Assembly: GCA_947495975.1 (NCBI GenBank)
Contig: CANMBE010000004.1
Span: 78,380-142,379 of the forward strand
Source: Ignavibacteria bacterium
GTDB lineage: Bacteria; Bacteroidota; Ignavibacteria; Kapaibacteriales; Kapaibacteriaceae
Direction of reading: 5' to 3'
DNA: 64,000 nt
Notes under the pieces: model-generated
Seen by the model: the letters and a program-made list of their open reading frames with translations, nothing else
Database searches by the model: none
Told to the model about the DNA's origin: nothing
Program-made: the position numbers and the translations under genes
Part shown: positions 1 to 64,000 of the stretch, piece after piece
Position numbering within the stretch: the first letter of the stretch is position 1
Layout of the letters: each line of letters begins with the position of its first letter

Positions 1-570
1 CGTGACAAGGCGCCTTCCGGTGATGCAGCTAATGTAGAAGTTGTTGATGTTGGCAGCGGCGGTAACATTGGCAGCGTAGACAGCCTCATTCTTACTGCCA
101 TCGCAACAGACACTGCTTGGCTCAGCATTACAATGGATGGCACCCGAACACAGCAACTTATAGTTCTGCCTGAAGAAGAACACAGATGGAGCGCCAACGA
201 AAAATTCGTGGTATCACTTGGCAACGCTGGTGGCGTTCAGTTCTTTCGTAACGGTCGTCCACTCTCCCTGTTTGGAAAAACAGGAGAAGCTGTACGTGAG
301 GTTACGATTACTCGGAAAGATGTTACAGCATCAAACACAACGTTTAAAGCACCGCAACCGCTAGGTTCAGCTACACCAAAAAAGCCAGTAGTAGCGCCTT
401 CAGCAAAGCCCATCGTTAAGCCTACAGCAGCGCAGTCAATCACAAGGCCCCCTGTCAAACGTGCCGTTGTGCCAAGTTCTAAACCGATAAAGAAAATCGC
501 ACAGACGCAACGCAAGAGGCTCGAGCGTCCACTAATAACGCCTGTGCCGCCGCTCCCAGTGAGGCGCTGA
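1..570 (+). CDS. C-terminal part of a RodZ-like protein (DUF4115 domain); 5' end lies outside the window
   Basis: Frame 1 is open from nt 1 with no stop before 570, so the listed M at 133 is internal. The motif '...DTAWLSITMDG...VVSLGNAGGVQFFRNGRPL' matches the DUF4115/RodZ C-terminal signature (W-x-V-x-DG ... LGNAGAV ... NG). A Pro/Ala/Lys-rich tail follows. Confidence 0.5.
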   Translation, partial: RDKAPSGDAANVEVVDVGSGGNIGSVDSLILTAIATDTAWLSITMDGTRTQQLIVLPEEEHRWSANEKFVVSLGNAGGVQFFRNGRPLSLFGKTGEAVREVTITRKDVTASNTTFKAPQPLGSATPKKPVVAPSAKPIVKPTAAQSITRPPVKRAVVPSSKPIKKIAQTQRKRLERPLITPVPPLPVRR

Positions 571-1539
571 TCAGAGTTGTGCGCGGATGATATCATGAAC
601 GCGGACAACGCCAACGCATCGATTGCTCGCTACCACCGGCACCACAGAAATCTGTCGCTCTCTGTTTTCCATTGTCTGCAGCGCAGAATGCAATGAGTCT
701 GATGGAGAGACAACGATTGGATTGCGCGTCATCACTGTCTCAAGCAGTGCATCCCTGACGTTTATTGATGACCCTACCAATCGCCGCACATCGCCATCAG
801 TTAGGATGCCTTGCAGTGTAGACTCTCCATCAAGAACGCAGATGATTCCCATCGAAGTATCTGTTAGCAATTGTACAGCGTCAGCTATCGATGCTGATGC
901 GGGCAAAGTAGGAATGTCACTTCCCGAATACATCACATCTTCCACACATCTCATAAGTGCGGCACCAATCGCTCCCTGAGGATGAGAACGTTGTAGACGA
1001 TCAATTACATCGCCATTCATTTGCGCAGCGGCCACACTTAATAAATCTGCCATAACAAGAGACTGCGTTGTACTTGCGGTGGGAAGAATATTATGAGGGT
1101 CGAGCTCGCGGACGATTGGAACAACAAGTGTGTACGCGGACAGTGCTTCAAGCGATGTTCTTGTCCTACACGTAATTGAGATGACGGTGATCCCAAGTTG
1201 TTGAACAAGTTTAACAAGATGAATCACTTCTGGAGTTTCACCACTTTTAGAAAACGCAACAAGGACGTCCGTTTCCGATAGCATGCCTAGATCTCCATGC
1301 AGAGCATCTACAGGATGAAGATATACTCCAGGGATGTGCACACTGGTTATGGTTGCGGCCATCTTTCTAGCAATGAAGCCAGACTTCCCTAACCCGGTTG
1401 CTACCACCTTTGACGCTTTCGCAATGGCTGTGGCGGCTTGAACGAATGTGTCGTCAATTTGCAACTCTAGTAACTGCAGCGCCTGGGATTGCAACACCAG
1501 CCCACCTCGTGCGATCGATTTAATCTCTTCTGATGTCAT
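571..1539 (-). CDS. kdsD: KpsF/GutQ-family arabinose-5-phosphate isomerase (SIS domain + tandem CBS domains)
   Basis: A SIS motif 'ATGLGKSGFIARKMAATITSVHIP' is followed by two CBS-like segments at the C-terminus; 322 aa is typical for KdsD/KpsF. Confidence 0.8.
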   Translation of the reverse strand: MTSEEIKSIARGGLVLQSQALQLLELQIDDTFVQAATAIAKASKVVATGLGKSGFIARKMAATITSVHIPGVYLHPVDALHGDLGMLSETDVLVAFSKSGETPEVIHLVKLVQQLGITVISITCRTRTSLEALSAYTLVVPIVRELDPHNILPTASTTQSLVMADLLSVAAAQMNGDVIDRLQRSHPQGAIGAALMRCVEDVMYSGSDIPTLPASASIADAVQLLTDTSMGIICVLDGESTLQGILTDGDVRRLVGSSINVRDALLETVMTRNPIVVSPSDSLHSALQTMENRERQISVVPVVASNRCVGVVRVHDIIRAQL

Positions 1540-1615
1540 GACACGAATCTCCGAAATAAAAAGAAGCCCTCGGCATAAATATGCCGAGGGCTTCTTGTAT
1601 TAGCTGTCGTTCTGT

Positions 1616-4600
1616 TTAGCGAACGATCGTTAGAGTCTTAGAAAGTACCGTCTCTCCTACTGTGAGCTTGTACATGTAAGAACCAGACGCAACGTCTGTC
1701 CCTGCACTACTGCGGCCATCCCACTCAACAGCATAATTGCCGTTTGAGCCGGCCACATCATTGTTGTACATGGTCTGAACAAGGTTGCCCATCATATCGA
1801 ACAGCTCAAGTCTCACTTTGGAGCTGAAAGGAACGAGGAAGCTGAACGTTGTCTTGCCATTTGTTGGGTTTGGATAGTTGTCTTCGAGTGCAACAGCCGC
1901 TGATGCACCGAATTCTACATTCACAACATTTGAGAAGGATTGCGCACCGCTAATATCAACCTGACGTAGACGATACTCATACGTGGCAGACTTAGCTACG
2001 TTAACATCATAGAATTTGTAATTCGATGCTTGCGTTGAGTTACCCACTCCTGGTACATAACCTACAGATTGCCATGGGTTCTCTTCAGAGCCCGTGCGAT
2101 CTACACATGTAAGACTTATAACACCAGTTGTAAGGTTTGTAGACTCCTTCATACCACGACGCTCAACATGGAATCCAGCATTATTCTTCTCGGAAGCCGT
2201 CTCCCAGAACAGATCAACACCAGTGGCACGTGCTTTGGCATCAAAGTAGCTCAGCTCTACAGGAACTACACAATCAATGAAGATCGGCGGGCTCGAGAAC
2301 GAACGATTGCCGAAGTATGGACGAAGCATTGGGATCCATGAACCACGTGTGAACGTAGCATAGCCCAAGCTCATACCCATAGCATTAAGGTGTGCATATC
2401 CTGGATTACCGATTGTTGGAGTAAACGGTACCCAATCGCCGCTAAAGCGTGTAAGCTCATATGCAAAACGGTTGTCGTTAAGAAGTGCACCACTACGCGA
2501 GCGAACACGAAAGTTCTTATCGATCAACAGCGTGCGATTACCAATACCGAACACCGGAATGTCCGAATAAAGAGTGGTAACCATACCCATGCGAGACTCA
2601 GATGCACCAAGTTCATAACCTTCTGTACCCATTTGAGCAACGGTTGTCCAATATTCACCCGGTGGAATCACAACTGGCTTGTCAAGAAGATAGGTTACAT
2701 ACTTGCCGAACTGAGGCTCAGTAAACGCACCAGTTTGATCTTCACCACGACGGCGGAGAATAGTTGAGTTTGCGATACGCTCATCGCCCGGCACACCACC
2801 CTGGTCTTTGTAAAGCGAGAACGAGATGTTCAAAATATCCTGGTTGAGTTCTGCCCAGTATGCTTGATATCCACCAACAGTGTCTTGTGAATACAATGTA
2901 AATCTCATTGCTATCTGACCAGATGCATTACCAGCATCAGAACCGTACATGTCATCACCAGAGAGGCCTAATGGGAATGTTCCCCAGGTAGCACCCGTTG
3001 TGTATTGCGATGCTGGTCCTACAAGTGGCGACTGCCATCCTGAACCTTCAGCACCTGAAGAGGCACCACGATGGCTCAGACCCTTACCTGTTATACCAGA
3101 AAACTGAAGTTTCGGTACGTCATTCGTTGCATTAAGCGGATTGGTCTCGTACGAGAACGACGGTCCAAATGTCATTACAAACGTTGTGAAGGTTGAGTCA
3201 TTCAGTGTGTCTAGGTCATTTCCTGGGAAGAAGATCCTACCAGTGATCTTGTAACGGCCAGGAGTGGTTGTACGGAAGTTTGCATCCGGGAATGGAAGCA
3301 ATACTTCGCGATTGCCTGCGAGAGTAGGAATAGTGATCGTGCGGCAATAAATCTGCTGAAACTCGTTACCATCAGGCTTGATCTGAACGCGCACCGAGAA
3401 AGCCGGTGCAGCCATGTTCGTGTTGTTTGAAATCTTTACACGAATAGGAACACGTGTGGCCTGTGAGGCAGGAGCCATGGTGTATGGCCAGATCAATTGG
3501 ATGTTGCTGAATTCAACGTCCGTCACTTCATCTGGGAAGAGGATCTTTACGTTGTCGATAAAGAAGTTGTCCTCATCATCAGCTGGGTTAGGAGGCGTAG
3601 AGTTATTTACGCAGCGCGCACGAAGACGGAAACGGAAGTTACGAGCACCTTCGTTTACCCAATTGAGCACAGTGTCTGGGATTGGAATTGTGACTTTGTA
3701 GTATTCAGCGTCTTTACCATCGTCAAACAAGTCTTCGCGGAAACCACCGAGAGGTGGAGTCGAGGTGCTTTCCATTTGTTGATTGTAATTGACAAGATCA
3801 TAGCCGCGTGCATATCCACCACCACCCCAAACACGGAATGGCTGCAAATACTTGGTTCCACGGTTCTGAGCATCCATAACCCAATTCTGAATATTCGTAA
3901 TACCATTCAGTTGGTCTGTGCTTGGCTTTGCAAATTCAACCCAAATTTCGTCTGGATTGCGATATCCAGGCGTAAAGCCATTCACAGCAAGCATGTTCAC
4001 ACGATGCTCAGGTCCGATAAGACGGTTGTCTGAGAATCCGCGGCCGATGTTTGTAAGCTTGCCAGCACGTTGATAAGAAATCGAGAGAACAGCGCGCTTC
4101 TTGCGTGAAAGGTTGATTGGGAATGAACGGAGTTCATCACCACCGTATACGCCGATAGCAGGAATATCTCCATTGCTGAGGTTAACGCGGTTCATACGAA
4201 TGACCGGAGACTTCAGGCTGAAAATAGTAGAGTTTGCGGCAGGAAATTCGCCACGTGGAGGAGGTGGGTTGTTCGTAACCTCATCACCGTCAACAACGTC
4301 AGATTCGATGTTTACCCACTTGAGAACCGAAGGCATTGCTGCGCCACCTATGAGGTGATACTCAGTTACATCGTCATTGAAACTTGTTAAACGACGCATA
4401 ACGAATACACGGATGCTCGTTGTATCATCAAACGGCCATTGATCACCAATTGATTGGTTAATCGAATCCTTAGGCTCAGCGATAACTGTTGTAAGAAGGC
4501 GACCAATCTGATCATCAATAAACTCATTCGGTTCAAATGGCGGGAACACAATTTTGATGAATTCATACGGCAACACAAACGTGTTAACTGCCTGATATGC

Positions 4601-6325
4601 AAGGTTGGTACCATTAACATCGCAACGGTAGACCCCAGAGTTTAACGTATCTCTAAGAGCTCCATCAGTTACAATACGCGACGTGTTGTAAACAATCTTA
4701 CCGGATGCTTCATTAACGATGCGGAAACGAACCTTGAAGTTAATGCCCTGTTTGATGTAGTTAACACCTTGAGGACCCTGAATGTCATTTGTAAGGTTTT
4801 GCACGATAGCAACAGGTTGAATAGCTCCAAGGCGAATGTCGCCGGCGAGCAGTTCGTAGTTGTTAGCCGTTGCAGTAGGAACGATCACTGAGAACGAAAG
4901 ATTTGCGTTGTTATTCAGAGCACGTACACGGTACGAAACGTTGATAACACGAAGCACGTTCTTGTACTGCTTGAACTTTATCGCAAGGAAGTCCTTCGGC
5001 ACAGTGTTGTCGTCATTCCGCGAACTTGTTGCGCGAACACTACCTCCTGTATTCACGTTGTGCAGGTACTCAGTGTACTGAGTGTACTTTATCGTACTGT
5101 AATCCAATAGTGTAGCAACTGGCATCGTAGCGGGGAAGCCAGACCAGTTAAGTCTCCGTGCAGGACCGGAAACGCCTACAGTTGAGTTACAACGAACCCA
5201 TACAGTTGCAGGGTGTGGCTGAAGCGCAGCTCTCGGAGCAATTCCAAAGAAACGCTCGTATTGAACAACAACGGAGCTGTCATTGCGATTGAGCGTTACT
5301 TGAAGTGAGAATCGATAGTGCTCGCCAACACCTGGGCGGTTATTTGGTAGGAACGTTACGTTATGAGTAACGCCACCAACAACGGCAGTCTTGCCACCAA
5401 TAGGAGTAAGGTTTACGTAGTAAATAACGAGCTTGTCGTTTGACGGAGAGCGCTTGTAGTAGACCTTTGAGAAGTCATCCACAGCGCTGTTTTCCGTGTT
5501 GTACACGGAGACCTGAAGATCGTCCCATGCCGGAGCAATGACTTGAGGCATTGCACCACCGAATGTGCCGCTAAGAGCGTCAAGCGTAGAGTTAGCACCG
5601 GAGCGGATACCACCAGTTGCATTTGTGGGTGTACCGCCGCAAGCGATATTGTTAAAACCGAAGTTGTCTGGGGAAGCGTCAGTGAGTCCGTTACCTGAAC
5701 GACCTCTGGTATCGTCCGACATAGGATCATACGAAGAGAATACGCCCGGTGTAACTTCAAGTGACACGCGAGCGGTTGGGTAACCGAATGCGTCCGCTTC
5801 ATAAAAGTAGCGTCTATTTGAAAGCGCGATGAGGCCATTCGTAGAAACGTAGAACGAATCTTGACGCACGCCATTGAAGTAGAACGGAAAACCAATCGAA
5901 ACTGGACCGGCAAACGCGTTGTCCGTTGAGTCATTGAGATTGGCCGGATTCCGGAAGTAGGCATGCCCACCAAAAAGATTTTGTGCTGGATCTGTCCAGT
6001 ACGTTGTGGGAAGTTGGCGTGGACCTGAAACGATCCGGCGCCATGTACCTGGTTGAAACAACGTATCTACAAACTGGGTTGGGTCTGGACGCCAGAAATC
6101 TGGAGCTTCATCGTCAGAGTCGACGAAATAATACCCCGTAGAAATCGGCGGATTTGTGCGATTGTTGGCGCCATTCAAAACGAAAGGCAGTGGATACGAT
6201 GCCACCGGGGCACGGTTACCACTCTTACGCAACACATCCTCGCCATCTTTCCCGTCCCCTGCCATAGCAAGAGAAGAGCCAACCAATACAGTCATGAGAG
6301 CAAGAAGTAGGAGTCTGCGGCTCAT
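1616..6325 (-). CDS. Very large (1569 aa) secreted protein with a T9SS C-terminal sorting domain (Por_Secre_tail); function unknown
   Basis: N-terminal signal peptide 'MSRRLLLLALMTVLVGSSLAMA'. C-terminus '...EDNYPNPTNGKTTFSFLVPF...VRLELFDMMGNLV...YAVEWDGRSSAGTDVASGSYMYKLTVGETVLSKTLTIVR' is a classic T9SS CTD. Asn/Thr/Gly-rich beta-rich composition. Confidence 0.75.
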   Translation of the reverse strand: MSRRLLLLALMTVLVGSSLAMAGDGKDGEDVLRKSGNRAPVASYPLPFVLNGANNRTNPPISTGYYFVDSDDEAPDFWRPDPTQFVDTLFQPGTWRRIVSGPRQLPTTYWTDPAQNLFGGHAYFRNPANLNDSTDNAFAGPVSIGFPFYFNGVRQDSFYVSTNGLIALSNRRYFYEADAFGYPTARVSLEVTPGVFSSYDPMSDDTRGRSGNGLTDASPDNFGFNNIACGGTPTNATGGIRSGANSTLDALSGTFGGAMPQVIAPAWDDLQVSVYNTENSAVDDFSKVYYKRSPSNDKLVIYYVNLTPIGGKTAVVGGVTHNVTFLPNNRPGVGEHYRFSLQVTLNRNDSSVVVQYERFFGIAPRAALQPHPATVWVRCNSTVGVSGPARRLNWSGFPATMPVATLLDYSTIKYTQYTEYLHNVNTGGSVRATSSRNDDNTVPKDFLAIKFKQYKNVLRVINVSYRVRALNNNANLSFSVIVPTATANNYELLAGDIRLGAIQPVAIVQNLTNDIQGPQGVNYIKQGINFKVRFRIVNEASGKIVYNTSRIVTDGALRDTLNSGVYRCDVNGTNLAYQAVNTFVLPYEFIKIVFPPFEPNEFIDDQIGRLLTTVIAEPKDSINQSIGDQWPFDDTTSIRVFVMRRLTSFNDDVTEYHLIGGAAMPSVLKWVNIESDVVDGDEVTNNPPPPRGEFPAANSTIFSLKSPVIRMNRVNLSNGDIPAIGVYGGDELRSFPINLSRKKRAVLSISYQRAGKLTNIGRGFSDNRLIGPEHRVNMLAVNGFTPGYRNPDEIWVEFAKPSTDQLNGITNIQNWVMDAQNRGTKYLQPFRVWGGGGYARGYDLVNYNQQMESTSTPPLGGFREDLFDDGKDAEYYKVTIPIPDTVLNWVNEGARNFRFRLRARCVNNSTPPNPADDEDNFFIDNVKILFPDEVTDVEFSNIQLIWPYTMAPASQATRVPIRVKISNNTNMAAPAFSVRVQIKPDGNEFQQIYCRTITIPTLAGNREVLLPFPDANFRTTTPGRYKITGRIFFPGNDLDTLNDSTFTTFVMTFGPSFSYETNPLNATNDVPKLQFSGITGKGLSHRGASSGAEGSGWQSPLVGPASQYTTGATWGTFPLGLSGDDMYGSDAGNASGQIAMRFTLYSQDTVGGYQAYWAELNQDILNISFSLYKDQGGVPGDERIANSTILRRRGEDQTGAFTEPQFGKYVTYLLDKPVVIPPGEYWTTVAQMGTEGYELGASESRMGMVTTLYSDIPVFGIGNRTLLIDKNFRVRSRSGALLNDNRFAYELTRFSGDWVPFTPTIGNPGYAHLNAMGMSLGYATFTRGSWIPMLRPYFGNRSFSSPPIFIDCVVPVELSYFDAKARATGVDLFWETASEKNNAGFHVERRGMKESTNLTTGVISLTCVDRTGSEENPWQSVGYVPGVGNSTQASNYKFYDVNVAKSATYEYRLRQVDISGAQSFSNVVNVEFGASAAVALEDNYPNPTNGKTTFSFLVPFSSKVRLELFDMMGNLVQTMYNNDVAGSNGNYAVEWDGRSSAGTDVASGSYMYKLTVGETVLSKTLTIVR

Positions 6326-6543
6326 GCATACCTCAATGAAACAGTGAACAAGTACATGATTTAATTACATTTTTAGTTCGTCGTGAGAATAGACTATTGT
6401 CCAACGCACGGGTTGGTGTACTCGGTAAAATTGTGATTTCGTTCGTAATTGTCAAACACTTTCTTCTAGAATCCGAATCACACGTAATTATACCGTTACA
6501 TAACATCAACAAACATGGGTTGGAAAAGTTACGAAACTATCAA
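6326..6543 (-). promoter_or_regulatory. AT-rich intergenic region upstream of the large T9SS cargo gene (putative promoter)
   Basis: 218 nt non-coding, AT-rich stretch between the purN stop and the start of the 1569-aa gene. No ORF or RNA motif recognised. Confidence 0.3.
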
Positions 6544-7176
6544 TCAAAAAGATGCCTGTGTTGACAAGGGCAATTTTGCGTGAATTGACCGCGCAAACTG
6601 CTCCATAACGCCTGGATACAGCTCATTCTCTACCACTTTCATCCTACGTTGAAGATCTTCTGGATCAACACTCGGGCATACCAGCAAACGTTTCTGGCCC
6701 AGTATTGCCCCTTCGTCATACTGATCGGTTACAATATGCACGGTAGCTCCAGTTTCCAGGACGCCAGCGGCAAGTACGGACCGATGAACATGGAGTCCGA
6801 ACATGCCCTTACCTCCAAAGTCGGGCAAAAGTGCCGGGTGAATGTTCAGCACCCTGCCTTCGAGTCTGTGAATAACCTTGTCCGGCAATAGACGCATAAA
6901 TCCGGCCAAAGCAAGCGCTTCAACCTGAAATTCATCAATGGCCCTCACAATCTCTTCTCCCAGGGCTTCTCTCGAAAGTCCCTCCGGCAAGATCACAAGC
7001 GCAACTCCAGACCTTCGAGCTACATTGCAGATACCTGCTTTGGCAGATGTTGAGATAACTGCCTCAACAGAATATGCACACGTATCACGCTCCGCGTTCA
7101 CACAAAGAGCATGCGCATTTGTACCCGATCCGGATCCGAGAATTCCAACACGTAACCGTGCTAACAAAGGTGCCAT
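6544..7176 (-). CDS. purN: Phosphoribosylglycinamide formyltransferase
   Basis: 'RVGILGSGSGTNAHAL' N-terminal motif and 'NIHPALLPDFGGKGM...H' formyltransferase core. Start chosen at the internal M (MAPLLARLRVGILGSG) rather than the ORF-track start at 7227. Confidence 0.8.
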   Translation of the reverse strand: MAPLLARLRVGILGSGSGTNAHALCVNAERDTCAYSVEAVISTSAKAGICNVARRSGVALVILPEGLSREALGEEIVRAIDEFQVEALALAGFMRLLPDKVIHRLEGRVLNIHPALLPDFGGKGMFGLHVHRSVLAAGVLETGATVHIVTDQYDEGAILGQKRLLVCPSVDPEDLQRRMKVVENELYPGVMEQFARSIHAKLPLSTQASF

Positions 7177-7282
7177 CCAATAATGTACTGCCGTTCGACA
7201 ATTTCCTGCAAAGGAACTTTTGCACAACGAACTACATTTTTTCCAACGCCGAACGTTCCGTACCCTATCTCATTGACCGCAC

Positions 7283-9661
7283 ATGCTGTATAAAACATCA
7301 ATTTCTCGTAGTACTCTGATTCTTGTCTGTTTTATCCTTCTGAATTGTCCTGTTGTGCTTTGCGCGAACCAAGAACAATCAGATAAAACTGGTACTGCCA
7401 TCCAGCCAACTGGAATAGTCTCGGGACAAGTAATTGATGCAACAACGCAACAGCCCATTGTGGGCGCAAGCGTTGTTGTTGTTGGTACAAAACGTGGGGC
7501 ATTGGCTAAAAAGGATGGTCGTTTTGTTATCTCAAACATACCGGCTGGGATCTTTTCAGTAAAAGCAACACTGGTTGGGTACGCGCCAGAAGTGAAGAGT
7601 GACATTGTCGTTAGCCCCGGGAAGCCAATCACCATTGAAATTCGGCTCTCGCCCAGAGTTATCCAGCTTGATGAAGCAGTGGTAATCTCTGACGCGTTCC
7701 GCACAGACGGGCAATCAATTTCATCTACGCAGTTGTTAACGAGTGAAGAGGTTCGCAGAGCACCCGGAGTTCAAGAAGATGTAGTAAGAGCAATCGCTCT
7801 TCTACCTGGTGTTGCAGTTACACAGGCTGGTAGGAATGATCTTGCGATTCGCGGAGGAGCCCCTTTCGAAAACCTGTTCTTAATCGATAACATCGAAGTA
7901 CCGAACATCAATCACTTTGGTTCACAGGGGTCTTCGGGCGGCCCACTTTCACTCGTGAACATTGCACTCGTTCGTGATATTTCACTTTCTACAGGGGGCT
8001 TTGGGCCTCGATTTGGCGACCGATTGTCATCTGTAACAAACCTGACCTTGCGAGAAGGAAACGATCAACGATTTGCCGGCGAAATTAATCTCAGCGCTAC
8101 AGGCGTTGGACTCGTAGCAGAGGGTCCGGTGGGAGAGCATGCAACGTATTTGGTTTCTGTTCGGCGCAGCTATCTTGATTTGATTTTTACGTTAGCGGGC
8201 TTTGGATTCATTCCCGAGTATTGGGATTTCTCTGGCAAGGTTACGTATGAAATCTCTCAACGAGATAAGCTCTCATTTCTTGCTATCGGCGCCATTGACA
8301 AGGTCCGTTTTAACAACACGCCAGAAAATCTTTATCAGAACAGTCGGACCACCGCTCCATCGCAGAACCAATACTTCGCCGGACTAACATGGAGGCACTT
8401 GCTAGACAACGGCTATGTAAATGTAACGCTCGGAAGATCATTCTCATACTACAATACGATTCAACAGGATTCGCTCGCTAACGACATTTTTCGAACTGTT
8501 ACGAACGAAGGTGAAAACTCCTTGCGTGCAGACTTCGTTACCTTCCCATCGTCATCATGGGAACTCAACATCGGCGCTATTGTCAAATATGCTAGCCTGC
8601 TTGACTACAGCGTGATCCTTCCAGGATACGTGAGACGAGACGCCTCAGGATCACCCGCTCCGTTAAACGTGGATACGTCTTTTACTGCCCTTCGTGGTGG
8701 CGCTTACATACAGGCGGAGTGGTCTGCAACTGACCTTCTCACAGTAACCCTAGGAGCCCGCGTTGACTATTATGCTTTCCTGGAAAGTAACAGGGCAGCA
8801 GTTTCTCCTCGCGCAACGCTGTCGTACCTCGTTGCCCAAGACATGACGTTGCGATTAAGTGTGGGGCGCTACTTTCAATCCCCTCAATACATTTGGCTTA
8901 TTGGCGATCCATCGAATCGCACAAATCTCCGACCCATAAAAGCAGATCAAGCCATCTTAGGTTGGGAATGGATTGCTACAACTGATCTAAAATTTCAAGT
9001 TGAAGCATATTATAAAACCTACGATGGCTACCCTACGAGAACATTTCGTCCACAAGCAGTTCTAGCGTCAGCTGGGTTTGAGGATATTTACAAGGACATC
9101 CCTTTTGGCCTTGAACCTCTAACCAACAATGGGACGGGCATTGCATTGGGGATTGAATTCTACTTGCAAAAGAAACTCAGCACCGCAATTCCTATCTACG
9201 GGATTGCATCCGTCTCAATCAACCGAACCCAATTCATTGCCACAGACGGCCAAAAGCGTCCAGGCTCCTTTGATACCCCCATCATCAGCACCCTCGCACT
9301 TGGATGGAGACCTGATGCAGAATGGGAAGTGAGCAGCAAACTTCGGTTGTCTCAAGGTCTTCCGTCAACACCATACATAACCACTGCTGCGCGTGCGCTG
9401 GAAACAGGTTTTCCCGTGGGTTCAATAGACTTTGATTTTTTCAATCAAGGGGCTCGGCTGCCATTCTTTTATGCGCTTGATGCGCGGGTAGACAAACGAT
9501 GGTTCTTTCCTGGTTGGCAACTCATTGTTTACGTTGATGTTCAGAATATTACTGGACGAAAGAACGTGAGCGGCAATCGATGGAACCAACAGACCCAGTC
9601 AATGGAAGCCCAGGAAAGCATTGGCGTTCTACCGTCAATCGGCATCAATATTCAATTCTAA
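7283..9661 (+). CDS. TonB-dependent outer-membrane receptor (CarboxypepD_reg-like N-domain + plug + beta-barrel)
   Basis: Signal peptide, then a CarboxypepD_reg-like segment '[55 protein letters not shown]'. Plug motifs '[21 protein letters not shown]...[18 protein letters not shown]'. C-terminal aromatic residue 'NIQF'. Confidence 0.8.
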
Positions 9662-12600
9662 GATGTCAGATTTGGAGACAACCATCGCTCTGCTACTTCA
9701 ATGCTCCAACCTTTGCGCTTCGCGTAATCCACAACCTGGTCTGTACTGATTTTGTTGACCGCGAAGTACGACGATTGATGATGTGCAAAATACCATCCGC
9801 TTACACTTGAAGCAGGGTACATAGCATAGTTTTCTGTCAGTGATACACCAGTATGTACTTCCGCCTGAAGCATTGCAAACAGTGTAGGCTTCTCTGTGTG
9901 GTCCGGGCACGCGGGATACCCAGGAGCTGGGCGAATACCCTGATACGACTCATGCACAAGGTCGCTCGTTGTAAGCTCTTCGTTGGCTGCATAGCCCCAC
10001 AAATCCTTACGGACCTTTTGATGCAACCACTCTGCACATGCCTCAGCAAGTCTGTCTGCAATGGACTTTACCATAATCGAGGAATAGTCATCATTATCAG
10101 CCTCGTAAGCTCTACACAATTCGTCAACACCGATTCCTGCATTTACTACAAAGGCACCGATATGATCAGATACGCCATCAGGCAGCATGTCCTTCGTAGC
10201 AATGAAATCAGAAAGACATAGTTGAGGTAAACTGGGAGCCTTCACAGATTGCTGTCGAAGAAAATGCAGACGAGCGTGGTCCTTTACAACAACATCATCT
10301 CCATCGCGCATAGCTTCAAAGAGTCCGCAAACCGCACGTGCTGCAATGCTCTTTTTCTCTATGATCTCATCAAGAAGTGCATTGGCGTCTACAAACAACT
10401 TTGTGGCTTCAACCCCAAATGCAGCGTCTGAGAGTATTGCTGGGTAGCGTCCGCGCAATTCCCACGATAAAAAGAACGGCGTCCAGTCAATGAATTCTCG
10501 CAATTCCGTCAAGGCGATGTTTTCAAAGCTTGTTAATCCAAGCTTGTTTGGCGTGGTAGGAATGTGAAGTGGATCTAGAACCAGGCAGTTTTTGCGTGCG
10601 GCTTCGAGTGTGACGTAGTTCTTTGCGTCGCCACGCTTCGCATAATCAATGCGTACATGCTCATATTCGGCATGAATCTTTTCGATGAATGCCGGACGTT
10701 GGTCATCACTCAAAAATGAACCCACAACGGGCACGGCGCGCGAGGCATCCAACACATGTACCACGGGGAATGTTGCCGCAGGTGCGATCTTCACAGCTGT
10801 ATGTGTTCGTGATGTAGTAGCGCCTCCTATGAGGAGCGGCTTGTGAATTCCTCTTCGAACCATTTCTTTTGCAACATGAACCATCTCATCAAGCGACGGC
10901 GTTATTAGCCCAGACAGTCCAATAACATCAACATCCTCGCTCACTGCAGCGTCAAGAATTTTGTCTGCCGAGACCATTACTCCAAGGTCTACGATGCGAT
11001 AGTTATTGCAGGCCAGCACAACGCCAACAATGTTCTTACCAATGTCGTGCACGTCTCCCTTTACTGTAGCCATTAGCACAGTACCGGCATTCCTCTGTTC
11101 AACTCCCGTACGCCTCTTTTCTTCTTCCATGTACGGCGTAAGTATTGCAACGGCCTTCTTCATCACGCGGGCGCTCTTCACAACTTGAGGTAAGAACATT
11201 TTACCGGCACCAAAAAGATCGCCCACAACATTCATCCCCGCCATGAGCGGACCCTCGATGATGGAAAGGGGCGACGGAAGGGTTTGTCTTGCCTCTTCGA
11301 CGTCTACATCAATAAACTCGGTGATGCCTTTCACAAGTGCATGGCGAAGTCTAGACGTTACGTCGCCAGAGCGCCACTCTTCGTCTTTTACGGCTTCTTT
11401 GTCAGCACCTTTTACGGTTTCTGCGAAGGTCAAAAGACGCTCTGTTGCATCAGATCTACGATTCAATAGCACATCTTCTACGTGTTCGAGAAGATCCTTC
11501 GGGATTTCATCGTACACATCAATCTGACCGGCATTCACAATTCCCATATCCATGCCTGCTTGAATTGCATGGTATAAGAATGCTGTATGCATTGCACGGC
11601 GCACAGGCTCGTTTCCACGGAATGAGAACGAGATGTTACTCACTCCACCACTGATTTTTACATGTGGAAGGTGCCCCTTTATCCAATGTGTTGCGCGGAT
11701 GTAGTCCACTGCGTAATTGTTGTGCTCATCAATTCCAGTACCAACTGTTAGAATGTTGGGGTCGAAAATGATGTCTTGGGGCGGAAATCCCACAACAGTA
11801 GTAAGAATGCGATATGCTCGTTCGCAGATCTCAATTCGTCGCTCAAAATTATCGGCCTGACCCTCTTCATCAAAGGCCATGATGATGACTGCCGCGCCAT
11901 AGTCTCTACAAAGCTGCGCCTTGCGAATAAACTCTTCTTCTCCGTCTTTTAGAGATATGGAATTAACGATTCCCTTTCCCTGTATGCATTGTAGACCAGA
12001 TTCTAGAACCGACCATTTGGAAGAATCGATCATCACTGGCACACGAGAGATGTCGGGCTCTGCCGCAATGAGATTCAGAAAGGTGCGCATTGCCTTCTCA
12101 GAATCAAGAAGGCCTTCGTCCATATTCACGTCAATAATCTGCGCACCATTTTCAACTTGTTGCCTCGCAACATCAAGCGCTTTTTCATAATCATCGTCGA
12201 GGATAAGTTTCGCGAATGCTTTTGAACCAGTTACGTTGGTTCGTTCACCAACGTTTACAAAATTGGCTTCTGGCCGAAGCTCGAGAGCTTCGAGTCCACT
12301 TAGTCGCATGTAGAGGGGGCGCTGCGGTATCTGGCGCGGAGGCATGCCAGCAACTGCATCTGACATCGCACGGATGTGCTCTGGGGTAGTGCCGCAGCAA
12401 CCGCCAATAATGTTCAAGAAGCCAGATGTGGCATAGTCCCGAGCTTGCTCGGCCATGTAATCTGGCGTTTCATCATAGCCACCCATTGCATTGGGTAGGC
12501 CCGCATTGGGGTACAATGAAACAAATGCTGTAGCAACATTCGAGATCTCTTCGATGTATGGTCTCATCATCGACGAACCCAAGGCGCAGTTCAAGCCAAT

Positions 12601-13317
12601 GGATAGAAGATTCCGAGTATGTTGAACTGACGTCCAGAATGCTTCAGGCGTCTGACCCGAAAGAGTACGTCCGGACATATCCGTGATCGTACCACTGATC
12701 ATCACAGGAAGAGAAACCCCCTGCTCCACACATACGTCTGCATATGCCTTCAGCGCCGCCTTCACGTTCAACGTGTCGGTAACAGTTTCAAAGAGGAGCA
12801 GATCAACTCCTCCTTCTACAAGCCCAAGAATCTGTTCCTTGAATGAGTCGCGCATTTCATCAAATGAAACTGCACGAAAGCCTGGATCATTTACATCCGG
12901 AGACATCGACAACATCTTTGTTGTTGGTCCAATGGACCCAGCAACAAAGCGCGGTCTGTTGGGTGTGCGCCGTGTTACCTCATCAGCGGCTGATCGCGCA
13001 ATGCGTGCCCCTTCCCTACTGAGCTCGCGGGCAACGAATCCAAGATCGTATTCGGCTTGGCCTAACGTAGTGCCCGTAAAGGTGTTGGTCTCTATGATGT
13101 CTGCGCCTGCTTCCAGGTAGGCCACGTGAATAGAGCGAATGGCTTCTGGCTGTGTGAGAACCAGAAGATCATTGTTCCCCTTTAAGGATACGTTGTGATC
13201 TGAGAATCGAGATCCTCGATAATCTTCTTCGGTTAGGCGAAGACGCTGGATCATCGTGCCCATCGCACCATCCAGCATGAGAATCTTGTGCGCAAGCAGA
13301 GTACGAATGTCTGTCAT
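9658..13317 (-). CDS. metH: Cobalamin-dependent methionine synthase (5-methyltetrahydrofolate-homocysteine methyltransferase), full 4-module form
   Basis: 1219 aa. Hcy-binding N-terminus '[24 protein letters not shown]', pterin-binding, B12-binding '[11 protein letters not shown]' and AdoMet-reactivation domains are recognisable in order. Confidence 0.92.
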
Positions 13318-13338
13318 TAGGGCAAAGGTAAGGAGTAC

Positions 13339-14004
13339 TCAGAGTATCGTAACAGTGTGGCCGTCGATGACGAACGACAAGCGGTATTCGCGTACAGCTA
13401 ATATGAAGGTACCGTTCGGTGCAACTTCAATGCGGCGGTATGGATGTGGCATAGGGTCAGTGGACAGAATTCGTTCTGCGTGATCCCGCACATCCTGCGG
13501 AATCTCCCTGCTTGGATTGCTCCAGCAAATGGTATATGCCGGCTGTGTTGGCAGCTCATCCAGCCAACGAACGTTGCTCTCGGGAAACGCATCAGCGTAT
13601 GCCACGTATGGCTTGATGTCCAGCACTGGAGTACCGTGGAGCAGGTCCGTGCCAAGAACGTCTATCCGCCGCCCATGTACGCGCACAACTTCAACACACG
13701 TAAGTCCAATCGCATTTGGACGGTGCGGGGAGCGCGTTGCAAAAAGTCCCCGTTTTGTTCTATCGCGTGGAGTGAGGACAAGGGGCTTCCATCCCTGAGC
13801 GCGATCAAAAAAAGTAACGAGCCAAATTCGTTGGCATCCATCAACGTCTCGCAGTGCCTGCTCATAGTTGCAAGAAGGATACAGCTCAACACAAGCGTTA
13901 TCAATGCGCGAGTCTACCCGTGGCTGCCGAGGTGCATCGTATTTGTTAACGTATTGAGTGTGAACGATGCCAATGGGAGTAAAGGAAATCGGCTGGGCTA
14001 CCAC
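13339..14004 (-). CDS. trmO: tRNA (adenine37-N6)-methyltransferase TrmO/TsaA family
   Basis: 'PIGIVHTQY...PRQP...GLFATRSPHRPNAIGLTCVEV...GTPVLDIKPY' matches the TsaA/YaeB fold signature. Confidence 0.75.
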   Translation of the reverse strand: MVAQPISFTPIGIVHTQYVNKYDAPRQPRVDSRIDNACVELYPSCNYEQALRDVDGCQRIWLVTFFDRAQGWKPLVLTPRDRTKRGLFATRSPHRPNAIGLTCVEVVRVHGRRIDVLGTDLLHGTPVLDIKPYVAYADAFPESNVRWLDELPTQPAYTICWSNPSREIPQDVRDHAERILSTDPMPHPYRRIEVAPNGTFILAVREYRLSFVIDGHTVTIL

Positions 14005-14726
14005 GCGGAGCCAACCGAAAGCGAGAGGAAGACTCCGCCAAAGTTTGATATCGGCAGTGCTGCAAGACTCTCGAGACCTGGATCGCCAAAAGGTATCGTG
14101 TAGTAACGAATGTTAACGCCTATGAAGCTTCCTTTTCCAAGCGAACCAAAGGATGCACCAATACCAAACATTCCACCCATGCGAAAGTGCCAGGTACCAT
14201 GCCCAAACGACTCAAAAAACTCATAGAACCTACCTTGCTGCAGGTACGGCGTTTGTAGGATCGGAGTACCGGTAACCCCCGCAATCACAAACGGCCGAAA
14301 GGTCTCTTGAAGGGTAGCGCTAAAGAGTCGGTACTGCGCGCCAACAGTCACAGGAAACATAAAAAGTCGGTTTAGCTTATTGGCCACTATTGGAATGTAT
14401 CCATTATACCACACGCTTTCTACTTCATCAGCATTGCGCCGAGGTGTGATTGCGGCATGGCCGAATAGTGAGAATGTTTCAGAGAGTTTCTGAAGATAGA
14501 AGCCGCCCACGCCCCAACCACTGCCTGAGAATAAGAGATCTAGGCCTGCGGCTCTGTCAGCAACGGAGTTCGATGCGATCTCTTCCAATAAAGGCCGAGC
14601 TGGAGTGAAGATCATCGTTGAGTCTGTTGGTAAGGGCACTTCACCAGTGATCTGCCCATAAGCCGTCCCAGGGCTAAGAGCCCACAACAGCACGAGGCAC
14701 AACGCAGAGATGGTGATTGTAATTCT
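13998..14726 (-). CDS. Hypothetical outer-membrane beta-barrel-like protein (signal peptide, Gly/aromatic-rich)
   Basis: Start taken at the internal M 'MRITITISALCLVLLWALSPGTAYGQ' (signal peptide). Gly/Phe/Tyr-rich composition ending '...LSLSVGSAW'. The stop overlaps the trmO start by 7 nt. Confidence 0.5.
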   Translation of the reverse strand, partial: RITITISALCLVLLWALSPGTAYGQITGEVPLPTDSTMIFTPARPLLEEIASNSVADRAAGLDLLFSGSGWGVGGFYLQKLSETFSLFGHAAITPRRNADEVESVWYNGYIPIVANKLNRLFMFPVTVGAQYRLFSATLQETFRPFVIAGVTGTPILQTPYLQQGRFYEFFESFGHGTWHFRMGGMFGIGASFGSLGKGSFIGVNIRYYTIPFGDPGLESLAALPISNFGGVFLSLSVGSAW

Positions 14727-14824
14727 CATAAGCAAGGAAGGTCGTTCCAGAGTATCAAAGTTACACATCGAAGTTCGTGTGGATAACATTGGTAATCCGT
14801 TCAGGTTGCGTACTTTAGCCCTCT

Positions 14825-15703
14825 ATGCTCGTTCGTGAATTCCAGCGATTAGTTGATGCTGTCTTACCGCCAAAGGCAGCAATGTATGGAGATGCAATTG
14901 GGCTCCAGATAGCATCGAAGCATTCCACAGTAGCTCGCGTGTTGGTTTGCCTTGATGTAACCGAAGAGGTTGTACGTGAGGCAATTGATACAACATGCGA
15001 CACCATTTTAACGTTTCACCCGCTTATTTTTAGTCCTTTAGATCGACTTGATAGGTCAGATCGTGTATCACGATGCGTTAGCGACTGCATTGCTGCAGAC
15101 ATTTCCGTGATCAGCGTTCATACGTCATACGACGCCCTGCCACAAGGTACGAATCACATTCTTGCAACGAAACTAGGGCTTAGCCCTCTAACACCACTTG
15201 TGCCTAATGATGGCATTGCGGGCGGTATGGGGCTTCTTGCATCGTGTGCATTTACCTATAGTGAACTCTTAGAGCGTGTCTCTGACGTCTGCGGCGGTCC
15301 GGTCCGTCATTGCCCCTCGGAAAAAGCCGACGTTCGGTGGGTAGCCATTGTTGCTGGAAGTGGAATGCCCTTCTTCAATGACGCTGTCCGCCTGGAAGCC
15401 GATGTGTTCATAACCGCCGATGTAAAATATCATGCATTTCATGCAGCGCGTGGGGTGATTGGCCTCATGGACCCCGGTCATTTTGAAATGGAACAGTTCG
15501 TTCCAATCGGTTTGATCGAGCTGCTAAGCCCCACGATGCCATCCGTGTTGTTTGTGGAGAGTACGGTGATGACAAATCCTGTACAGTATTCCACTTCCCA
15601 AATGCAAAAAACAAAAACATTTTCTTCTTATCCGCAGGGATCTCATGGAACAGCAGATCAATCTCTTGGCACAACTAACGGTCGTGGACGGGCAGTTAGA
15701 TGA
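14825..15703 (+). CDS. Nif3-family dinuclear-metal-centre protein (GTP cyclohydrolase 1 type 2 homologue)
   Basis: N-terminus 'AAMYGDAIGLQIASKHSTVARVLVCLDVTEEVVREAI...TFHPLIF' and C-terminal 'FITADVKYHAFHAA' His motifs typical of NIF3/YqfO. The low-complexity C-terminal tail overlaps the next gene by 59 nt. Confidence 0.8.
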   Translation: MLVREFQRLVDAVLPPKAAMYGDAIGLQIASKHSTVARVLVCLDVTEEVVREAIDTTCDTILTFHPLIFSPLDRLDRSDRVSRCVSDCIAADISVISVHTSYDALPQGTNHILATKLGLSPLTPLVPNDGIAGGMGLLASCAFTYSELLERVSDVCGGPVRHCPSEKADVRWVAIVAGSGMPFFNDAVRLEADVFITADVKYHAFHAARGVIGLMDPGHFEMEQFVPIGLIELLSPTMPSVLFVESTVMTNPVQYSTSQMQKTKTFSSYPQGSHGTADQSLGTTNGRGRAVR

Positions 15704-16385
15704 ACTGCACTACGAATTAGGCGACCTACCACAAGTGGTGAAAAAGCTCGAAGCAATTATGCGAGAGAAACTCGCCGTTGCAGAGGTAACGCAGAAGTTA
15801 CTACACGATCTTGATCACATGCGCGGAACTGCGCATGTTACAAGCCAAGAAAGTGTTGACAGAGAGCAGAAGCTTTCGCAACAGCAGTTTCAGGTAAAGA
15901 ACAACCGCGAGTTTGACGCGATCACGAAGGAGATCGAGCACCTCAAAATTGAGCGCGCAGAACTTGAAGAGCGTGTGCGCACTTCCGGTGTGCGAGACGA
16001 AAATCTTAGGGCTACGCTTGCTGTTCAAGAGCAAGAGCTAACTGAGGCACGTTCTCAGCTGGCAGAGAAGGAAAAGGAGCTCCAAGAACTCTCGGGTGAT
16101 CAAAACGAGGAACTTCGCAAGTTCACTGGTATTCGTTTACGACTGAGCTCGCATATTAATGACACAATTGAGACTGAGTATGAGCGCATTCGTACATTTC
16201 ATCCGAACGCTGCTGTTCCTCTTCGCAAAAACTCATGCAGTGGTTGTTACTCAGCTATCCCGTCGCAGCGAATCATGGAAATGAAATACCGTCGCGACAA
16301 AATGTACACGTGTGAAAATTGTGGCCGTATCCTCTTTACAGAAGATGTTTCCATTGATTTAGAAAAGATTCTCGCAGAGGCTTAA
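15645..16385 (+). CDS. Zinc-ribbon domain protein (COG1579-type coiled-coil + C4 zinc ribbon) usually found beside Nif3
   Basis: N-terminus 'MEQQINLLAQLTVVDGQLDEL', long coiled-coil, and C-terminal 'CSGCYSAIP...YTCENCGRIL' zinc ribbon. Confidence 0.75.
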   Translation: MEQQINLLAQLTVVDGQLDELHYELGDLPQVVKKLEAIMREKLAVAEVTQKLLHDLDHMRGTAHVTSQESVDREQKLSQQQFQVKNNREFDAITKEIEHLKIERAELEERVRTSGVRDENLRATLAVQEQELTEARSQLAEKEKELQELSGDQNEELRKFTGIRLRLSSHINDTIETEYERIRTFHPNAAVPLRKNSCSGCYSAIPSQRIMEMKYRRDKMYTCENCGRILFTEDVSIDLEKILAEA

Positions 16386-16389
16386 AGTA

Positions 16390-16856
16390 GATCGATCACC
16401 GGGGGACTCCGGGCGATTGCCTCGAACACGCCCGGCGTGACGAGGAGGAAAGTCCGAACTCCATAGAACAGCACGCTTCTTAACTGGAAGGTGTTAAGCC
16501 CCTTCCCTTCACTGGGTAAGGGGCGAGGCAACGGAAAGTGCAACAGAAAGAAACCGCCGATGGCTGTACTTCGGTGCAGCACAGGTAAGGGTGAAATGGC
16601 AGGGTAAGAGCCTACCAGCGGCTGGGTGACCAGCCGGCTCGGCAAACCCCGTGCGGAGCAAGATCAAGCAGAGATGGAGGCGCTTCGGCGCTGGATGGTT
16701 GTTCGCCCCTTCCGCTTCGGCGGTGCCATCTCGGGTAGATCGCTTGAGACCCTTGGCAACAGAGGTCCTAGAGAAATGATCGCCTCCTTCGGTTCGCCGG
16801 AGAAGACAGAATTCGGCTTATAGGAGTCTCCCAGTGACCGATCATACTCAGCCTGT
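16390..16856 (+). ncRNA. rnpB: RNase P RNA, bacterial type A
   Basis: Universal motifs read directly: 'GAGGAAAGTCCGAACTCCA', 'ACAGAAAGAAACCGCC', 'GGTAAGGGTGAAATGGCAGGGTAAGAGCCTACCAGC', 'GGCAAACCCCGTGCGGAGCAAGATCAAGC', 'ACAGAATTCGGCTTATAGG'. The 5' 'GATCGATCACCGGGGGACTC' pairs with the 3' 'GAGTCTCCCAGTGACCGATC' as the P1 helix. Confidence 0.85.
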
Positions 16857-17045
16857 CTATCAGATTCCTATCATCGGGTCTAGAGGACCGGATCTGGCAG
16901 GAAAAGATCTCAGCTCTAGAATTTGGCTTTCGCTACCTTTCAGGCGTTGGGCAACAAATCATGGAAGATGCTAACCAAGGCAACTGGGACCTGGCTAGAT
17001 AATCATCGTCTCAACCGAATCATTGACGAGAGAAATGAACCACCT

Positions 17046-17537
17046 ATGACTACACATCGAATAATTGGCCTGCTCGTATTCATTACAGTTGCCTTAGCAC
17101 CAGGGTTTGCGCAGCAGCGCATTGCGGTGCTGCCGTTTCGCAACATGGATCACGACATCAAATACAATGTGTGGTCTATTGAAATGGCTGATTCGCTCCA
17201 TAAAGCATTATTGGCCACGCCGGGGCACGGTGTAGACTTTGTGCTCGTGCCTTCCGATAGCATTGAACTCGCCATCGCAGAATTAAATCTCGATCCAATG
17301 AATCCACAGTATGAATCGGACATTTGGAAGGCAATTCGTTTGCTCAATGTCACAAAGGCTGTGCAAGGTAATTTTCAGTTGCGTGACGAACGCGTCCTCA
17401 TCAACTGCTACGTATATGACATGAGCACGATGTTGTCAGACAACGCTAATCAAGCCAAGGATCTGTTTAAATCGAAAACAACGTATTTAGAAACCATCCG
17501 GCCTATCGTAAAGCGCATCTATCCAGGCCTTAAATAA
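17046..17537 (+). CDS. Hypothetical secreted protein (signal peptide; 'IAVLPF' LpoB/CsgG-like fold suspected)
   Basis: Start at the internal M 'MTTHRIIGLLVFITVALAPGFAQQ', followed by 'RIAVLPFRNM'. No enzymatic motif. Confidence 0.5.
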   Translation: MTTHRIIGLLVFITVALAPGFAQQRIAVLPFRNMDHDIKYNVWSIEMADSLHKALLATPGHGVDFVLVPSDSIELAIAELNLDPMNPQYESDIWKAIRLLNVTKAVQGNFQLRDERVLINCYVYDMSTMLSDNANQAKDLFKSKTTYLETIRPIVKRIYPGLK

Positions 17538-17542
17538 TTGCA

Positions 17543-18427
17543 ATGAGCATACAAATTGAATTACCTGTAATCCAACCATCAGAATCCATGAGTGGGCGTA
17601 GACCTGAATGGCTGAAGGTTCGGGCCCCTGGCGGCGAAGAATATGCGCGCATTAAGAGCATGATGCGCTCCAAGGCACTGCATACAGTGTGCGAAGAAGC
17701 GCGTTGTCCAAACGTAACTGAGTGCTGGAATGCGGGTACCGCAACATTCATGATACATGGCGACACGTGTACGCGATCATGTGGTTTTTGTGCAGTGAAA
17801 ACAGGTCGCCCCCTTCCAGTAGATTTTGACGAGCCACGCCGCGTTGCCGAGGCTATTGCCGCAATGCAATTGAAGCACGCCGTCATCACATCTGTCAACC
17901 GAGATGAGCTAAAGGATGGTGGATCTGAGATCTGGGCTGAAACTATTCGCGCCACACGTGCGCTTTCGCCTGCTACAACAATAGAAGTGTTGGTGCCAGA
18001 CTTTAAGGGCAACATGGACAACCTACAACGCATCATTGACGAACGCCCAGACATCCTCAATCATAATACTGAAACTGTACCACGGCTTTACAAACATGTT
18101 CGGCCACAAGGTAGGATTCACTGGACGTTGGATGTGCTGAGAGAGGCAAAACGTCAGGGAATGCGCACAAAGACCGGTGTAATGCTCGGACTTGGTGAGA
18201 CACCCGCGGAGGTTCTCGATATCATGCGAGAACTTCGTGGTGTTGAGGTGGACGTTCTCACACTAGGCCAATATTTACAGCCTACAAAGAATCACCTGCC
18301 TGTGGACAGATATGTTCACCCAGATGAATTCAAGCACTATGAGACAGTTGGACTCGAGATGGGTTTTGCCATTGTTGAGTCTGGTCCACTCGTTCGAAGC
18401 TCGTATCACGCTGAACGTCACGTATGA
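17543..18427 (+). CDS. lipA: Lipoyl synthase (radical SAM)
   Basis: 'CEEARCPNVTECW' auxiliary cluster motif and 'CTRSCGFCAV' radical-SAM CxxxCxxC motif. Confidence 0.92.
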   Translation: MSIQIELPVIQPSESMSGRRPEWLKVRAPGGEEYARIKSMMRSKALHTVCEEARCPNVTECWNAGTATFMIHGDTCTRSCGFCAVKTGRPLPVDFDEPRRVAEAIAAMQLKHAVITSVNRDELKDGGSEIWAETIRATRALSPATTIEVLVPDFKGNMDNLQRIIDERPDILNHNTETVPRLYKHVRPQGRIHWTLDVLREAKRQGMRTKTGVMLGLGETPAEVLDIMRELRGVEVDVLTLGQYLQPTKNHLPVDRYVHPDEFKHYETVGLEMGFAIVESGPLVRSSYHAERHV

Positions 18428-19194
18428 TGCGGTATACGGTTCTTGGCAGCGGTACGTCCACCGGCGTACCATCCGTAGCATGCGAATGTTCGGTTTGCAC
18501 AAGCATAGATCCTAAGGACAAACGTCAGCGAACGTCTCTCTTGGTTCAGTCAGAATCAACAACAATCGTCATCGATACATCGTCGGATTTTCGGCAACAA
18601 ATGCTGACGAACAATGTGCTCCAGATAGACGCGGTAGTTTTTACCCATCATCATTTTGATCACATAGGTGGTTTTGATGACGTGCGACCCTATAATTTTC
18701 GAAGTGGGAGCCCCTTACCAGTATTCGCGTTGCAGGAAACTGTTGACGTTTTGCATTCCACATTTCCGTATGCATTTGGACTTGTGGAGTCAACCGGCGC
18801 GTCTACTCCCAACATCAACATTCACATCGTAGATGATGCCCCATTTACAATTGGCGATATCGAGATCATCCCAATACCAATGCGCCATGGCAAATCAATG
18901 CGCGTAAACGGGTATAGAATAGGTCAGCTTGCCTACTGCACCGACACCAACTATATACCCACGGCATCTTGCGACCTGTTACAAGGGCTCGATACACTTA
19001 TACTTGATGGTTTGCGATGGGAAGAGCACCCCACGCACTTCACCGTTGGCCAAGCTTTACAGGCAATTGACATCATCAAGCCACGCTGCGCATATCTCAC
19101 TCACATCGCACATCAAATTTCGCACCAACGCGATTCAGCAAAGCTGCCGAGCAACGTTCAGTTTGCGTTTGATGGTTTAACGATCACCCTGTAG
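18424..19194 (+). CDS. MBL-fold metallo-hydrolase (PhnP/RNase Z-like)
   Basis: 'FTHHHFDHIGG' metallo-beta-lactamase motif. Translationally coupled to lipA (4-nt overlap). Confidence 0.75.
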   Translation: MMRYTVLGSGTSTGVPSVACECSVCTSIDPKDKRQRTSLLVQSESTTIVIDTSSDFRQQMLTNNVLQIDAVVFTHHHFDHIGGFDDVRPYNFRSGSPLPVFALQETVDVLHSTFPYAFGLVESTGASTPNINIHIVDDAPFTIGDIEIIPIPMRHGKSMRVNGYRIGQLAYCTDTNYIPTASCDLLQGLDTLILDGLRWEEHPTHFTVGQALQAIDIIKPRCAYLTHIAHQISHQRDSAKLPSNVQFAFDGLTITL

Positions 19195-19196
19195 CC

Positions 19197-20084
19197 TCAA
19201 GGGCTTACGGGGTTGTCCATGTCTTCCATTGCATCATGCCAATACGCCCCTGAGGTGGCCTCGCTTGTTTCCTCTTCAATCGTAACGGCGGAGTCGCCCC
19301 CTTCTAGCAACAAAGCCAGCTGCTTTCTCAGGGTCTTGTGATCTGTCCGTATTGATGTTGACTCATCAAGATCAATCATTGTGGTCGTGGTCTTGAGCAA
19401 ATCGTCAATTTCCCTGAGCTTTGGTAGATCTGACAAGGAGTTTAGTCCGAAAATTCGGAGGAACTCTTCTGTTGTACCATAGAGAAGGGGCTTACCCAAA
19501 GATTCGGATCGTCCAACCATAGCAACAAGCTGCTTTTCTACGAGGGAATTCACAACCTCACCAGCATTCACCCCTCGTATAGCGTCAACTTCTGCCTTTG
19601 TAATTGGCTGACGATATGCAACGATGGCGATGGTTTCTAAGGCTGCTTGTGTCAGGCGCTTGCGATTCTTGGCTTTTAACAGCCTCTGCACAAGATGTCC
19701 GTGTTGCGGTGTTGTTGCAAACTGAAAACCGCCTGCAATTTTCACAATGCGAAACGGACGAGCAGTTCGTTCAAGGTCTTCATTAATCTCCTCCACAAGC
19801 TCATCGAAGTATCCGCTTGGCACATCAAATGTAGGTGCAACAACTTCAGGCACGGGCTGAGGTTGTTCACCATCGAGTGGCATTGGTTGCTGACCCGGAA
19901 TCTGTTGCGATGGATCTTCGAGAACAAGCACTCGTTGCAGCATGCGATTGGTAAGGGGCTCTTCGCACGCAAAGATCAATGCTTCGAGAGCCTTGATTTG
20001 TTCCGCACGATCGAGCGTAAAGAAGTACGGGAGCTCTCGCGTCTGGACAGCTCGTTGAAATTCTTCATGTTCCATTTCTGTCAT
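19197..20084 (-). CDS. scpB: Segregation and condensation protein B, with a proline-rich insert
   Basis: 'ALEALIFACEEPLT' and 'ETIAIVAYRQPITKAEVDAIRGVNAGEVVNSLVEKQLV' winged-helix motifs. Overlaps scpA by 4 nt. Confidence 0.8.
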   Translation of the reverse strand: MTEMEHEEFQRAVQTRELPYFFTLDRAEQIKALEALIFACEEPLTNRMLQRVLVLEDPSQQIPGQQPMPLDGEQPQPVPEVVAPTFDVPSGYFDELVEEINEDLERTARPFRIVKIAGGFQFATTPQHGHLVQRLLKAKNRKRLTQAALETIAIVAYRQPITKAEVDAIRGVNAGEVVNSLVEKQLVAMVGRSESLGKPLLYGTTEEFLRIFGLNSLSDLPKLREIDDLLKTTTTMIDLDESTSIRTDHKTLRKQLALLLEGGDSAVTIEEETSEATSGAYWHDAMEDMDNPVSP

Positions 20085-20848
20085 GATGCCTGTTCCTGTT
20101 CCGGTACAAGTGGTTCGTTCTCATGCTCTATCCTAGCCGAAATAATGATGTCATCAAACTGCAGGTCTTGTTGAATCACAATTCGGTGATTCTTGGCAAG
20201 CTCTAGCAATGCGAGGAATGTCACCACTACATGCATTTTTGTTAGTTCACCAATAAGCTCAAAGAAACGAACTGAAGTTTTCGTGCGCAACGTGTGTAGA
20301 ATCTCTTCGGATTTTTCTTCAACGGTGATAAGTAACCGTGTAACGATGTGCGGGTCTGGCTGCTCTTGCGCCTTCTCTACAGCACGCTTAAGCGCCTTCA
20401 AGAGGTCAAACAACGTTGCGTTACGATACGCACCTGACTCTGCTGCGTGAATCTCTTCGGCTTCAAAAACGCTGCGGTAGAGCACGTACCGTTGATTCTC
20501 TGCAGAGATCGTTAGAGAATCTGATGCTTCTCTGTATCGTTTGTATTCCATGAGTCGGCGCACGAGTTCAGCTCGTGGATCATCTTCGTCTAGCTCGCCT
20601 GGTTCGCCCCCTGCCTTTTCATCTCGGGGTAACAACATCTGAGCCTTGATCTGCACAAGCATCGAAGCCATCACAATGAACTCGCCAGCAAGTTCCAGAT
20701 CAAGAATTTCAAGGACTTTTACATACTCGAGAAATTCCTGCGTAATTGAAGCAATCGGAATATCGTAGATGTCTAGCTCATCTCTTCGAATGAAGAAGAG
20801 GAGAAGATCGAGTGGTCCTTCAAAATTGTTGAGTCGTACGCTATACAT
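20081..20848 (-). CDS. scpA: Segregation and condensation protein A
   Basis: 'FEGPLDLLLFFIRRDELDIYDIPIASITQEFLEYV' ScpA N-terminal signature. Confidence 0.85.
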   Translation of the reverse strand: MYSVRLNNFEGPLDLLLFFIRRDELDIYDIPIASITQEFLEYVKVLEILDLELAGEFIVMASMLVQIKAQMLLPRDEKAGGEPGELDEDDPRAELVRRLMEYKRYREASDSLTISAENQRYVLYRSVFEAEEIHAAESGAYRNATLFDLLKALKRAVEKAQEQPDPHIVTRLLITVEEKSEEILHTLRTKTSVRFFELIGELTKMHVVVTFLALLELAKNHRIVIQQDLQFDDIIISARIEHENEPLVPEQEQAS

Positions 20849-22008
20849 CAGTTCTTTTTTAATTGAGTTTGGATCCCTGCCATGGCGGCAAGTCTACCTG
20901 TGAAACACCTCGGTACTCGAGCCGAAACAGACGTTGTTACATCATATGGTATGGTTGATGCCCATTGGGCAATGTCATTGGCATCAATACTCGCAGTATG
21001 ACCGTCGTTTGCTGTTTGTTGCCCCATCAAAACAACCTCGTCTCCTTGCTTCACATCTGCGTTTCCAACATTCACCATGAGTTCGTCCATACAGATTGTG
21101 CCTACAATTGGATAACGAATTCCTCCAATGAGACAACACGCAGCGCCCGTTAGGCTTCGCAAATATCCATCACCGTAACCAATTGGCACCGTTACAATTG
21201 TGGATTCTTCAGGCACCACGTATCTGCGGCCATAACTCACTGACTCTCCAGGCCACGCTCTACGCACAGAAATCACTCGCGACGAGAGCGACATAACAGG
21301 CCGAAGTGACATTTCTTTACTCCCAGGCGATACATATCCATACAATGAAAGTCCAGGGCGAACCATGGTGAAATGCGTCGAATCTGATTGCCACATCGCA
21401 GCCGAATTCGCCGCATGCACGGAGGCAAAAGTACTGCCCACGGCAGCACAATTTGATAGAACGCTGACAAACGTGGATAACTGTTCTCTAAAAAATGCGC
21501 TATGGGGCTCATCTGACGTGGCAAAATGAGTGCAAATTCCGGTGAGTCGAATACCCGGCATCGCGCCAATCACTGTAGCTGCTTCTACGGCATCGTGGGG
21601 CCGAAATCCCTCTCTAAGCATGCCGGTATCTACGTAGAGGTGAACTTCTGCGATTTTCCCTGCAGCAATTGCTGTCATGGCGAGGTTTGTAACCTGCTGC
21701 ACGTCGCAGGCCACAGTTACCAGATCATTCTCAATGACTGCTACGCAGTCATGCTCTTCAATTGGCGTGAGCACCATAATCGGAATTGTGATGCCAGCCC
21801 CTTTAAGCTGGAGCGCCTCGTCCACAAACGCAGTCCCCAACACATCAACACCACAATGTTGCAGGGCTCTCGCAATGGCTATCATTCCATGACCGTAGGC
21901 ATTTGCCTTTACCATTCCCAAGATTGACTTTTCGGGTGCTTGGCGCCGAATCACGCTAAGATTCCATTCCAAAGCATCAAGGTCAATGGTAGCTATCGTA
22001 CTTCTCAT
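20848..22008 (-). CDS. alr: Alanine racemase
   Basis: 'VKANAYGHG' PLP-lysine motif and typical length. Start chosen at the internal M '[10 protein letters not shown]', which gives a 4-nt overlap with the ansA stop. Confidence 0.85.
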   Translation of the reverse strand: MRSTIATIDLDALEWNLSVIRRQAPEKSILGMVKANAYGHGMIAIARALQHCGVDVLGTAFVDEALQLKGAGITIPIMVLTPIEEHDCVAVIENDLVTVACDVQQVTNLAMTAIAAGKIAEVHLYVDTGMLREGFRPHDAVEAATVIGAMPGIRLTGICTHFATSDEPHSAFFREQLSTFVSVLSNCAAVGSTFASVHAANSAAMWQSDSTHFTMVRPGLSLYGYVSPGSKEMSLRPVMSLSSRVISVRRAWPGESVSYGRRYVVPEESTIVTVPIGYGDGYLRSLTGAACCLIGGIRYPIVGTICMDELMVNVGNADVKQGDEVVLMGQQTANDGHTASIDANDIAQWASTIPYDVTTSVSARVPRCFTGRLAAMAGIQTQLKKN

Positions 22009-23102
22009 GCCCTGTTGACCCCTTCGGTGTCTGCCCATTCAAATGACCTGCGGATCTCGCCAATGTTCATTCCTGAAGCAAGCGCGCAGATGAGCTTAAT
22101 GCGAGCCTTTTGGCCGTTTACAAAGTCCGCAAAGATTACTCCGGCTTCGTGGAGGTGCCGGCCAGCCCCCTCATAAGCATAGAAGTGCTCTATGCGGCCA
22201 ACGGGGCATCTTGAAACAAGAACGACTGGTAGTCCAGCGTTGACTGCATCTTTTAGCGCGTAATAAACTGGTGGTGTTACATTTCCAACTCCAAATGCCT
22301 CAATAACAAGACCCTCAGCACCATTAGCGCGGCAGCAGTCAATGAGTGTGCTGTCCATGCCGGCATATGATTTCAGCAAGGGTATAAAATGTGGCAACCT
22401 CTTGACTAAAAAGGTCTCTCTATGGAGGGGTCTGCGGTGGATAATGAGTACACCATTGGTTACTCTACCAATTGGGCCAAAATCAAAGCTTGTAAACGTT
22501 GACAGGTCCTGGGTATCGGTCTTAGACGCTTCGGAGGCAGCAGTAATAGCCCCTCCAAGACATACCAAGACGCCCATTCCACGAACGGCAGAGTGTGCAG
22601 CAACCGTAATCGCATCGCGCACGTTGCGCGGACCATCCCAGTCGGGCTCACTGCTGTTGCGCATTGCGCCTAAAACAACAATCGGCTTTTCAGTGTCAAC
22701 GGTGCAGTCGAGGAAAAATGCCGTTTCTTCCAATGTATCCGTTCCATGCGTAACTACAACACCTGTTACTGCGGGATCATCTACGTACCCACGAATGATC
22801 TTTGATAGCTCAAGCATTCTGTCAATCGTGATATGGGGTCCTGGGAAAGTCCCGTATTCATGCACCACGATATCGGCAACGGAACGAATGCCTGGAATTC
22901 GCGAAAGTATCTCCCCTCCGGACATGCTGGGGACAACGCCACCCCATTCGTGGTCCAGCGTGGATGCAATGGTACCACCAGTGAAGATGATGACTACTCG
23001 AGGGTTTGCTGTTTTTGTCACAATGGAAATCGTATGGGTGATATCCACGAAGATAAGAGACCGCGTGCGTAGTTTTGTGGCTGATGATCGTAGCCAATCC
23101 AC
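22005..23102 (-). CDS. ansA: L-asparaginase, type I
   Basis: '[12 protein letters not shown]' threonine-motif, '[17 protein letters not shown]', '[10 protein letters not shown]'. Confidence 0.85.
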
Positions 23103-23293
23103 ATCTCATGAATGTTGCACCCTATAAACCAGGGGCAACAGCCGAGCAAATTCGTTTCCACTATGGTCTAGACCAGGTTGAGAAGCTTGCCTCGAATGAG
23201 AACCCGTTCGGCTCGCAGACGTCCTGCGCACGTATGCATACGAGACACTGAGTGCCCCTTCTCAAACAATGACACTTTAGACCGAACTACATT

Positions 23294-24424
23294 ATGAGTA
23301 CCGAAACACGTGACGAACCCACCACAATAACTCTCGAAGATTTTTTGCCATTGAAAGGCACAGACTATGTAGAGTTCTATTGTGGCAATGCAAAGCAATC
23401 ATCCTATTTCTATCGTACTGCTTTTGGCTTCCAACTGGTAGCATATGCCGGTCCCGAGACCGGTATTCGAGACCGTGCATCGTATGTGCTCCAACAAGGC
23501 AAGATTAGAATTGTACTTACCTCGCCGATGCATCCAGACAGTCCAATCTCTGAACATATTGCAAAACACGGCGATGGTGTAAAGGTGCTCGCATTATGGG
23601 TAGACGATGCACGATCGGCATGGAAAGAAACAACAGATCGCGGAGCCGTTAGCACCCAAGAGCCAACAGTTCTATCAGATGAGTTTGGCGAAGTAGTTGT
23701 TGCGACGATAAAAACGTATGGCGATACCGTGCACACGTTTGTTGAACGCAGAAACTATACTGGCTCATTTATGCCTGGTTACAAAGCAGTTGATGACGGG
23801 TATCAGACCGAAGAGATTGGACTCCTGTATGTTGACCACTGCGTTGGCAATGTAGAGCTTGGGCACATGAACAAATGGGTCAAATTCTATGAAGATGCCA
23901 TGGGATTTAAACTCCTGATTACTTTTGATGACTCAGATATCTCTACGGAATATTCTGCGCTGATGTCAAAAGTGGTATCGAATGGAAGTGGATTTGTAAA
24001 GTTCCCAATCAACGAACCTGCTCAGGGAAAACGCAAAAGTCAGATTGAAGAGTACATTGAGTTTTACCACGGCGCAGGCGTACAACACATTGCTGTTGCT
24101 ACAAATGATATTGTCCGCACGGTTGGTGAGCTTCGACGCCGTGGTGTGCAGTTTTTGAACGTGCCTGATACGTACTACACTGACTTGCTCGATCGTGTTG
24201 GACATATTGACGAGGACATTGATGAACTTCGTGCGATGAATATCTTAGTTGATAGGGACGATGAAGGCTATCTTCTTCAGATCTTTACCAAGCCTGTTGA
24301 AGATCGTCCAACTGTTTTCTTTGAGATCATTCAACGTCATGGAGCACGTTCATTTGGCAAGGGCAACTTTAAAGCACTTTTTGAATCTATTGAGCGCGAA
24401 CAAGAACTGCGCGGCAATCTGTAA
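23294..24424 (+). CDS. hppD: 4-hydroxyphenylpyruvate dioxygenase
   Basis: Two vicinal-oxygen-chelate modules, 'GVQHIAVATNDI' and 'FFEIIQRHGARSFGKGNFKALFESIEREQ' HPPD C-terminal signature. Confidence 0.9.
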   Translation: MSTETRDEPTTITLEDFLPLKGTDYVEFYCGNAKQSSYFYRTAFGFQLVAYAGPETGIRDRASYVLQQGKIRIVLTSPMHPDSPISEHIAKHGDGVKVLALWVDDARSAWKETTDRGAVSTQEPTVLSDEFGEVVVATIKTYGDTVHTFVERRNYTGSFMPGYKAVDDGYQTEEIGLLYVDHCVGNVELGHMNKWVKFYEDAMGFKLLITFDDSDISTEYSALMSKVVSNGSGFVKFPINEPAQGKRKSQIEEYIEFYHGAGVQHIAVATNDIVRTVGELRRRGVQFLNVPDTYYTDLLDRVGHIDEDIDELRAMNILVDRDDEGYLLQIFTKPVEDRPTVFFEIIQRHGARSFGKGNFKALFESIEREQELRGNL

Positions 24425-24463
24425 CGACACAACGAAATTTGTTTCACCTTTATAGCCTTATTC

Positions 24464-25918
24464 ATGGCTTCTAAAGCAAAACCGAGCAAGGCGCCTACAG
24501 CGCTCTTTCACGGAAACAGCCCCTTTCTCGATTCCGTAAACGCCTACTTTGATAAGGCGGCTAACACGTTGGATCTTCCTAAAGGGCTCCTTGATCAGAT
24601 CCGAGTATGTAACTCGGTGTATTATATGCAATTCCCTGTGCGCATCAAGGGTGGCATTCAAGTGGTTCAGGCATGGCGTGCCGAACATAGTCATCACAAG
24701 CTGCCTACGAAGGGTGGCATACGGTATGCACTTTCTGTAGACCAAGAAGAAGTGCAGGCACTTGCAGCACTTATGACGTATAAGTGTGCCGTGGTTGACG
24801 TACCATTTGGTGGCGCAAAGGGCGGTATTCGCATAGACCCGAAGCACTATACTGCTGAAGAACTAGAGCGTATCACTCGTCGGTATACCGTTGAACTCAT
24901 TAAGAAGAACTTCATTGGTCCATCCGTTGACGTACCTGCGCCCGATTACGGCACTGGTCCTCGCGAAATGGCATGGATTGCTGATACGTACCAGGCCTTT
25001 GCGAAGGACGAGATTAATTCTCTCGCTTGCGTTACGGGTAAGCCCGTTGGTCAAGGCGGAGTTCGCGGCAGAACAGCCGCAACCGGCAGAGGATTATATT
25101 TTGCTGTGCGCGAAGCGGTGAACGATGCTCGGCTTATGAAGAAGATGAAAATGACCACTGGCTTGTCTGACAAGCGGGTTATTGTTCAGGGATTTGGGAA
25201 CGTGGGATACCACGCAGCTAAATTTCTATCCGAAGCTGGTGCTTCCGTCATTGGAATCATTGAGTGGGATGGTGCCGTTGTAAACCCGAAGGGTATTGAC
25301 ATCGAAGCGCTCAATACACACCGGCTAAAGAAGGGTTCCATTACAGGCTTTGCCGGTGGCAAAACAATTAAAGATGGCAAAGGTGTACTTGAGTATGATT
25401 GTGAGATCCTCGTACCCGCTGCTCTAGAGTCGCAGATCACGAAGAGTAATGCAAGCAGGATTAAGGCGAAGATTATTGCAGAAGGTGCCAACGGTCCTAT
25501 TACGTCTGAAGCAGAACCAATTCTTCTTAAGAAGGGCATTCTCATCATGCCAGACATGTTCGTGAATGCCGGGGGTGTTGTTGTTTCTTATTTCGAATGG
25601 CTAAAGAATATTTCACATGTGCGATTTGGACGCATGGATAAGCGCTTTGAAGAAGGTACAAACACTCGAATGGTTGAAACGGTAGAGAGACTTACAGGCA
25701 AGTCCCTAACAGTGGTTGAGCGTAATATGGTGGCGCGTGGTGCAGACGAAGAGGATCTTGTTAATTCAGGCCTCGAGGACACAATGATTTCGTCCTACCA
25801 TACAGTTATTGAACAGTACTTTGGTAACCCTAAAGTAAAGGACATGCGTACCGCGGCGTTTGTGAGCTCTATCGAGAAGATCGCACAGTCGTATCTGTCA
25901 CTGGGAATCTTTCCGTGA
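24464..25918 (+). CDS. gdhA: Glutamate dehydrogenase, animal-type (class with antenna-like insertion)
   Basis: '[12 protein letters not shown]' catalytic-Lys motif, Rossmann '[12 protein letters not shown]', and a C-terminal '[17 protein letters not shown]...[16 protein letters not shown]...[16 protein letters not shown]' that parallels the vertebrate GDH antenna/pivot region. Confidence 0.9.
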
Positions 25919-25957
25919 CGTGAGTGTATGTTTCGTGCAATGAATGCAGAAATAAAA

Positions 25958-25990
25958 ATGGCGAGTCGCATGACTCGCCATTTTTTTTGA
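25958..25990. terminator. Bidirectional rho-independent terminator between convergent gdh and the T9SS Ig/cytochrome gene
   Basis: 'AAAAATGGCGAGTCGCATGACTCGCCATTTTTTTTT': an 8-bp GC-rich stem (GGCGAGTC/GACTCGCC) with a 4-nt loop, flanked by an A-run upstream and a T-run downstream. Confidence 0.65.
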
Positions 25991-26010
25991 ATGAATGTCT
26001 TCGTTGTTTT

Positions 26011-28452
26011 CTAGCGGACGATGATTTTCTCGAATCGAGTGGTGCCGTTCTGTTCCAGAACAAGAACATACAGACCGCCAGAGATAACGCTTCCGTTTGA
26101 GTCGCGCCTGTTCCACACAATTTCAGTGTTTCCAGATAGGATAGCAATTGTTTTACCTGTAACAGTCACAATGCGTACACGCATTTCGCCAGCAACTGGG
26201 TTTACAATGCGTAGTTCGTCCGTCATTGGATTCGGTGCGATGCGAACTCCAGCTACTGGACTCTTGTCTTCTTCAATGCCTGAGATCAAGCGACGCGTGA
26301 GAACAAACATTGCATCTCCGGCATCAGTTTCAACCGTAACTAATGCATCTTCGCCACTTTCGGCGGTGGTTTCAAAACAGACATCTATTGATGCAGCATT
26401 GAGAATCTGAAATGGCATTGGAGTAGTTGCCTCATACCTCCACGTTGTTGCTCCTGGGCCTGTGAGGCGGACACGTCGGACTTCAGTTGCATTACATGGC
26501 AATGGAATAGACTTGTTGCATCTACGATCACCTGCAACACCTTCAGCGAACACCACGGTGTCGCGTTCGAATGACAATCCTGTCATTGCATTTCCGCTAA
26601 CGGTAAAGATGCGATTTCCGCTTGCGGCAAAGAACGTAACAGTGGCTGCCAGAACCCCAGACTTTTTGGGCATGATCTTTAGCCGCACATCTCTTCGCTC
26701 ATTCGGGGCAAGTACGAGAGGAGCCGTTAAACCTTCAACAGCGATGTTGGCTATTGGTTCTGCTGATATTGACGTGATGGTAATGGAGGAGCCCCCTTCA
26801 TTCACAAGCATACCAGAGATTGTAGTGTCCACTGTAGAACAAGAAGGCACTCCATCAAGAAGTAGACCAACTGACGTTAGTTCTAGCTGTCCCGGGCCTG
26901 CACGTCCGATAACTTTTACAATTGCTTCACGTGTGGTGATTGTATCGCACTGGTTCATGACACGGCAACTGTAAATGCCAGAATCAGCACGAATGACAGG
27001 CGACTGGCGATAAATCCTCTGAGTTGCACCAGGCAAAACAATGCCGTTTTTGAGCCATTGATATGTGAGCAATTCACCTGCAGCATCCAATGTGAGAGTG
27101 AGTGAATCACCAGATTTAAGATTCTTATCCACCGGTTCCAATCGAATCGATGGACGCTCTACAACATTGAGTCGGACAACAATACTAGTTGCTTCTGGCG
27201 TACACAAACCTTGAACGCGGCAGCTATAGTCGCCTTCATCAAAGAGGGTCACTACGGGGAATGAAATGCCTCTCGCTGTCATAGCCGGAATGGGTTCTCC
27301 GTTCTTGAGCCACTGAAACACGATGTCATTCCCGGTAGCATCTATGCTGAAGGATGCACTTTCTGATTCACAAACACTTTGTGGACTCGGTTGCATTGTT
27401 ATTTGAGGTTTTGTGCCAACAATAACGACTGCTGCTTCAGACGTGATATTTCCGCCACAACCAAATACGACACAGTCATACGTACCCGCTTCTGCTTGGC
27501 CTACTGTGTTAATGACGAGCAGTGGATTTACTCCGCCTGCAATATCAATCCCATCCCTGCGCCAACGGTATTGCAGATTCGTACCTGTTGCCGAGACTTG
27601 CATATTTAAAGGCTTGCCTTCACATACAAGTGTATTGATCGGCTGAAGTGAGATCACTGGCGCACTAGAAACGGAAACAATGTTTCCTCGTGCAATCTCA
27701 GCGCCTGTGACTATGTCTACCATTCGCACTGTATAGCCCCCTGCCATTTGTGTAGCCGGGATGTTATAGGTGAGGGTTAATGTAGAGGCATCAACACTTG
27801 TTGCAATTACATCGGTGTTTACAAAATTGTCTTTTGACCACTCAAGGCGTACGGTAGTCAGACCTGTTTGTGTCCACGTGAATGTAACCGGTGTGCCTCG
27901 GCACAAGGCTGTACCCGGCGCTGGGCCAGTAAACGTTGCGCCAGAAACAGTGATATTAATGTTACCAGTAACATTCCAATCATCGAGGTTGGATTCTAGC
28001 AAGTCTAGGTTAACAGCATTGCCCGCTCCGTTAAACGCATAGATGCCATGCGCAGCAGGAGCAGCCCATGAAAAATCAAACCGTGCCGCGCCCCCCACCA
28101 TTGCCATTGGAGCTGTATGCGTTAGCTCTCCACCAATGACTTGCGATCCAATACCTGCATTTACGGTGCCTGCGGCAACTGCACCTTGGCGGAAACTGAG
28201 ATTAAAGCCAGCGCTTTGATTAGCCTGATTAGCATGCCCCACAACAAATGTATAGTTGTTGGTCTGGCCAGCTCTAACACTTCGCGGACCTTCGAGAGAA
28301 AGGGCTGTAGCGACAGTTTGGCCACCGTGACAGTTTCCGCAGCCGGCAGCAAAAACGCCAGTCTTGCCGCCAGTATTCGCAGTTGCCACAAAAGGCACGA
28401 TGAAAGCCAATACGGTCAAAAACAGGGAAAAACGGAAAAAATTATTGTTCAT
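26011..28452 (-). CDS. T9SS-sorted surface protein: N-terminal class-I cytochrome-c-like (CxxCH) domain + four Ig-like repeats + Por_Secre_tail
   Basis: Start at the internal M 'MNNNFFRFSLFLTVLAFIVPFVATA' (signal peptide). 'GVFAAGCGNCHGG...GP' haem-binding pattern. Four ~85-aa repeats with 'Y.C.V...C' Ig motifs (e.g. 'TYDCVVFGCGG', 'DYSCRVQGLC', 'IYSCRVMNQC'). C-terminal '...GGLYVLVLEQNGTTRFEKIIVR'. Confidence 0.75.
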   Translation of the reverse strand: MNNNFFRFSLFLTVLAFIVPFVATANTGGKTGVFAAGCGNCHGGQTVATALSLEGPRSVRAGQTNNYTFVVGHANQANQSAGFNLSFRQGAVAAGTVNAGIGSQVIGGELTHTAPMAMVGGAARFDFSWAAPAAHGIYAFNGAGNAVNLDLLESNLDDWNVTGNINITVSGATFTGPAPGTALCRGTPVTFTWTQTGLTTVRLEWSKDNFVNTDVIATSVDASTLTLTYNIPATQMAGGYTVRMVDIVTGAEIARGNIVSVSSAPVISLQPINTLVCEGKPLNMQVSATGTNLQYRWRRDGIDIAGGVNPLLVINTVGQAEAGTYDCVVFGCGGNITSEAAVVIVGTKPQITMQPSPQSVCESESASFSIDATGNDIVFQWLKNGEPIPAMTARGISFPVVTLFDEGDYSCRVQGLCTPEATSIVVRLNVVERPSIRLEPVDKNLKSGDSLTLTLDAAGELLTYQWLKNGIVLPGATQRIYRQSPVIRADSGIYSCRVMNQCDTITTREAIVKVIGRAGPGQLELTSVGLLLDGVPSCSTVDTTISGMLVNEGGSSITITSISAEPIANIAVEGLTAPLVLAPNERRDVRLKIMPKKSGVLAATVTFFAASGNRIFTVSGNAMTGLSFERDTVVFAEGVAGDRRCNKSIPLPCNATEVRRVRLTGPGATTWRYEATTPMPFQILNAASIDVCFETTAESGEDALVTVETDAGDAMFVLTRRLISGIEEDKSPVAGVRIAPNPMTDELRIVNPVAGEMRVRIVTVTGKTIAILSGNTEIVWNRRDSNGSVISGGLYVLVLEQNGTTRFEKIIVR

Positions 28453-28488
28453 GATATACCCGCAAATATGGGTGAGTGCAAATGACCA

Positions 28489-28520
28489 CATAAAATAAGA
28501 AGAGCCGGCGGTCTCCCGTC
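28489..28520 (-). terminator. Probable terminator downstream of the YceI-family gene
   Basis: Imperfect hairpin 'GAGCCGGCGG-TCTC-CCGTCGGCTC' followed on the minus strand by a T-rich tract. Confidence 0.4.
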
Positions 28521-28573
28521 GGCTCTTGAAACATTTAAGTTCATTATTCAACCATTTCAGACAGCAAAGCCAA

Positions 28574-29221
28574 TTATGAATTCGCAAGGAGTTTGGCTTC
28601 GATAGCAATAGTTTCGCCAACGCTCTTACCAATAATCCCCGCTTTTCCAGCAATCTGATGGTCAGCCAAGGCAACTACGAATTTTGTGTCGATCATAACC
28701 AGGTTACCGGTAGCCCTCTTTGCGGTTTCCGCTGAAGCTGGGATGTAGGTGATAACCACGTTTGCCAGTGACGGCTTCGCTACTCCGTGGCATGTAAAAA
28801 CGCCAATAGCCGTAGCGGTTACCACGCTCTTGCCATCCTTCGTTACAACTTTAACGTCTTTTAGCGACTTTACATCAAAGGCTACTGTTGGGTGCGCATC
28901 TGCACCAAGCCACATTTCGCTATACATGTGACTATCTCGCTGTGAATTAGCCGTCTTCATGGACGTTACTTGCACTTCAATGCGCCCTGTTGTTGCTTCC
29001 AAATTGCTTGGATCTAATGTAAAGGAGCCAGACACACCGTCTGCCGTGCCTGTTATCTTCTCCATTGGTGCCTCTGAAACAAACTCAACTCCACTTTTGC
29101 CAACCGCATTGTTCATTGAGTACTTCTTTGCCCCTGCCTGGGCTCCAGAAATACCAGTACCGGCTGTTAGAACTGCTGATATGACGACGAGAAGCGCAAG
29201 TGTTGCAATGATGTTTCGCAT
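28574..29221 (-). CDS. YceI-family periplasmic (polyisoprenoid-binding) protein
   Basis: Signal peptide, then 'SGVEFVSEAPMEKITGT...GSFTLD...RDSHMYSEMWLGADAHPTVAF', the characteristic YceI pattern. Confidence 0.75.
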   Translation of the reverse strand: MRNIIATLALLVVISAVLTAGTGISGAQAGAKKYSMNNAVGKSGVEFVSEAPMEKITGTADGVSGSFTLDPSNLEATTGRIEVQVTSMKTANSQRDSHMYSEMWLGADAHPTVAFDVKSLKDVKVVTKDGKSVVTATAIGVFTCHGVAKPSLANVVITYIPASAETAKRATGNLVMIDTKFVVALADHQIAGKAGIIGKSVGETIAIEAKLLANS

Positions 29222-29262
29222 AATCTTTAGCCTTAAATACGGTGAGACGACAATATATGTGT

Positions 29263-30393
29263 TTAACCACGCAATACACGAACAACATCTGCAAGAATTG
29301 TAATGGCCTCCTGAACCTCAGTGAGCGTGTTGTCCTTGGAAACAGAAATGCGTACGGCCGCCTTTGCCTCTGACGGTGGCAATCCCATTGCGAGGAGCAC
29401 ATGTGAGGGCTGAACGCTTCCTGAAACACAAGCGCTGCCATTTGAAACAGCCACACCCTTCATGTCCATCGACTGCAGAATTGCCTCTCCATCTAACTCG
29501 TCTGCATCGAGGAAGGATACGTTGAGAATGTTCGGCAAACTCTCTTCAAGGGGCGTATTATAGCGCACATTGGGAATTGTACGAGCTATCTGCTCTCGGG
29601 CCAATGAAATGAGATTAGCCATGTGCTGAGAACGCTCAGCCATATCGTTACAGGCACGCCGTGCGGCCACGGCAGCACCTACGATGAGCGCCACAGGCTC
29701 TGTGCCGGCCCTACGGTTGCGTTCTTGCCCGCCCCCTTGCTGATGCGACTTGAAGTCTATGCCCTTTCGGATAAACATCACACCAATTCCTTTTGGACCA
29801 TGAATCTTGTGTGCCGAAAGCGTAAGGAAGTCCACACCCAACGCCGCAACGTCAACAGGAATCTTGCCAAATGACTGCACGGCATCGCTATGAAAAAGCG
29901 CATTTGGAATGTTCTGGCGAATTGCAGCAAGGGGCTGTATCACGCCAGTTTCATTGTTGGCATGCATTACACTTACGAGTGTTCGAGAGATGTTGAGCGC
30001 TGCGAGTGATTCGATAACAACTCGTCCATTTGCATCCACTGGAATACATTCATGATGAAGGCCTCGTGCCTGCATTGCCTGCGCGGGAAGCAAGACAGCA
30101 TGATGCTCAGTTGATCCGGTGAGGATGCTCTCAATAAGGCCCGACTCATCTGCGCACGACTTCAGGATGGTGTTATTTGACTCCGTACCACCGCTTGTAA
30201 AAATGATTTCAGCAGGGTGCGCATTCAATAAGGAGGCAAACTCCATCCGAGCATCTTCAACTGCTACGCGTGCTTCACGCCCTAGCTTGTAGATACTTGA
30301 GGCATTGCCAAAACCACTTCGCAGCCAGGGCAACATCGCATCAAGCACAGTCTCATCTATTGGTGTTGTAGAGCTATTGTCCAGATATATCAT
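29263..30393 (-). CDS. Cysteine desulfurase (NifS/IscS-like class V aminotransferase)
   Basis: 'IYLDNSSTTP', 'TSGGTESNN' and 'SAHKIHGPKGIGV' PLP-Lys motif. Confidence 0.85.
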   Translation of the reverse strand: MIYLDNSSTTPIDETVLDAMLPWLRSGFGNASSIYKLGREARVAVEDARMEFASLLNAHPAEIIFTSGGTESNNTILKSCADESGLIESILTGSTEHHAVLLPAQAMQARGLHHECIPVDANGRVVIESLAALNISRTLVSVMHANNETGVIQPLAAIRQNIPNALFHSDAVQSFGKIPVDVAALGVDFLTLSAHKIHGPKGIGVMFIRKGIDFKSHQQGGGQERNRRAGTEPVALIVGAAVAARRACNDMAERSQHMANLISLAREQIARTIPNVRYNTPLEESLPNILNVSFLDADELDGEAILQSMDMKGVAVSNGSACVSGSVQPSHVLLAMGLPPSEAKAAVRISVSKDNTLTEVQEAITILADVVRVLRG

Positions 30394-30650
30394 GTTGCCC
30401 GCCCAAATCCTTTATAGATGTCAAACTTTGCACTGTACAGTACAATGTTTAACTCAGCGTCCCGAAGCGTTCCTCCTGACGGCGACAGATAGAATGTATC
30501 TATCCGGTCTGTAGGCTGTTTGGCAAGAAGGCCCTTTTCATCAACATAAAACTGGACAACCTTATAGCCGAGGTGCTCAGTTGCATGAGCTGCCTGGGAG
30601 ATCAGATTCTCTGGAGTATAGACCATAGTGTCTACGGATGCTTCGCTCAT
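30390..30650 (-). CDS. Small hypothetical protein (86 aa) translationally coupled to the cysteine desulfurase
   Basis: The ORF ends in an ATGA overlap with the desulfurase start. No recognisable motif. Lies 135 nt divergent from secA. Confidence 0.4.
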   Translation of the reverse strand: MSEASVDTMVYTPENLISQAAHATEHLGYKVVQFYVDEKGLLAKQPTDRIDTFYLSPSGGTLRDAELNIVLYSAKFDIYKGFGRAT

Positions 30651-30785
30651 AATGACCTACTTTCTGTGGCAAGAGTTGGGGTGCCACGAAATTAACGAGT
30701 AATTTTGCAGGCTTCGACCTTATCGGTGGCACCAAACGCGGTGGACTAGCGTCAATGGCACATCGCTATCACTTAATGAATACCC

Positions 30786-33700
30786 ATGATCAAGTTCTTA
30801 AAGACGGTTCTCGGTGGCTCAAAACACGACAAAGACGTAAAGGCACTGCGCCCAATCGTTGATGAGATTAATCGCATCTGTGATACTCTCACGCCGCTCA
30901 GCGATGATGAGTTGACGGCTAAAACAACCGAGTTCAGGACAAGAATTCTCCTTGCTGTACATGATCTCGTGGAAGAGGCAGATGCGATTCGTGAGCGTCT
31001 TCGCACCGACGCTTCCATTGAACACAATGATCGATCAGACCTGTATGCGCGCATTAACGCAAATGAAAACGAACAATTTACAGCTGTACAGGCAACGCTA
31101 AACGAAATTCTGCCTGAAGCTTTCGCTGTGGTCAAAGAAGTATGCCGTCGTCTTGTTGGTCACCGTTACTCTGTTGTTGGGAATGAGACTACATGGGACA
31201 TGGTGCCGTATGACGTGCAGCTCATCGGTGCGATAGTGCTCCACCAGGGCAAGATTTCTGAAATGAGCACAGGCGAAGGGAAGACTCTTGTTTCTACGCT
31301 GCCGATGTATTTGAATGCACTTGCAGGCAGAGGTGTTCACCTTGTAACGGTGAACGACTATTTGGCAAAGCGAGACAGAGAGTGGATGCGTCCGGTGTTT
31401 GACAAACTTGGTGTGACTACCGGTTGTATTCAATCTGAAATGCGTCCTGAACAACGCCACGAGCAATACTCGTCCGACATCACGTGGGGAACAAACAACG
31501 AGTTTGGATTTGACTATCTGCGCGACAACATGGTCACCGACGCCTCAGACATGGTTCAGCGTGGTCATTGGTTTGCAATTGTGGACGAAGTTGATTCGGG
31601 CCTTATCGATGAAGCCCGCACGCCCCTTATCATCTCGGGGCCTGTCACTGCTGGTTCAACAGAGGCCGCATTCGGTGAAATGAAGCCACGAGTTCAGCGA
31701 CTTGTAGAAGCGCAGGCTCGTTATGTGAACTCTATTGTTGCAGAGGCCGAGAGGCTGCTTACGTCTTCAACAAAGGAAGACCGTGCAAAAGCTGGAGTTG
31801 CACTTCTGCGTTCTAATCGAGGAATGCCAAAGCAAAGCAAGCTTCTAAAAATGCTGCAAGATCCTGACAGTCTGAAGCTCATGCGCGAATCTGAACTTGA
31901 GTATCTCAAGGATCAGGGGCAACGAATGAATATCATCGATCAAGAATTGTATTTCACTGTCGATGAAAAGAATCACCAGATTGATCTTTCTGATAAGGGG
32001 CGAGAACTCGTAAGCACGGATCAAGAAGACGTTGAGATGTTCGTGATTCCGGATATCGCTTCTCAGATGAGTGAGCTAGAGGGCAATGCGAACATTTCCG
32101 ATGAAGAGAAAACGTTGCATCGAGATGAGCTCATGCGAGTTTTCTCAGATCGCTCAGATCGTATTCATATTGTCAACCAAATGCTTCGTGCATACACGCT
32201 CTATGTTCGAGATGATGAGTACGTAGTGCAGGACGGCAAAATCAAGATCGTTGATGAATTCACTGGACGTATTCTAGAAGGCAGGCGCTATTCTGACGGC
32301 CTTCACCAGGCAATCGAAGCTAAAGAAGGTGTATTTGTTGAGCAGGACACACAGACGTTTGCAACAGTGACCCTACAGAACTATTTCCGCCTTTACCACA
32401 AGCTTGCTGGTATGACGGGCACCGCTGAAACAGAGGCCGGTGAGTTCTGGCAGATCTATAAGCTGGACGTAGTGGTTATCCCAACAAACCGTCCAACACA
32501 GCGCAAAGACATCGATGATCTCATCTTCCGCACAAAGCGCGAAAAGTACAATGCTGTTGTAGAGGCTGTGCAAGCCGAGCTCACAAAGGGCCGCGCTGTG
32601 CTTGTTGGTACAACAAGTGTTGAAGTATCTGAACTCCTCAGCAAAATGTTAAAGCGGGCCAACGTTCAGCACAATGTTCTGAATGCGAAGCAGCATCAGC
32701 GCGAAGCAGAAATCGTTGCGAATGCCGGTAAAAAGGGCGCTGTGATGATTGCTACCAACATGGCTGGTAGAGGTACAGACATTAAGCTTGATCCGGACGT
32801 GAAGGCTGCGGGTGGTCTAGCAATTATTGGTACTGAGCGCCACGAAGCACGCCGCATTGACAGACAATTGCGCGGACGAGCTGGCCGCCAAGGCGACCCA
32901 GGATCGTCCCAATTCTTTATTTCGCTCGAAGATGACCTTATGCGTCTCTTTGGTGGCGAAAGAATTGCAGCCGTTATGCAGAGATTAAAAGTTCCTGATG
33001 GCGAGCCAATTCAGAGTCCCCTTGTGACGCGAAGTGTTGAGAATGCGCAGAAGAAAGTAGAGTCGAACAACTTTGGAATCCGTAAGCGATTGCTTGAGTA
33101 TGACAACGTAATGAACCAACAACGTGAAGTGATCTACGACCGTAGACGTCATGCCCTGATGGGTGAACGACTTCGTAGTGAGATCATTGAATATGTGCGC
33201 GAAACAACCGAGTTGTGGTATGATGAATACCTTGAATCGAAAGATGTTGTTGGTTTTATGAATGATGTGCGAGTGAACATGCTCTGCGAGCCCCATATCA
33301 CAGAGGATGAATTTCTATCGGGCAAAAAGGATGACGTGATTCAGCGCGTAGTTGATGCTGCTGAAGAATATTATGATCGAAAGGAATCATCACTTGGACC
33401 AGAGTTCATGGCATCGCTCGAGCGTGTTGCGGCGCTGCGATCCATCGATGATGAGTGGCGCGAACACTTGCGTAGCATGGATGACCTCAAAGAGGGAATC
33501 TATCTCCGGGCTTATGGCCAGAAGGATCCGATCCTTGAATACAAGAAGGAAGCATATGGGGCTTTCCTGGATCTTATCTCGCTGATCAACAAGGCAACAA
33601 TCAATTTTGCGTTCAAATATTTCCCTCAGGTATCTGAGTCCGCTCCGAAACGCAAAGCTCCTGCACCGCTACCTACTCTTGCACCAAGCATTAGTGCGTC

Positions 33701-33899
33701 TAGACAATTGCAGTTTTCGCATCAAAGTGCATCTGGTTCGCTTGGCTCCGATCCAAATTCTGTGCCGCCGTCGAATGCAGCTTCTACGATACACAATGTA
33801 GGGCGCGAGGTTGGACGAAATGAATTGTGTCCATGCGGTTCCGGCAAGAAATTCAAATCTTGCCATGGTATCAATGGAGAGACCACGTACGGCTCTTGA
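30786..33899 (+). CDS. secA: Preprotein translocase ATPase SecA
   Basis: DEAD-like motor motifs 'EMSTGEGKTLV', 'DEVDSGLIDEARTPLIISG' and C-terminal zinc-binding 'CPCGSGKKFKSCHG'. 1037 aa. Confidence 0.95.
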   Translation: MIKFLKTVLGGSKHDKDVKALRPIVDEINRICDTLTPLSDDELTAKTTEFRTRILLAVHDLVEEADAIRERLRTDASIEHNDRSDLYARINANENEQFTAVQATLNEILPEAFAVVKEVCRRLVGHRYSVVGNETTWDMVPYDVQLIGAIVLHQGKISEMSTGEGKTLVSTLPMYLNALAGRGVHLVTVNDYLAKRDREWMRPVFDKLGVTTGCIQSEMRPEQRHEQYSSDITWGTNNEFGFDYLRDNMVTDASDMVQRGHWFAIVDEVDSGLIDEARTPLIISGPVTAGSTEAAFGEMKPRVQRLVEAQARYVNSIVAEAERLLTSSTKEDRAKAGVALLRSNRGMPKQSKLLKMLQDPDSLKLMRESELEYLKDQGQRMNIIDQELYFTVDEKNHQIDLSDKGRELVSTDQEDVEMFVIPDIASQMSELEGNANISDEEKTLHRDELMRVFSDRSDRIHIVNQMLRAYTLYVRDDEYVVQDGKIKIVDEFTGRILEGRRYSDGLHQAIEAKEGVFVEQDTQTFATVTLQNYFRLYHKLAGMTGTAETEAGEFWQIYKLDVVVIPTNRPTQRKDIDDLIFRTKREKYNAVVEAVQAELTKGRAVLVGTTSVEVSELLSKMLKRANVQHNVLNAKQHQREAEIVANAGKKGAVMIATNMAGRGTDIKLDPDVKAAGGLAIIGTERHEARRIDRQLRGRAGRQGDPGSSQFFISLEDDLMRLFGGERIAAVMQRLKVPDGEPIQSPLVTRSVENAQKKVESNNFGIRKRLLEYDNVMNQQREVIYDRRRHALMGERLRSEIIEYVRETTELWYDEYLESKDVVGFMNDVRVNMLCEPHITEDEFLSGKKDDVIQRVVDAAEEYYDRKESSLGPEFMASLERVAALRSIDDEWREHLRSMDDLKEGIYLRAYGQKDPILEYKKEAYGAFLDLISLINKATINFAFKYFPQVSESAPKRKAPAPLPTLAPSISASRQLQFSHQSASGSLGSDPNSVPPSNAASTIHNVGREVGRNELCPCGSGKKFKSCHGINGETTYGS

Positions 33900-34682
33900 T
33901 CAATGACATTCGTGTACGTGGATGTTGCCTTGCAGGTCTATAGCAATGTATTGTGACGGGTTGTCAGTCCAACAACCTGAGTTCAAATAACGTACGTCAC
34001 CAACCATGATGTCGATTGATCGATGCGTGTGGCCACAGAACACCACGTTGGCTTGGTGTTTCTTCTTTCCAAACAGGGCTGCATCGTGTCCAACTTTATC
34101 ACTAAGCCTTAGCCACTTCTTACTTGTACGCTTTACCCATCGTGAGGCACGGTGCTTAGGGTCAACCTTTTGGATTCCTAGATATATCCATGAGGCAATA
34201 GCAGTAATCACTTCATGCTCAGTGATCCACTTGTCAAATTGATGGCCATGTATTGCTAAATATCGAAGTCCATGTTGCTCCCACACGTATTCTTCGTGTA
34301 CTGGAATGCCAAGCAAGTGTGTGAGTATCTCCGCAACTCCTCCATCATGATTGCCCACAACCCACACTACCTCTATTCCTTTTTTCGGGTTTGATGTTTT
34401 ACGAATGAATGACAGGAACTTCCAATCGTCGCGAGTTAATCGTTTAAAATTCAAATCGTCAAAGACATCGCCATTGAGAATCAGTCTCTTGAATGACAAC
34501 AATCGCAATAGTTCTACGAGCCTTTTTGACCGCGATACATCCGAACCCAGATGTATATCGGAAACGATGATTGTGTCTAGATCGGCAGTGTGATCAAAGT
34601 AGACGGGCTGTAGCTCCTCATCAGAGAAGCTATGCTGCTCTTCACTCTCTGTCGGACTCAAAGGGTCTAAAGGCATGGGCAT
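33900..34682 (-). CDS. Metallophosphoesterase, LpxH-like (UDP-2,3-diacylglucosamine diphosphatase-like)
   Basis: 'VSDIHLG ... GDVFDD ... VVGNHD ... GHQFD ... CGHTH' calcineurin-like metal-ligand series. Last gene of the 33900-42142 operon. Confidence 0.65.
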   Translation of the reverse strand: MPMPLDPLSPTESEEQHSFSDEELQPVYFDHTADLDTIIVSDIHLGSDVSRSKRLVELLRLLSFKRLILNGDVFDDLNFKRLTRDDWKFLSFIRKTSNPKKGIEVVWVVGNHDGGVAEILTHLLGIPVHEEYVWEQHGLRYLAIHGHQFDKWITEHEVITAIASWIYLGIQKVDPKHRASRWVKRTSKKWLRLSDKVGHDAALFGKKKHQANVVFCGHTHRSIDIMVGDVRYLNSGCWTDNPSQYIAIDLQGNIHVHECH

Positions 34683-35400
34683 GCTGCATTAAATAGTTCG
34701 TCGGAAATCGATCATCAATGCCGTAACTACGTGGCTTCTTGTCTGGAGGCAGGTGTGCAGTTCCAAAAAGCCAATCCCACACGGCAATCTTTGTTGAGAA
34801 GTTACGATTATGTGCTTCATCGTCAGTAGCATGGTGCCAGCGATGCATTTCTGGGCCATTAACTACCCACTGAAGCCAGCCGCTTCGTACGTCAATGTTA
34901 GAGTGGATGTACATCCCCCAAATTGCATCAATACAACCCTTGATGACGGCCACTTCAGGGGATGCCAATAACAAGATTGGCAAGAACTCAACGCTCTGAT
35001 TGATTAAGATCTCCAGCGAGTGGGATCTACTTCCGCTCAGCCAATCAACATGCTTGGTAGAATGATGTGCTTCATGAAGTCTCCACAAGAAGGCATTATT
35101 GTGTTGCCATCTGTGAAACCAATAGATATAGAGGTCATGCACAACAAAAAAGATTGCCACTTGCAGCCACAGTGGAAGCGCACGGATTACATGGATACGT
35201 TCAAGATGTGTTGATGCATCAATCCAGCCTGTTACGCCGTATATCACCAATCCTAGCACATAGGTCTGCACAAGACCGTACCAAAAGAAGTCGTTAAAGA
35301 ATCCCTCACGTAGGAGTCTTTGTGATTTGTCATAAGGATAGATCCGCTCTAGGAGCACAAGGGTGCACGCTCCTAGAACGGTAATGACAAATGTCAACAA
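34642..35400 (-). CDS. Fatty acid hydroxylase / sterol desaturase superfamily integral-membrane di-iron enzyme
   Basis: His boxes 'HRWQH', 'HEAHHS', 'HRWHH' with multiple TM segments. Confidence 0.8.
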   Translation of the reverse strand: MLTFVITVLGACTLVLLERIYPYDKSQRLLREGFFNDFFWYGLVQTYVLGLVIYGVTGWIDASTHLERIHVIRALPLWLQVAIFFVVHDLYIYWFHRWQHNNAFLWRLHEAHHSTKHVDWLSGSRSHSLEILINQSVEFLPILLLASPEVAVIKGCIDAIWGMYIHSNIDVRSGWLQWVVNGPEMHRWHHATDDEAHNRNFSTKIAVWDWLFGTAHLPPDKKPRSYGIDDRFPTNYLMQHAHAFRPFESDRE

Positions 35401-35420
35401 GGATAGTTGAAGCTCCGTAC

Positions 35421-36386
35421 TCAGGCCGACACCTCTTCTGAACGCACGCGACGCAACTTTGCACGTGCACCCATTTCGCTGTCATACACACGCTTAATGC
35501 CATCACCGAGCGCAGATTCTATATCGCGTATGTCTCGCACCAATCTGCCAAGGCCACCAACTTCAACACTTGCTGCTTGGTCTGTACCCCACATTGCACG
35601 ATCAAGCGTTATGTGGCGCTCAACAAACGTTGCTCCCAAAGCAACAGCGGCGTACGTTGTAGCAAGACCAACTTCGTGTCCTGAATATCCAATAGGAATG
35701 TTCGGGAACTTCTGTTGCAATGTTCTGATCATCGAAAGATTTAACTCGTTCGTTGGGCATGGATAGCTCGACGTTGCATGTGCAATCAGCAAGCGGTCTT
35801 CGTTGAGCGAAGCCACTGCTGTTTCGATCTCTTCCATCGTGGACATACCCGTGGATATCACTAGGGGCTTGCCAGTTGATTGCATTGCACGTAACAAAGC
35901 AATGTCAGTCAGCGAAGCTGATGCCGCTTTGTAGAATGGCACTTCAAAATGCGCCTCCATAAATGCCACCGCTTCTTCATCCCAGCATGAAACGGTCCAG
36001 TCAATACCATTGTCACGGCAATAACTGTCGATCTCACCATAGTCTTCGGCGGTAAACTCTACCTTATGACGATAGTCGATATACGTCATACGACCCCACG
36101 GCGTATCGCGTTCTAGCAACCATTGATCTTTTGGAACACATAGCTCAGGAGTTCTCTTCTGAAACTTCACACAGTCTGCGCCTGCTGCAGCGGCACCATC
36201 AATCATCTTCTTTGTAACGTCTAAAGATCCATTGTGATTGATTCCGATCTCAGCAATGATGTATACCGGCGAAGTTGAGCCGATAGAACGAGTTCCGATA
36301 GATACTGATGCATTCATTACGTCTTCCTCGTAAATATGTGAATCTGAATTGTTGTTCGTCTTTTCACTCATCACCAAGCAGTCCAT
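35421..36386 (-). CDS. NeuB-family sialic-acid-synthase-like PEP-condensing enzyme, apparently lacking the C-terminal SAF domain
   Basis: 'VYIIAEIGINHNGSLDVTKKMI...ADCVKFQ', 'ISTGMSTMEEIETAV', 'GYSGHE' and 'ERHITLD' match the NeuB/PseI/SpsE TIM barrel. The protein ends ~25 aa after the barrel. Confidence 0.8.
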   Translation of the reverse strand: MDCLVMSEKTNNNSDSHIYEEDVMNASVSIGTRSIGSTSPVYIIAEIGINHNGSLDVTKKMIDGAAAAGADCVKFQKRTPELCVPKDQWLLERDTPWGRMTYIDYRHKVEFTAEDYGEIDSYCRDNGIDWTVSCWDEEAVAFMEAHFEVPFYKAASASLTDIALLRAMQSTGKPLVISTGMSTMEEIETAVASLNEDRLLIAHATSSYPCPTNELNLSMIRTLQQKFPNIPIGYSGHEVGLATTYAAVALGATFVERHITLDRAMWGTDQAASVEVGGLGRLVRDIRDIESALGDGIKRVYDSEMGARAKLRRVRSEEVSA

Positions 36387-37180
36387 CCACCGTCTACGAT
36401 GAGATTCTGCCCCGTCATATACCGCGATGCGTCGCCAGCTAAAAAAAGCAGAGCCCCTTTGTAGTCTGTTGCAGAAGCCATTCGGCCAAGTGGTGTTCGT
36501 CTACTGTAGTTATCGATGAAGTGTTGGTCTTGTCCGTTCTCAACGCCACCTGGAGAGAGGCAGTTGGCGCGTACGCCCTGCTTGCCCCAATACGTTGCGA
36601 GAAATTTTGTGAGCATTACAACAGCTCCCTTGCTCGTAGGATATGCGATGCTCTTGAAGAATGTCTGCTCACCAGTTGGCGTTTGGTAAATACTCTGATC
36701 AGGAGCTACAACGCCATACGTTGATGCGATGTTGATGATCGAACCACTGCCGGCTTCTGCCATCATCGATCCTAAAACCTGACACAGAGAGAATACTCCG
36801 GTCACATTTACATCCATAACGCGACGGAAGAGATCAACAGGATAATTTTCAAATCGAGATGATTCAATGGCAGAGAAGGGGCTCTCCACCATGTCATTCA
36901 TCGCAGCGTTGTTGACGAGGATGTCAAGCCTACCCTGTTCGTCAAGAATTCGGAGTTGCAACAATTGTATCGCCTGCCTATCTGTTACATCAAGCGTCAC
37001 TCCCACATGCTCTGGTCCGAGTTGTTGTGCAAGTACTTCAACCGATGTGGCAACAAGGTCACATGCGTATACGATTGCACCCGCGCTTGCGAGAGCGTCA
37101 CAGTGCTGCCTGCCGAGAAGTCCGGTGGCACCAGTAACAACGGCAATCTTACCTTCTAACTGGTTGAGGTCAACACTCAT
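36371..37180 (-). CDS. Short-chain dehydrogenase/reductase (SDR)
   Basis: 'KIAVVTGATGLLG' cofactor-binding motif, 'NNAA' and the Y-x3-K catalytic region. Confidence 0.85.
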   Translation of the reverse strand: MSVDLNQLEGKIAVVTGATGLLGRQHCDALASAGAIVYACDLVATSVEVLAQQLGPEHVGVTLDVTDRQAIQLLQLRILDEQGRLDILVNNAAMNDMVESPFSAIESSRFENYPVDLFRRVMDVNVTGVFSLCQVLGSMMAEAGSGSIINIASTYGVVAPDQSIYQTPTGEQTFFKSIAYPTSKGAVVMLTKFLATYWGKQGVRANCLSPGGVENGQDQHFIDNYSRRTPLGRMASATDYKGALLFLAGDASRYMTGQNLIVDGGWTAW

Positions 37181-38508
37181 ACACCAACGCTCACGTTACG
37201 TGGCTTTGTATTAAAGTTGCTCGTTTTGCGGAATACAGGCTCAACCGGAGTGCCTCTAAGTTTTTCACGGAGTGAACCAGTGAAGACAGCGGCGTGCAGA
37301 AGCTGGAGCACTTCGCGGTACACTTCAAGTGTGAGCATTACATCTTCGTTTGTATGCGCATATGACATGTTGTGGAACCCACCCCATAGGATTCCCCTAG
37401 CAATCATCTCTTGCTGAACATATGACTTCATAAGCAGAGGGTCGGCAACCGATCCATCAAACGCAACTATCGTGCGTGTGCCTAGCCCCTTGCATGTTAC
37501 ATACGTAATCCCAAGGTCAGAAATGATTGTATTAAGTCCATCGCGGAGTTTATCTCCAGTCTCTTCTATGCGGCGCGGTGCATCGTGATCGCGCAGGAAC
37601 TGAATGGTAGCTTTTGCTGCTGCAAGTGAAAGTGCTTCTCCACCAAACGTTGTAAAAAAGAAAACATCATGCTCGCACAATTGCATGATGTCTGCCCTAC
37701 CCGTAAGAATAGAGAGTGGCATCCCATTGGCCACTGCTTTGGAGAAACATGCAAGATCTGCCCGTACGTTAAATCGTTCTTGTGCACCACCAAGGGCGAT
37801 GCGGAATCCTGTCCACATTTCATCAAAGATGAGCAGGATGCCACGCTCATCGCATATCTCACGGAGGGTGTGTAGGAACCCTGCCTGAGGCTCTTCAAAG
37901 ACCATTGGCTCCAAGATGATTGCGGCTGTATCATCATCAATAGCTGCAAGCACACTCTCTGGATCATTGTAGCTAAATGTGTACGTCTGATCTCTTGTTG
38001 ATTGCGGTATTCCTGCGTTGCGATCTGTTGTTCCTATATACCAGTCGTGCCACCCATGATACCCACAACACAACACAGTATTGCGCCCCGTGTATGCACG
38101 CGCAAGTCTGATTGCAGCAGTAGTTACGTCGCATCCCGTTTTTGAATACCGTACACTCTCTGCGTTTGGAACTACGGCGCGTATAATCTCGGCCACTTCT
38201 ACTTCTAGTGGATGCATCAAGGAGAACGTTATACCATCACGAAGCTGGCGCTCAATGGCTCTGTCCACAACCTCATGGCCGTAGCCAAGAATCAGAGGTC
38301 CAACGGCCATTGTATAATCGAGATAGCGGTTCCCATCAACATCCCACAGATGCGCGCCTTTTGCACGGGCAGCGTAGATTGGTGCAACACCCTGTACGTA
38401 TTGTCCGGGACCTTTTGCCAGTGTCTGTGTGAATGCAGGGATCAGGCCTTCTGCGCGTCGAAGCATGTCCTGCGATGCAACGATCGATGGGTAATGTTGA
38501 TCACGCAT
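37177..38508 (-). CDS. Class-III (GSA-aminomutase-like) PLP aminotransferase
   Basis: 'GYGH' N-terminal motif, 'DEMWTGFR' and 'FSKAVANGMP' PLP-lysine region typical of HemL-like class-III aminotransferases. Confidence 0.85.
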   Translation of the reverse strand: MRDQHYPSIVASQDMLRRAEGLIPAFTQTLAKGPGQYVQGVAPIYAARAKGAHLWDVDGNRYLDYTMAVGPLILGYGHEVVDRAIERQLRDGITFSLMHPLEVEVAEIIRAVVPNAESVRYSKTGCDVTTAAIRLARAYTGRNTVLCCGYHGWHDWYIGTTDRNAGIPQSTRDQTYTFSYNDPESVLAAIDDDTAAIILEPMVFEEPQAGFLHTLREICDERGILLIFDEMWTGFRIALGGAQERFNVRADLACFSKAVANGMPLSILTGRADIMQLCEHDVFFFTTFGGEALSLAAAKATIQFLRDHDAPRRIEETGDKLRDGLNTIISDLGITYVTCKGLGTRTIVAFDGSVADPLLMKSYVQQEMIARGILWGGFHNMSYAHTNEDVMLTLEVYREVLQLLHAAVFTGSLREKLRGTPVEPVFRKTSNFNTKPRNVSVGV

Positions 38509-39451
38509 AGGATTGCTCCAGATTGCCGCTTGTTGCCCGCTTGTTACGTGTGTTCTTTATCCGATTTGCAACGAGATCGCCTGATAGACCTTCATGTGCG
38601 AGTACTTCAGGAAGAAGTGCTGGACGGAACCACGTTGTAAATCCAATTGGTAAGACTTCGCACGATTTGCGATTGCGAACGAGACATTCACATAGAATAC
38701 TGTAGAGTCCACCGGTAAGGAAATGATCTTCAAGCGTAACAACAAGATCACTGTTACTCGCCGCATCAAGAAGCCGTGCTTCGTCTATCGGCTTTAATGT
38801 TCGAAGATTTACTACTTGTACTGAGAGACCTTCAGCCGTGAGAATCGAAGCAGCAAGAACTGCTTGGCGCAACAACACGCCATACGTGAGAATAGTAACG
38901 TCCCTACGTCCATCCAGTGGCCCTGCTACAACCTCGGCAACGCCAGGAGTAAATGACGGTGAGTGTTCCACAGCAGCAGGTGCGTTGGTATAGCGCACGT
39001 AATAGGGTTGTCCGCTGAGGATCACGTCTTTGAGGCCGATCTTAAGGTCTTCTTCATCTGCTGGACAGAACACATTGATGTTTGGAATTCCACACATTAA
39101 TCCAACATCATCTATCGCTTGATGTGTTGGGCCGTTAGCATCGCTCAAAACACCCGGGACCATGCCAACCATGATTACCGGGAGATTTGGAATGCCAACA
39201 TCATCACGAATGAACTCAAATGCACGAAGTGTGATGAAAGATGCTAGCGCATGCGTCACAACGATTCGTCCACGCGCAGCAAGACCAGCAGCCATGCCGA
39301 TCATGGTCTGCTCTGCAATTCCTACATCGAGAAATTTGTCGCCGAGTAGCGCTGGCACATTTCGCATGTGACCGCGATTCTCTGCCGTAAGTATCATGAC
39401 GCGTTCATCTGACTGAACGCAGTCGAGTAAGATCGATTCGTAAGGGATCAT
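38501..39451 (-). CDS. Transketolase, C-terminal (pyrimidine-binding + C-terminal domain) subunit of a split enzyme
   Basis: 'FLDVGIAEQTMIGMAAGLA' and 'GPTHQAIDDVGLMCGIPN' transketolase signature segments. Confidence 0.85.
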   Translation of the reverse strand: MIPYESILLDCVQSDERVMILTAENRGHMRNVPALLGDKFLDVGIAEQTMIGMAAGLAARGRIVVTHALASFITLRAFEFIRDDVGIPNLPVIMVGMVPGVLSDANGPTHQAIDDVGLMCGIPNINVFCPADEEDLKIGLKDVILSGQPYYVRYTNAPAAVEHSPSFTPGVAEVVAGPLDGRRDVTILTYGVLLRQAVLAASILTAEGLSVQVVNLRTLKPIDEARLLDAASNSDLVVTLEDHFLTGGLYSILCECLVRNRKSCEVLPIGFTTWFRPALLPEVLAHEGLSGDLVANRIKNTRNKRATSGNLEQSYA

Positions 39452-40305
39452 CGCACCACCAATGTTTCTGAAGTAAGTGTTGCTACAGTCTCGCCGTGCA
39501 ATTCACCAATGAGCGCATCAATCTCGTCATGTGTGAAATTGCAGAACCAGCGATCGGCTCGCTCAGCAATGCTCGGCACGCCATGCCCGCGCTGAGTATC
39601 GGCGATTACTACTGTTGGCATTCCGTTGCGATTCGGGATCCGCTTGAATACTTCATCCAGATCTGCAAAATCATGACCATCTGCTTTTTCTACATTCCAT
39701 CCGAATGCTTCAAACTTTATGGCAAGGGGCTCAAGAGGTATCAGTTCTTCAGTGCGCGTATTTGCCTGAAAATGGTTGCGATCAACTACAGCGATCAGAT
39801 TATCGGCGCGCAATGCGTGCGCCGTAAGGCAAGCTTCCCATACGCTGCCTTCGTTGAGTTCACCGTCGCCCAGAATCACAACAACATTACTATCTACCCC
39901 ACGCATTCTCATATCGATGGCCATTCCTAGGCCTACACTTAGTAGGTGGCCAAGAGAGCCTGAGTGAAATTCTACACCCGGGATATTCCGATTGGGGTGC
40001 CAATAGATATCGTCGTGCACTCGAAGGTGATTCTTCAATCTGTCGCCTGTGATGTACCCTAGTTCAGCAAAGACTCCATAGAGTGCGGGAACATCATGCC
40101 CCTTTGATAACAAGAGAATATCTCGATCGGGAGAATTGAGAGTATCTGGTGTGATGTGCAAGTACTGTGTGTACAGATATACAAGGAGATCAGCACATGA
40201 GAGCGATGCACCAGTGAAACAGCCACCGTCAGTGGACATGCGTAAGATGTGTTCTCGCACGCGAAGAGCAATTGCTGGAAGTTGGGCTAGAGTGTGTGAG
40301 GTCAT
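39448..40305 (-). CDS. Transketolase, N-terminal (TPP-binding) subunit of a split enzyme
   Basis: 'SKGHDVPALY' and 'ILGDGELNEGSVWEA' TPP-binding motifs. 4-nt overlap with the C-terminal subunit gene. Confidence 0.85.
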   Translation of the reverse strand: MTSHTLAQLPAIALRVREHILRMSTDGGCFTGASLSCADLLVYLYTQYLHITPDTLNSPDRDILLLSKGHDVPALYGVFAELGYITGDRLKNHLRVHDDIYWHPNRNIPGVEFHSGSLGHLLSVGLGMAIDMRMRGVDSNVVVILGDGELNEGSVWEACLTAHALRADNLIAVVDRNHFQANTRTEELIPLEPLAIKFEAFGWNVEKADGHDFADLDEVFKRIPNRNGMPTVVIADTQRGHGVPSIAERADRWFCNFTHDEIDALIGELHGETVATLTSETLVVR

Positions 40306-41132
40306 ACTGGTTGTGAATGTGATGGATAGTCGCGCGTATGCCGCTCATCAATTGTTTTTAGTTGGTCTATGTGATTACGGTACCAGTTCACACCTGCCAA
40401 GTGTGCATTCGCACCAGCTACTTCGGGGTGATCAATCAAAAACGAAAGAATCTTTGCTGTGCTAAATCGAGGATGTATGAGGTAGAGATTATCGTAGATG
40501 GCTTTCATGAGCACGTAGTCCTCGGGATAGTCAATCGTCCAGCGATGACTCATGCTAAGGTCGAGACCGTTACTCCAAGAAACATTCGAAACCCTTACTT
40601 CAGGATTGTTATCCCACATCCAGGGAGTTGTATGCTCTCGCTCGTGTGGTTGTTCTGCCGCATGCCACGCTCGCTCTAGCACCTTCATGCTCATCACTTC
40701 AACGTCATTACCATCGGGCCATGTACCTGGATGAAGATTGCTGACGTAGTCCACCGAGTCTACGTTATCGATATACGCACCAATGACTGCATCAATAACT
40801 GAAGGATCAATGAGTGGACAGTCAGAAGGGATTTTTACAACCACATCGGCTTGATACGCAAGTGCCGCACGGTAATGCCTATCCAACAAATCTGTTGAGT
40901 GTCCCCTAAACACGTTGTATCCCGCATCAGCACATGTGTTCGCTAGAACGTCATCGCATGTTTCTTCTGTTGTAGCCACAACTATTTGTGTGGCAAGTCT
41001 TGATTGAGCTACTCTCTCAAGAAACCTCAGGATAAGGGGCTGTCCAGCCAAGGGCAGCAGCACCTTCCGTGGAAGGCGTGTAGATCCAAGTCGAGCTTGG
41101 CATACAATGATGATTCGCAAAACGGTCACGAC
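40302..41132 (-). CDS. SpsF/NeuA-type cytidylyltransferase (CMP-sugar synthetase family)
   Basis: 'IVCQARLGSTRLPRKVL' is the SpsF-type variant of the acylneuraminate cytidylyltransferase P-loop. Start set near the motif; the ATG at 41204 would add 24 aa and overlap the upstream gene by 79 nt. Confidence 0.7.
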   Translation of the reverse strand, partial: VVTVLRIIIVCQARLGSTRLPRKVLLPLAGQPLILRFLERVAQSRLATQIVVATTEETCDDVLANTCADAGYNVFRGHSTDLLDRHYRAALAYQADVVVKIPSDCPLIDPSVIDAVIGAYIDNVDSVDYVSNLHPGTWPDGNDVEVMSMKVLERAWHAAEQPHEREHTTPWMWDNNPEVRVSNVSWSNGLDLSMSHRWTIDYPEDYVLMKAIYDNLYLIHPRFSTAKILSFLIDHPEVAGANAHLAGVNWYRNHIDQLKTIDERHTRDYPSHSQPV

Positions 41133-42142
41133 ATACTTCCTGCATAAACACGTGGCAAAGTCACGGCGATTTGTAAGCCCAATGTGTCCAACACTTCTTG
41201 GCACACAGCTGCAATGTTCTCACCAGATTTGCCACTGTTTTGAACCGGGCATAGTTCCTTCAGTGTTTCGATTGGGAAATCGCTATGTACTGTTTTTCCA
41301 AGTGCAATGCCAACGTATACACACGATGAGTACTTGGTGATCAGTGTATCGCAGCTTGCGATAAGGGGCTCAATAGGCCTACCATGTAGGATAGTTGATT
41401 GCGGCGCCCAGCGCTCTATCTCGGCGATGGCTCTATCAATTTGTTCATTTGGATGAAGTTTGAATATTACTTCTTTGCCATTTGCAATCGCGAGTGCACG
41501 ATCAATCGTTGTCTTTCGACTTTCGTATTTAAATGTCTCGCGTGCATCGCTCGTGGCAACGAGAACGAAGCCTTTTCGCTCATACGGCTGGGCTGCGTAC
41601 TCCACACAGTTATCAAAGTTTGGAATTCCTGTCACAACAAGTTTGCGACTGCGTGCCCCTTTTCGTATAAAGTGTGTTTTGTATCCCTCCGAAGCAACAC
41701 ACATGCGCATATACGCGTCAGACATGCCAAATGTAGACGTCGATGCCAGGTATCGTGGCAATCCGAGATACTTCACGAGGTAATACGCCATGTTTTCAGG
41801 ATCAGTCATTCCTTCCTGAACCAACACAACGCGTCCGTGGCGGATGTTCTTGGGCACAACAAGATCACTACACGTCACCACAAGGTCATACATGTGGCGG
41901 GATCCACGAAAGTCTATCTGTTTACCGTGGAGCTCTAGGAAGCCGAGGGCACGCGATTGGTGTCCTTGTCCGGCAACCGTCCACTCTATAAGTTTCTTTC
42001 GCTCAAGGATGCCAATAAACCCATCAGTGTAGTGTGGTGTAAACCAGCAATCATGATGCGCCAAGTGTTGGGATATCTTCTCCATCATAGTGGTTTGGTT
42101 CATGGAACCACAAATGAAGAGGATTCTACGGCGTGTTCTCAT
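41126..42142 (-). CDS. Hypothetical protein, first gene of the sugar operon; possible glycosyltransferase-fold (PseG/SpsG-like?) enzyme
   Basis: 338 aa, no signal peptide, alternating alpha/beta character ('ILFICGSMNQ...', 'RKLVVTGIPNFD'). The assignment rests on size and operon context only. Confidence 0.35.
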   Translation of the reverse strand: MRTRRRILFICGSMNQTTMMEKISQHLAHHDCWFTPHYTDGFIGILERKKLIEWTVAGQGHQSRALGFLELHGKQIDFRGSRHMYDLVVTCSDLVVPKNIRHGRVVLVQEGMTDPENMAYYLVKYLGLPRYLASTSTFGMSDAYMRMCVASEGYKTHFIRKGARSRKLVVTGIPNFDNCVEYAAQPYERKGFVLVATSDARETFKYESRKTTIDRALAIANGKEVIFKLHPNEQIDRAIAEIERWAPQSTILHGRPIEPLIASCDTLITKYSSCVYVGIALGKTVHSDFPIETLKELCPVQNSGKSGENIAAVCQEVLDTLGLQIAVTLPRVYAGSMS

Positions 42143-42327
42143 GCGCTATTACTACCTATACGTGGTTCGGCGAAACATTCAACTCGCGAACTTCACCGTA
42201 TAACATCACGCATATGTAACGCCAACATCAACGAATTGTAGCACGTAAAGCCCCAATAATGAAAGGGGCGTAGCGCATTATCCACAAGCACACTTTAGGG
42301 TGGCCACCAAAACACGTAACAATTTGG

Positions 42328-43353
42328 TTACGGTTGCTGCCACGCAGGGTTTGTTAGGACACTCGAATCAGTAAGTGCCTTCATAAAGGCAACGAGCGAA
42401 GCCTTCTCTGGATCGGTTAACCCAAGCTTCTTTACACGAGGGTCTTTGTTGGGGAACGGAGTGCCCCCATCATTATAATGATCCACAACTTGTTCAAGCG
42501 TTGTAAGGAGCCCCTTCTCACTGTCTCCTGTTGCCATATACGGAGGACTAAGGGCCACATTTCGCAGCGTTGGTGTTTTGAATTTTCCTTCGTCTAGAGG
42601 ATCCTTTGTCACATTATACCTACCACGATCAAAATAGTGGTGGAACAACCCCACATTATGGAAGAGGTCGTCTGTGAGGTCAGGCCCACTATGACAAGAG
42701 CTGCACAGTGCCTTGCTGCTGAAGAACAACTGCATGCCTTTACGCTCTAGCGCCGATAAGGCATTGAGATGTCCTTGCAAGAAACGATCGTATCTACTGT
42801 TAGCACTTACAATTGTCCGCTCAAACGTGGCAACGGCTTGCATTACGCGTGGCATCGAAACTGAAGTGTCCCCGAAAGCAGCGAGCCATTTTGCGCGATA
42901 CACATCAGAGCGCAGCAACACAGCAACTGCGAACGTGTCAGCCTGCATCTCTGCCGAATTCAAGAATGCTCCCATCGCCTGCTCTTCAAGTGTAGAAGCT
43001 CTGCCATCCCAGAACATCATCTTTCGATACCCTACGTTCACAATCATTGGTGCGTTGCGCAGGCCTCTCGCTCCTTGCACACCCTGGCTTACTTGATTGG
43101 GCGCATCAGAAAATGATTGCGCAGCAACGTGGCAGGAAGCGCACGCAATTGTACCTTCATTTGAAAGTCGCTTGTCGTAAAAGAGATGACGCCCTAGATC
43201 AACCTTTTCACGCGTGATCACATTATTGGCTGGGTACACCATAGCCGGGAGATGTGCCGGCACCGACGGAAATTGTTCTTCCAACGGCTGCACGGGATCA
43301 CTGGCGCAGCCAGCGATCAAAACAAAAACGGCAACAATTGGTATGTATCTCAC
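42328..43353 (-). CDS. Di-haem cytochrome c peroxidase (CCP/MauG family), lipoprotein
   Basis: Two CxxCH sites ('CASCHVAAQ', 'CSSCHSGPD'), 'FHN' and 'MAT' ligand regions, and an 'LIAGC' lipobox. Confidence 0.85.
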   Translation of the reverse strand: MRYIPIVAVFVLIAGCASDPVQPLEEQFPSVPAHLPAMVYPANNVITREKVDLGRHLFYDKRLSNEGTIACASCHVAAQSFSDAPNQVSQGVQGARGLRNAPMIVNVGYRKMMFWDGRASTLEEQAMGAFLNSAEMQADTFAVAVLLRSDVYRAKWLAAFGDTSVSMPRVMQAVATFERTIVSANSRYDRFLQGHLNALSALERKGMQLFFSSKALCSSCHSGPDLTDDLFHNVGLFHHYFDRGRYNVTKDPLDEGKFKTPTLRNVALSPPYMATGDSEKGLLTTLEQVVDHYNDGGTPFPNKDPRVKKLGLTDPEKASLVAFMKALTDSSVLTNPAWQQP

Positions 43354-44198
43354 AGCTGAGCAAGATCCTCGAGTTTCGAAATGAATTCTTGAGCTTCGCG
43401 ACCTTTTAAGCCTGCTGCTTCAAGAATAGAATCTTCGGGCGTACCTGAAATTAACATCGAGCGTATGGCCAGGAGTTCCTTACGAGAGAACCTCTGCGCA
43501 TGCAGCATGTAGTCTTCAAAGGCTTCATATGCCATCGGGACAGCAGCACGCACTATCTCTGCCATTGCCTGACCGTATACGCGAATCTCATATTGTGCGT
43601 GCGCGTCAATGCGCAAGCGCAAAAAATGGAAGAGATTGTGCAGGTTAACCTTCCAATACCATTCAGTGTAATTGGAAACAGGCAGATTGATGCGAGCAAT
43701 TTCACGAGCCAAGTTGGTACCAAGCAAATCCTGGTATTCCGCATAGAGCGTATCCTGCGTATCAGACATAAGTGTACGAATGCGTTCTGCCTCTTCAGGA
43801 GCGAACAAATCATCTGACCTGCCCTGCTTATTCGTAACGCTTTGCGCGCGCACCTGGTCGGGTGCTGGCACGTAGAACTCGTCCTTCATTTCCGAGTATC
43901 TGCCAGAATATTCATTCACGTTTGCCGTGCGGTGACGGATCCACTGGCGCGCAACAAAGATTGGGAGCTTAACATGGAACTTAAACTCCACCATCTCAAA
44001 TGGTGTGGTGTGGATATGGCGCATGAGATAACGTATGAGTCCACGATCTTCGAGCACCTTCTTTGTGCCCGCTCCATATGAAACCCGGGCTGCCTGCACA
44101 ATGGCAGAGTCGTCCCCCATTACGTCAATGAGACGCACGAATCCTTTATCGAGGCAAGGAAACTCCTTGCCGAGCAATGCTTGTACCTGTTCTGTCAT
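43350..44198 (-). CDS. thyX: Flavin-dependent thymidylate synthase
   Basis: 'RQWIRHRTANVNEYSGRY' ThyX RHR...S..Y signature. Start taken at the internal M 'MTEQVQALL'; the track ORF extends 63 aa further upstream. Confidence 0.8.
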   Translation of the reverse strand: MTEQVQALLGKEFPCLDKGFVRLIDVMGDDSAIVQAARVSYGAGTKKVLEDRGLIRYLMRHIHTTPFEMVEFKFHVKLPIFVARQWIRHRTANVNEYSGRYSEMKDEFYVPAPDQVRAQSVTNKQGRSDDLFAPEEAERIRTLMSDTQDTLYAEYQDLLGTNLAREIARINLPVSNYTEWYWKVNLHNLFHFLRLRIDAHAQYEIRVYGQAMAEIVRAAVPMAYEAFEDYMLHAQRFSRKELLAIRSMLISGTPEDSILEAAGLKGREAQEFISKLEDLAQL

Positions 44199-44589
44199 AG
44201 GCACAAAGATAGAGTCCCGTGTCCGTAGATTGACGTCAGAAATCAACAGATCAATTCTAGAGGGCACAAATGGGCGGTTTTCGGCTGCTGTGTGGTGCTT
44301 TTTTGATGCTGTGTAGCTCAGTCTTTGTGCCTCAGATGTTGGCAGGGGGCGATGGGCCACGCACATTTGAGACTTTTCGTGACACACCCTTAGCCGCCGA
44401 GATCGATAGTTCCACGGTTAGACAGGTTAGTAGCCTTGTGTTCGAAGACGGCCTCATAACAATCAGTCTCGATAGCGGCAGGAAGGACAACGTACGGATG
44501 AGCGTAGAAATCGTCTTCAAATTGGCACCTCGCGATACGTAAGATTTTTACGGAACGTGCATATTCGGAAGCATACAAAACACACTATG

Positions 44590-45045
44590 CGTATCATTCT
44601 ACAACGCGTTTCTTCTGCACATGTTGATGTATGTGGCGTTACGGTAGGCCAGATCGGCAGCGGTTTACTTGCCCTCGTTGGAATCACCCATACAGACACA
44701 TCAGTACAAACTGCATGGATGTCCGAGAAACTTTTGTCGATCCGTCTCTTCCCCGATACAGAAGGCAAGATGAACCTCTCACTCAACGATATTGGAGGGG
44801 GCTTACTAATCGTATCACAGTTTACCTTGTACGCAGACACATCCAAGGGCACTCGCCCGTCATTCATTGACGCCGCGAAACCCGAACATGCAGAGCCCCT
44901 TTTCCAAGAGCTCGTGCAGATGGTTCAAGAACGCGCTGCAACCTCATCGTCATCCATCAACATTGCAAAAGGCGTCTTTGGAGCAATGATGGATGTGCAT
45001 CTCATAAATGATGGGCCGGTGACGATCATACTAGAGACTCGTTGA
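44590..45045 (+). CDS. dtd: D-aminoacyl-tRNA deacylase
   Basis: 'MRIILQRVSSAHV' and 'SQFTLYAD' Dtd signatures. Start at the internal M. Confidence 0.85.
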   Translation, partial: RIILQRVSSAHVDVCGVTVGQIGSGLLALVGITHTDTSVQTAWMSEKLLSIRLFPDTEGKMNLSLNDIGGGLLIVSQFTLYADTSKGTRPSFIDAAKPEHAEPLFQELVQMVQERAATSSSSINIAKGVFGAMMDVHLINDGPVTIILETR

Positions 45046-45060
45046 GCGAAGTTCAGACTA

Positions 45061-46686
45061 CTACAGCGTTACAGTACTCTCGTTGACCGATTCAAGAGCG
45101 CGACTCATTGCTGCGAGTGCTTGTGTTGCAAGTGCACCGTCAATAACGCGGTGATCGTAGGTGATGGATAGATAAACCATACTACGAATAACGATAACGT
45201 CTTCACCATCGAGTTCGCGAACAACTGGACGTTTTTGGATAGCACCAATGCCAATGATAGCTGTCTGTGGTTGATTGATTACAGGCGTTCCAAACAGCGA
45301 GCCAAATGACCCAACGTTTGTAACAGTAATTGTGCCGCCAGAGATATCATCTGGCGTAAGCTTCTTTGAACGTGCGCGCAGTGCAAGGTCATTCATCACA
45401 CGTCCAACACCAGTGATGTTGAGTGTGTCTGCATTCTTGATCACTGGCACTATCAGATTGCCATCTGGCAACGCCGTTGCCATTCCAAGATGAACACGCT
45501 TGTGTTGAATGATGTTCTTTCCATCAACACTTACATTGATTCGTGGGTATGCCTTTACACCCTCACATACAGCCCAACCAAAGAATGGGTTGTATGTAAG
45601 CTTAAAGCCTTCACGCTTTTGAAAACTATCTTTATACTTTTCTCGGAGCTTCACAATTCCGGTAACGTCAACTTCTGCTACACTCGTTACATGTGCAGAT
45701 GTTTGCTTTGAACGCGTCATGTGCTCAGAGATGAGCTGACGCATGCGATCCATCGGAATGATCTCAGATTCGCCACCAGCCATCGGAGCATTTAAAACAA
45801 GCGCTAGAGCCGTAGCCGCTGGAGCAGGTGCAATTGCAAGCGCTGCCACATGCCCATTCCCACGCTTGGCTAAAAATGCCTGAACATCAGTTTTTGTCAC
45901 ACGCCCTTCAAGACCAGTTCCTGTGATCGCATCTAGTTCACCAACGCTGATATTCTCGGATGCAGAGATACTTCGTACAAGGGGCGAATAGAATCTCCCA
46001 CCCGATTGACGAGGCACTGCTCCATGCACAGTGGCTTGCAAAGGCGCTTGCGCAGGTGCTGAAACGGGTGCTGAAACGGGTGCTGAAACGGGTGCTGAAA
46101 CAGTACCTGAAACAGCTATGCGCGCAACCACTTTCCCAACTTCAACCACATCACCCTCATTTGCGAGTACTGCAGACAATACTCCTGCAGTTGGCGATGG
46201 CACCTCGGTGTCGACTTTGTCAGTAGAGATTTCAAGGAGCACTTCGTCTCGCTCAACCTTGTCTCCTAATTTCTTAACCCAACGAAGTACCGTGCCCTCT
46301 TGAATTGATTCACCCATCTTTGGCATTACTACTTCAACGTCGCCCGCTCCAGTCAATGGCGCTGGCGCATTCGCTAGCGCAGTCGCTGGCACTGGCACTG
46401 GCACTGGCGCAGTCGCTGGCACTGGCGCAGTCGCTGGCACTGAAACCGATTCTCCGTTAAGAACCACAATCACCTTTCCAACTTCAACTACATCGCCTTC
46501 GGCGAAGAGAATCTGCGAGATTACGCCGGCCGATGGAGACGGAACTTCCGTGTCCACTTTATCCGTAGAGATCTCAACGATTACTTCATCTCGTTCAACC
46601 TTGTCTCCAACTTTTTTGACCCATCGAAGAATCGTTCCTTCTTGGATTGATTCTCCCATCTTTGGCATCACTACTTCAACGCTCAT
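45061..46686 (-). CDS. 2-oxo-acid dehydrogenase E2 (dihydrolipoamide acyltransferase) with two lipoyl domains, likely the pyruvate dehydrogenase E2
   Basis: Two 'EISTDKVDTEVPSP' lipoyl-lysine domains, a peripheral subunit-binding domain 'SPLVRSISASE', and the catalytic 'DHRVIDGA'. Confidence 0.88.
   Translation of the reverse strand: MSVEVVMPKMGESIQEGTILRWVKKVGDKVERDEVIVEISTDKVDTEVPSPSAGVISQILFAEGDVVEVGKVIVVLNGESVSVPATAPVPATAPVPVPVPATALANAPAPLTGAGDVEVVMPKMGESIQEGTVLRWVKKLGDKVERDEVLLEISTDKVDTEVPSPTAGVLSAVLANEGDVVEVGKVVARIAVSGTVSAPVSAPVSAPVSAPAQAPLQATVHGAVPRQSGGRFYSPLVRSISASENISVGELDAITGTGLEGRVTKTDVQAFLAKRGNGHVAALAIAPAPAATALALVLNAPMAGGESEIIPMDRMRQLISEHMTRSKQTSAHVTSVAEVDVTGIVKLREKYKDSFQKREGFKLTYNPFFGWAVCEGVKAYPRINVSVDGKNIIQHKRVHLGMATALPDGNLIVPVIKNADTLNITGVGRVMNDLALRARSKKLTPDDISGGTITVTNVGSFGSLFGTPVINQPQTAIIGIGAIQKRPVVRELDGEDVIVIRSMVYLSITYDHRVIDGALATQALAAMSRALESVNESTVTL
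46056..46115. repeat. 12-nt tandem repeat (5 copies) encoding the (PAPV/SAPV)n inter-domain linker of E2
   Basis: 'GGTGCTGAAACG' x3, then GGTGCTGAAACA and GTACCTGAAACA. Confidence 0.7.
46372..46442. repeat. 6/18-nt tandem repeats (CACTGG / GCGCAGTCGCTGGCACTG) encoding the first E2 linker
   Basis: '...GCAGTCGCTGGCACTGGCACTGGCACTGGCGCAGTCGCTGGCACTGGCGCAGTCGCTGGCAC'. Confidence 0.7.
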
Positions 46687-46732
46687 TGCGGTCTTTCTTG
46701 CTTAATTATGTTCGTCTTGTAAGACATGCAAC

Positions 46733-47614
46733 TTAACCATTTCGGATGATGTCTCGAAGTGCCTCTTCGAGCTGCGGATGCTTGAATTTGAACGTTGTGC
46801 CAGAAAGCCGCGCAGGAACAACGTATTGGCCATGAGCTACAATGTCGGCCTGACGACCTAAAATCAGTCGCAAGATTGGAGTAGGTACCGGAAGCCATGA
46901 AGGCCGGTGTAGGACGCTACCCAACGTTTTCGACATTTGGCGCATTGTTACTGCCTCTGGTGCAACAACATTATATGGGCCCGATGCTTCTGCGTTCAGT
47001 GCTGCCCAGACATATGCACCAATCACATCCTCAATGTGTATCCATGGGAACCACTGATTTCCTTTTCCAAGTGGACCTCCAAGACCAAGCTTCATAGGTA
47101 AAATGAGGCGAGGTAGAGCTCCTTCTTTAGAATCGAGGACAACTCCCACACGCAAACAAACAACACGTGTTACGCTAGAGGCAAGCATGGCTTCGCGCTC
47201 CCAGTCTTTCACCACGAGAGCTAAGAAAGTTTGTCCGGCTCCCATAGCTTCATTACTAGGAACCATTGTGTTTCCATAATACCCAACCGCAGAAGTGTTG
47301 ATGAGCACGGGTGGGTGTTTTGCTGCTTGAATGGCACGTACAATCTTTCGTGTACTCTCAAGCCTACTGTGCAGAACATCATGTCGTACTTGCGCGCTCC
47401 ACCGCTCCTTACCAACGTGTGTACCCGCAAGGTTAATCACGGCATGTGCGCCGTCTACAAGTGCTGGCAAGGCTTCCCACGGTTGCGTGCTACCATCAGT
47501 GCCAGCCGTAGCCGACCGAGAGATGGTAACAACTGTAAAGCCCCGTTTGCGAAGGGCAATCGCAATGTGGCGGCCAAGGAAGCCAGAACCACCAGCGATG
47601 ATGATATTGCTCAT
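46733..47614 (-). CDS. TIGR01777/YfcH-family NAD-dependent epimerase-like protein (SDR39U1, with DUF1731)
   Basis: 'IIIAGGSGFLGRH' Rossmann N-terminus, and a C-terminal DUF1731-like segment. Confidence 0.75.
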   Translation of the reverse strand: MSNIIIAGGSGFLGRHIAIALRKRGFTVVTISRSATAGTDGSTQPWEALPALVDGAHAVINLAGTHVGKERWSAQVRHDVLHSRLESTRKIVRAIQAAKHPPVLINTSAVGYYGNTMVPSNEAMGAGQTFLALVVKDWEREAMLASSVTRVVCLRVGVVLDSKEGALPRLILPMKLGLGGPLGKGNQWFPWIHIEDVIGAYVWAALNAEASGPYNVVAPEAVTMRQMSKTLGSVLHRPSWLPVPTPILRLILGRQADIVAHGQYVVPARLSGTTFKFKHPQLEEALRDIIRNG

Positions 47615-47627
47615 AGGATTCATCCCG

Positions 47628-47665
47628 AACAAACAAAAAAGCCCGGACGAAAAGTTCGCACGGGC
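47628..47665 (-). terminator. Probable rho-independent terminator after rplI
   Basis: Hairpin 'GCCCGGACGAA-AAG-TTCGCACGGGC' followed on the minus strand by 'TTTTTTGTTTGTT'. Confidence 0.45.
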
Positions 47666-47697
47666 TTCATACTTTTTACTGTAACTGCCTAGCCGAA

Positions 47698-48144
47698 TTA
47701 GTCTTGACCAATCACCCAGACTTTAAGGGGTGCAATCACATCTGCGAGAAGCTTTACCTTCACATCAAAGATGCCAAGCGTTTTGATTGGCTCATCAATG
47801 GTAATATTCCTGCGGTCAACCTTAAAGCCCCGTAGCTCTAGTTCTTGCGCAATCATCGGTGCAGTTACGGTTCCGAAGAGCCTGCCTTCTTCGCCAACCT
47901 GCATCGAGATGGTAATTTGTAGCTCTGCTAATTGCGACGCCACAACCTCGGCTTGCGAACGAGCCTTTGCCATGCGGCCTTCATATTGCTTCTTCTCAGT
48001 TTCGAGAGAGCGAATAGCGCCTGGTGATGCAATGTAGGCGAGTTGGTTTGGGATCAGATAGTTGCGCCCGTATCCGGCCTTCACAGCAATGATATCGCCA
48101 ATGCTGCCCAGTTTCTCAACGTCTTGTCGAAGGATGATTTTCAT
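47698..48144 (-). CDS. rplI: 50S ribosomal protein L9
   Basis: 'MKIILRQDVEKLGSIGDIIAVKAGYGRNYLIPNQLA', the canonical L9 N-terminus. Confidence 0.9.
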   Translation of the reverse strand: MKIILRQDVEKLGSIGDIIAVKAGYGRNYLIPNQLAYIASPGAIRSLETEKKQYEGRMAKARSQAEVVASQLAELQITISMQVGEEGRLFGTVTAPMIAQELELRGFKVDRRNITIDEPIKTLGIFDVKVKLLADVIAPLKVWVIGQD

Positions 48145-48168
48145 GATCGTAGCCAGGTTCGGTGTGGA

Positions 48169-48558
48169 TTAAAGGAGCGGCATGCCCGTGCGGGCGGCTT
48201 CAGCCATTGCAATAGCACGTATGGCTTGAGCTTCGGCACGCGTCTTGCGAAACTCGCGAAGCTTTGGATCGAGCTGTAGCGAAAGGCAACGAAGTACGCC
48301 TTCTTCGAGCAAGAAAAACTTCTCGAGGAGCGGCAATGACTCTGCAGGGGCTTCAAATGCCGTGTACACGTAAAATCCGTTGTACTTCTTCTTGATTGGA
48401 TAGGCCAGACGACGGCGGCCCATCTTGTTCAATTCGACCAATTGAGCGCCATTCTCTTCGAGAAAGTCGTTAACGCGCTTAATGATCACTTCAATATCTG
48501 GATCTTCTAAAGCTGCGTTCAGAATATATGTTGTTTCGTACAGGCGACGAACACTCAT
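48169..48558 (-). CDS. rpsF: 30S ribosomal protein S6
   Basis: 'YETTYILNAALEDPDIE...GRRRLAYPIKKKYNGFYVYTAFEAP' S6 signature. Confidence 0.85.
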   Translation of the reverse strand: MSVRRLYETTYILNAALEDPDIEVIIKRVNDFLEENGAQLVELNKMGRRRLAYPIKKKYNGFYVYTAFEAPAESLPLLEKFFLLEEGVLRCLSLQLDPKLREFRKTRAEAQAIRAIAMAEAARTGMPLL

Positions 48559-48843
48559 GTGGATCTCCTATGGATGCGTAGGGCAGCCGGTGGCGTCCGA
48601 ACCAACGGCAGGATGGGAAGAAACTCTTGTCAGAGCCGACAAACATACGGCGCCAAATCGGCTTTCCCAAACCTTTCCATAGCGAGCCCCCAATGAGACG
48701 CTACCACGTCACATGAGGCAAAGGCTCTCTTCAGGGCTTGCACAGGCAGATTTTCCCGTATCTTCGCAGTCCCACAACGGAGGTTCCGTTTCTGGGTCGC
48801 GATCACCTTCTGGGTGAGTTTTTCTAAGTCACACGTTCCCGCT

Positions 48844-50331
48844 ATGTCTGAATTGACCCCCGACCTTACAACTCCGGAAGAAGAACAACCGGAATCAGCA
48901 CCACTCGTACAAGAAGTACCTGAACGTGTAATCGAAGCAAGCATTGCTGCTGAGCCAGCGCAGGCAGACGCTGCGCCCGCCGCAGTTGAAGCTGCTCCTG
49001 CTGCCCCGGAACTCTCTGAAGAAGAGAAGGCCGAGCAGGCTCACAAGCGTGAGGAAGAACGCAAGCGCAAGGAAGAAGAACGCAGATTGCGTGATGAAGC
49101 CTATGTAGAGCTCGAGGGCTTTAAGTCTGCTGGCACTGCATTCGATGTTGCAATTGCTGAACGAGTGAAAGGGGGCTTACGTGGAGAGTACAAGACTCTT
49201 CGCATTTTCCTTCCTGCATCGCACTTTGGCGTTCGCAAGAATGTACCTGAAGAAGAACTGAACACACTCATTGGTCAAACTGTTCGCGTGAAGGTTCACG
49301 AGTTGCAGTCGGACGATACAGGATATAAATCAGCCGTCGTTACACGTCGCGATATTTTGCTCGAAGACTTCTGGACAGGCATTCAAGCTGGCGCTGTTTA
49401 TGATGGAGTTGTTTCATCAGTTACAACGTTTGGTGCCTTTGTTAATATCGGTGGTATTGAGGGTCTCGTGCACGTATCGCGCCTTTCAAAGACTCGCGTT
49501 GAGAATCCTGCCGATGTGGTGAAGAAGGGCGACAAACTAAAAGTGACTGTTGCTGATGTAGATCGTGAAAAGCGCAAGCTGTCATTGTCTCACAAGGAAC
49601 ATGAAGAAGACCCGTGGAAGGGTGTCAATGAAGCCTACCCAGCTGCAAAACGCATCAAAGGAATAATACGACGCATCACTGACTTTGGCGCCTACGTTCA
49701 AGTAGCCCCAAAGATTGAAGGTCTACTTCGCATCAGTGAGCTCAGTTGGACGCGCCGAGTAAAGCACCCTACTGAGGTTGTTGCCGTTGGTCAAGAGGTT
49801 GAAGTAGAAGTACTATCTGCAAACGAAGAAAAGCATCAGCTCGCACTTGGCTACAAGCAAACACTTGAAAATCCTTGGCTCATGATTACGTCAACGATGC
49901 CAATTGGGACCGAGACAACTGGCGTTGTGCAACAAGTAAGCACACAAGGTGCAGTTGTACGTATATCGGACGTGTTTGATGGCTTCATGCCCCGTTCAAA
50001 GATCATTGCAGTGGGTCGTGGAGCTGCGACAGCATTGGCCCTAGGAGACACCGTATCATGCGTCATTGTTGATGTGAACGTAGAGAACGCCTCCCTTATC
50101 CTTGCGATGAAGGGCGAAGACGGCACAATTGGTGGTCAACAACAAGATGAAGGCCGCTACAATCGAGATCAGCGCAGTGACAACCGTGGTGGCGGACGTG
50201 GCGAAGGCCGCGGTGGCGGACGTGGTGAAGGCCGCGAGCATCGCGATCCATCAGTCACAATTCCTACTGTAAGTGGCGTTACGCTCGGAGACATGCTTAA
50301 GGATGCTGAAAAGGCCTTCGTTAAGAAGTGA
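48844..50331 (+). CDS. S1 RNA-binding domain protein (four S1 repeats, Ala/Glu-rich N-terminus, RGG/GRGEGRGGG C-terminal tail)
   Basis: Four segments with 'G.V..v..fGaFV.i.g.eGL.H.S' S1 motifs, and a C-terminal 'NRGGGRGEGRGGGRGEGRE'. ATG start at 48844; a GTG at 48814 is also possible. Confidence 0.75.
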   Translation: MSELTPDLTTPEEEQPESAPLVQEVPERVIEASIAAEPAQADAAPAAVEAAPAAPELSEEEKAEQAHKREEERKRKEEERRLRDEAYVELEGFKSAGTAFDVAIAERVKGGLRGEYKTLRIFLPASHFGVRKNVPEEELNTLIGQTVRVKVHELQSDDTGYKSAVVTRRDILLEDFWTGIQAGAVYDGVVSSVTTFGAFVNIGGIEGLVHVSRLSKTRVENPADVVKKGDKLKVTVADVDREKRKLSLSHKEHEEDPWKGVNEAYPAAKRIKGIIRRITDFGAYVQVAPKIEGLLRISELSWTRRVKHPTEVVAVGQEVEVEVLSANEEKHQLALGYKQTLENPWLMITSTMPIGTETTGVVQQVSTQGAVVRISDVFDGFMPRSKIIAVGRGAATALALGDTVSCVIVDVNVENASLILAMKGEDGTIGGQQQDEGRYNRDQRSDNRGGGRGEGRGGGRGEGREHRDPSVTIPTVSGVTLGDMLKDAEKAFVKK

Positions 50332-50403
50332 TCCAACAACTACACGCAATAACATCGAAGCCGTCGTGATCACTCACGGCGGCTTCTGTATTTTTGGTTC
50401 AAC

Positions 50404-51165
50404 ATGACGCTACGCCGATTCTACATATCCGCATGCATCTTCGTTCTTACTGTCTACCTACCGTGCGCAGCTCAAGACGACGCCAGTAGCGTGGTACTGC
50501 AACCTCGCGTACTTACGCCAGCAGAATTTCTAACGTCAAAGTCAATCGGCGAAAACAGTCGAATTGCGCTGCCAGGACAAGTATCCTCCCGTTCGTCTGC
50601 CGAGCAGGACAGCACCTACGCTCAGGCTCTCGCAATGAAGATCCCTTCGTCTACACGCTTTGCGGCTTCACTCATGGAGTCATCCATAGCTCTTCGTTTT
50701 CGCGCCGAGCTGCAGCGTCAGCCGTCGATCTGGGAGCAGATCAACAACACCATGAACATCCCGCCCGAAATCCTGAAACCCTCGCCACAAGAAAGAGCGC
50801 AATATCAGTTGACCATTGCCAATGCAATGTATGTGCCCGGTGTGCTGCTGTTTCCGATGGGTACGGGAAATGCAATGATAAATCTTGGCGACATTGCACG
50901 CGTTTTTGGATTCGGCGAAGACGTAAGCCCCATTATTCGATATGTCGTAGACGAAACCATCGAGGTTGAAATCGTGGTGTATTCAACACAGGCCATGGTT
51001 ATCAAGACGGTCTTTAGTGGCATTCAAGCGCCGGGCACCTATACGATTACCTGGGATGGCCGCGAACAGAGCGGTAAAACGGCAACAACCGGCGAATACA
51101 TTGCAGAAGTCAGGCTGGGTGGAGAACGCCTCATGCGAAAGCGCATCACCTGGAAAGGGCGATGA
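50404..51165 (+). CDS. Hypothetical secreted protein with a C-terminal FlgD-Ig/T9SS-CTD-like beta-sandwich
   Basis: Signal peptide 'MTLRRFYISACIFVLTVYLPCAAQ'. C-terminus 'VEIVVYSTQAMVIKTVFSG...GTYTITWDGREQSGKTATTGEYIAEVRLGGERLMRKRITW'. Confidence 0.55.
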   Translation: MTLRRFYISACIFVLTVYLPCAAQDDASSVVLQPRVLTPAEFLTSKSIGENSRIALPGQVSSRSSAEQDSTYAQALAMKIPSSTRFAASLMESSIALRFRAELQRQPSIWEQINNTMNIPPEILKPSPQERAQYQLTIANAMYVPGVLLFPMGTGNAMINLGDIARVFGFGEDVSPIIRYVVDETIEVEIVVYSTQAMVIKTVFSGIQAPGTYTITWDGREQSGKTATTGEYIAEVRLGGERLMRKRITWKGR

Positions 51166-51219
51166 GGCAACACTCTTGCTCGTGTGGCGTCAATCCCTGC
51201 ACATTCGATTCCATGATAT

Positions 51220-54114
51220 TTGTTGTTGTCGCCTATGCATCGCTCTGCCCAACTTTTCTTCGTTCTTGCCTCGTTGCTATGTTCAACGTGTTTGTGTGCG
51301 GCTTACGAGCCAAACGTTGTACTCATCACATTGCGTGCGAACAGCACAGCCCTGCGGCAATGGCAACAAGCCGATCGTAGCGGATCCCTTCCCTTTCTCA
51401 CAGAGATTCTTGGTCAGCACGCAACCGAGCCGTATGTGCTCAACTCAACGCTTATTGCAGTTGCGCACGCTCATGCACGCAAGAATATCACTTTCAAGCA
51501 AAGACCCGCAGACCGTGCGATAGCACGCATTGCTGTGGTCCGCTACAACGCTGATATTGACCCAGCGCTTTTGGCGCGCAAGCTTTCATCACTACCTGAT
51601 GTTGAAGTTGCAGAGCCCCTTGCTCAACATCACATCGTTGAAATACCAGATGATCCTGATGTTGACCGGCAATACTACCATGACCTCGTCAAATCATTCG
51701 AGGCATGGGACAAACTTCCTACCGATAGCACAATCGTAGTTGGGATTGTTGATACAGGTATCGACACTACACACGCCGACCTCCATGCGAATGTTTGGCA
51801 CAACTCTTTGGAAACGGGGCTTGATGGCAACAATAATGACAAACGATCGAATGGGATTGATGATGACGCTAATGGATTTGTGGATGATTGGTTTGGATGG
51901 GATTTTGTTGGTGCCAATGGAACGGCAACCGATAACAGCCCTCTACCTGGACATCTTCATGGAACACACGTTGGCGGCATTGTTGCCGCGGTTGTCAATA
52001 ACGCTACCGGCGGCGCAGGCGTCGGCAAGAATATTCGAGTGATGGCAGTAAAAGTTGGGCGTGATGATCCTAACTCCATTTCAGTTGGGCGCACATCCGA
52101 TGGCATCCTCTATGCTGCTTCAATGGGTGCATCAATCATCAATTGTTCGTTTGGTAGTGCATCACCGTCATTGGCAGAGACGGCAGTTATGGAAGAAGCC
52201 ACTGCTCTTGGTGCGCTTGTTGTTGCAGCTGCCGGGAATGATGGTCTCGATATGGCGTTCTTTCCTGCAGCGTATCCTCAGGTGCTGTCAGTTGCGGCAA
52301 CAGATGAAATAGATGAAATCGCATTTTTTTCCAATACACACAACACCGTAGATGTCTGCGCGCCCGGCGTGGCGATTTACTCAACAACTCCTAACAACAC
52401 ATATCAATATTTAGACGGCACCTCAATGGCATCGCCTGTTGCAGCAGCCGTTGCAGCGATGGTACGATTGAAGAATCCTACATATACCTCTGCCGAAACC
52501 AAGGCAACGGTTATGTCTACATGTGATAATATCGACTCAGCAAATGCCGTGTTTCTTGGTCGGTACGGCATAGGACGCGTCAATGCGCTCTCAGCCGTTT
52601 CGGCAACAGATCCCAAATGGGTTACTGTTTCGCGTGCAACGTTTGTTGACAGCGACGGAGATTCATTCTTTGAGCCGGGAGACAGACTACGTCTTACGCT
52701 TGAACTTCGAAACGAACTTGCTGCGCTAGGAAATGCATACATTAAAATTACAAACGCACCCGCAGCATTTGCCTCTTCACTTATCAACGACTCTATTGTT
52801 GTCGGTCAAATGGCGCGAGGTGAGATTCGTACACTCAGCGAGGAAATCAACATTGATCTGCCACTCGAATTGCCGTTCAACGGCGAGGTGCGGCTGTTGG
52901 TTCAGATTTTTGACAGCTCTCGATTTGTTAGCCGCGGGATTGTAGCTGCCATTGTAAACACAACATTTCGAACACTCGCCGTCAACGACGTTACAACCAC
53001 CGTGAACTCTGTGGGCAACGTTGGCTTCAATGATTATCCTTCAAACGTGCAAGGAGTTGGGCTCACATATAAGGGTGGACCAAATCTACTTTTTGAGGGG
53101 GCTCTGATGATTGGCGTTCAACCTCTCAATCTTCCGAATGTTGCTCGCAACGCTACATCCGATTCCAAGGACACGTTATTTCATGCAATACGCGTAACTG
53201 AGATTCGCACAGATAGCGTGCCATCAGGCGCGCGAGTTACAACATCCTTCTCCGATATCTTTGACCCCTTTTCTATTGGTATAGATGTAACAGAGAACAC
53301 ATATGCTCTCACTGCTGATTCAGTTCGAAACACAATTATTGTTTCTTTAGACATCTACAATCGTGTTGATACGACTATTCGCGATCTCTATGTCTCTCAA
53401 TTCTACGATTTTGATATTGGCCCCTCAGGTGCAAGCAATGGATGTGCTTGGATGCCAAAGGAAGGTCTAGGGCTCTTTCAGAATACTGTGCAACCAGAAC
53501 TTCCACTCGTTGGAATCGCAATGATTTCTCCCATTGCGTTAAATTTTTATGCGTTAGATAATGACGGCGATGTATTGTCACCAAGTATCTATGATAATTT
53601 TTTGCGCGCCGAAAAATGGCTTACAATGTCTAACGGAATTGGACGGAGAAATTCTCGCGTTACAGATGCTTCTGCTGTGATCGGAGCAGGACCTTTTTCA
53701 CTTGCTCCCGGTGAGCGCCAACAGGTTTGCTTTGTAGTAGCTGCAGGCGAATCATATGCTTTGCTGACGAAGGGAGTCAACTCTGCGCGTGGAGCAGCTC
53801 GGGATATGGGACTCAATGCCATTCTATATTCAGAACTCCCCTCCGAAGACAAGGTCATTTACCTAGAGGGCTCACCGCTTATAACATCGGGCACTCATAA
53901 TATCAAGTTCATAGTTGGCTCAAAAACTGCCGTCTACATCACCATGATAGATATTCTTGGCAGCACCATCGCAACAGTTCTTGATGACCGAGAGGTATTT
54001 GCGGGTACGCATACACGAACAATATCTATTCCGAACGTGGCCCAAGGGACCTACTTCCTGCGCATGACCACATATGCTTCGTCTACTCTGTTTGCTTTTG
54101 GCATGATTAACTAA
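51220..54114 (+). CDS. Subtilisin-family (S8) serine peptidase with a T9SS C-terminal sorting domain
   Basis: Catalytic triad segments 'VGIVDTGID', 'HGTHVGGIVAA' and 'GTSMASPVAAAVAAMV'. Signal peptide. C-terminal '...GTYFLRMTTYASSTLFAFGMIN'. Confidence 0.88.
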   Translation: MLLSPMHRSAQLFFVLASLLCSTCLCAAYEPNVVLITLRANSTALRQWQQADRSGSLPFLTEILGQHATEPYVLNSTLIAVAHAHARKNITFKQRPADRAIARIAVVRYNADIDPALLARKLSSLPDVEVAEPLAQHHIVEIPDDPDVDRQYYHDLVKSFEAWDKLPTDSTIVVGIVDTGIDTTHADLHANVWHNSLETGLDGNNNDKRSNGIDDDANGFVDDWFGWDFVGANGTATDNSPLPGHLHGTHVGGIVAAVVNNATGGAGVGKNIRVMAVKVGRDDPNSISVGRTSDGILYAASMGASIINCSFGSASPSLAETAVMEEATALGALVVAAAGNDGLDMAFFPAAYPQVLSVAATDEIDEIAFFSNTHNTVDVCAPGVAIYSTTPNNTYQYLDGTSMASPVAAAVAAMVRLKNPTYTSAETKATVMSTCDNIDSANAVFLGRYGIGRVNALSAVSATDPKWVTVSRATFVDSDGDSFFEPGDRLRLTLELRNELAALGNAYIKITNAPAAFASSLINDSIVVGQMARGEIRTLSEEINIDLPLELPFNGEVRLLVQIFDSSRFVSRGIVAAIVNTTFRTLAVNDVTTTVNSVGNVGFNDYPSNVQGVGLTYKGGPNLLFEGALMIGVQPLNLPNVARNATSDSKDTLFHAIRVTEIRTDSVPSGARVTTSFSDIFDPFSIGIDVTENTYALTADSVRNTIIVSLDIYNRVDTTIRDLYVSQFYDFDIGPSGASNGCAWMPKEGLGLFQNTVQPELPLVGIAMISPIALNFYALDNDGDVLSPSIYDNFLRAEKWLTMSNGIGRRNSRVTDASAVIGAGPFSLAPGERQQVCFVVAAGESYALLTKGVNSARGAARDMGLNAILYSELPSEDKVIYLEGSPLITSGTHNIKFIVGSKTAVYITMIDILGSTIATVLDDREVFAGTHTRTISIPNVAQGTYFLRMTTYASSTLFAFGMIN

Positions 54115-55528
54115 GATGCTTTTTTGTGAGTACACCAACAGCTTCTACGTGAAACGTTTGTGGGAACATGTCTACTGGCGTTATTGATTCAACGGAATAC
54201 ATTTCTGCAAGCATTGCACAGTCTCGCGCCATCGTTGCCGGGTTGCAGCTCACGTAGACAATCCGATCTGCACAAACCGCTAACAAATGACTGACAACTT
54301 GTTCATGCATACCATTGCGTGGCGGATCAATAATGACCACATCTGGTTTGGGAAGACCCGCCAAAACGGCCTGCGCTGAGAGGTGATGTAGATCCACCGC
54401 GTGGAACTCAACATTTGTTATTCCATTACGTTCTGCATTCGCCTTTGCATCTGCAATCGACCCAGCAGACAATTCCGCGCCTACAACGAGACGCGCCAAT
54501 TTAGCGGCCGGGAGCGTTAGCGTTCCTGTGCCACAATACAAATCCCATACAACGTCGTTTTCGCCAATGCGAGCCCCTTGCATAGCCTCATTTACAAGTG
54601 CAGGAAGATGATGGGTATTTGTTTGGAAAAATGAGAACGGAGAGATGCGATATGTGATGCCGTGTGAAATCTCATCGAGGTAACCAGGGCCGATGCACTG
54701 CTGTATCTCGCCCACTGCTACTGGTGAATGAGAATCTGCAACAGCGTGGATCATCGATGAACCTTCAGGCAAGGTGCTATGCAACGAAAGCCACTCATCG
54801 ATACATGCTGTATGCTTTTTCTCTGTAGGCGTTGTTGTAATGAGCACCGACATGACAGTACCCATAGCTGCACTGGTGCGTACTACGAGATGACGCGCAA
54901 AGCCACTATGCAACCGTTGATGATAGGCCGTAATGCCATGTTGCTTCACACAAGCGTGCGTGTGTGCCAACACAACATTTCCAACATCCGATTGGAGGAG
55001 ACAATGATCTACATTGCGCACCTTGTCGAAGCGCCCTGGAACGTGAAGTCCAAGCGCAAAACTTGTGTCAAACTCAACTCCACTTTCTATCTCATCTCTT
55101 GTGAGCCACTGGGATCCTCCAAATGAGAACTCCATTTTGTTGCGATAGTTGTATGCAAGTGGTGATACAAGTGTTGGGTTTACCTGACCAACCGGAATTT
55201 GTGCCAATCGTTCAAACGCATCAATTACATGCTGCCTCTTCCACGTAGCCTGATCGGCATAGATCAAGTGTTGCCATTTACATCCACCACATGTGCCGAA
55301 ATGTGGGCACGGGGCTTTTACTCGCGAAGGAGATGCAATAAGGATCTCAATTGCTTCGGCCTGTTTGAACTTCTTCTTGGAACCCGTAATTCTAGCTCGT
55401 ACAGTTTCTCCTGGAAGCGCCCCTGCAACAAAGTGTACAAGGTTGTCTATTCGGCCAACCGATACACCCTCAAATCCAATTGAATCTACACTGATCTCTA
55501 TCTCTTCTACCGGTCTATGGTTGCGCAT
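54107..55528 (-). CDS. rlmD: 23S rRNA (uracil-C5)-methyltransferase RlmD/RumA family (TRAM + [4Fe-4S] + SAM-dependent methyltransferase)
   Basis: N-terminal TRAM segment, 'CPHFGTCGGCKWQH' cluster motif, and 'DLYCGTGTLTL' SAM-binding motif. Confidence 0.85.
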   Translation of the reverse strand: MRNHRPVEEIEISVDSIGFEGVSVGRIDNLVHFVAGALPGETVRARITGSKKKFKQAEAIEILIASPSRVKAPCPHFGTCGGCKWQHLIYADQATWKRQHVIDAFERLAQIPVGQVNPTLVSPLAYNYRNKMEFSFGGSQWLTRDEIESGVEFDTSFALGLHVPGRFDKVRNVDHCLLQSDVGNVVLAHTHACVKQHGITAYHQRLHSGFARHLVVRTSAAMGTVMSVLITTTPTEKKHTACIDEWLSLHSTLPEGSSMIHAVADSHSPVAVGEIQQCIGPGYLDEISHGITYRISPFSFFQTNTHHLPALVNEAMQGARIGENDVVWDLYCGTGTLTLPAAKLARLVVGAELSAGSIADAKANAERNGITNVEFHAVDLHHLSAQAVLAGLPKPDVVIIDPPRNGMHEQVVSHLLAVCADRIVYVSCNPATMARDCAMLAEMYSVESITPVDMFPQTFHVEAVGVLTKKHLS

Positions 55529-55594
55529 GCCCTACCGTTGGTATGTTTGAACGCACAAAGTTAACGGTCATATCCCTCACTTGGACTTTTTACC

Positions 55595-56623
55595 ATGATC
55601 GACATCCGCCTCTATCAGAATAACACGATGGAGATCGTGCCCCTTGAGGGCCTCGTGCAGCTCGGTCCGGAGCAGATTAGCGAAGGAAGTATGATATGGG
55701 TAGACATGGAAAACCCTACACAAGAAGAAGAGCAAGCAGTGCTGTTGAGGTGGTTTCCGGTCCACGAACTTGTGCTATCAGACATGAAGAAGGCCATTGC
55801 ATCAGCAGGCGATGATGATAGCTTTCACCACCCCAAAGTTGACGATTTTGGTTCATACCTGTATGTGATCATGCATGCCTTAGTTGAACCTGAACCAAAG
55901 GCTACCGATGCTACTTCATATCTGCGAGGCATAACTGAGGCACAGCTCAATATCCTCATTTCAAATAATATCCTCATCACGCATCACGCTGGGCGAATAG
56001 ATGGCACCAGAGCATTACGTGATTCCTGTTCGCGCAATTGCCATATCATGCAGCGCGGGCCTGACTACATGCTGCACCTTTTGCTCGATGACCTGGTTGA
56101 TGGCTACGTTCCATTAGTCTCAGTCTTTGAGGAGAGAGTTGAAGAACTCGAGCACCTTGTATTCAAGTCTCCGGGGAACCTCACACTCATGCGCATCTTA
56201 GAAATGAAGCGTCTGTTGCAAAAGGTGAGACGAGATGTTGTTTACCAACGAGAGATCGTCAATCGGCTAGCACGTGGCGAGTTTGCGCTTATTTCGCCTA
56301 CTGAGTCCATGTATTACCGTAATGTCTATGACCATCTCGTGCGAATCTCTGACCAAGTAGACACGTGTAGAGAACTTGTCTTGTCGATCATGGATGCGTA
56401 TTTCTCTGTGAACTCTGCAAATCTGAATACGGTGATGAAGGTTCTGACGGTAATCAGTACAATCTTTCTCCCAATTACATTCATCACTAGTTTCTACGGA
56501 ATGAATTTTGAGTTTATGTCTGAGCTGCACACACCTTGGGGATATCCTGCTGTAATTAGTCTTATTATTATTGTAGCGGCTATTATGTTCATAAGCTTCC
56601 GACGAAGAGGTTGGCTTGAATAA
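55595..56623 (+). CDS. corA: CorA-family magnesium/cobalt transporter
   Basis: 'YGMNF' GMN motif before the two C-terminal TM helices. Confidence 0.85.
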   Translation: MIDIRLYQNNTMEIVPLEGLVQLGPEQISEGSMIWVDMENPTQEEEQAVLLRWFPVHELVLSDMKKAIASAGDDDSFHHPKVDDFGSYLYVIMHALVEPEPKATDATSYLRGITEAQLNILISNNILITHHAGRIDGTRALRDSCSRNCHIMQRGPDYMLHLLLDDLVDGYVPLVSVFEERVEELEHLVFKSPGNLTLMRILEMKRLLQKVRRDVVYQREIVNRLARGEFALISPTESMYYRNVYDHLVRISDQVDTCRELVLSIMDAYFSVNSANLNTVMKVLTVISTIFLPITFITSFYGMNFEFMSELHTPWGYPAVISLIIIVAAIMFISFRRRGWLE

Positions 56624-57755
56624 TTTGTCGTGTCGCTCTCTGCTATTGTTTCTTCTAGGTTTTAGTCTGTCTCCGTTACAGACAGCCACTGCGCAAGAGC
56701 CTGTTGAGATTACAATGGTCCGCGCAACACCAACACTGACTGGCACAGACGTGCGCATTCGTGGGACTCGAACAATCACCACATTTCAGCGTCTTGAACG
56801 CACCAAAGAAGGCTTCATACTTCGTATGCCGCAAGCTCTCCTTGGTATTGCTGCGCTTGATAGCACGGTTACCAAGAGCCCCTTATCATGCAAGGTGGAA
56901 AGGATTCGAGACATCCTCGTGTTACGATTTATGTGCTCGCCGTCAGATAGTGTGATTGTTGCCAGAGATGGCCAACGAGATCTTGTATGCTCCATTCGCA
57001 CAACGAATACAACGAGCGAAAAGTCGGAAAAGAAAACTGATGACAAATGGTTGCTCGATGTGATTGTCATTGACGCTGGTCACGGCGGCCAAGATGTTGG
57101 CGCCGAGGGTGTGAACGGGACGTATGAAAAGGATGTCACTCTCTCCATAGCAAAACGCTTGCGCGACTTTATACGGGAAGACTTTCCCAGCACAAAGGTT
57201 GTGATGACGAGAGACGCCGACGTTTTTATTGAACTCTATAAGCGGACACAGATTGCAAATGAGGCCGGGGGCAAGCTCTTCGTGAGCATCCATTGCAACA
57301 GCATGCCGCTGAAGCCACATCCAGCTCATGGCTGCGAGACCTATATATTGCGTCCAGGCCGCAATGATGATGCTGCCCGCGTTGCTGCTCTAGAGAACGC
57401 ATCTGTCAAGTTTGAGAAGTCAACGTCGAGGTATCAAGGCATGACGGCAGATCAAATCATCATTGCAACAATGGCGCAGAGAAGTTTTGTTCGTCTCAGT
57501 GAAACGTTTGCTTCAACTATCCAGCGCGAAGTGACTGCCGAAACACCACTAACGAACCGGGGAGTGAGTCAGGCTGGATTCTACGTGCTCGTTGGCGCTT
57601 CAATGCCGAATGTACTGGTGGAGACTGGCTTTTTATCAAACGTGGCCGATGCGGAGTATCTTGCTTCCACAAAGGGACAAAAATCACTTGCTCGCTCATT
57701 GGCGAATGCTATTAAGCTGTATGCCTCCGCATATCAACGATCGATGTCACACTGA
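56616..57755 (+). CDS. N-acetylmuramoyl-L-alanine amidase (Amidase_3, AmiC-like)
   Basis: 'VIVIDAGHGGQDVGA' and 'SIHCNS' zinc-ligand motifs. N-terminal signal peptide. Confidence 0.82.
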   Translation: MNNLSCRSLLLFLLGFSLSPLQTATAQEPVEITMVRATPTLTGTDVRIRGTRTITTFQRLERTKEGFILRMPQALLGIAALDSTVTKSPLSCKVERIRDILVLRFMCSPSDSVIVARDGQRDLVCSIRTTNTTSEKSEKKTDDKWLLDVIVIDAGHGGQDVGAEGVNGTYEKDVTLSIAKRLRDFIREDFPSTKVVMTRDADVFIELYKRTQIANEAGGKLFVSIHCNSMPLKPHPAHGCETYILRPGRNDDAARVAALENASVKFEKSTSRYQGMTADQIIIATMAQRSFVRLSETFASTIQREVTAETPLTNRGVSQAGFYVLVGASMPNVLVETGFLSNVADAEYLASTKGQKSLARSLANAIKLYASAYQRSMSH

Positions 57756-57760
57756 ACACA

Positions 57761-59620
57761 ATGTATTTACGTCAAACGGCCATCGTGTCACAACCAAGCG
57801 ATTATACAGTTCGACAACTCGTGAAGAAGATCTTTCCATTCGTGAAACCGTTTTGGAAACTCATTGTCTTCTCCACTATTGCCAACTTGCTCTTCTCAGG
57901 TGCGAATGCACTTGTACTTGCCATTGTAGAGCCCGTGTTTCGCACGCTCTTTGATGGCACAACACCAACGATTGCTGCCAATCCGATAGTTTCAGCAGGT
58001 CTAAAGGCTCAGTTTGACGGAGTTGTTTCGTCAATCATCGTTGCACAAGACTACTACGACTCCATTCGTAACATTAGCATTGTGATCTTCGTGCTCTTTG
58101 TGATACGCGGAATGATGAAGTACCTTGGTAACATCATTTCTACGCGCCTCGAAGAGGGCATTATGAAGAGAATTAGAGACACACTCTTCACGCACGTCAC
58201 GGAACAATCAATCGACTTCTTCTCTCGACGCAAGTCGGGAGATATTATATCGCTTCTTACCAATGATGTGGGCGTACTCAACCATGCAACGGTAAACTCA
58301 GTTACAACGCTTTGGCGCGAAGCTTCAACACTTGTCATCTTTGTTGTTCTGCTGCTGCTGATAAGTGTCAAGCTCACGGTAATATCTGTAGGCATTGCGC
58401 TTGCCGGCATGATTCTTATCCGATCCTTCACTCGCATGCTTCGCACGTATGGTAGCCGTCTACAGGCGGCGCAGGCAGACTACACGTCAACGCTGCAAGA
58501 GACCATCCTTGGCATTCGCGTTGTAAAGGGCATGGGCGTTGAGCCACACGTTGTAAAACGATTCACGAGTCAGACAGCTTCTTATGTGCAGCGCGCACTT
58601 CGCAATACACGCGTTATGGGGCTTATCCCCGTGGTCAATGATTCATTTGGCATACTTGCACTCGTCTGTGTCTTCTATGTTGGCGGAGTTGAGCGAGCCA
58701 ATGGCGCAATTACTCCATCCAACCTTGTGACGTTCTTGTTTGTCCTGTTTGGTTTAATGCAACCTATTGGGGTGATTGCAAACACTCTTGCACAGATGCA
58801 GCGCGGCATTGCCGCAGGTGCAAACGTTGCTGTTGTGCTTGACGAACAGCCACTGATCATATCTGGCGAACGCAGTGTTGAGCCCCTTGCCCCACAGATT
58901 TCAATGCGTAACGTTAGCTTTACCTACGGAGCACACGATGTGTTGTCAGACGTGTCATTTACGATACACAAAGGAGAGACCGTTGCGCTTGTTGGATCAT
59001 CAGGCAGTGGCAAGTCTACGATTCTTGACCTTCTTTTGCGTTTCTACGATCCACAATCTGGACATATTGAGCTAGATGGTGTTGATGTTCGAACATTGGA
59101 TCTACAATCGTACCGACATCTTTTTGGTGTTGTTTCTCAAGAGACAATTCTCTTTAACGATTCCGTTAGCAACAATATTAGTCTTGGCGATGAAAATGCA
59201 GACGAGGCACGAGTTAAGCGCGTTGCCACAATTGCCCATGCGCACGAGTTTATCTCATCAATGAAGAGCGGCTATGAGACTGAGGTCGGAGATCGTGGGA
59301 TGCGCTTATCGGGTGGACAACGCCAGCGTATCGCTATTGCTCGTGCACTTTACCGAGAACCACAGATTCTCCTGTTTGATGAAGCTACCTCTGCACTTGA
59401 CACTGAATCTGAACGTATGGTTCAGGAAGCAATTGATGATGTGTTGACCAATAGAACTGCGGTGATTGTTGCTCACAGGCTTTCAACAATCGTCAATGCT
59501 GATCGCATTATTGTCTTTGACAAAGGGAAAATTGCTGAAGAAGGCACACATGCCCAGCTTCTTGCGCACGGCGGAGTCTATGCTCGTCTTCATTCACTCC
59601 AGTTTGCAAGCGCTACGTAA
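57761..59620 (+). CDS. ABC transporter, fused permease/ATP-binding (MsbA-like exporter)
   Basis: Six-TM N-terminal domain, Walker A 'GSSGSGKST', signature 'LSGGQRQR' and Walker B 'ILLFDEATSALD'. Confidence 0.88.
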   Translation: MYLRQTAIVSQPSDYTVRQLVKKIFPFVKPFWKLIVFSTIANLLFSGANALVLAIVEPVFRTLFDGTTPTIAANPIVSAGLKAQFDGVVSSIIVAQDYYDSIRNISIVIFVLFVIRGMMKYLGNIISTRLEEGIMKRIRDTLFTHVTEQSIDFFSRRKSGDIISLLTNDVGVLNHATVNSVTTLWREASTLVIFVVLLLLISVKLTVISVGIALAGMILIRSFTRMLRTYGSRLQAAQADYTSTLQETILGIRVVKGMGVEPHVVKRFTSQTASYVQRALRNTRVMGLIPVVNDSFGILALVCVFYVGGVERANGAITPSNLVTFLFVLFGLMQPIGVIANTLAQMQRGIAAGANVAVVLDEQPLIISGERSVEPLAPQISMRNVSFTYGAHDVLSDVSFTIHKGETVALVGSSGSGKSTILDLLLRFYDPQSGHIELDGVDVRTLDLQSYRHLFGVVSQETILFNDSVSNNISLGDENADEARVKRVATIAHAHEFISSMKSGYETEVGDRGMRLSGGQRQRIAIARALYREPQILLFDEATSALDTESERMVQEAIDDVLTNRTAVIVAHRLSTIVNADRIIVFDKGKIAEEGTHAQLLAHGGVYARLHSLQFASAT

Positions 59621-59644
59621 CAGCTACTCACTCACGACGCAAGT

Positions 59645-60673
59645 CTATGGCACGATGTAGATGGCGCGCGGTGAAAAGCTGATGATAAGAATGGCTATTG
59701 CGATCCAGCCCACGATGCGGCGTCCGCTGGACAACTCAGTGGTATCGGCAATCTCCGGGTGATCTGTCTTAATCACGAAACGAACAATGATCATCCAGAA
59801 TATCCACAGCTCTCCCATCTGATAGAGCCACGGTGCTCTATCAATAGCACGACCCAAGAGAGGATCGAAAGAGTTCTGCATCCACATTATCCACGTATCT
59901 GCATACGAGTCCGCTAGCAGGACGTGCACGAGATTCAACATCGAGAGAATCGCAAAGAAGAAGAGGATCCACCACAGTCCACGAGCAATTGCGTGTTGCT
60001 TCTTACCAAGCAGTGCATACAAGACATGCCCGCCGTCGAGTTGTCCAAACGGCAACATATTGAGTGCCGTAACAAACAGCCCAAACCAGCCCACACATAA
60101 GAATGGATAGTGATACATTTCATTCATGGGTGGGAGCGTAACCCACCCAGAGAATGCCCAACGCAGTCCGCTAAAGAGCAGTGTATCGCCAAACGTCATG
60201 CCATTTGTTGGAATCTCCGTCATCGCTGCATAGTTGGGATGCATGGCATAAAGAAACTCAGGTCCGGGCAGAGTTACGATTCCAACGATAAGAATTACGA
60301 GACAAACAACAAACCCAGCTAGAGGTCCAGATACACCAATATCAAAAAGTACATTGCGTGTTTGCAGAGGCGACTTTGTACGAATCACTGCGCCAAAAGT
60401 GCCAAAAGGCATAAACGTTGATGGCACTGGTATGAAGTATGGCAGCGTTGCGTCTACACCATGCCATCGTGCTGCAAAGTAGTGCCCAAACTCATGCGAA
60501 GCCAGAAACAACATCACGAGTATAGCATAGGTCAGACCAAATGTCCAATTCTCTATGACGAATGGATCCTTCATCAACCACTGAGCACCGGCCATCATAC
60601 ACGTTACGAACGTAGCAACGAATAACCCTGAATGTACCGCGATCTGCCTAAGCCCAATCCCTGTGTTCGCCAC
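59645..60673 (-). CDS. M50 (site-2 protease) family membrane metalloprotease
   Basis: 'HEFGHYFAARWHG' HExxH motif in a TM helix, plus a later 'LNMLPFGQLDGGH' motif. Confidence 0.8.
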   Translation of the reverse strand: MANTGIGLRQIAVHSGLFVATFVTCMMAGAQWLMKDPFVIENWTFGLTYAILVMLFLASHEFGHYFAARWHGVDATLPYFIPVPSTFMPFGTFGAVIRTKSPLQTRNVLFDIGVSGPLAGFVVCLVILIVGIVTLPGPEFLYAMHPNYAAMTEIPTNGMTFGDTLLFSGLRWAFSGWVTLPPMNEMYHYPFLCVGWFGLFVTALNMLPFGQLDGGHVLYALLGKKQHAIARGLWWILFFFAILSMLNLVHVLLADSYADTWIMWMQNSFDPLLGRAIDRAPWLYQMGELWIFWMIIVRFVIKTDHPEIADTTELSSGRRIVGWIAIAILIISFSPRAIYIVP

Positions 60674-60676
60674 TGG

Positions 60677-62212
60677 CTATTCTCCACTTTCAGCGGTGTT
60701 TGACGCACTCTTTTCGGGACGCATTTGTGGGAAGAAGAGTACGTCTCTAATAGAGTCGTTATTCGTGAGCAACATCACCAAGCGATCAATACCTACGCCA
60801 AGACCCGCAGTTGGTGGCAGGCCAACTTCAATTGCATGCAAGAAATCTTCATCCACAACCATGGCTTCATCATCACCGTCGGCACGTATTTGCGCTTGAT
60901 CTTCTAGCCTCGCACGTTGATCCAGCGGGTCATTTAATTCAGAAAAAGCATTAGCTATTTCTTTGCCCATAACGAAGAGCTCAAAGCGTTCTACGAGCCC
61001 CTTTTCAATTCGGTGTGCCTTGGCAAGTGGCGACATCTCAACCGGATAGTCCATTACAAATGTTGGCTGAATCAAATGCGGCTGCACAAGCACGCTGAAT
61101 ATCTCGTCAAGAATTTTCATTGCGCTTGCCGTTGAATCCACACCAACGTTAAGCTCTCGCGCAGTTGCAAGCAATTGTTCGCGTGATAAACCCCGCAAAT
61201 TTTTTCCAGTATGCTCATCAAACAAATCAAACATACGCGCGCGCGCGAACGGTAGCGCAAATGAGAGTGCAGTACCTTGGTATTCCACCTCCACGCTAGA
61301 ACAGACCTCTGTTACAATTGAATGCAGCATCTCTTCGGTCATCTCCATCATCCAGATGTAGTCCTTGTACGCTACATAGATCTCCATTGCCGTGTATTCT
61401 GGATTATGAGTCTTATCCATTCCCTCATTGCGGAAGTTCTTGGAGATCTCGTACACACCTTCAAAGCCACCAACGATCAGACGCTTTAGATACAACTCGT
61501 CTGCAATTCGCAAATAGAGCTCAACATCCAATGCGTTATGATGCGTTACAAAGGGGCGTGCCGTGGCGCCACCATAGATCGGTTGTAAGATTGGTGTTTC
61601 AACTTCTAGCCAGCCACGGTCATCGAAGAACCGACGCATGGATGAAATGATGCGGGCTCGCTTGATAAAGGTGTCCTTTATCTGCGGGTTTGCGATCAGA
61701 TCAAGGTAGCGCCTGCGATAACGTTGCTCCTTATCAGCAATGGCATCATACCTCACAACGGTTCCATCTTCCGCCACTTCTTCCTTACCCACTGGGATTG
61801 GCGTGATACATTTGGTCAGGAGCGTAAGCGTGCGTGCGTGCAGACTAATCTCACCCATGCGGGTGCGGAACACAAAGCCTTCAACGCCAATGATATCACC
61901 AATGTCGAAAAGACGGAAGTTCTCATACACATCACCGAGATCGTCTTTCTTGAGGTAGATCTGGATTCGCCCCGTTACATCCTGTATGTGACAGAATGTT
62001 GCCTTACCCATCTTACGCATAGCCATGATTCGTCCGGCCACGGACACCGAGGCTAACACATCTGGGCTTTCATCAGAAAACGTGGACAGAATGTGCTGCG
62101 CATGATGTGTGCGATCAAAAGACGCTGGGAACGGCTCTATACCAAGGGTGCGGAGTTCGTGAAGTTCTTCGATGCGGTGCAATTCTTGGTCGTTACGCGA
62201 AACAGAAGACAT
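60677..62212 (-). CDS. lysS: Lysine--tRNA ligase (class II)
   Basis: OB anticodon-binding N-domain and class-II motifs ('FRNEG', 'GGIGIDRL'). Confidence 0.92.
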
Positions 62213-62391
62213 GGAAGATAGATCCTTGCGTGATAGCTGTTATAAACAGCAAAGATAACCTAACGTGGAGTTTCATGAACGTTCTCTATTCTGCACCATA
62301 GTGGTAAAAAGAGAAACAGGTAGGACCGATGAAGAACTGCGTGCGGAGGTCAAAGAAGAAGATGGAACGGCAAATGCACCAACGCCTAACG

Positions 62392-63174
62392 TTATCTGTT
62401 CTGTGATTTTCGCTGGGATCTCGCCTCGAACAAGACGATGCCAGCAGCAACCGACGCATTGAGTGAGGCTACGTTACCCATCATTGGGATTTCCACGAGC
62501 ACATCGCATACGGCCTGCACACTGGGGTGTAGGCCCTCCCCTTCGTTGCCGATGACAATCACAATAGGTCCGGCATAGATGTCATCTGTGTACACGGCAG
62601 TAGCTGGTACCGAGGTGCCTATGATGCGCCATCCCAGAGACTTGCAATACTTCAACGCCTCAGATACACGCGCCACCTTGGCAACCGGCAGATGTTCAAG
62701 GGCACCAGCTGAGGCCTTTACTGCAACAGGTGTTACTGGTGCACTAAATTTAATTGGAAGAATCATCCCAAACGCACCGGAACCTTCAACGCTACGTGCA
62801 ATGGCTCCAAGATTGTGTGGGTCTGTTATACCATCGAGCACAACAACAATAGGATCTGCAGACGTCTCGCGAGCCACCTTCAAAAGTGTTTCGAGCGTCA
62901 CAGGATCTTTAACTGGTCTAATTGCTATTACACCCTGAGCATCATTCGGAGCAAGACCAAGCTGCTTTTCGAGCACCTGAAACTTTCTGCGGTCCATGAT
63001 GCTACATTGCACACCGGCTCGTGATGCGGCCGCTCTGATCTGTGCAATGGGACCTGCATCATCGTTTCCAAAGGCAAGAAAGATTTTTTCTACAGGAGTT
63101 TGTGCATCAATGGCCTCAACGATTGCGCGACGTCCTACGATGTATCGTTCTGAATCAATTTCTGATGAGCTCAC
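62392..63174 (-). CDS. rlmB: SpoU/TrmH-family rRNA 2'-O-methyltransferase (RlmB-like)
   Basis: 'VVLDGITDPHNLGAIARS', 'VIGNEGEGL' and 'LNASVAAGI' SpoU motifs. Start uncertain: the ATG at 63282 overlaps kynU by 112 nt, so a non-ATG start near 63174 is likely. Confidence 0.7.
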   Translation of the reverse strand: MSSSEIDSERYIVGRRAIVEAIDAQTPVEKIFLAFGNDDAGPIAQIRAAASRAGVQCSIMDRRKFQVLEKQLGLAPNDAQGVIAIRPVKDPVTLETLLKVARETSADPIVVVLDGITDPHNLGAIARSVEGSGAFGMILPIKFSAPVTPVAVKASAGALEHLPVAKVARVSEALKYCKSLGWRIIGTSVPATAVYTDDIYAGPIVIVIGNEGEGLHPSVQAVCDVLVEIPMMGNVASLNASVAAGIVLFEARSQRKSQNR

Positions 63175-64000
63175 TTCATGCCTTCCAATATTTCGGCTAA
63201 TGTAGAACCTAAGAATGCGACATCGGCAAATGAGGTATAGAGCGGAGCAGGCGCTAGGCGAATCACGTTTGGAGTTCTCCAATCCACAACGATTCCGCGA
63301 GCGATGAGCGCTTCGTAAACTTCTTTACCATTTCGCTCAAAAAGTATGCTGAGTTGGGCGCCACGGTCAGAACGTGTTGCAGGGGTAATAATCCGTATCC
63401 ACGAGCGCGTGCCAATCGCATTCGATATCACCTGTTCAGCAAACCCCGTAAGCTCATCGCGCTTGGCACCAATGCGATCCAACCCGGCCTCCATGAATGT
63501 CTCTAGAGAAGCACGCAATACCGCCATTTGCAAAACCTGGGCATTTGAGAGCTGCCAACCATCTGCGCCAAATGTTGGCTCAAACTGATGCTCCATGGCA
63601 AAACGAGTTGTTTCGTTGTTCCCCCACCATCCTGCGAGACGGGGTAGATCTGCATTGTCAGCATATCGCTCGTGTACAAAAAGTCCGCCAACGGCTCCTG
63701 GTCCACCGTTTAAGTATTTGTATGAGCACCATACTGCAAAGTCCACATCCCATTCGTGCAGAGAAAGCTCAACGTTGCCTATTGCATGGGCAAGATCGAA
63801 TCCTACCATTGCACCAACATTATGAGCTGCCTTCGCAATCTCAGCCATATCAAAGCGTTGTCCGCTAAAAAAATGTACACCACTAAAGAGCACAAGAGCC
63901 ACACTTGAACCATGTTCATTCACTGCATCAACGATCTGCTGTGTAGAGAGTGAATCAGCCCCTGTGAGCGGCTGAATTTCAATCATACTTTCAGTTGGAT
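63171..64000 (-). CDS. kynU: Kynureninase (C-terminal ~2/3; 5' end beyond the window)
   Basis: 'GFDLAHAIGNVELSLHEWDVDFAVWCSYKYLNGGPGAVGGLFVHERY' kynureninase PLP-Lys region. The reading frame stays open to nt 64000. Confidence 0.8.
   Translation of the reverse strand, partial: PTESMIEIQPLTGADSLSTQQIVDAVNEHGSSVALVLFSGVHFFSGQRFDMAEIAKAAHNVGAMVGFDLAHAIGNVELSLHEWDVDFAVWCSYKYLNGGPGAVGGLFVHERYADNADLPRLAGWWGNNETTRFAMEHQFEPTFGADGWQLSNAQVLQMAVLRASLETFMEAGLDRIGAKRDELTGFAEQVISNAIGTRSWIRIITPATRSDRGAQLSILFERNGKEVYEALIARGIVVDWRTPNVIRLAPAPLYTSFADVAFLGSTLAEILEGMK

Follow-up and report, generated by a model that had tools for sequence, protein, structure and literature searches.

CGNCH in the choice-of-anchor V head of a T9SS cargo protein from Candidatus Kapabacteria: a haem site or a small disulfide loop presenting histidine?

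Does a CXXCH pentapeptide placed right behind the signal peptide of an Ig-rich surface protein mark a c-type haem on the outside of the cell, or does it belong to a domain of another kind? The question is raised by a gene of Candidatus Kapabacteria bacterium, located within a window of 64,000 nucleotides (the whole stretch of DNA that was analysed). An earlier note on this DNA, made from the sequence alone, had read the product as a T9SS-exported protein in which a class-I (c551/c6-like) cytochrome c domain is fused to four Ig repeats, and had proposed it as a candidate for extracellular electron transfer or redox sensing. The identical 813-aa gene call is recorded on three ENA metagenome contigs, and the protein is collinear over its full length with homologues of ~800-815 aa, with identities of 47% to P0002, and of 36-37% to P0003, P0004 and P0008. 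The gene is organised as follows:

26011..28452, minus strand: whole coding sequence, 813 aa plus stop (ATG 28452-28450, stop 26013-26011)
28378..28452, minus strand: Sec-type signal peptide, aa 1-25, as read from the sequence, with predicted cleavage after VATA
27928..28377, minus strand: choice-of-anchor V head domain, aa 26-175 (NF041895 match; beta-sandwich in the AF2 model, with a less confident N-terminal arm)
28327..28341, minus strand: CGNCH, aa 38-42, this protein's version of the family signature G-C-x(1-6)-C-H-G
28117..28119, minus strand: codon of His112, within G-E-L-T-H-x-x-P, the second conserved histidine of the head domain
27667..27924, minus strand: Ig-like module, aa 177-262 (Kre9_KNH-like match, sub-threshold, 22.3 versus 24.6)
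26908..27666, minus strand: three Ig_3/Ig_2/I-set repeats, aa 263-515 (Ig_3, 1.8e-29, three stretches)
26242..26907, minus strand: beta-rich stalk segment without Pfam match, aa 516-737
26014..26241, minus strand: T9SS type A C-terminal sorting domain, aa 738-813 (TIGR04183 and PF18962)

Residues 1-25 (MNNNFFRFSLFLTVLAFIVPFVATA) resemble a Sec signal peptide with an A-x-A cleavage site, and the alanine at position -1 is retained in 119 of the 151 aligned homologues. At the other end of the protein, the sorting domain scores above both curated cut-offs (27.3 versus 23 for TIGR04183, 27.5 versus 27 for PF18962). With a Sec signal and a sorting domain above cut-off, the protein is a T9SS type A cargo, and the export route that the earlier note had proposed from the Por_Secre_tail is supported. 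Within the stalk, the Kre9_KNH-like match exceeds the threshold in homologues of the protein, and aa 516-737 are collinear with a region of HYDIN/ASH/Cep192-type Ig-like modules in longer homologues, a correspondence that suggests modules of this type here. Ig repeats are present as the note had described, but the Ig_3/I-set repeats number three rather than four, the other modules being Ig-like or unassigned and beta-rich. The protein resembles the Ig-rich T9SS type A cargo of the FCB group (adhesin-like surface proteins) in its signal peptide, tandem Ig-like modules and TIGR04183 domain, and differs from them in its distal head, where choice-of-anchor V takes the place of an enzyme or lectin domain. 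Other probable T9SS cargo is also encoded within the window.

The head domain belongs to choice-of-anchor V (NF041895), a family that is not described as haem-binding. The model matched at 94.2 bits (cut-off 42, E 7e-27), aligning aa 16-162 with model positions 2-147 of 150. The equivalog model of the MXAN_6652 family (NF041894) reached 87.8 bits, below its 200-bit cut-off. Like the choice-of-anchor V / MXAN_6652 proteins of Myxococcota, the 813-aa protein carries the domain behind the signal peptide, ends in a C-terminal sorting signal, and contains the signatures G-C-Xn-C-H-G, G-E-L-T-H, F-x-F-x-W-x-A-P and G-N-A-V-N...D-x-W; unlike the MXAN_6652 family, it has an Ig-like stalk of ~560 aa inserted between the two, and a T9SS rather than a MYXO-CTERM tail. 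A word-indexed protein search with aa 1-177 as the query returned one fragment only, whereas an exhaustive phmmer search recovered 1072 cluster representatives at E<=1e-3, with the domain directly behind the signal peptide (150 of 150 among the representatives listed). Given these representatives and the invariance of C38, C41 and H42 (256 of 256 near-full-length homologous domains), the CGNCH motif is real and not a product of chance; the earlier note had located it exactly, at 28327-28341 of the minus strand, and a conserved Cys-x-x-Cys-His directly behind the signal peptide is borne out by both the sequence and the family alignment. The family comprises at least 1000 sequence clusters, distributed across Kapabacteria, Ignavibacteria, Bacteroidota, Myxococcota, Binatia and others. 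When taxa without cytochrome c were considered as hosts, the apparent matches in Bifidobacterium, Chloroflexota and Hyphomicrobiales proved to carry T9SS tails, and were set aside as probably mis-binned. We found no description of the function of the family in the literature, either under type V or under MXAN_6652, and no annotation of its members as cytochromes in any source.

The AF2 model of the head (pLDDT 85, pTM 0.82) contains eleven strands and one five-residue helical turn, and is thus an all-beta sandwich and not a cytochrome c fold. The N-terminal arm, modelled at a pLDDT of 40-59, carries CGNCH and is probably flexible, and the Gly-Pro that the earlier note had included in its cytochrome pattern opens a beta strand of the predicted sandwich. 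Foldseek comparisons against the PDB returned generic Ig-like folds (TM<=0.5), with neither a cytochrome nor a Reeler structure among the 50 matches listed. The profile search that the note had proposed, with Cytochrom_C (PF00034) and Cytochrome_CBB3 (PF13442), found no match at E<=1 for the whole protein, nor at E<=10 for aa 1-177; across 50 family members, the two models gave weak, motif-level matches in 5 and 3, respectively. Single-sequence and profile searches of the PDB likewise yielded motif-level matches only (cytochromes c555, c6 and c552), alongside chance matches to influenza M1.

We investigated the conservation of the motif across the 256 domains. The residue at position 112 is His in 238 (93%), Gln in 17 (7%) and Asn in one, and C-Xn-C-H stays intact where His112 is replaced by Gln. 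The methionines that had been suggested as the sixth haem ligand (in "APMAM") are present in this protein, but are not conserved: position 116 is mostly K, R, Q or L, with M in 11 of 256, whereas 91 of 256 domains have M at position 118, the others having L, A, F or I. The spacing between the two cysteines is highly labile, with n=2 in 183 domains (71%), 4 in 40 (16%), 1 in 29 (11%), 5 in two, and 3 and 6 in one each, so that the fixed spacing expected of a haem-binding motif across homologues was not observed. Among pairs of domains that are 60-70% identical, 19% differ in n; at 40-50% identity the share is 48%, which is close to random. Differences extend to tandem paralogues at single loci, among family loci gathered with a degenerate DNA pattern for W-x-A-P...G-N-A-V-[ND] (119 loci, of which 105 are true family members): n is 2 and 4 at L020, 4 and 1 at L028, 1 and 4 at L079, 2, 4, 4 and 2 at L120, and 2 and 5 at L134. 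A second CXnCH is absent from 121 of 122 family ORFs, the exception (L046) being a partial HMM match. We know of no family of haem c sites with such spacing behaviour; a disulfide staple would accommodate it. The earlier note had held that assignment to a non-haem family in which CxxCH is not conserved would speak against its proposal, and this is largely what we found: the domain falls in a family not described as haem-binding, and the strict CXXCH occurs in only 63-71% of homologues, even if both cysteines and the histidine never vary.

The head domain is probably a distant relative of the animal Reeler domain. Reeler domains (ferric-chelate reductase 1/SDR2, the "defense proteins" of insects and fish, reelin and F-spondin) are likewise N-terminal beta-sandwiches behind a signal peptide, and share with the head, in the same order, the motifs x-x-G-K-x-T...C...H-G, G-F, G-T-F-T, S/T-H and W-x-A-P. 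Pfam Reeler (PF02014) did not match the 813-aa protein itself, and no Reeler domain was found in ten long homologues, which gave stalk domains only; among 50 family members, it was nonetheless the top recurrent weak match (7 of 50, sub-threshold, best E 3e-4). In the reverse direction, the family HMM scored the real Reeler protein P0303 at 21.5 bits. An hhalign comparison of the family with six real Reeler domains was collinear over 96 columns, but weak (E 0.0047, probability 7%), as was that with the human FRRS1 sequence. The alignment pairs C38 with the Reeler cysteine, H42 with the histidine of P-x-H-G, H112 with the invariant histidine of S-H-T, and the W-x-A-P motifs with one another. Reeler differs from the head in that its cysteine pairs with a distant cysteine, and in that Met-x-Pro-x before the histidine takes the place of the second cysteine. 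The Reeler proteins examined are animal, secreted and devoid of CXXCH, and keep the first cysteine, both histidines and W-x-A-P, suggesting that the histidine pair predates the second cysteine. The conserved histidine site of Reeler is without known function (bioRxiv 10.1101/2023.09.01.555970), and the literature on Reeler and metal or haem was uninformative.

Two further features lie upstream of the gene, and one elsewhere in the window:

28490..28527, minus strand: GC-rich hairpin with a U-rich stretch behind it, within the 121-nt spacer that separates the gene from yceI (dG -21.5 kcal/mol, z -3.2)
28574..29221, minus strand: YceI-like gene (PF04264, 215 aa), directly upstream and on the same strand
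42331-43353: di-haem CCP/MauG gene

A YceI-like gene is the most frequent, and the sole recurrent, neighbour of the homologues, and most of the YceI-linked long-form homologues have n=2. The hairpin looks like a terminator, which a consensus terminator scan did not pick up, and the two genes may therefore not be co-transcribed. The neighbourhood survey of the homologues found no recurrent Ccm/Ccs genes, cytochromes, quinol-oxidising or other redox partners, and no recurrent metal-homeostasis genes; the suggestion of extracellular electron transfer thus gains no support from it. Within the window, no Ccm/Ccs genes were seen, and CXXCH occurs three times in ORFs of at least 100 aa, the two other occurrences being within the di-haem peroxidase. 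That gene indicates that the organism makes c-type cytochromes, and implies a maturation system. P0188, one of the homologues, carries a true cytochrome c domain (PF13442) as a fusion partner. A literature search for T9SS in combination with cytochromes returned nothing relevant.

We favour, at roughly even chances, a surface binding or receptor module that is not a class-I cytochrome c, and in which a disulfide loop presents His42 next to His112. The protein would be exported by Sec and fold in the periplasm, where recognition of its C-terminal domain by the T9SS would lead to display on the outer membrane. There, about six Ig-like modules would form a stalk, with the choice-of-anchor V head, a Reeler-like beta-sandwich, at its membrane-distal end. 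C38 and C41 most likely close a short disulfide loop, which would correspond in bacteria to the long-range disulfide formed by the equivalent Reeler cysteine. By fixing the invariant His42 beside the near-invariant His112 (with E109), this loop would create a small site for a ligand or a metal at the stalk tip. The replacement of His112 by Gln in domains with an intact C-Xn-C-H counts in favour of the disulfide loop, as do the near-universal lack of a second CXnCH and the lack of recurrent cytochrome neighbours. The weakness of the Reeler homology counts against it, in the hhalign probability, in the missing Pfam match of the protein itself and in the Foldseek matches listed.

Of the alternatives, the earlier proposal of a class-I cytochrome c with His/Met ligation fused to Ig repeats has scarcely any chance of being correct. 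The head shares with class-I cytochromes c (PF00034, PF13442) the CXXCH pentapeptide and the preceding glycine, and nothing else: the local G-C-x-x-C-H...G-P pattern and motif-level matches to cytochrome c entries (per-stretch E ~12) stand against a different fold, the negative HMM results, the variable spacing in homologues and the unconserved sixth ligand, and the fold and profile evidence already refutes it. Thus, the outward-facing class-I cytochrome c of the earlier note does not stand. A more serious, if still unlikely, possibility is that the head is a new type of monohaem c-type cytochrome displayed on the surface by the T9SS, with thioether bonds to C38 and C41, His42 as the proximal and His112 as the distal ligand. 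The haem would be placed between arm and sandwich, in a broadly cytochrome f-like manner, and would serve in electron exchange, or in redox or gas sensing. An invariant Cys-His dyad with a preceding cysteine is the hallmark of haem c sites, which speaks against the disulfide loop, and E. coli Ccm reportedly matures CX3CH and CX4CH correctly. The sole classical precedent known to us is cytochrome f, itself a beta-sandwich with CXXCH ~20 residues from the mature N-terminus; unlike in the head, its spacing is fixed and its N-terminal amino group serves as a ligand, and we found no similarity to it in sequence, nor in Foldseek among the 50 matches listed. In the 813-aa protein, a perfect CXXCH lies 12 residues past the signal-peptide cleavage site, on the probably flexible arm of a Sec-exported protein, and the low AF2 confidence of this arm might fit a missing cofactor. 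CXXCH is the majority form in the family, including most YceI-linked long-form homologues, the Cys, Cys and His are universal with the second His nearly so, the host makes c-type cytochromes, P0188 provides a fusion to one, and the motif is covered by weak local matches, both to cytochrome HMMs and to cytochrome c555 of the PDB. Bacterial maturation systems place haem onto almost any accessible CXXCH, the motif being nearly sufficient (PMC3601427, PMC4158909).

Against a haem stands the spacing, which flips between close relatives and inside the tandem arrays of one genome, so that one maturation system would have to serve n=1, 2, 4 and 5. System II lyases are motif-specific, as in the CcsA isoenzymes of Wolinella. 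The C-x-CH form is without known precedent as a haem c site, and our literature search on CXCH and haem returned no demonstrated site, only the regex list of one pipeline and unrelated work. The probable Reeler relatives keep both histidines without CXXCH as secreted animal proteins, and the eukaryotic secretory pathway, to our knowledge, has no haem lyase, which we assume here. The occurrence of Gln at position 112, the lack of recurrent cytochrome, maturation or quinol-oxidising partners, and the lack of any cytochrome annotation of the members point in the same direction, and we consider haem binding by CGNCH less likely than a small disulfide loop presenting a conserved histidine. There is also a slim chance that the cysteines are reduced and, with His42 and His112, bind a metal or small cluster (a Cys2His2-type site for Zn, Cu or Fe); the head would then be a metalloprotein or a module that scavenges metal. 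The four conserved residues are potential ligands, His to Gln is a typical ligand substitution, zinc-knuckle-like sites often vary in Cys-Cys spacing, and the Reeler relatives keep a Met and two His, which we infer to be a copper-like ligand set. However, DsbA oxidises neighbouring cysteines and exported surface thiolate sites are rare in diderm bacteria, Cys41 and His42, as direct neighbours, are in an unfavourable position to coordinate one and the same mononuclear ion, and metal-homeostasis genes do not recur nearby.

The 813-aa protein clearly belongs to a family that has a name but no described function, and in which an unusually strict Cys...Cys-His and a further His are placed at the tips of surface stalks. 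Motif-based counts of cytochromes in metagenomes will list choice-of-anchor V proteins as "cytochromes" on weak grounds, because the Cys-Cys spacing is highly labile. A broader proposition, which we regard as doubtful, is that choice-of-anchor V domains are unrecognised, Reeler-like beta-sandwich monohaem c-type cytochromes that tolerate C-X(1-6)-CH, are displayed on the cell surface by T9SS, MYXO-CTERM or other anchors, and in FCB lineages work together with the YceI-like protein encoded next to them, as an isoprenoid- or quinone-binding partner. If this were true, the histidine pair of animal Reeler domains (as in ferric-chelate reductase 1) could likewise bind haem or a redox metal. The probable link to Reeler and the recurrent YceI neighbour lead to a testable hypothesis on a conserved His-His site in both kingdoms.

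The surface-protein gene encodes the following features; three ENA metagenome contigs carry public gene calls for the identical protein:

28452 (ATG) to 26013-26011 (stop), minus strand: open reading frame of 813 aa
aa 1-25, minus strand: Sec signal peptide of typical form, ending VATA
aa 38-42 (nt 28341-28327), minus strand: CGNCH sequence
aa 177-247, minus strand: Kre9_KNH-like Ig module (weak Pfam match)
aa 265-515, minus strand: three Ig_3/Ig_2/I-set repeats (Pfam)
aa 740-812, minus strand: Por_Secre_tail (Pfam; NCBIfam TIGR04183 likewise above cut-off)

The position of the CxxCH, the signal peptide and the T9SS sorting tail described in the earlier note are thus borne out, as are its Ig repeats, which number three canonical copies and not four. 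The protein consists of Ig-like modules that form a stalk, displayed through T9SS and bearing a Reeler-like head of the choice-of-anchor V family, which is already known but uncharacterised. Two other window products are probably secreted or surface proteins, a 1569-aa ORF with a FlgD_ig-type C-terminus (1616-6325, minus strand) and a 964-aa S8 subtilase (51220-54114, plus strand). A B12-dependent methionine synthase gene (MetH; 9658-13317, minus strand) adjoins that of a TonB-dependent receptor with a CarboxypepD_reg N-terminal domain (7283-9661, plus strand).

The head had been read as class-I cytochrome c-like with a candidate methionine ligand. No cytochrome family profile matched it, even at E<=10 with aa 1-177 searched alone; the N-terminal region was instead assigned to the NCBIfam choice-of-anchor V domain NF041895 (aa 16-162; score 94 bits, cut-off 42), and the score for NF041894, a myxobacterial equivalog (MXAN_6652 family), fell under its cut-off. 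An AlphaFold2 model of aa 22-177 (102 aligned sequences; pLDDT 85, pTM 0.82), of low confidence over its initial 20 residues, predicted an all-beta sandwich of around eleven strands, not a cytochrome c fold, in which the sole helix is a five-residue turn at CGNCH. Among the 50 PDB matches listed by Foldseek we found generic Ig-like domains only (TM<=0.5), with neither a cytochrome nor a Reeler structure, and PDB sequence searches with the head gave motif-level matches only. The methionines put forward in the earlier note are not conserved among homologues. The class-I cytochrome c reading is therefore ruled out on profile, fold and ligand grounds.

An exhaustive phmmer search (E<=1e-3) recovered 1072 cluster representatives, and in all 150 matches listed from these the domain lies immediately after the signal peptide. 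Both cysteines and the histidine of the motif (C38, C41, H42) are unchanged in all 256 near-full-length domains compared. G82 and P132 are invariant in the alignment of homologues, with W129, N145 and D157 nearly so; H112, within G-E-L-T-H-x-x-P, is His in 238 of the 256 domains, Gln in 17 and Asn in one. The spacing in C-Xn-C-H is labile: n=2 in 183 of the 256 domains, n=4 in 40, n=1 in 29, n=5 in two, and n=3 and n=6 in one each. Pairs 60-70% identical outside the motif already differ in spacing in 19% of cases, and pairs 40-50% identical in 48%, which is near random. Both CXXCH and CX4CH occur in collinear relatives of around 800-815 aa, and tandem paralogues at a single locus carry unlike values of n (e.g. 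2 and 4; 4 and 1; 2/4/4/2; 2 and 5). A single CXnCH is present in 121/122 family ORFs. Family genes are frequently arrayed in tandem, two to four paralogues together (loci L020, L024, L028, L035, L048, L076, L078, L079, L107, L120, L122, L131 and L134), commonly a long Ig-stalk form beside a short form with unlike spacings.

Pfam Reeler (PF02014), a domain of animal secreted proteins, was the most recurrent weak match when 50 members were scanned singly (7/50, best E 3e-4), ranking above generic beta-sandwich families and motif-level cytochrome matches. Aligned Reeler proteins (ferric-chelate reductase 1 and fish 'defense proteins') share the invariant core Y-x-x-G-x-V...C-x-x-M-x-P-x-H-G ... 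F-x-G-F ... G-x-F ... C ... S-A-V-S-H-T ... W-x-x-P. The hhalign match of family to Reeler is weak (E 0.0047, probability 7%) and collinear across 96 columns, and in it C38 falls opposite the Reeler Cys, H42-G43 opposite H-G, H112 opposite the His of S-H-T and W-x-A-P opposite W-x-x-P; the family HMM scored one Reeler protein at 21.5 bits. These alignments suggest that the two families are probably distant homologues, with the reservation that the 50 listed Foldseek matches include no Reeler structure. In Reeler the equivalent of the first Cys is partnered with a distant Cys, whereas choice-of-anchor V proteins have the second Cys at n=1-6; if the homology is real, the second Cys would be younger than both His and the first Cys.

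Three further minus-strand features of the window bear on genomic context:

28574-29221, minus strand: YceI-like gene (PF04264), directly upstream of the surface-protein gene
28490-28527, minus strand: GC-rich hairpin, then U-rich run, between these genes (dG -21.5 kcal/mol, z -3.2)
42331-43353, minus strand: di-haem CCP/MauG-type gene (PF03150)

The hairpin looks like a terminator and is unlisted by a consensus terminator scan. YceI is the top neighbour of family members, at 19 loci in neighbour clustering, and lies directly upstream as in the window (YceI-linked loci: L004-L006, L020, L024, L027, L035, L039, L042, L064, L067, L071, L082, L083, L089, L090, L092, L103, L105, L118, L126, L135). 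IscS-like, GDH and SecA genes follow in frequency, and their recurrence is mere lineage synteny; the YceI signal is partly so (order SecA, IscS-like, YceI, surface-protein gene, GDH). A 269-aa short-form homologue with otherwise unlike flanks is also preceded by YceI, the one recurrent neighbour family that is likely to be relevant. Other neighbourhoods are mutually unrelated: a PKD/BNR surface-protein cluster, a rhomboid gene, a nuo operon, tandem paralogues. Among the genes that recur near the family loci surveyed there is no Ccm/Ccs, multihaem or quinol-oxidising partner, which leaves the earlier suggestion of extracellular electron transfer unsupported. Within window ORFs of at least 100 aa there are three CXXCH motifs, CGNCH and two in the di-haem protein. 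The presence of the di-haem gene shows that the organism makes c-type cytochromes; its upstream neighbour is ThyX, which is no redox partner.

The window's SecA groups within a 90%-identity cluster that bears the name Candidatus Kapabacteria. Scanning genomes for the family yielded 105 true loci, which belong to Kapaibacteria, Ignavibacteria/Melioribacter, Chlorobiota, Bacteroidota, Myxococcota/Polyangia, Bdellovibrionales, Binatia, Thermodesulfobacteriota and unclassified Pseudomonadota MAGs. Family contigs L050, L049, L021, L032, L098 and L065 bear the public-MAG labels Bifidobacterium, Chloroflexota, Hyphomicrobiales, Klebsiella pneumoniae and Didemnitutus; as a set they look mis-binned, since T9SS tails are present in L050, L049 and L021, and L065 closely resembles the window's head domain, and those labelled Bifidobacterium, Chloroflexota and Hyphomicrobiales probably are. 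L058 (2288-3322, plus strand), on a contig of 4.5 kb that was binned with a Poseidoniales archaeon, encodes a head with C-T-C-H, then around three predicted transmembrane helices in place of a sorting signal. In a single homologue, P0188 (236 aa), a Pro/Thr-rich linker connects the head with a CXXCH domain of Cytochrome_CBB3 type (PF13442) at the C-terminus.

We consider it an even bet that C38 and C41 are closed by a disulfide, stapling a short loop that would hold His42 near His112 and so form a putative ligand site. Covalent haem c at the same motif is a possible, less probable reading. In its favour, haem c sites are marked by a Cys-His dyad preceded by a second Cys, and the majority of members carry a perfect CXXCH on an arm that is exported and probably flexible. 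Maturation systems require little beyond CXXCH (PMC3601427, PMC4158909), and P0188 is fused to a genuine cytochrome c domain. However, the Cys-Cys spacing extends to C-x-CH, for which we found no literature precedent as a haem c site; unlike spacings stand side by side within a single genome; the same His pair occurs without CXXCH in the animal secreted proteins of the probable Reeler ancestry; Gln replaces His112 in some members; and redox context is wholly absent around family loci. The disulfide staple is preferred on these grounds, both over haem and over a putative reduced-thiol metal site, which we regard as improbable. Were haem nonetheless the ligand bound by this invariant C-Xn-C-H and His site, that would be of real interest.

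What the first reader, a model, noticed from the sequence alone, without database searches (positions are those of the whole stretch)
33900..42142. Nine-gene overlapping operon combining a NeuB-like synthase, SpsF-type cytidylyltransferase, SDR, class-III aminotransferase, split transketolase and lipid-modifying enzymes
All nine minus-strand genes from 42142 down to 33900 overlap or abut. Junctions sit at 41126-41132, 40302-40305, 39448-39451, 38501-38508, 37177-37180 and 36371-36386; there is a 20-nt gap at 35400/35421 and an overlap at 34642-34682. This implies one transcript and coupled translation. The NeuB + cytidylyltransferase pair predicts a CMP-activated 3-deoxy-2-ulosonic acid. The aminotransferase is class III (GSA-like) rather than the usual DegT type. 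A two-subunit transketolase sits mid-operon, and the operon ends in a di-iron fatty-acid-hydroxylase-family membrane enzyme plus an LpxH-like phosphoesterase. None of the textbook nonulosonic or octulosonic acid pathways (Neu5Ac, Pse, Leg, Kdo, Kdo8N) uses this enzyme set. It looks like an undescribed pathway for a transketolase-derived (chain-extended or branched) amino-ulosonic sugar, perhaps delivered to a lipid or LPS core.
Basis: partly seen in the sequence, partly recalled or inferred. Interest (0 to 1): 0.75.

Follow-up and report, generated by a model that had tools for sequence, protein, structure and literature searches.

The report
Uncharacterised Kdn-type ulosonic acid operon
This is a real, tightly packed nine-gene operon, conserved across several bacterial phyla and not described in any paper I could find, that most likely builds an amino-modified sialic-acid-like sugar, activates it with CMP and attaches it to a membrane lipid.

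Summary
Nine minus-strand genes (33900-42142) overlap or abut, and eight have the predicted domains. The block g1-g8 keeps its gene order in Bacteroidota, Ignavibacteriota, Kapabacteria, Myxococcota and Chloroflexota.

- The NeuB-like synthase belongs to a very conserved clade without a SAF domain. It is 61-75% identical across phyla and about 65% identical to the NeuB of Streptomyces loci that look like the Kdn teichulosonic-acid cluster.
- In most relatives this NeuB sits next to a KdsC/Kdn-9-P-type phosphatase. That indicates a phosphorylated, Kdn-type route.
- The window lacks that phosphatase. It carries the metallophosphoesterase g9 instead, which is not LpxH-like by any test.
- The unannotated first gene is a new GT-B family, close to TagF and 2-epimerases by fold. 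In relatives it is fused to, or adjacent to, an MprF-type flippase domain. This points to a lipid acceptor.
- The split transketolase is a divergent subfamily that lacks the usual phosphate-binding residues. Some relatives lack it, so its role is unresolved.
- In some lineages a PhyH dioxygenase replaces the FA_hydroxylase.

No paper describing this gene set was found. I rate it a new variant of a known kind (CMP-ulosonic acid pathway). The chemistry and the acceptor are inferred, not shown.

The parts
42143..42327 (-). Upstream spacer, the probable promoter region of the operon
   Evidence: This is the only sizeable intergenic gap (185 nt). A terminator-like hairpin at 42332-42315 follows the cytochrome c peroxidase gene. 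One weak sigma-70-like site lies at 42306-42277. No Rfam family matches here. Promoter function is inferred.
41126..42142 (-). g1: new GT-B-fold family. Probable transferase that passes the cytidine-nucleotide-activated product to a (lipid) acceptor.
40302..41129 (-). g2: SpsF-type cytidylyltransferase (CTP_transf_3)
   Evidence: Pfam CTP_transf_3 at 98.9 bits. The N-terminal half matches KdsB models below their cut-offs. The best solved relative is 6oew 'cytidylyltransferase', E=3e-39. The GTG start at 41129 overlaps the g1 stop.
39448..40305 (-). g3: split transketolase, N-terminal (ThDP-binding) subunit
   Evidence: Transketolase_N at 102 bits. The best solved relative is the Carboxydothermus split transketolase 6yak, E=1e-44. 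The GDG...N ThDP motif is present.
38501..39451 (-). g4: split transketolase, C-terminal (pyrimidine-binding) subunit of a divergent subfamily
   Evidence: Transket_pyr + Transketolase_C. Best solved relative 6yaj. A clade-specific TAENRxxxR motif replaces DADLSxST. The Arg equivalent to human R474 (E. coli DXS also has an Arg here) is Asn156 and is not conserved in orthologues. The N-terminal Arg segment is absent.
37177..38508 (-). g5: class-III (GSA-like) PLP aminotransferase
   Evidence: Aminotran_3 at 166 bits. NCBIfam PRK06209 at 368 bits (cut-off 486), GntE-like at 263 bits, hemL at 244 bits (cut-off 527). PDB relatives are GSA aminomutases and aldehyde/ketone transaminases such as aminopentol and C-6' aminotransferases.
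36371..37180 (-). g6: short-chain dehydrogenase/reductase
   Evidence: adh_short_C2 at 155 bits. All NCBIfam hits are below cut-off; the best are gluconate 5-dehydrogenase-like and PRK09186.
35421..36386 (-). g7: NeuB-family ulosonic acid (phosphate) synthase without a SAF domain, of the Kdn-type clade
   Evidence: NeuB at 252 bits. TIGR03569 at 244 bits is below its 399.65 cut-off. It is 61-75% identical across phyla and 63-67% identical to NeuB in Streptomyces loci arranged like SCO4879-4881. In most relatives it lies next to a KdsC/Kdn-9-P-type HAD phosphatase.
34642..35400 (-). g8: membrane di-iron hydroxylase (FA_hydroxylase family)
   Evidence: FA_hydroxylase at 104 bits. OlsE model at 123.5 bits is far below its 475 cut-off. 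His boxes HRWQH, HEAHH and HRWHH are visible in the translation. It lies directly downstream of NeuB in 34 loci. A PhyH dioxygenase takes its place in 4 loci, and the two never occur together.
33900..34682 (-). g9: calcineurin-type metallophosphoesterase. A lineage-specific addition and candidate ulosonate-phosphate phosphatase.
   Evidence: Metallophos at 41.8 bits. No LpxH model or LpxH structure is hit. It is present only in the window, its identical copies L001-L003, and L007, L008, L020, L021 and L088, all of which lack the HAD phosphatase. In the Fisher subset the split is 5 g9 only (L008 left out for contig length), 27 HAD only, 6 neither and 0 both, Fisher p=9e-4, not corrected for phylogeny.

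Best explanation
The block is one operon for a membrane-lipid head group built from an aminated, Kdn-type 3-deoxy-2-ulosonic acid.

Proposed steps (all inferred from family membership and gene context unless stated):
1. g7 condenses PEP with a phosphorylated aldose, most simply Man-6-P, to give an ulosonate phosphate. This is the route of Bacteroides BT1714.
2. The phosphate is removed. Most relatives use a KdsC/Kdn-9-P-type HAD encoded next to NeuB. This lineage probably uses the metallophosphoesterase g9.
3. The SDR g6 oxidises a hydroxyl to a carbonyl, and the class-III aminotransferase g5 converts it to an amine. This is the logic of Kdo8N or kanosamine synthesis.
4. The divergent split transketolase g3/g4 lacks the usual sugar-phosphate-binding residues. 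It either adds a two-carbon ketol unit to an aldehyde intermediate, which would create the ketone that g5 aminates, or it supplies a precursor. It is dispensable, or encoded elsewhere, in some relatives.
5. g2 activates the acid with CTP.
6. g1, a new GT-B family with TagF-like nucleotide-binding motifs, transfers the activated product to a membrane lipid.
7. g8 hydroxylates the lipid or the glycolipid.

Shown here: the gene geometry, the domain identities, the conservation of gene order, and the fusions and adjacencies. Inferred: every substrate, the order of steps, and the acceptor.
For: Operon geometry.

Domains.

Conservation: g1-g8 keep their order in Bacteroidota, Ignavibacteriota, Kapabacteria, Myxococcota and Chloroflexota.

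NeuB clade: it is 61-75% identical across phyla and about 65% identical to the NeuB of Streptomyces loci. Those loci also encode a NeuA-HAD fusion, DUF6716 and a polysialyltransferase-family protein. This matches the published SCO4873-4882 Kdn teichulosonic-acid cluster (PMC3479208, PMC13011467, PMC11481543).

Phosphatase: a KdsC-type HAD lies directly upstream of NeuB in most loci. Its best NCBIfam model in Chlorobiales is the Kdn-9-P phosphatase (159.8 bits, cut-off 180). The Man-6-P to Kdn-9-P to Kdn to CMP-Kdn route is biochemically established (PMC6200933). HAD and g9 are mutually exclusive.

Lipid acceptor:
- g1 is fused to the MprF-type LPG_synthase_TM domain in three representatives.
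- In L093 that fusion is the first gene of the same operon.
- A separate LPG_synthase_TM gene abuts g1 in four myxobacterial loci and lies in the same locus in the Lewinellaceae-type variant.
- There is no other glycosyltransferase, Wzx/Wzy or polysaccharide exporter in or near the block.
- A membrane di-iron hydroxylase follows NeuB in 34 loci.
- 13 of 30 g1 homologues give weak MGDG_synth hits.

g1 goes with the ulosonate: in the L055 variant g1 travels with HAD-NeuB and a PseF/NeuA-type cytidylyltransferase, without transketolase or aminotransferase.

Precedents for a Kdn or neuraminic-acid lipid head group: a Kdn sphingolipid in E. huxleyi (PMC6200933) and the Chlorobium aminoglycosphingolipid (cited in PMC11762602). 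That the latter contains neuraminic acid is my recollection.
Against: - No substrate or product was tested.
- g1 cannot be assigned among 2-epimerase, TagF-like phosphotransferase and glycosyltransferase. All sequence matches are sub-threshold and the fold scores are close.
- The window itself has no flippase-like gene.
- L022 carries both the HAD and a distantly related metallophosphoesterase. Six loci have neither HAD nor g9. The phosphatase-replacement idea is therefore only suggestive.
- The transketolase keeps the Asp that recognises an alpha-hydroxy aldehyde, but its real substrates are unknown.
- The SDR is missing from L041, L063 and L067.
- In Chlorobi only HAD-NeuB(-FAH) are clustered.
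- FA_hydroxylase can be replaced by a soluble PhyH dioxygenase. This fits hydroxylation of the sugar at least as well as hydroxylation of a lipid.
- The equation of the Streptomyces loci with SCO4881 rests on gene arrangement, not on a direct sequence comparison.
Confidence: 0.5

Rival explanations
1. It is an ordinary surface-glycan pathway. The operon makes a CMP-activated (amino)ulosonic acid, and g1 adds it to a protein, the LPS core, peptidoglycan or a polysaccharide, not to a bulk membrane lipid. g8 acts on the sugar, as KdoO does on Kdo.
For: NeuB + cytidylyltransferase is the signature of nonulosonic/octulosonic acid glycan pathways. The nearest characterised context of this NeuB clade is a wall polymer in Streptomyces (PMC3479208). 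A soluble PhyH dioxygenase replaces FA_hydroxylase in four loci, which suits a soluble or sugar substrate. The window has no flippase-like gene.
Against: There is no polymerase, Wzx/Wzy, ABC exporter or second glycosyltransferase in or near any of the conserved loci. The housekeeping neighbourhood and the very high sequence conservation are untypical of variable surface-glycan loci. g1 is repeatedly fused or adjacent to an MprF-type lipid-flippase domain.
Confidence: 0.25
2. There are two modules rather than one linear pathway. Transketolase + aminotransferase (+SDR) make a 2-amino-polyol: a ketol is transferred to an aldehyde and the new ketone is then transaminated, as in synthetic transketolase-transaminase cascades. 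The product would be a short amino-alditol phosphate or a long-chain sphingoid-like base. g2 makes a CDP derivative and the TagF-like g1 transfers the phospho-alcohol. NeuB/phosphatase/hydroxylase form a separate ulosonic acid module.
For: The C-terminal motifs of g1 and its only profile hit in the PDB are TagF-like (CDP-alditol phosphotransferases). g1-g2-g3-g4-g5 form one contiguous half of the operon and (SDR)-HAD-NeuB-FAH the other. Only the second half is clustered in Chlorobi and in L025. The transketolase lacks the sugar-phosphate-binding arginines, which is compatible with a non-phosphorylated, even hydrophobic, aldehyde. Every locus without transketolase keeps the SDR, and every locus without the SDR keeps the transketolase.
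Against: All characterised CTP_transf_3 enzymes that I know of activate 2-keto-3-deoxy acids with CMP, whereas CDP-alditol synthases belong to other families (established knowledge, not tested here). In this model nothing in the operon would activate or transfer the ulosonic acid. In the L055 variant g1 travels with NeuB and a PseF/NeuA-type cytidylyltransferase without transketolase or aminotransferase. The transketolase keeps the Asp that binds the 2-hydroxyl of sugar acceptors.
Confidence: 0.13
3. g1 is a NeuC-like (hydrolysing) NDP-sugar 2-epimerase. The operon would then be a variant of the classical bacterial sialic/legionaminic acid route starting from a nucleotide sugar, with the transferase encoded elsewhere.
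Confidence: 0.1

Closest known systems
Bacteroides thetaiotaomicron CMP-Kdn pathway (BT1714 Kdn-9-P synthase, BT1713 KdsC-type Kdn-9-P phosphatase, BT1715 CMP-Kdn synthetase; described in PMC6200933)
   Same: A NeuB-family synthase is paired with a KdsC-type HAD phosphatase (in most relatives) and a CTP_transf_3 cytidylyltransferase. This implies the route phosphorylated aldose + PEP, then ulosonate phosphate, then free acid, then CMP-acid. The HAD in Chlorobiales scores best on the Kdn-9-P phosphatase model.
   Different: This operon adds a class-III aminotransferase, an SDR, a split transketolase, a new GT-B protein and a membrane hydroxylase. The cytidylyltransferase is SpsF-type. In the window a metallophosphoesterase stands where the HAD phosphatase is expected. 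Identity to BT1714 itself could not be measured here.
Streptomyces coelicolor teichulosonic acid (Kdn polymer) cluster SCO4873-SCO4882 (PMC3479208, PMC13011467, PMC11481543)
   Same: The NeuB of Streptomyces loci with the same arrangement (DUF6716, NeuA-HAD fusion, NeuB, polysialyltransferase-family gene) is 63-67% identical to g7.
   Different: The Streptomyces loci have no transketolase, aminotransferase, SDR, g1 or FA_hydroxylase. Their product is a wall polymer made by polysialyltransferase-like enzymes.
Kdo8N formation in Shewanella (KdnB dehydrogenase + KdnA aminotransferase acting on Kdo); recalled from memory, not checked here
   Same: The logic of oxidising a hydroxyl of an ulosonic acid and transaminating the carbonyl. 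This is the simplest role for g6 + g5.
   Different: The enzyme families differ: a metal-dependent alcohol dehydrogenase and a different aminotransferase class. The sugar is an octulosonic acid on LPS. No homology was tested.
MprF and other LPG_synthase_TM (flippase-like) proteins coupled to lipid head-group enzymes
   Same: The same membrane domain (PF03706) is fused to g1-family proteins or encoded next to them. This matches the pattern in which a cytoplasmic head-group transferase is coupled to translocation of the modified lipid. MprF's function is established knowledge.
   Different: The catalytic partner here is a GT-B protein, not an aminoacyl-PG synthase. The window's own operon has no such domain.
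TagF/TarL CDP-alditol phosphotransferases and GT-B sialyltransferases
   Different: g1 is below the Pfam cut-off for Glyphos_transf (13 bits against 22.1). No match to sialyltransferase families was found. The donor and the type of reaction are untested.
Kdn- or neuraminic-acid-bearing lipids: the Emiliania huxleyi Kdn sphingolipid (PMC6200933) and the Chlorobium limicola aminoglycosphingolipid (Jensen et al. 1991, cited in PMC11762602)
   Same: These are precedents for a sialic-acid-type sugar as a lipid head group. Chlorobi carry the HAD-NeuB(-FA_hydroxylase) core.
   Different: No gene has been tied to either lipid. The composition of the Chlorobium lipid is quoted from memory. Chlorobi loci lack g1-g6 nearby.

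Membership tests
NeuB / sialic acid synthase family (g7) | NeuB TIM-barrel domain (PF03102) above the Pfam cut-off | tested here: met
   252.4 bits against a cut-off of 22.1, covering the full profile 1-241
NeuB / sialic acid synthase family (g7) | C-terminal SAF (antifreeze-like) domain, as in N. meningitidis NeuB | tested here: not met
   No SAF hit. The protein ends about 20 residues after the barrel. SAF-less NeuB proteins are known from environmental bacteria (PMC8208679).
N-acetylneuraminate synthase or pseudaminic acid synthase equivalogs (g7) | Score above the NCBIfam equivalog cut-off | tested here: not met
   TIGR03569 at 244.3 against 399.65; TIGR03586 at 195.4 against 340.25
Kdn-9-P type pathway (BT1713-1715-like) | A KdsC-type HAD phosphatase encoded next to the synthase | tested here: not met
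   Absent from the window (tblastn). Present directly upstream of NeuB in 27 of 38 comparable loci. The window has the metallophosphoesterase g9 instead.
Kdn-9-P type pathway (BT1713-1715-like) | The synthase uses Man-6-P and PEP | not testable with these tools
   Only indirect: 63-67% identity to the NeuB of Streptomyces loci arranged like the Kdn teichulosonic-acid cluster.
Classical Neu5Ac/Leg/Pse pathways | NDP-sugar 4,6-dehydratase, DegT-type aminotransferase and N-acetyltransferase in the locus | tested here: not met
   None of the nine proteins hits these families. The aminotransferase is class III.
Classical Neu5Ac/Leg pathways | NeuC-type hydrolysing 2-epimerase | tested here: inconclusive
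TagF-like CDP-glycerol glycerophosphotransferases (PF04464) (g1) | Pfam match above cut-off | tested here: not met
   13 bits against 22.1 for the window protein. 22 of 30 relatives match weakly, best E=3.7e-6. A profile hit to TagF-like Cps3D has E=5e-4 and covers the C-terminal 73 positions only.
CMP-ulosonate synthetases, CTP_transf_3 (g2) | CTP_transf_3 domain above cut-off, including the N-terminal nucleotide-binding motif | tested here: met
   98.9 bits against 22.6. The motif IIVCQARLGSTRLPRK lies directly after the GTG 41129 start.
KdsB, PseF or NeuA equivalogs (g2) | Score above the NCBIfam equivalog cut-off | tested here: not met
   Best is 70.2 bits against 255 (KdsB subfamily). PseF scores 25.9 against 205.7.
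Housekeeping transketolase (g3/g4) | ThDP-binding motif and catalytic Glu (GIAEQ) | tested here: met
   GDGELNEG...N and GIAEQ are present.
Housekeeping transketolase (g3/g4) | Conserved residues that bind the substrate phosphate (equivalents of human R318, S345 and R474) | tested here: not met
   The R474 position is Asn156 and varies among orthologues. The N-terminal Arg segment is absent. The DADLSxST motif is replaced by TAENRxxxR. Residue roles are from my knowledge of the human and E. coli enzymes.
Housekeeping transketolase (g3/g4) | Being the organism's only transketolase | not testable with these tools
   Only 64 kb of the genome is available. None of the window ORFs scanned with Pfam is a transketolase, but most of the window's ORFs were not scanned. 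The pair is absent from six related operons.
Glutamate-1-semialdehyde aminomutase HemL (g5) | Score above the equivalog cut-off | tested here: not met
   TIGR00713 at 244.4 against 527.3; PRK06209 at 368.2 against 486.
Ornithine lipid hydroxylase OlsE (g8) | Score above the equivalog cut-off | tested here: not met
   123.5 bits against 475. Only membership of the FA_hydroxylase superfamily is met (104 bits against 31).
LpxH, UDP-2,3-diacylglucosamine hydrolase (g9) | A match to LpxH models or LpxH structures | tested here: not met
   No LpxH family appears among the NCBIfam hits; the best is PdeM at 34.6 bits against 150. No LpxH chain appears among PDB hits at E<=1. Only the generic Metallophos domain is met.

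The most novel reading that the evidence does not exclude
The operon encodes a previously undescribed class of bacterial membrane lipid. Its head group would be a new amino-ulosonic acid: a Kdn skeleton oxidised at its terminal carbon, extended by two carbons by a dedicated transketolase, and then transaminated, giving an eleven-carbon sialic-acid relative. A new GT-B transferase family would attach it, and an MprF-type flippase would export it in some lineages. This would be the first use of a transketolase in ulosonic-acid biosynthesis. It would also offer a genetic handle on sialic-acid-type lipids such as the Chlorobium aminoglycosphingolipid.
Probability: 0.15. Interest if true: 0.85.

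Novelty: new variant of a known kind. Interest (0 to 1): 0.62.

Why it matters
Sialic-acid-like sugars in bacteria are known mainly as variable surface decorations of pathogens. This is different: a highly conserved, compact pathway sits among housekeeping genes of environmental Bacteroidota, Ignavibacteriota, Kapabacteria, Myxococcota and Chloroflexota. It uses an enzyme set (split transketolase, class-III aminotransferase, new GT-B family, membrane hydroxylase) found in no described ulosonic-acid route, and gene fusions point to a lipid target.

If that holds, it defines a widespread new polar lipid or glycoconjugate and a new transferase family. It would also give the first physiological role for a divergent split-transketolase subfamily. 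Cultured carriers exist (for example Hymenobacter negativus BT442), so the prediction can be tested directly.

Tried and rejected
- Exact-sequence look-up of the 321-aa NeuB ORF found nothing. The public call starts five codons later (P0001).
- Literature searches for the enzyme combination, for nonulosonic acid + transketolase, and for Kdn/glycolipid/sphingolipid found no description of the cluster.
- g1 has no sequence match in the PDB. Its profile does not match any glycosyltransferase-like protein of the Streptomyces locus.
- 'LpxH-like' for g9 is rejected: no LpxH hit in NCBIfam or the PDB.
- 'OlsE' for g8 and 'HemL' for g5 are rejected as memberships because the scores are far below the cut-offs.
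- A riboswitch or other Rfam element upstream of the operon: none found.
- The g1-FA_desaturase fusion P0252 lies on a 3.3-kb contig. Its desaturase part is not homologous to g8, so I gave it little weight.
- The g1-Aminotran_3 'fusion' P0253 may be a gene-calling artefact and was not used.
- The idea that g9 simply replaces the HAD phosphatase is weakened by L022, which has both a HAD and a distant metallophosphoesterase.
- N-glycolyl transfer by the transketolase, as in quinocarcin-type pathways (recalled from memory), was considered. No carrier protein is present in the operon.

Full report
**1. The observation**

Reading the junctions base by base gives:

- ATGA overlaps at g2/g3, g3/g4 and g5/g6.
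- An 8-nt overlap at g4/g5.
- A GTGA overlap at g1/g2. The likely g2 start is GTG 41129, just before the nucleotide-binding motif.
- A 1- or 16-nt overlap at g6/g7.
- A gap of 20 nt (or 62 nt) at g7/g8.
- A 35-41-nt overlap at g8/g9.

All nine genes stop with TGA. A 185-nt spacer lies upstream. Convergent secA ends at 33899, against the g9 stop at 33900. Promoter-like and terminator-like matches inside the block are not above the shuffled expectation. Composition matches the rest of the window. Co-transcription is therefore likely but inferred.

Pfam confirms eight of the nine domain calls, and g1 has no family. The NCBIfam hits of these proteins are all below the curated equivalog or subfamily cut-offs. 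The proteins belong to the named superfamilies but to no named orthologue group.

**2. Context and source**

The flanks are housekeeping genes: SecA, a class-V aminotransferase, cytochrome c peroxidase, ThyX, a 2-oxoacid dehydrogenase E2, MetH, LysRS/AsnRS-type synthetase and an RNase P RNA. There is also a T9SS-sorted Ig-repeat protein.

No glycosyltransferase, Wzx/Wzy or polysaccharide exporter is near. The same DNA occurs on long ENA metagenome scaffolds. The closest named relatives are Candidatus Kapabacteria.

**3. Conservation**

A scan of one genome per species with an alignment of the NeuB-like protein returned 80 loci. tblastn of all nine proteins against them shows g1-g8 in the same order in:

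- Bacteroidota (Chitinophagales, Saprospiraceae, Puia, Hymenobacter negativus)
- Ignavibacteriota
- Kapabacteria
- Myxococcota
- Chloroflexota

Protein identities are 40-75%. The variants are informative:

- The transketolase pair is absent from six Ignavibacteriaceae loci that keep g1, g2, g5, g6, NeuB and g8.
- The SDR is absent from three loci that keep the transketolase.
- g9 occurs only in the window's close relatives.
- Chlorobi keep only HAD-NeuB(-FA_hydroxylase) together.

**4. The NeuB clade and the phosphatase**

g7 lacks the SAF domain and is unusually conserved, at 61-75% identity across phyla.

It is 63-67% identical to the NeuB of Streptomyces loci. Those loci also encode a CTP_transf_3-HAD fusion, DUF6716 and a polysialyltransferase-family protein. 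This arrangement matches the published SCO4873-4882 cluster for the Kdn-containing teichulosonic acid (PMC3479208, PMC13011467, PMC11481543).

In most loci a KdsC-type HAD phosphatase of about 175 aa sits directly upstream of NeuB. In Chlorobiales its best model is the Bacteroides Kdn-9-P phosphatase (159.8 bits, cut-off 180). The route Man-6-P + PEP to Kdn-9-P to Kdn to CMP-Kdn has been shown biochemically for Bacteroides and Prymnesium (PMC6200933).

I therefore read g7 as a synthase of the phosphorylated, Kdn-type route. The substrate itself is inferred.

The window has no HAD gene. Among 38 comparable loci, 27 have HAD only, 5 have g9 only, 6 have neither and none has both (Fisher p=9e-4, not corrected for phylogeny). 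So g9 is a candidate replacement phosphatase. It shows no relation to LpxH. L022 carries both a HAD and a distant metallophosphoesterase, which weakens the idea.

**5. g1**

At sequence level all 30 aligned homologues give sub-threshold Epimerase_2 hits and 22 give sub-threshold Glyphos_transf hits. The profile finds only the TagF-like polymerase Cps3D in the PDB, over the C-terminal nucleotide-binding region.

An exhaustive profile search finds only 980 representative proteins. It is therefore a small family of its own.

Three representatives are fusions with the MprF-type LPG_synthase_TM domain. In L093 the fusion is the first gene of the same operon, followed by CTP_transf_3 and Transketolase_N. 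A separate LPG_synthase_TM gene abuts g1 in four myxobacterial loci and lies in the Lewinellaceae-type variant.

In that variant g1 travels with HAD-NeuB, a PseF/NeuA-type cytidylyltransferase, a GFO/IDH/MocA oxidoreductase and a PhyH dioxygenase, without transketolase or aminotransferase.

I conclude that g1 goes with the activated ulosonic acid and most likely transfers it to a membrane lipid. A 2-epimerase role is not excluded.

**6. Transketolase, aminotransferase and SDR**

g3/g4 are closest to the biochemically real split transketolase of Carboxydothermus. They keep the ThDP motif, the catalytic Glu and the His/Asp of the acceptor site.

The whole orthologue group differs in three ways:

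- DADLSxST is replaced by TAENRxxxR.
- The N-terminal arginine segment is missing.
- There is no conserved arginine at the position of human R474, where E. coli DXS also has an Arg.

This is not what a housekeeping pentose-phosphate enzyme looks like, and the pair is missing from some related operons.

g5 is a GSA-like class-III enzyme. Its solved relatives include transaminases of aldehydes and ketones on sugars and polyols.

The simplest chemistry is SDR oxidation followed by transamination of the ulosonic acid. The transketolase would either extend an aldehyde intermediate by a ketol unit or feed a precursor. None of this is shown.

**7. The hydroxylase**

g8 has the His boxes of the FA_hydroxylase superfamily and follows NeuB in 34 loci. 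In four loci without it a soluble PhyH-type dioxygenase is present, and the two never occur together. In Chloroflexota and Actinobacteria that variant also carries a two-domain GNAT.

A hydroxylation step is therefore conserved. Its target, lipid or sugar, is open.

**8. Comparison and novelty**

The block works like a CMP-Kdn/sialic-acid pathway of the phosphorylated type. It fails the membership tests for every named orthologue group (see the table), and it adds enzymes that no described ulosonic-acid route uses.

Searches of the held literature found no description. Subscription journals are largely outside that library.

Precedents for a Kdn or neuraminic acid lipid head group exist in E. 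huxleyi (PMC6200933) and, from my memory of Jensen et al. 1991 (cited in PMC11762602), in Chlorobium.

I rate it a new variant of a known kind. Confidence is about 0.8 that it is a cytidine-nucleotide-activated ulosonic acid pathway, about 0.5 for the full model, and also about 0.5 that the acceptor is a lipid.

Noticed in passing
window 16401-16836 (+): Bacterial class A RNase P RNA (RF00010, 247 bits, full-length model match).
   Followed up: no
window 33897-33902: The secA stop codon (TGA, ending at 33899) and the g9 stop codon (TGA on the minus strand, 33902-33900) are directly adjacent. The two convergent transcription units share no spacer and no recognisable terminator.
   Followed up: partly
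window 33900-42142 (-): All nine genes of the operon end with TGA. Whether this reflects the genome-wide stop-codon usage was not checked.
   Followed up: no
window 26011-28674 (-) and 1616-6325 (-): An 887-aa protein has several Ig-type repeats and a weak match to the T9SS C-terminal sorting domain (Por_Secre_tail, at its cut-off). A 1569-aa protein's only Pfam hit is a C-terminal FlgD_ig-like domain. The first fits an FCB-group organism that secretes large surface proteins.
   Followed up: no
window 45061-46686 (-): A 2-oxoacid dehydrogenase E2 with two lipoyl domains lies 3 kb upstream of the operon. It is not part of the conserved block in other phyla.
   Followed up: no
L093 4409-6550; L089 341-2413; L092 8046-10175: Natural fusions of an MprF-type LPG_synthase_TM domain with the g1-family GT-B domain. 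In L093 the fusion heads the same operon.
   Followed up: yes
L022 10967-13995; L030 1552-3608; L019 1897-3003; L032 5535-6647: The Chloroflexota/Actinobacteria variant encodes a 370-aa two-domain GNAT directly after NeuB. In L022 a metallophosphoesterase and a PhyH dioxygenase follow it in place of the FA_hydroxylase, and in L030 the PhyH dioxygenase follows it directly.
   Followed up: partly
L055 2062-4434: A 790-aa double glucose/sorbosone dehydrogenase (GSDH) beta-propeller protein is inserted between NeuB and the g1 homologue in a Bacteroidota variant locus.
   Followed up: no
L004 6229-7302 (-); L087 2494-3558 (-): In Chlorobiales and Chloroherpetonaceae a Glyco_transf_21 (ceramide glucosyltransferase-type) GT2 gene lies a few kb from the HAD-NeuB-FA_hydroxylase trio. 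This could be relevant to a glycosphingolipid, or it could be coincidental.
   Followed up: no
L007 (CALRYC010000008.1): The record is titled 'Chitinophaga pinensis' MAG. It carries the operon variant (with g9, without HAD) and the highest NeuB identity (75%) otherwise seen in Kapabacteria-like sequences, so the taxonomic label may be wrong.
   Followed up: no

Follow-up and report, generated by a model that had tools for sequence, protein, structure and literature searches.

The two adjacent genes described here probably encode a single two-subunit ThDP-dependent enzyme of the transketolase (TK) fold, re-tooled for a non-canonical substrate and working in a dedicated sugar pathway towards a CMP-activated amino-ulosonic acid. 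They lie in a 64-kb stretch of DNA from a Kapaibacteriaceae genome, analysed here as a whole and called the window. The pair is part of a module consisting of a cytidylyltransferase, the TK-like alpha and beta subunits, a class-III aminotransferase, a short-chain dehydrogenase/reductase (SDR), a phosphatase and a NeuB-type synthase. This module is widespread and apparently undescribed; we found no description of it in the searchable literature.

The gene pair and its active site

The first-pass annotation of this DNA reported two adjacent ORFs for the TPP half (285 aa) and the pyrimidine/C-terminal half (316 aa) of a split transketolase. Its coordinates are exact, both ORFs are on the minus strand, and Pfam agrees with the division. 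The alpha subunit (39448-40305), with the ThDP/Mg-binding PP domain, matches PF00456 Transketolase_N (E 4e-29) and, weakly, E1_dh models. The beta subunit (38501-39451) matches PF02779 Transket_pyr (E 1.5e-24) and, as a second domain, PF02780 Transketolase_C (E 2e-18), so that the two chains together make up the three-domain architecture PP, Pyr, C. The 4-nt overlap reported for the ORFs can be read in the junction GTG CGA TGA TCC, where the alpha stop and the beta ATG share ATGA. Among solved structures, the split-gene transketolase of Carboxydothermus hydrogenoformans, 6YAK/6YAJ, is the best match to both subunits (E 1e-44 and 2e-39). No second TK or DXS was found in the 64-kb window, and public metagenome assemblies already contain an identical 285-aa protein. 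Databases name the proteins of this family 'transketolase', while some NCBI members are called 'DXP synthase N-terminal domain-containing protein'.

Everything required for cofactor binding is present. Alignment to E. coli TktA finds the Mg/ThDP motif GDG-X(25-30)-N intact in alpha (D147...N177), together with His70 (E. coli His66) and His103 (His100); in beta, Glu47 corresponds to the cofactor-activating Glu411 and His110 to His473. All six residues are invariant across the family, conservation being scored over 25 alpha and 69 beta sequences. The situation is different for the residues that handle the sugar. In a transketolase a pair of histidines (His26 and His261 in E. coli, His30 and His263 in yeast) contacts the donor C3-OH and the acceptor aldehyde oxygen, and Asp469 reads the acceptor C2-OH. 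In three independent alignments (with the C. hydrogenoformans, human and E. coli enzymes) His26 is replaced by Phe30, and His261 by Trp253/Phe254; Among 25 family members and the marine variants described below, there is no exception to Phe30 and Trp253-Phe254. The sugar-phosphate clamp is gone as well. The position of Arg358 falls at or before Met1 of beta and has no conserved equivalent, those of Ser385, His461 and Arg520 carry variable non-basic residues in the 69 beta sequences, and in the same set Asp469 has become an invariant Asn106. A TAENR motif replaces the phosphate-binding loop in beta.

Because the residues needed for sugar-phosphate ketol transfer are missing, the label 'transketolase' has to be given up; with both catalytic histidines and the phosphate clamp gone, what stands of it is membership in the TK/DXS superfamily. 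Judged by its active site, then, the enzyme is a member of that superfamily and not a pentose-phosphate transketolase. In a representative library of 1.84 billion proteins, the (C/S)F...WF signature occurs only in the nearest representatives, whereas about 125 next-nearest ones retain the first His and, at the second site, have a His in one of the two neighbouring positions. By these sequences the signature marks a sharply delimited clade.

The operon and the conserved module

The pair belongs to a tightly packed, translationally coupled minus-strand operon running from 42142 to 33900, with gene overlaps of 4-16 nt that fit co-translation. All genes named in the following are on this strand. 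The 185-nt intergenic region on the 5' side (42143-42327) is the likely promoter region: a terminator-like hairpin (42332-42315) is followed by one sigma-70-like match (42306-42277), which is weak consensus evidence. A search of this upstream region against Rfam matched no family, the TPP riboswitch included.

The first gene (41126-42142) encodes a 338-aa protein, GT338, which has neither a Pfam nor an NCBIfam match. Its AlphaFold2 model (pLDDT 85.7) has two Rossmann domains in a GT-B fold, and Foldseek matches it to UDP-GlcNAc 2-epimerases, the TagF teichoic-acid polymerase and a capsule polymerase solved with CMP, with modest similarity (TM about 0.5-0.6, 12-14% identity). Some homologues have weak PF04464/PF02350 matches and the name 'CDP-glycerol glycerophosphotransferase family'. 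We regard GT338 as a putative transferase using the activated sugar. It precedes the cytidylyltransferase gene in most FCB-type loci and is missing from the marine variants in polysaccharide loci.

The cytidylyltransferase (40302-41204; PF02348 CTP_transf_3, E 5e-28) resembles CMP-sugar synthetases of the KdsB/NeuA/SpsF family. It matches KdsB and PseF models in part, staying below the cut-off of every specific one. Its homologues have 260-275 aa, and its true start is probably the GTG at 41129, overlapping the upstream stop as GTGA. Behind the TK-like genes, and overlapping the beta gene by 8 nt, is the gene of a class-III (GSA-aminomutase-like) PLP aminotransferase (37177-38508; PF00202, E 1e-48). 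Its top NCBIfam match, PRK06209, scores 368 bits and does not reach the cut-off of 486 bits; its relatives in the PDB are GSAMs, an aminopentol aminotransferase and aminoglycoside C-6' aminotransferases. The SDR follows (36371-37180; PF13561 and PF00106), for which the closest NCBIfam models, all below cut-off, are sugar-acid dehydrogenases (gluconate 5-DH, KduD) and PRK09186.

The NeuB-type PEP:aldehyde condensing synthase (35421-36386; PF03102, E 5e-75, spanning residues 61-298 of 321) has no C-terminal SAF domain. Alignment finds in it equivalents of N. meningitidis NeuB Glu25, Lys53, Gln55, His215 and His236, which we take to be the metal and PEP-binding residues (Gunawan et al. 2005). In structure it comes closest to SpsE and to 6NCS, a 290-aa Leptospira NeuB that also lacks SAF. 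A KdsB/NeuA-family CMP-sugar synthetase and, its missing SAF domain aside, a PEP:aldose condensing synthase of the kind expected in a CMP-ulosonic acid module are thus both present. Next comes an integral-membrane di-iron hydroxylase of the fatty acid hydroxylase superfamily (FAH; 34642-35400; PF04116, E 1e-29), distant from OlsE, with the His boxes HRWQH, HEAHH and HRWHH and hydrophobic segments; a hydroxylase gene comes after NeuB in 58 of 67 non-redundant loci.

The last gene encodes a metallophosphoesterase (33900-34682; PF00149), and the window has no KdsC-family HAD gene. Among 66 non-redundant loci, 39 have a HAD gene only (between the SDR and NeuB genes), 14 a metallophosphoesterase only, 13 neither and none both. 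The HAD proteins belong to the KdsC family (TIGR01670, above cut-off) and score 150-167 bits against the KDN-9-P phosphatase model, whose cut-off is 180. We propose that the metallophosphoesterase does the phosphatase step that is done by the KdsC-like HAD enzyme in other lineages.

The first-pass annotation spoke of a sugar-nucleotide operon. This is accurate insofar as the operon also holds a cytidylyltransferase and a NeuB-type synthase; however, it is a NeuB/CMP-ulosonic-acid module rather than an NDP-hexose O-antigen cluster. The enzymes of NDP-hexose nonulosonic routes (4,6-dehydratase, DegT aminotransferase, acetyltransferase, NeuC/hydrolysing 2-epimerase) were found neither in the operon nor in the module, and GT338 is only remotely GT-B/epimerase-like in fold and is dispensable in the marine variants. 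The known routes to nonulosonic acids (Neu5Ac, legionaminic, pseudaminic) were considered as a source of the precursor and rejected, since the UDP-/GDP-GlcNAc enzyme families are missing.

About 60 of 80 species-representative genomes share the gene order GT-CTP-TKa-TKb-AT-SDR-(HAD)-NeuB-FAH. The hosts include Kapaibacteria, Ignavibacteria, Chlorobiota MAGs, Hymenobacter (Bacteroidota), Fibrisoma, Saprospiraceae, Promineifilum and Chloroflexi, among others, and the module is usually accompanied by the GT-B protein and the membrane hydroxylase. As a point against the reading preferred below, some genomes have GT-CTP-TKa without the remaining module genes within 10 kb. Wherever the contig reaches them, module genes are present in 25 of 25 metagenome loci with Phe30; Trp-Phe is found at 253-254 in 24 of these, and in the last the alignment ends before the site. 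None of the metagenome loci that keep His at position 30 has the cassette. Marine metagenomes contain a diverged CTP-TKa-TKb-AT-SDR-HAD-NeuB copy inside Wza/Wzz/Wzx/Wzy polysaccharide loci, with 33-56% identity, the same active-site signature and neither the GT-B nor the hydroxylase gene. On this evidence the seven genes act as a sugar-supply unit complete in itself. The TK-like proteins share 65-83% identity across phyla, unusual for a housekeeping gene, which suggests that the module moves as a unit. It had been claimed earlier that the enzyme has a dedicated biosynthetic role rather than a housekeeping one; the conserved gene order, the marine Wzx/Wzy copy and the lost ketol-transfer residues all bear this out.

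A possible pathway and its competitors

The product, as inferred from the gene set, is most likely an amino sugar acid in activated form, destined for the cell surface. In the scheme we prefer, the module would lead from central metabolites to a 3-deoxy-2-ulosonic (sialic/Kdo-like) acid. NeuB would condense PEP with an aldose (phosphate), the phosphatase would take off the phosphate, and the cytidylyltransferase would form the CMP-sugar. Work on the carbon skeleton would be shared by the SDR, the TK-like enzyme and the aminotransferase, and a dedicated C-C step by the TK-like enzyme is, in our opinion, the best reading. The SDR would make a carbonyl, the TK-like enzyme would add a ThDP-bound two-carbon unit to it, and the aminotransferase would turn the new keto group into an amine. 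The acceptor of the TK-like enzyme would not be a sugar phosphate, which would explain why the phosphate clamp is lost and the acceptor pocket remodelled. In the Kapaibacteriaceae genome the activated sugar would be transferred by the GT-B protein. A membrane lipid or a lipid-linked glycan is the probable acceptor, and the neighbouring membrane hydroxylase would act on it too.

The order of the steps and the exact reaction of the TK-like enzyme are speculative. We know of no natural ulosonic acid that carries the additional C2-amino unit predicted here. With both acid/base histidines lost, the enzyme could just as well catalyse another type of reaction, for example a decarboxylation, an imine-forming cleavage or an acyl transfer, and a family-specific His114 may or may not compensate for the loss. 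Further, the GT-B protein is as similar to TagF-type phosphotransferases and to 2-epimerases as it is to glycosyltransferases; hence the activated species could be a CDP-linked alcohol phosphate instead of a CMP-ulosonate.

Among the alternatives, we regard as rather unlikely, while taking it seriously, that the TK-like step precedes NeuB and prepares NeuB's aldehyde substrate by making or trimming an unusual sugar phosphate. The module is self-contained and has no NDP-hexose enzymes, therefore the precursor must come from central metabolites. Two versions can be imagined. By aminoshikimate (AHBA) logic, an oxidoreductase, an aminotransferase and a phosphatase would act first, and the TK would then cleave an amino-ketose to an imino-aldose, which would condense with PEP. 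Indeed, the module parallels the rifamycin AHBA enzyme set, which consists of a dehydrogenase, an aminotransferase, a phosphatase, a TK and a PEP-aldol synthase; however, the isomerase that this version requires is not in the module. In a DXS-like version, pyruvate and an aldose phosphate would give a 1-deoxy-ketose that is aminated, dephosphorylated and oxidised at its far end, ending in an ulosonic acid of the 9-deoxy-8-amino type. Beta scores nearly equally against DXS and TK models, and its Arg76 aligns with DXS Arg398. On the other hand, the sugar-phosphate residues of TK and DXS (Arg358/His461/Arg520; DXS Arg478) are missing, as is the histidine pair that DXS keeps (His49 and His299), which argues against any ordinary sugar-phosphate acceptor or donor. 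A 2-oxo-acid decarboxylase can do without the histidines that handle C3-OH and aldehyde oxygen, and this is the attraction of a further route that we nevertheless hold to be improbable. The 2-keto-3-deoxy acid phosphate made by NeuB would be decarboxylated to an aldehyde by the TK-like enzyme and then aminated to a primary amine by the aminotransferase, by analogy with phosphonopyruvate decarboxylase and AEP transaminase; the cytidylyltransferase would form a CDP-alcohol, a CDP-activated amino-polyol, from which the TagF-like GT-B protein would move the phospho-amino-polyol to a lipid or glycan. The translational coupling of the TK-like genes to an omega-transaminase-type enzyme would suit it, as would the structural match of GT338 to TagF and the occasional CDP-glycerol annotation of its homologues. 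But the KdsC/KDN-9-P-type phosphatase of most loci would strip the needed phosphate, CTP_transf_3 enzymes typically activate ulosonic acids, and in the marine variants GT338 is missing and the Wzx/Wzy loci around them polymerise sugar repeat units.

An ordinary split-gene transketolase of the non-oxidative pentose phosphate pathway, placed in the operon by chance, is already disfavoured, and we give it hardly any credence. Split housekeeping transketolases do exist, one of them, from C. hydrogenoformans, is the best structural match (E 1e-44), and the database name points the same way. Yet that enzyme, like the human and E. coli ones, keeps the catalytic histidines and phosphate-binding residues that are gone here, and the genes keep to a single biosynthetic module in different phyla and also within polysaccharide loci, at an identity that a housekeeping gene would not be expected to show. 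We find it just as hard to believe in an E1-like component that uses a lipoyl-E2 or a carrier protein to acylate the new amino group (with acetyl or glycolyl), like QncN/QncL in quinocarcin biosynthesis or the E1-type enzymes of some LPS loci. A lipoyl-E2 acyltransferase gene lies 5 kb upstream (45061-46686), alpha has its weak E1_dh matches, and the module has no N-acyltransferase for the presumed amine. However, thyX and a cytochrome c peroxidase gene separate the E2 gene from the operon, the gene is syntenic in 9 close relatives only and was not found flanking the other loci examined, and the module has no carrier protein. The cognate lipoyl-E2 expected alongside a 2-oxo acid dehydrogenase E1 is thus absent from the module.

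Returning to the preferred reading, C-C bond formation on the way to a CMP-activated amino-ulosonic acid, it is tempting to go further and see in the seven-gene module an undescribed NDP-hexose-independent route from central metabolites to a new amino-ulosonic acid, with a chemistry so far undocumented for the transketolase fold. We offer this stronger claim only tentatively and doubt it more than we believe it. The new product may be chain-extended or C-branched, and candidates for the chemistry are, for example, ketol addition to a non-phosphorylated keto/aldehydo sugar acid or cleavage to an imine. If true, a new GT-B transferase would attach the product to a membrane lipid that the linked di-iron hydroxylase modifies, giving the FCB group a widespread, unrecognised acidic aminoglycolipid, and marine bacteria would build the same sugar into a capsule or O-antigen.

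Relation to known systems

The C. hydrogenoformans TK (6YAK/6YAJ) is divided in the same way, with an alpha of about 285-310 aa (PP) and a beta of about 316-341 aa (Pyr, C), and shares with the window enzyme the ThDP/Mg motif, the cofactor-activating Glu and the His473 equivalent. But it keeps GHPGG, WHG, tH, EDG and GRS (His26, His261, His461, Asp469, Arg520), whereas the window enzyme reads GCFTGA, RWF and ANG at the first, second and fourth of these sites and has variable residues at the third and fifth. DXP synthase is of the same superfamily, and beta scores 129 bits against TIGR00204 and 142 bits against TK models. However, it is a single chain of ~620 aa in an isoprenoid context, while the window enzyme is split and in a sugar module. 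E. coli DXS His49, Asp427 and Arg478 are replaced by Phe, Asn and a variable residue, only the equivalents of Arg398 and His431 being kept. Identity with DXP synthase was rejected on these grounds.

The CMP-Kdn and CMP-Kdo pathways (e.g. the Bacteroides thetaiotaomicron KDN-9-P synthase/phosphatase) likewise use a PEP-condensing synthase, a CTP_transf_3 enzyme and, as in related loci of the module, a small type-C0 HAD phosphatase. The module differs from them by three extra obligatory enzymes (TK-like, class-III aminotransferase, SDR), and the window by a NeuB without SAF domain and a metallophosphoesterase in place of the HAD gene. In the Kdo8N pathway of Shewanella, the KdnB oxidase and KdnA aminotransferase act on Kdo before CMP activation; as proposed here, a hydroxyl of an ulosonic acid is oxidised and the carbonyl transaminated to give an amino-ulosonic acid. 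Its oxidase is an Fe-dependent alcohol dehydrogenase, though, where the module has an SDR, and it involves no ThDP enzyme.

A parallel in logic is that of miharamycin and amipurimycin, where split-gene TKs are proposed, although this is undemonstrated, to add a hydroxyacetyl unit to a keto sugar after an oxidoreductase has acted; 13 further examples of split-gene TKs come from Streptomyces BGCs (PMC12247030). The suggestion of the first-pass annotation that the pair supplies a two-carbon ketol unit or makes a branched sugar may have its precedent in these enzymes. There too a split TK belongs to a sugar-tailoring set with the oxidoreductase first, which is thought to create the carbonyl acceptor, and a dedicated role outside the pentose phosphate pathway is proposed (PMC12247030). 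Compared by description, the actinomycete clusters make secondary metabolites and act on sugars linked to nucleosides, whereas the window module has a NeuB/CMP-ulosonate setting and belongs to FCB-group and marine bacteria.

The split pair and its operon

The two adjacent minus-strand ORFs that the first-pass annotation read as transketolase halves are indeed present as claimed, at 39448-40305 (alpha subunit, 285 aa) and 38501-39451 (beta subunit, 316 aa). The claimed 4-nt overlap is borne out as well: the junction reads ...GTG CGA TGA TCC..., where ATGA contains both the stop of one ORF and the start of the other. The alpha ORF matches PF00456, the transketolase thiamine-diphosphate-binding domain (E 4e-29), and among solved structures the pair is closest to the Carboxydothermus hydrogenoformans transketolase, likewise encoded by split genes (6YAK/6YAJ, E 1e-44 and 2e-39). 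No other transketolase or DXS homologue occurs within the 64-kb window.

The pair lies in the middle of an operon of nine minus-strand genes, running from 42142 to 33900 with overlaps of 4-41 nt or gaps of at most 20 nt. The first gene (41126-42142) encodes a 338-aa protein without a Pfam match, which we call GT338. It is followed by a cytidylyltransferase (CTP_transf_3), which probably starts at GTG 41129 and so shares GTGA with the stop codon before it. After alpha and beta come a class-III aminotransferase similar to glutamate-1-semialdehyde aminomutase, an SDR (short-chain dehydrogenase), a SAF-less synthase of the NeuB type, a di-iron membrane hydroxylase belonging to the fatty-acid-hydroxylase superfamily and a metallophosphoesterase (33900-34682). 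The nearest database relatives are Candidatus Kapaibacteria MAGs. No Rfam family, the TPP riboswitch included, was matched in or near the operon, and on this ground we set aside its control by a riboswitch or regulatory RNA; the sole Rfam match in the window is a bacterial class A RNase P RNA at 16401-16836 on the plus strand (247 bits).

Directly upstream, at 42328-44387 (minus strand), are genes for an MbnH/MauG-like di-haem cytochrome c peroxidase and thyX, the latter called as a 345-aa ORF with a long N-terminal extension; their synteny with the operon is limited to Kapaibacteria-type loci. Further upstream, at 45061-46686 (minus strand), the E2 component of a 2-oxo acid dehydrogenase, which has two lipoyl domains and linkers rich in Ala and Pro, was considered as a partner of the transketolase-like pair and rejected, because its synteny is limited to nine close relatives, which places it outside the module.

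The substrate site

HMMER alignments against the C. hydrogenoformans and human enzymes and MAFFT alignments against TktA and DXS of E. coli MG1655 all agree. The cofactor site is kept: alpha has the GDG...N Mg/ThDP motif (Asp147, Asn177), His70 (E. coli His66) and His103 (His100), and beta has Glu47 (Glu411) and His110 (His473). In the yeast and E. coli transketolases His26 and His261 touch the aldehyde oxygen of the acceptor and the C3-OH of the donor, while Arg358, Ser385, His461 and Arg520 form the substrate-phosphate clamp and Asp469 reads the C2 hydroxyl. In the alpha subunit His26 is replaced by Phe30 and His261 by Trp253-Phe254. The Arg358 position falls where the beta subunit begins, the positions of Ser385, His461 and Arg520 hold variable, mostly non-polar residues in beta, and Asp469 has become Asn106. 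In the alignment E. coli DXS has His49, Asp427 and Arg478 at the corresponding sites, hence the transketolase-like enzyme is no DXS either.

Phe30, Trp253 and Phe254 are invariant in 25/25 alpha subunits (65-82% identical), as are the TAENR motif, Asn106 and His110 in 69/69 beta subunits; the family also has two invariant histidines of its own, His114 and His120, within an EFHSGSLGH motif. Judged from these alignments, the substitutions are family traits and not a peculiarity of the window sequence. Its predicted fold and cofactor site place the enzyme in the transketolase superfamily; judged by the residues that define catalysis and substrate binding, it is neither a transketolase nor a DXS.

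A search of 1.84 billion representative proteins, the clusters being drawn at 50% identity, reduced the family to essentially one full-length representative (409 bits), followed by a few intermediates at 42-54% identity and, from about 210 bits, by a broad plateau of ordinary split or fused transketolases. The pattern (C/S)F...WF is limited to the nearest representatives, while about 125 further ones have a first-site His and another His at one or other of the two neighbouring second-site positions. Since a single-chain alpha-beta fusion with the same Phe/Trp-Phe/TAENR/ANGPTHQ signature exists (P0244, 674 aa, from a high-GC organism), the split is not universal. Another protein, P0002 (423 aa), has an internal duplication and seems to be an assembly chimera. 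For sister clades with a similar substitution (P0250, P0252, P0254, P0255) the metagenome scan gave no alternative contexts, only the main family and His-type transketolases.

A portable gene module

The metagenome scan gave 80 loci. At all 25 with Phe30 the module genes are present wherever the contig reaches, and 24 of these 25 have Trp-Phe at 253-254 (the alignment of the remaining one, L114, ends before the site); the cassette is found at none of the metagenome loci with His at this position. The signature marks out a clade, and the clade in turn a gene context. Among the best 80 species-representative loci, about 60 have the order GT338, cytidylyltransferase, alpha, beta, aminotransferase, SDR, NeuB, hydroxylase; their hosts are Kapaibacteria, Ignavibacteria, Chlorobiota MAGs, Hymenobacter, Fibrisoma, Saprospiraceae, Chitinophagaceae, Promineifilum and other bins. 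A pattern scan of species-representative genomes returned at least 599 stretches; the family occurs in at least 80 of the species-representative genomes examined and has thousands of related proteins in public data.

In some Ignavibacteria MAGs (L033 at 10898-13030; L049, L064) a gene of about 2-3 kb, which in L033 encodes a 710-aa TPR and histidine-kinase protein, lies between alpha and beta, so the halves are not always translationally coupled. Reduced loci in Flavobacteriales, Competibacteraceae, Bacteroidota and Ignavibacteria bins (L003/L016, L017, L026, L040, L052, L060, L076, L085) have GT338, cytidylyltransferase and alpha, whereas beta, aminotransferase, SDR and NeuB are all missing from the surrounding 10 kb; in these bins the module may have been scattered or be in decay. 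Several loci whose synteny is almost that of the Kapaibacteria or Hymenobacter type carry the labels Candidatus Didemnitutus, Patescibacteria and Janthinobacterium lividum (MAGs; L007, DATGWS010000113.1; L013/L015; L069); the labels probably stem from mis-binned contigs. Ordinary split transketolases with the second catalytic His (L115, AH/WH; L154, GN/WH) lie a few kb from NeuB-like genes, as does that of L131 (GH; second site not covered), so more than one kind of transketolase may accompany ulosonic-acid clusters.

Most lineages have a small HAD gene between SDR and NeuB (e.g. L035 at 14703-15230, L065 at 13953-14516), scoring above the KdsC-family cut-off and just under that for KDN-9-phosphate phosphatase. 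Among 66 non-redundant loci, 39 have only the HAD gene, 14 (the window included) only the metallophosphoesterase, 13 neither and none both. This exclusion suggests non-orthologous replacement of one phosphatase step, as a hint, since the loci are phylogenetically related.

In marine (Tara) metagenomes a diverged core (cytidylyltransferase, alpha, beta, aminotransferase, SDR, HAD, NeuB) lies inside classical polysaccharide loci with Wza, Wzz, Wzx and Wzy among its neighbours. Its proteins are 33-56% identical to those of the window and have the same active-site signature. Because GT338 and the hydroxylase are absent from these loci, the seven genes behave as a portable sugar-supply module, and GT338 and the hydroxylase are lineage-specific 'usage' genes. 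In two marine loci a gene set for phosphonate decoration comes after the module (17281-20855 in L171, 13679-17253 in L172): it encodes a fusion of cytidylyltransferase and PEP mutase, a ThDP enzyme like phosphonopyruvate decarboxylase, an Fe-alcohol dehydrogenase and a CDP-alcohol phosphatidyltransferase.

Proposed role and known systems

These comparisons show that a predicted ThDP enzyme with a remodelled substrate site is an obligatory member of a NeuB/phosphatase/CMP-synthetase module. In the alignment NeuB has counterparts of Glu25, Lys53, Gln55, His215 and His236 of the N. meningitidis enzyme, so condensation of PEP with an aldehyde should persist. The SDR and an omega-type aminotransferase are always in the module, and the NDP-hexose enzymes of the sialic, legionaminic and pseudaminic acid routes are absent from it. 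We infer that the product is a CMP-activated amino-ulosonic acid made from central metabolites. The scheme we prefer is one of tailoring: a carbonyl created by the SDR would receive a ThDP-bound C2 unit from the transketolase-like enzyme, and the resulting ketone would be aminated by the aminotransferase. The scheme uses all three enzymes and would account both for the missing phosphate clamp and for the change in the acceptor pocket. It fits, too, the sole literature precedent found, miharamycin and amipurimycin, where split-gene transketolases placed after an oxidoreductase have been proposed, though never shown, to attach a hydroxyacetyl group to a keto sugar (PMC12247030).

Other roles deserve consideration. 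The pair might instead build the precursor, by AHBA-like amino-ketose cleavage or DXS-like formation of a 1-deoxy-ketose; we regard this as possible, though rather unlikely. GT338 is predicted to have a GT-B fold (pLDDT 85.7); its structural neighbours, all of low identity, are TagF, UDP-GlcNAc 2-epimerases and a capsule polymerase whose structure was solved with CMP, and some homologues are annotated 'CDP-glycerol glycerophosphotransferase family'. That the NeuB product is decarboxylated en route to a CDP-amino-polyol, handled by the TagF-like GT338, is in our opinion improbable, and that the pair is an E1-like acyl donor is hardly to be expected. A plain housekeeping transketolase is very unlikely, the active site and the gene context both being contrary to it. 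The hydroxylase has three His boxes, and its hydrophobic segments too point to a substrate embedded in the membrane. The hydrophobic substitutions make it attractive to think of a sphingoid-like 2-amino-1,3-diol made from a fatty aldehyde by the transketolase-like enzyme and the aminotransferase; we disfavour this idea, since the module also occurs in Wzx/Wzy loci without lipid genes.

If our reading of the pair and its module is correct, a large family is mislabelled 'transketolase' or 'DXP synthase domain protein' by automatic annotation and, given how widespread it is, metabolic reconstructions may wrongly count the pair as a pentose-phosphate enzyme in these organisms. It would further mean a new logic for surface sugars of the sialic-acid/Kdo family, a ThDP-dependent C-C step plus transamination starting from central metabolites, and a naturally occurring transketolase scaffold whose acceptor site is hydrophobic and does not depend on phosphate, as sought in protein engineering. 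Environmentally abundant Ignavibacteria, Kapaibacteria, Saprospiraceae, Hymenobacter and marine bacteria would then carry an uncharacterised surface glycoconjugate.

The full-text literature searched, which leaves most subscription journals outside its coverage, gave no description of the module, and an earlier one is possible. An Actinoplanes EPS cluster has an annotated split transketolase adjoining aminotransferases (PMC13390465), and Chlorobium is credited with a neuraminic-acid-containing aminoglycosphingolipid (Jensen 1991, as cited in PMC11762602). A link to the latter is unsupported: the sole 'Prosthecochloris' locus is a MAG whose proteins fall in singleton clusters without named isolate relatives. 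We know of no ThDP enzyme in any known ulosonic acid pathway. In its synthase-phosphatase-cytidylyltransferase core the module is like the Kdo and Kdn pathways, and in its logic of oxidising and then transaminating it is like the Kdo8N pathway of Shewanella.
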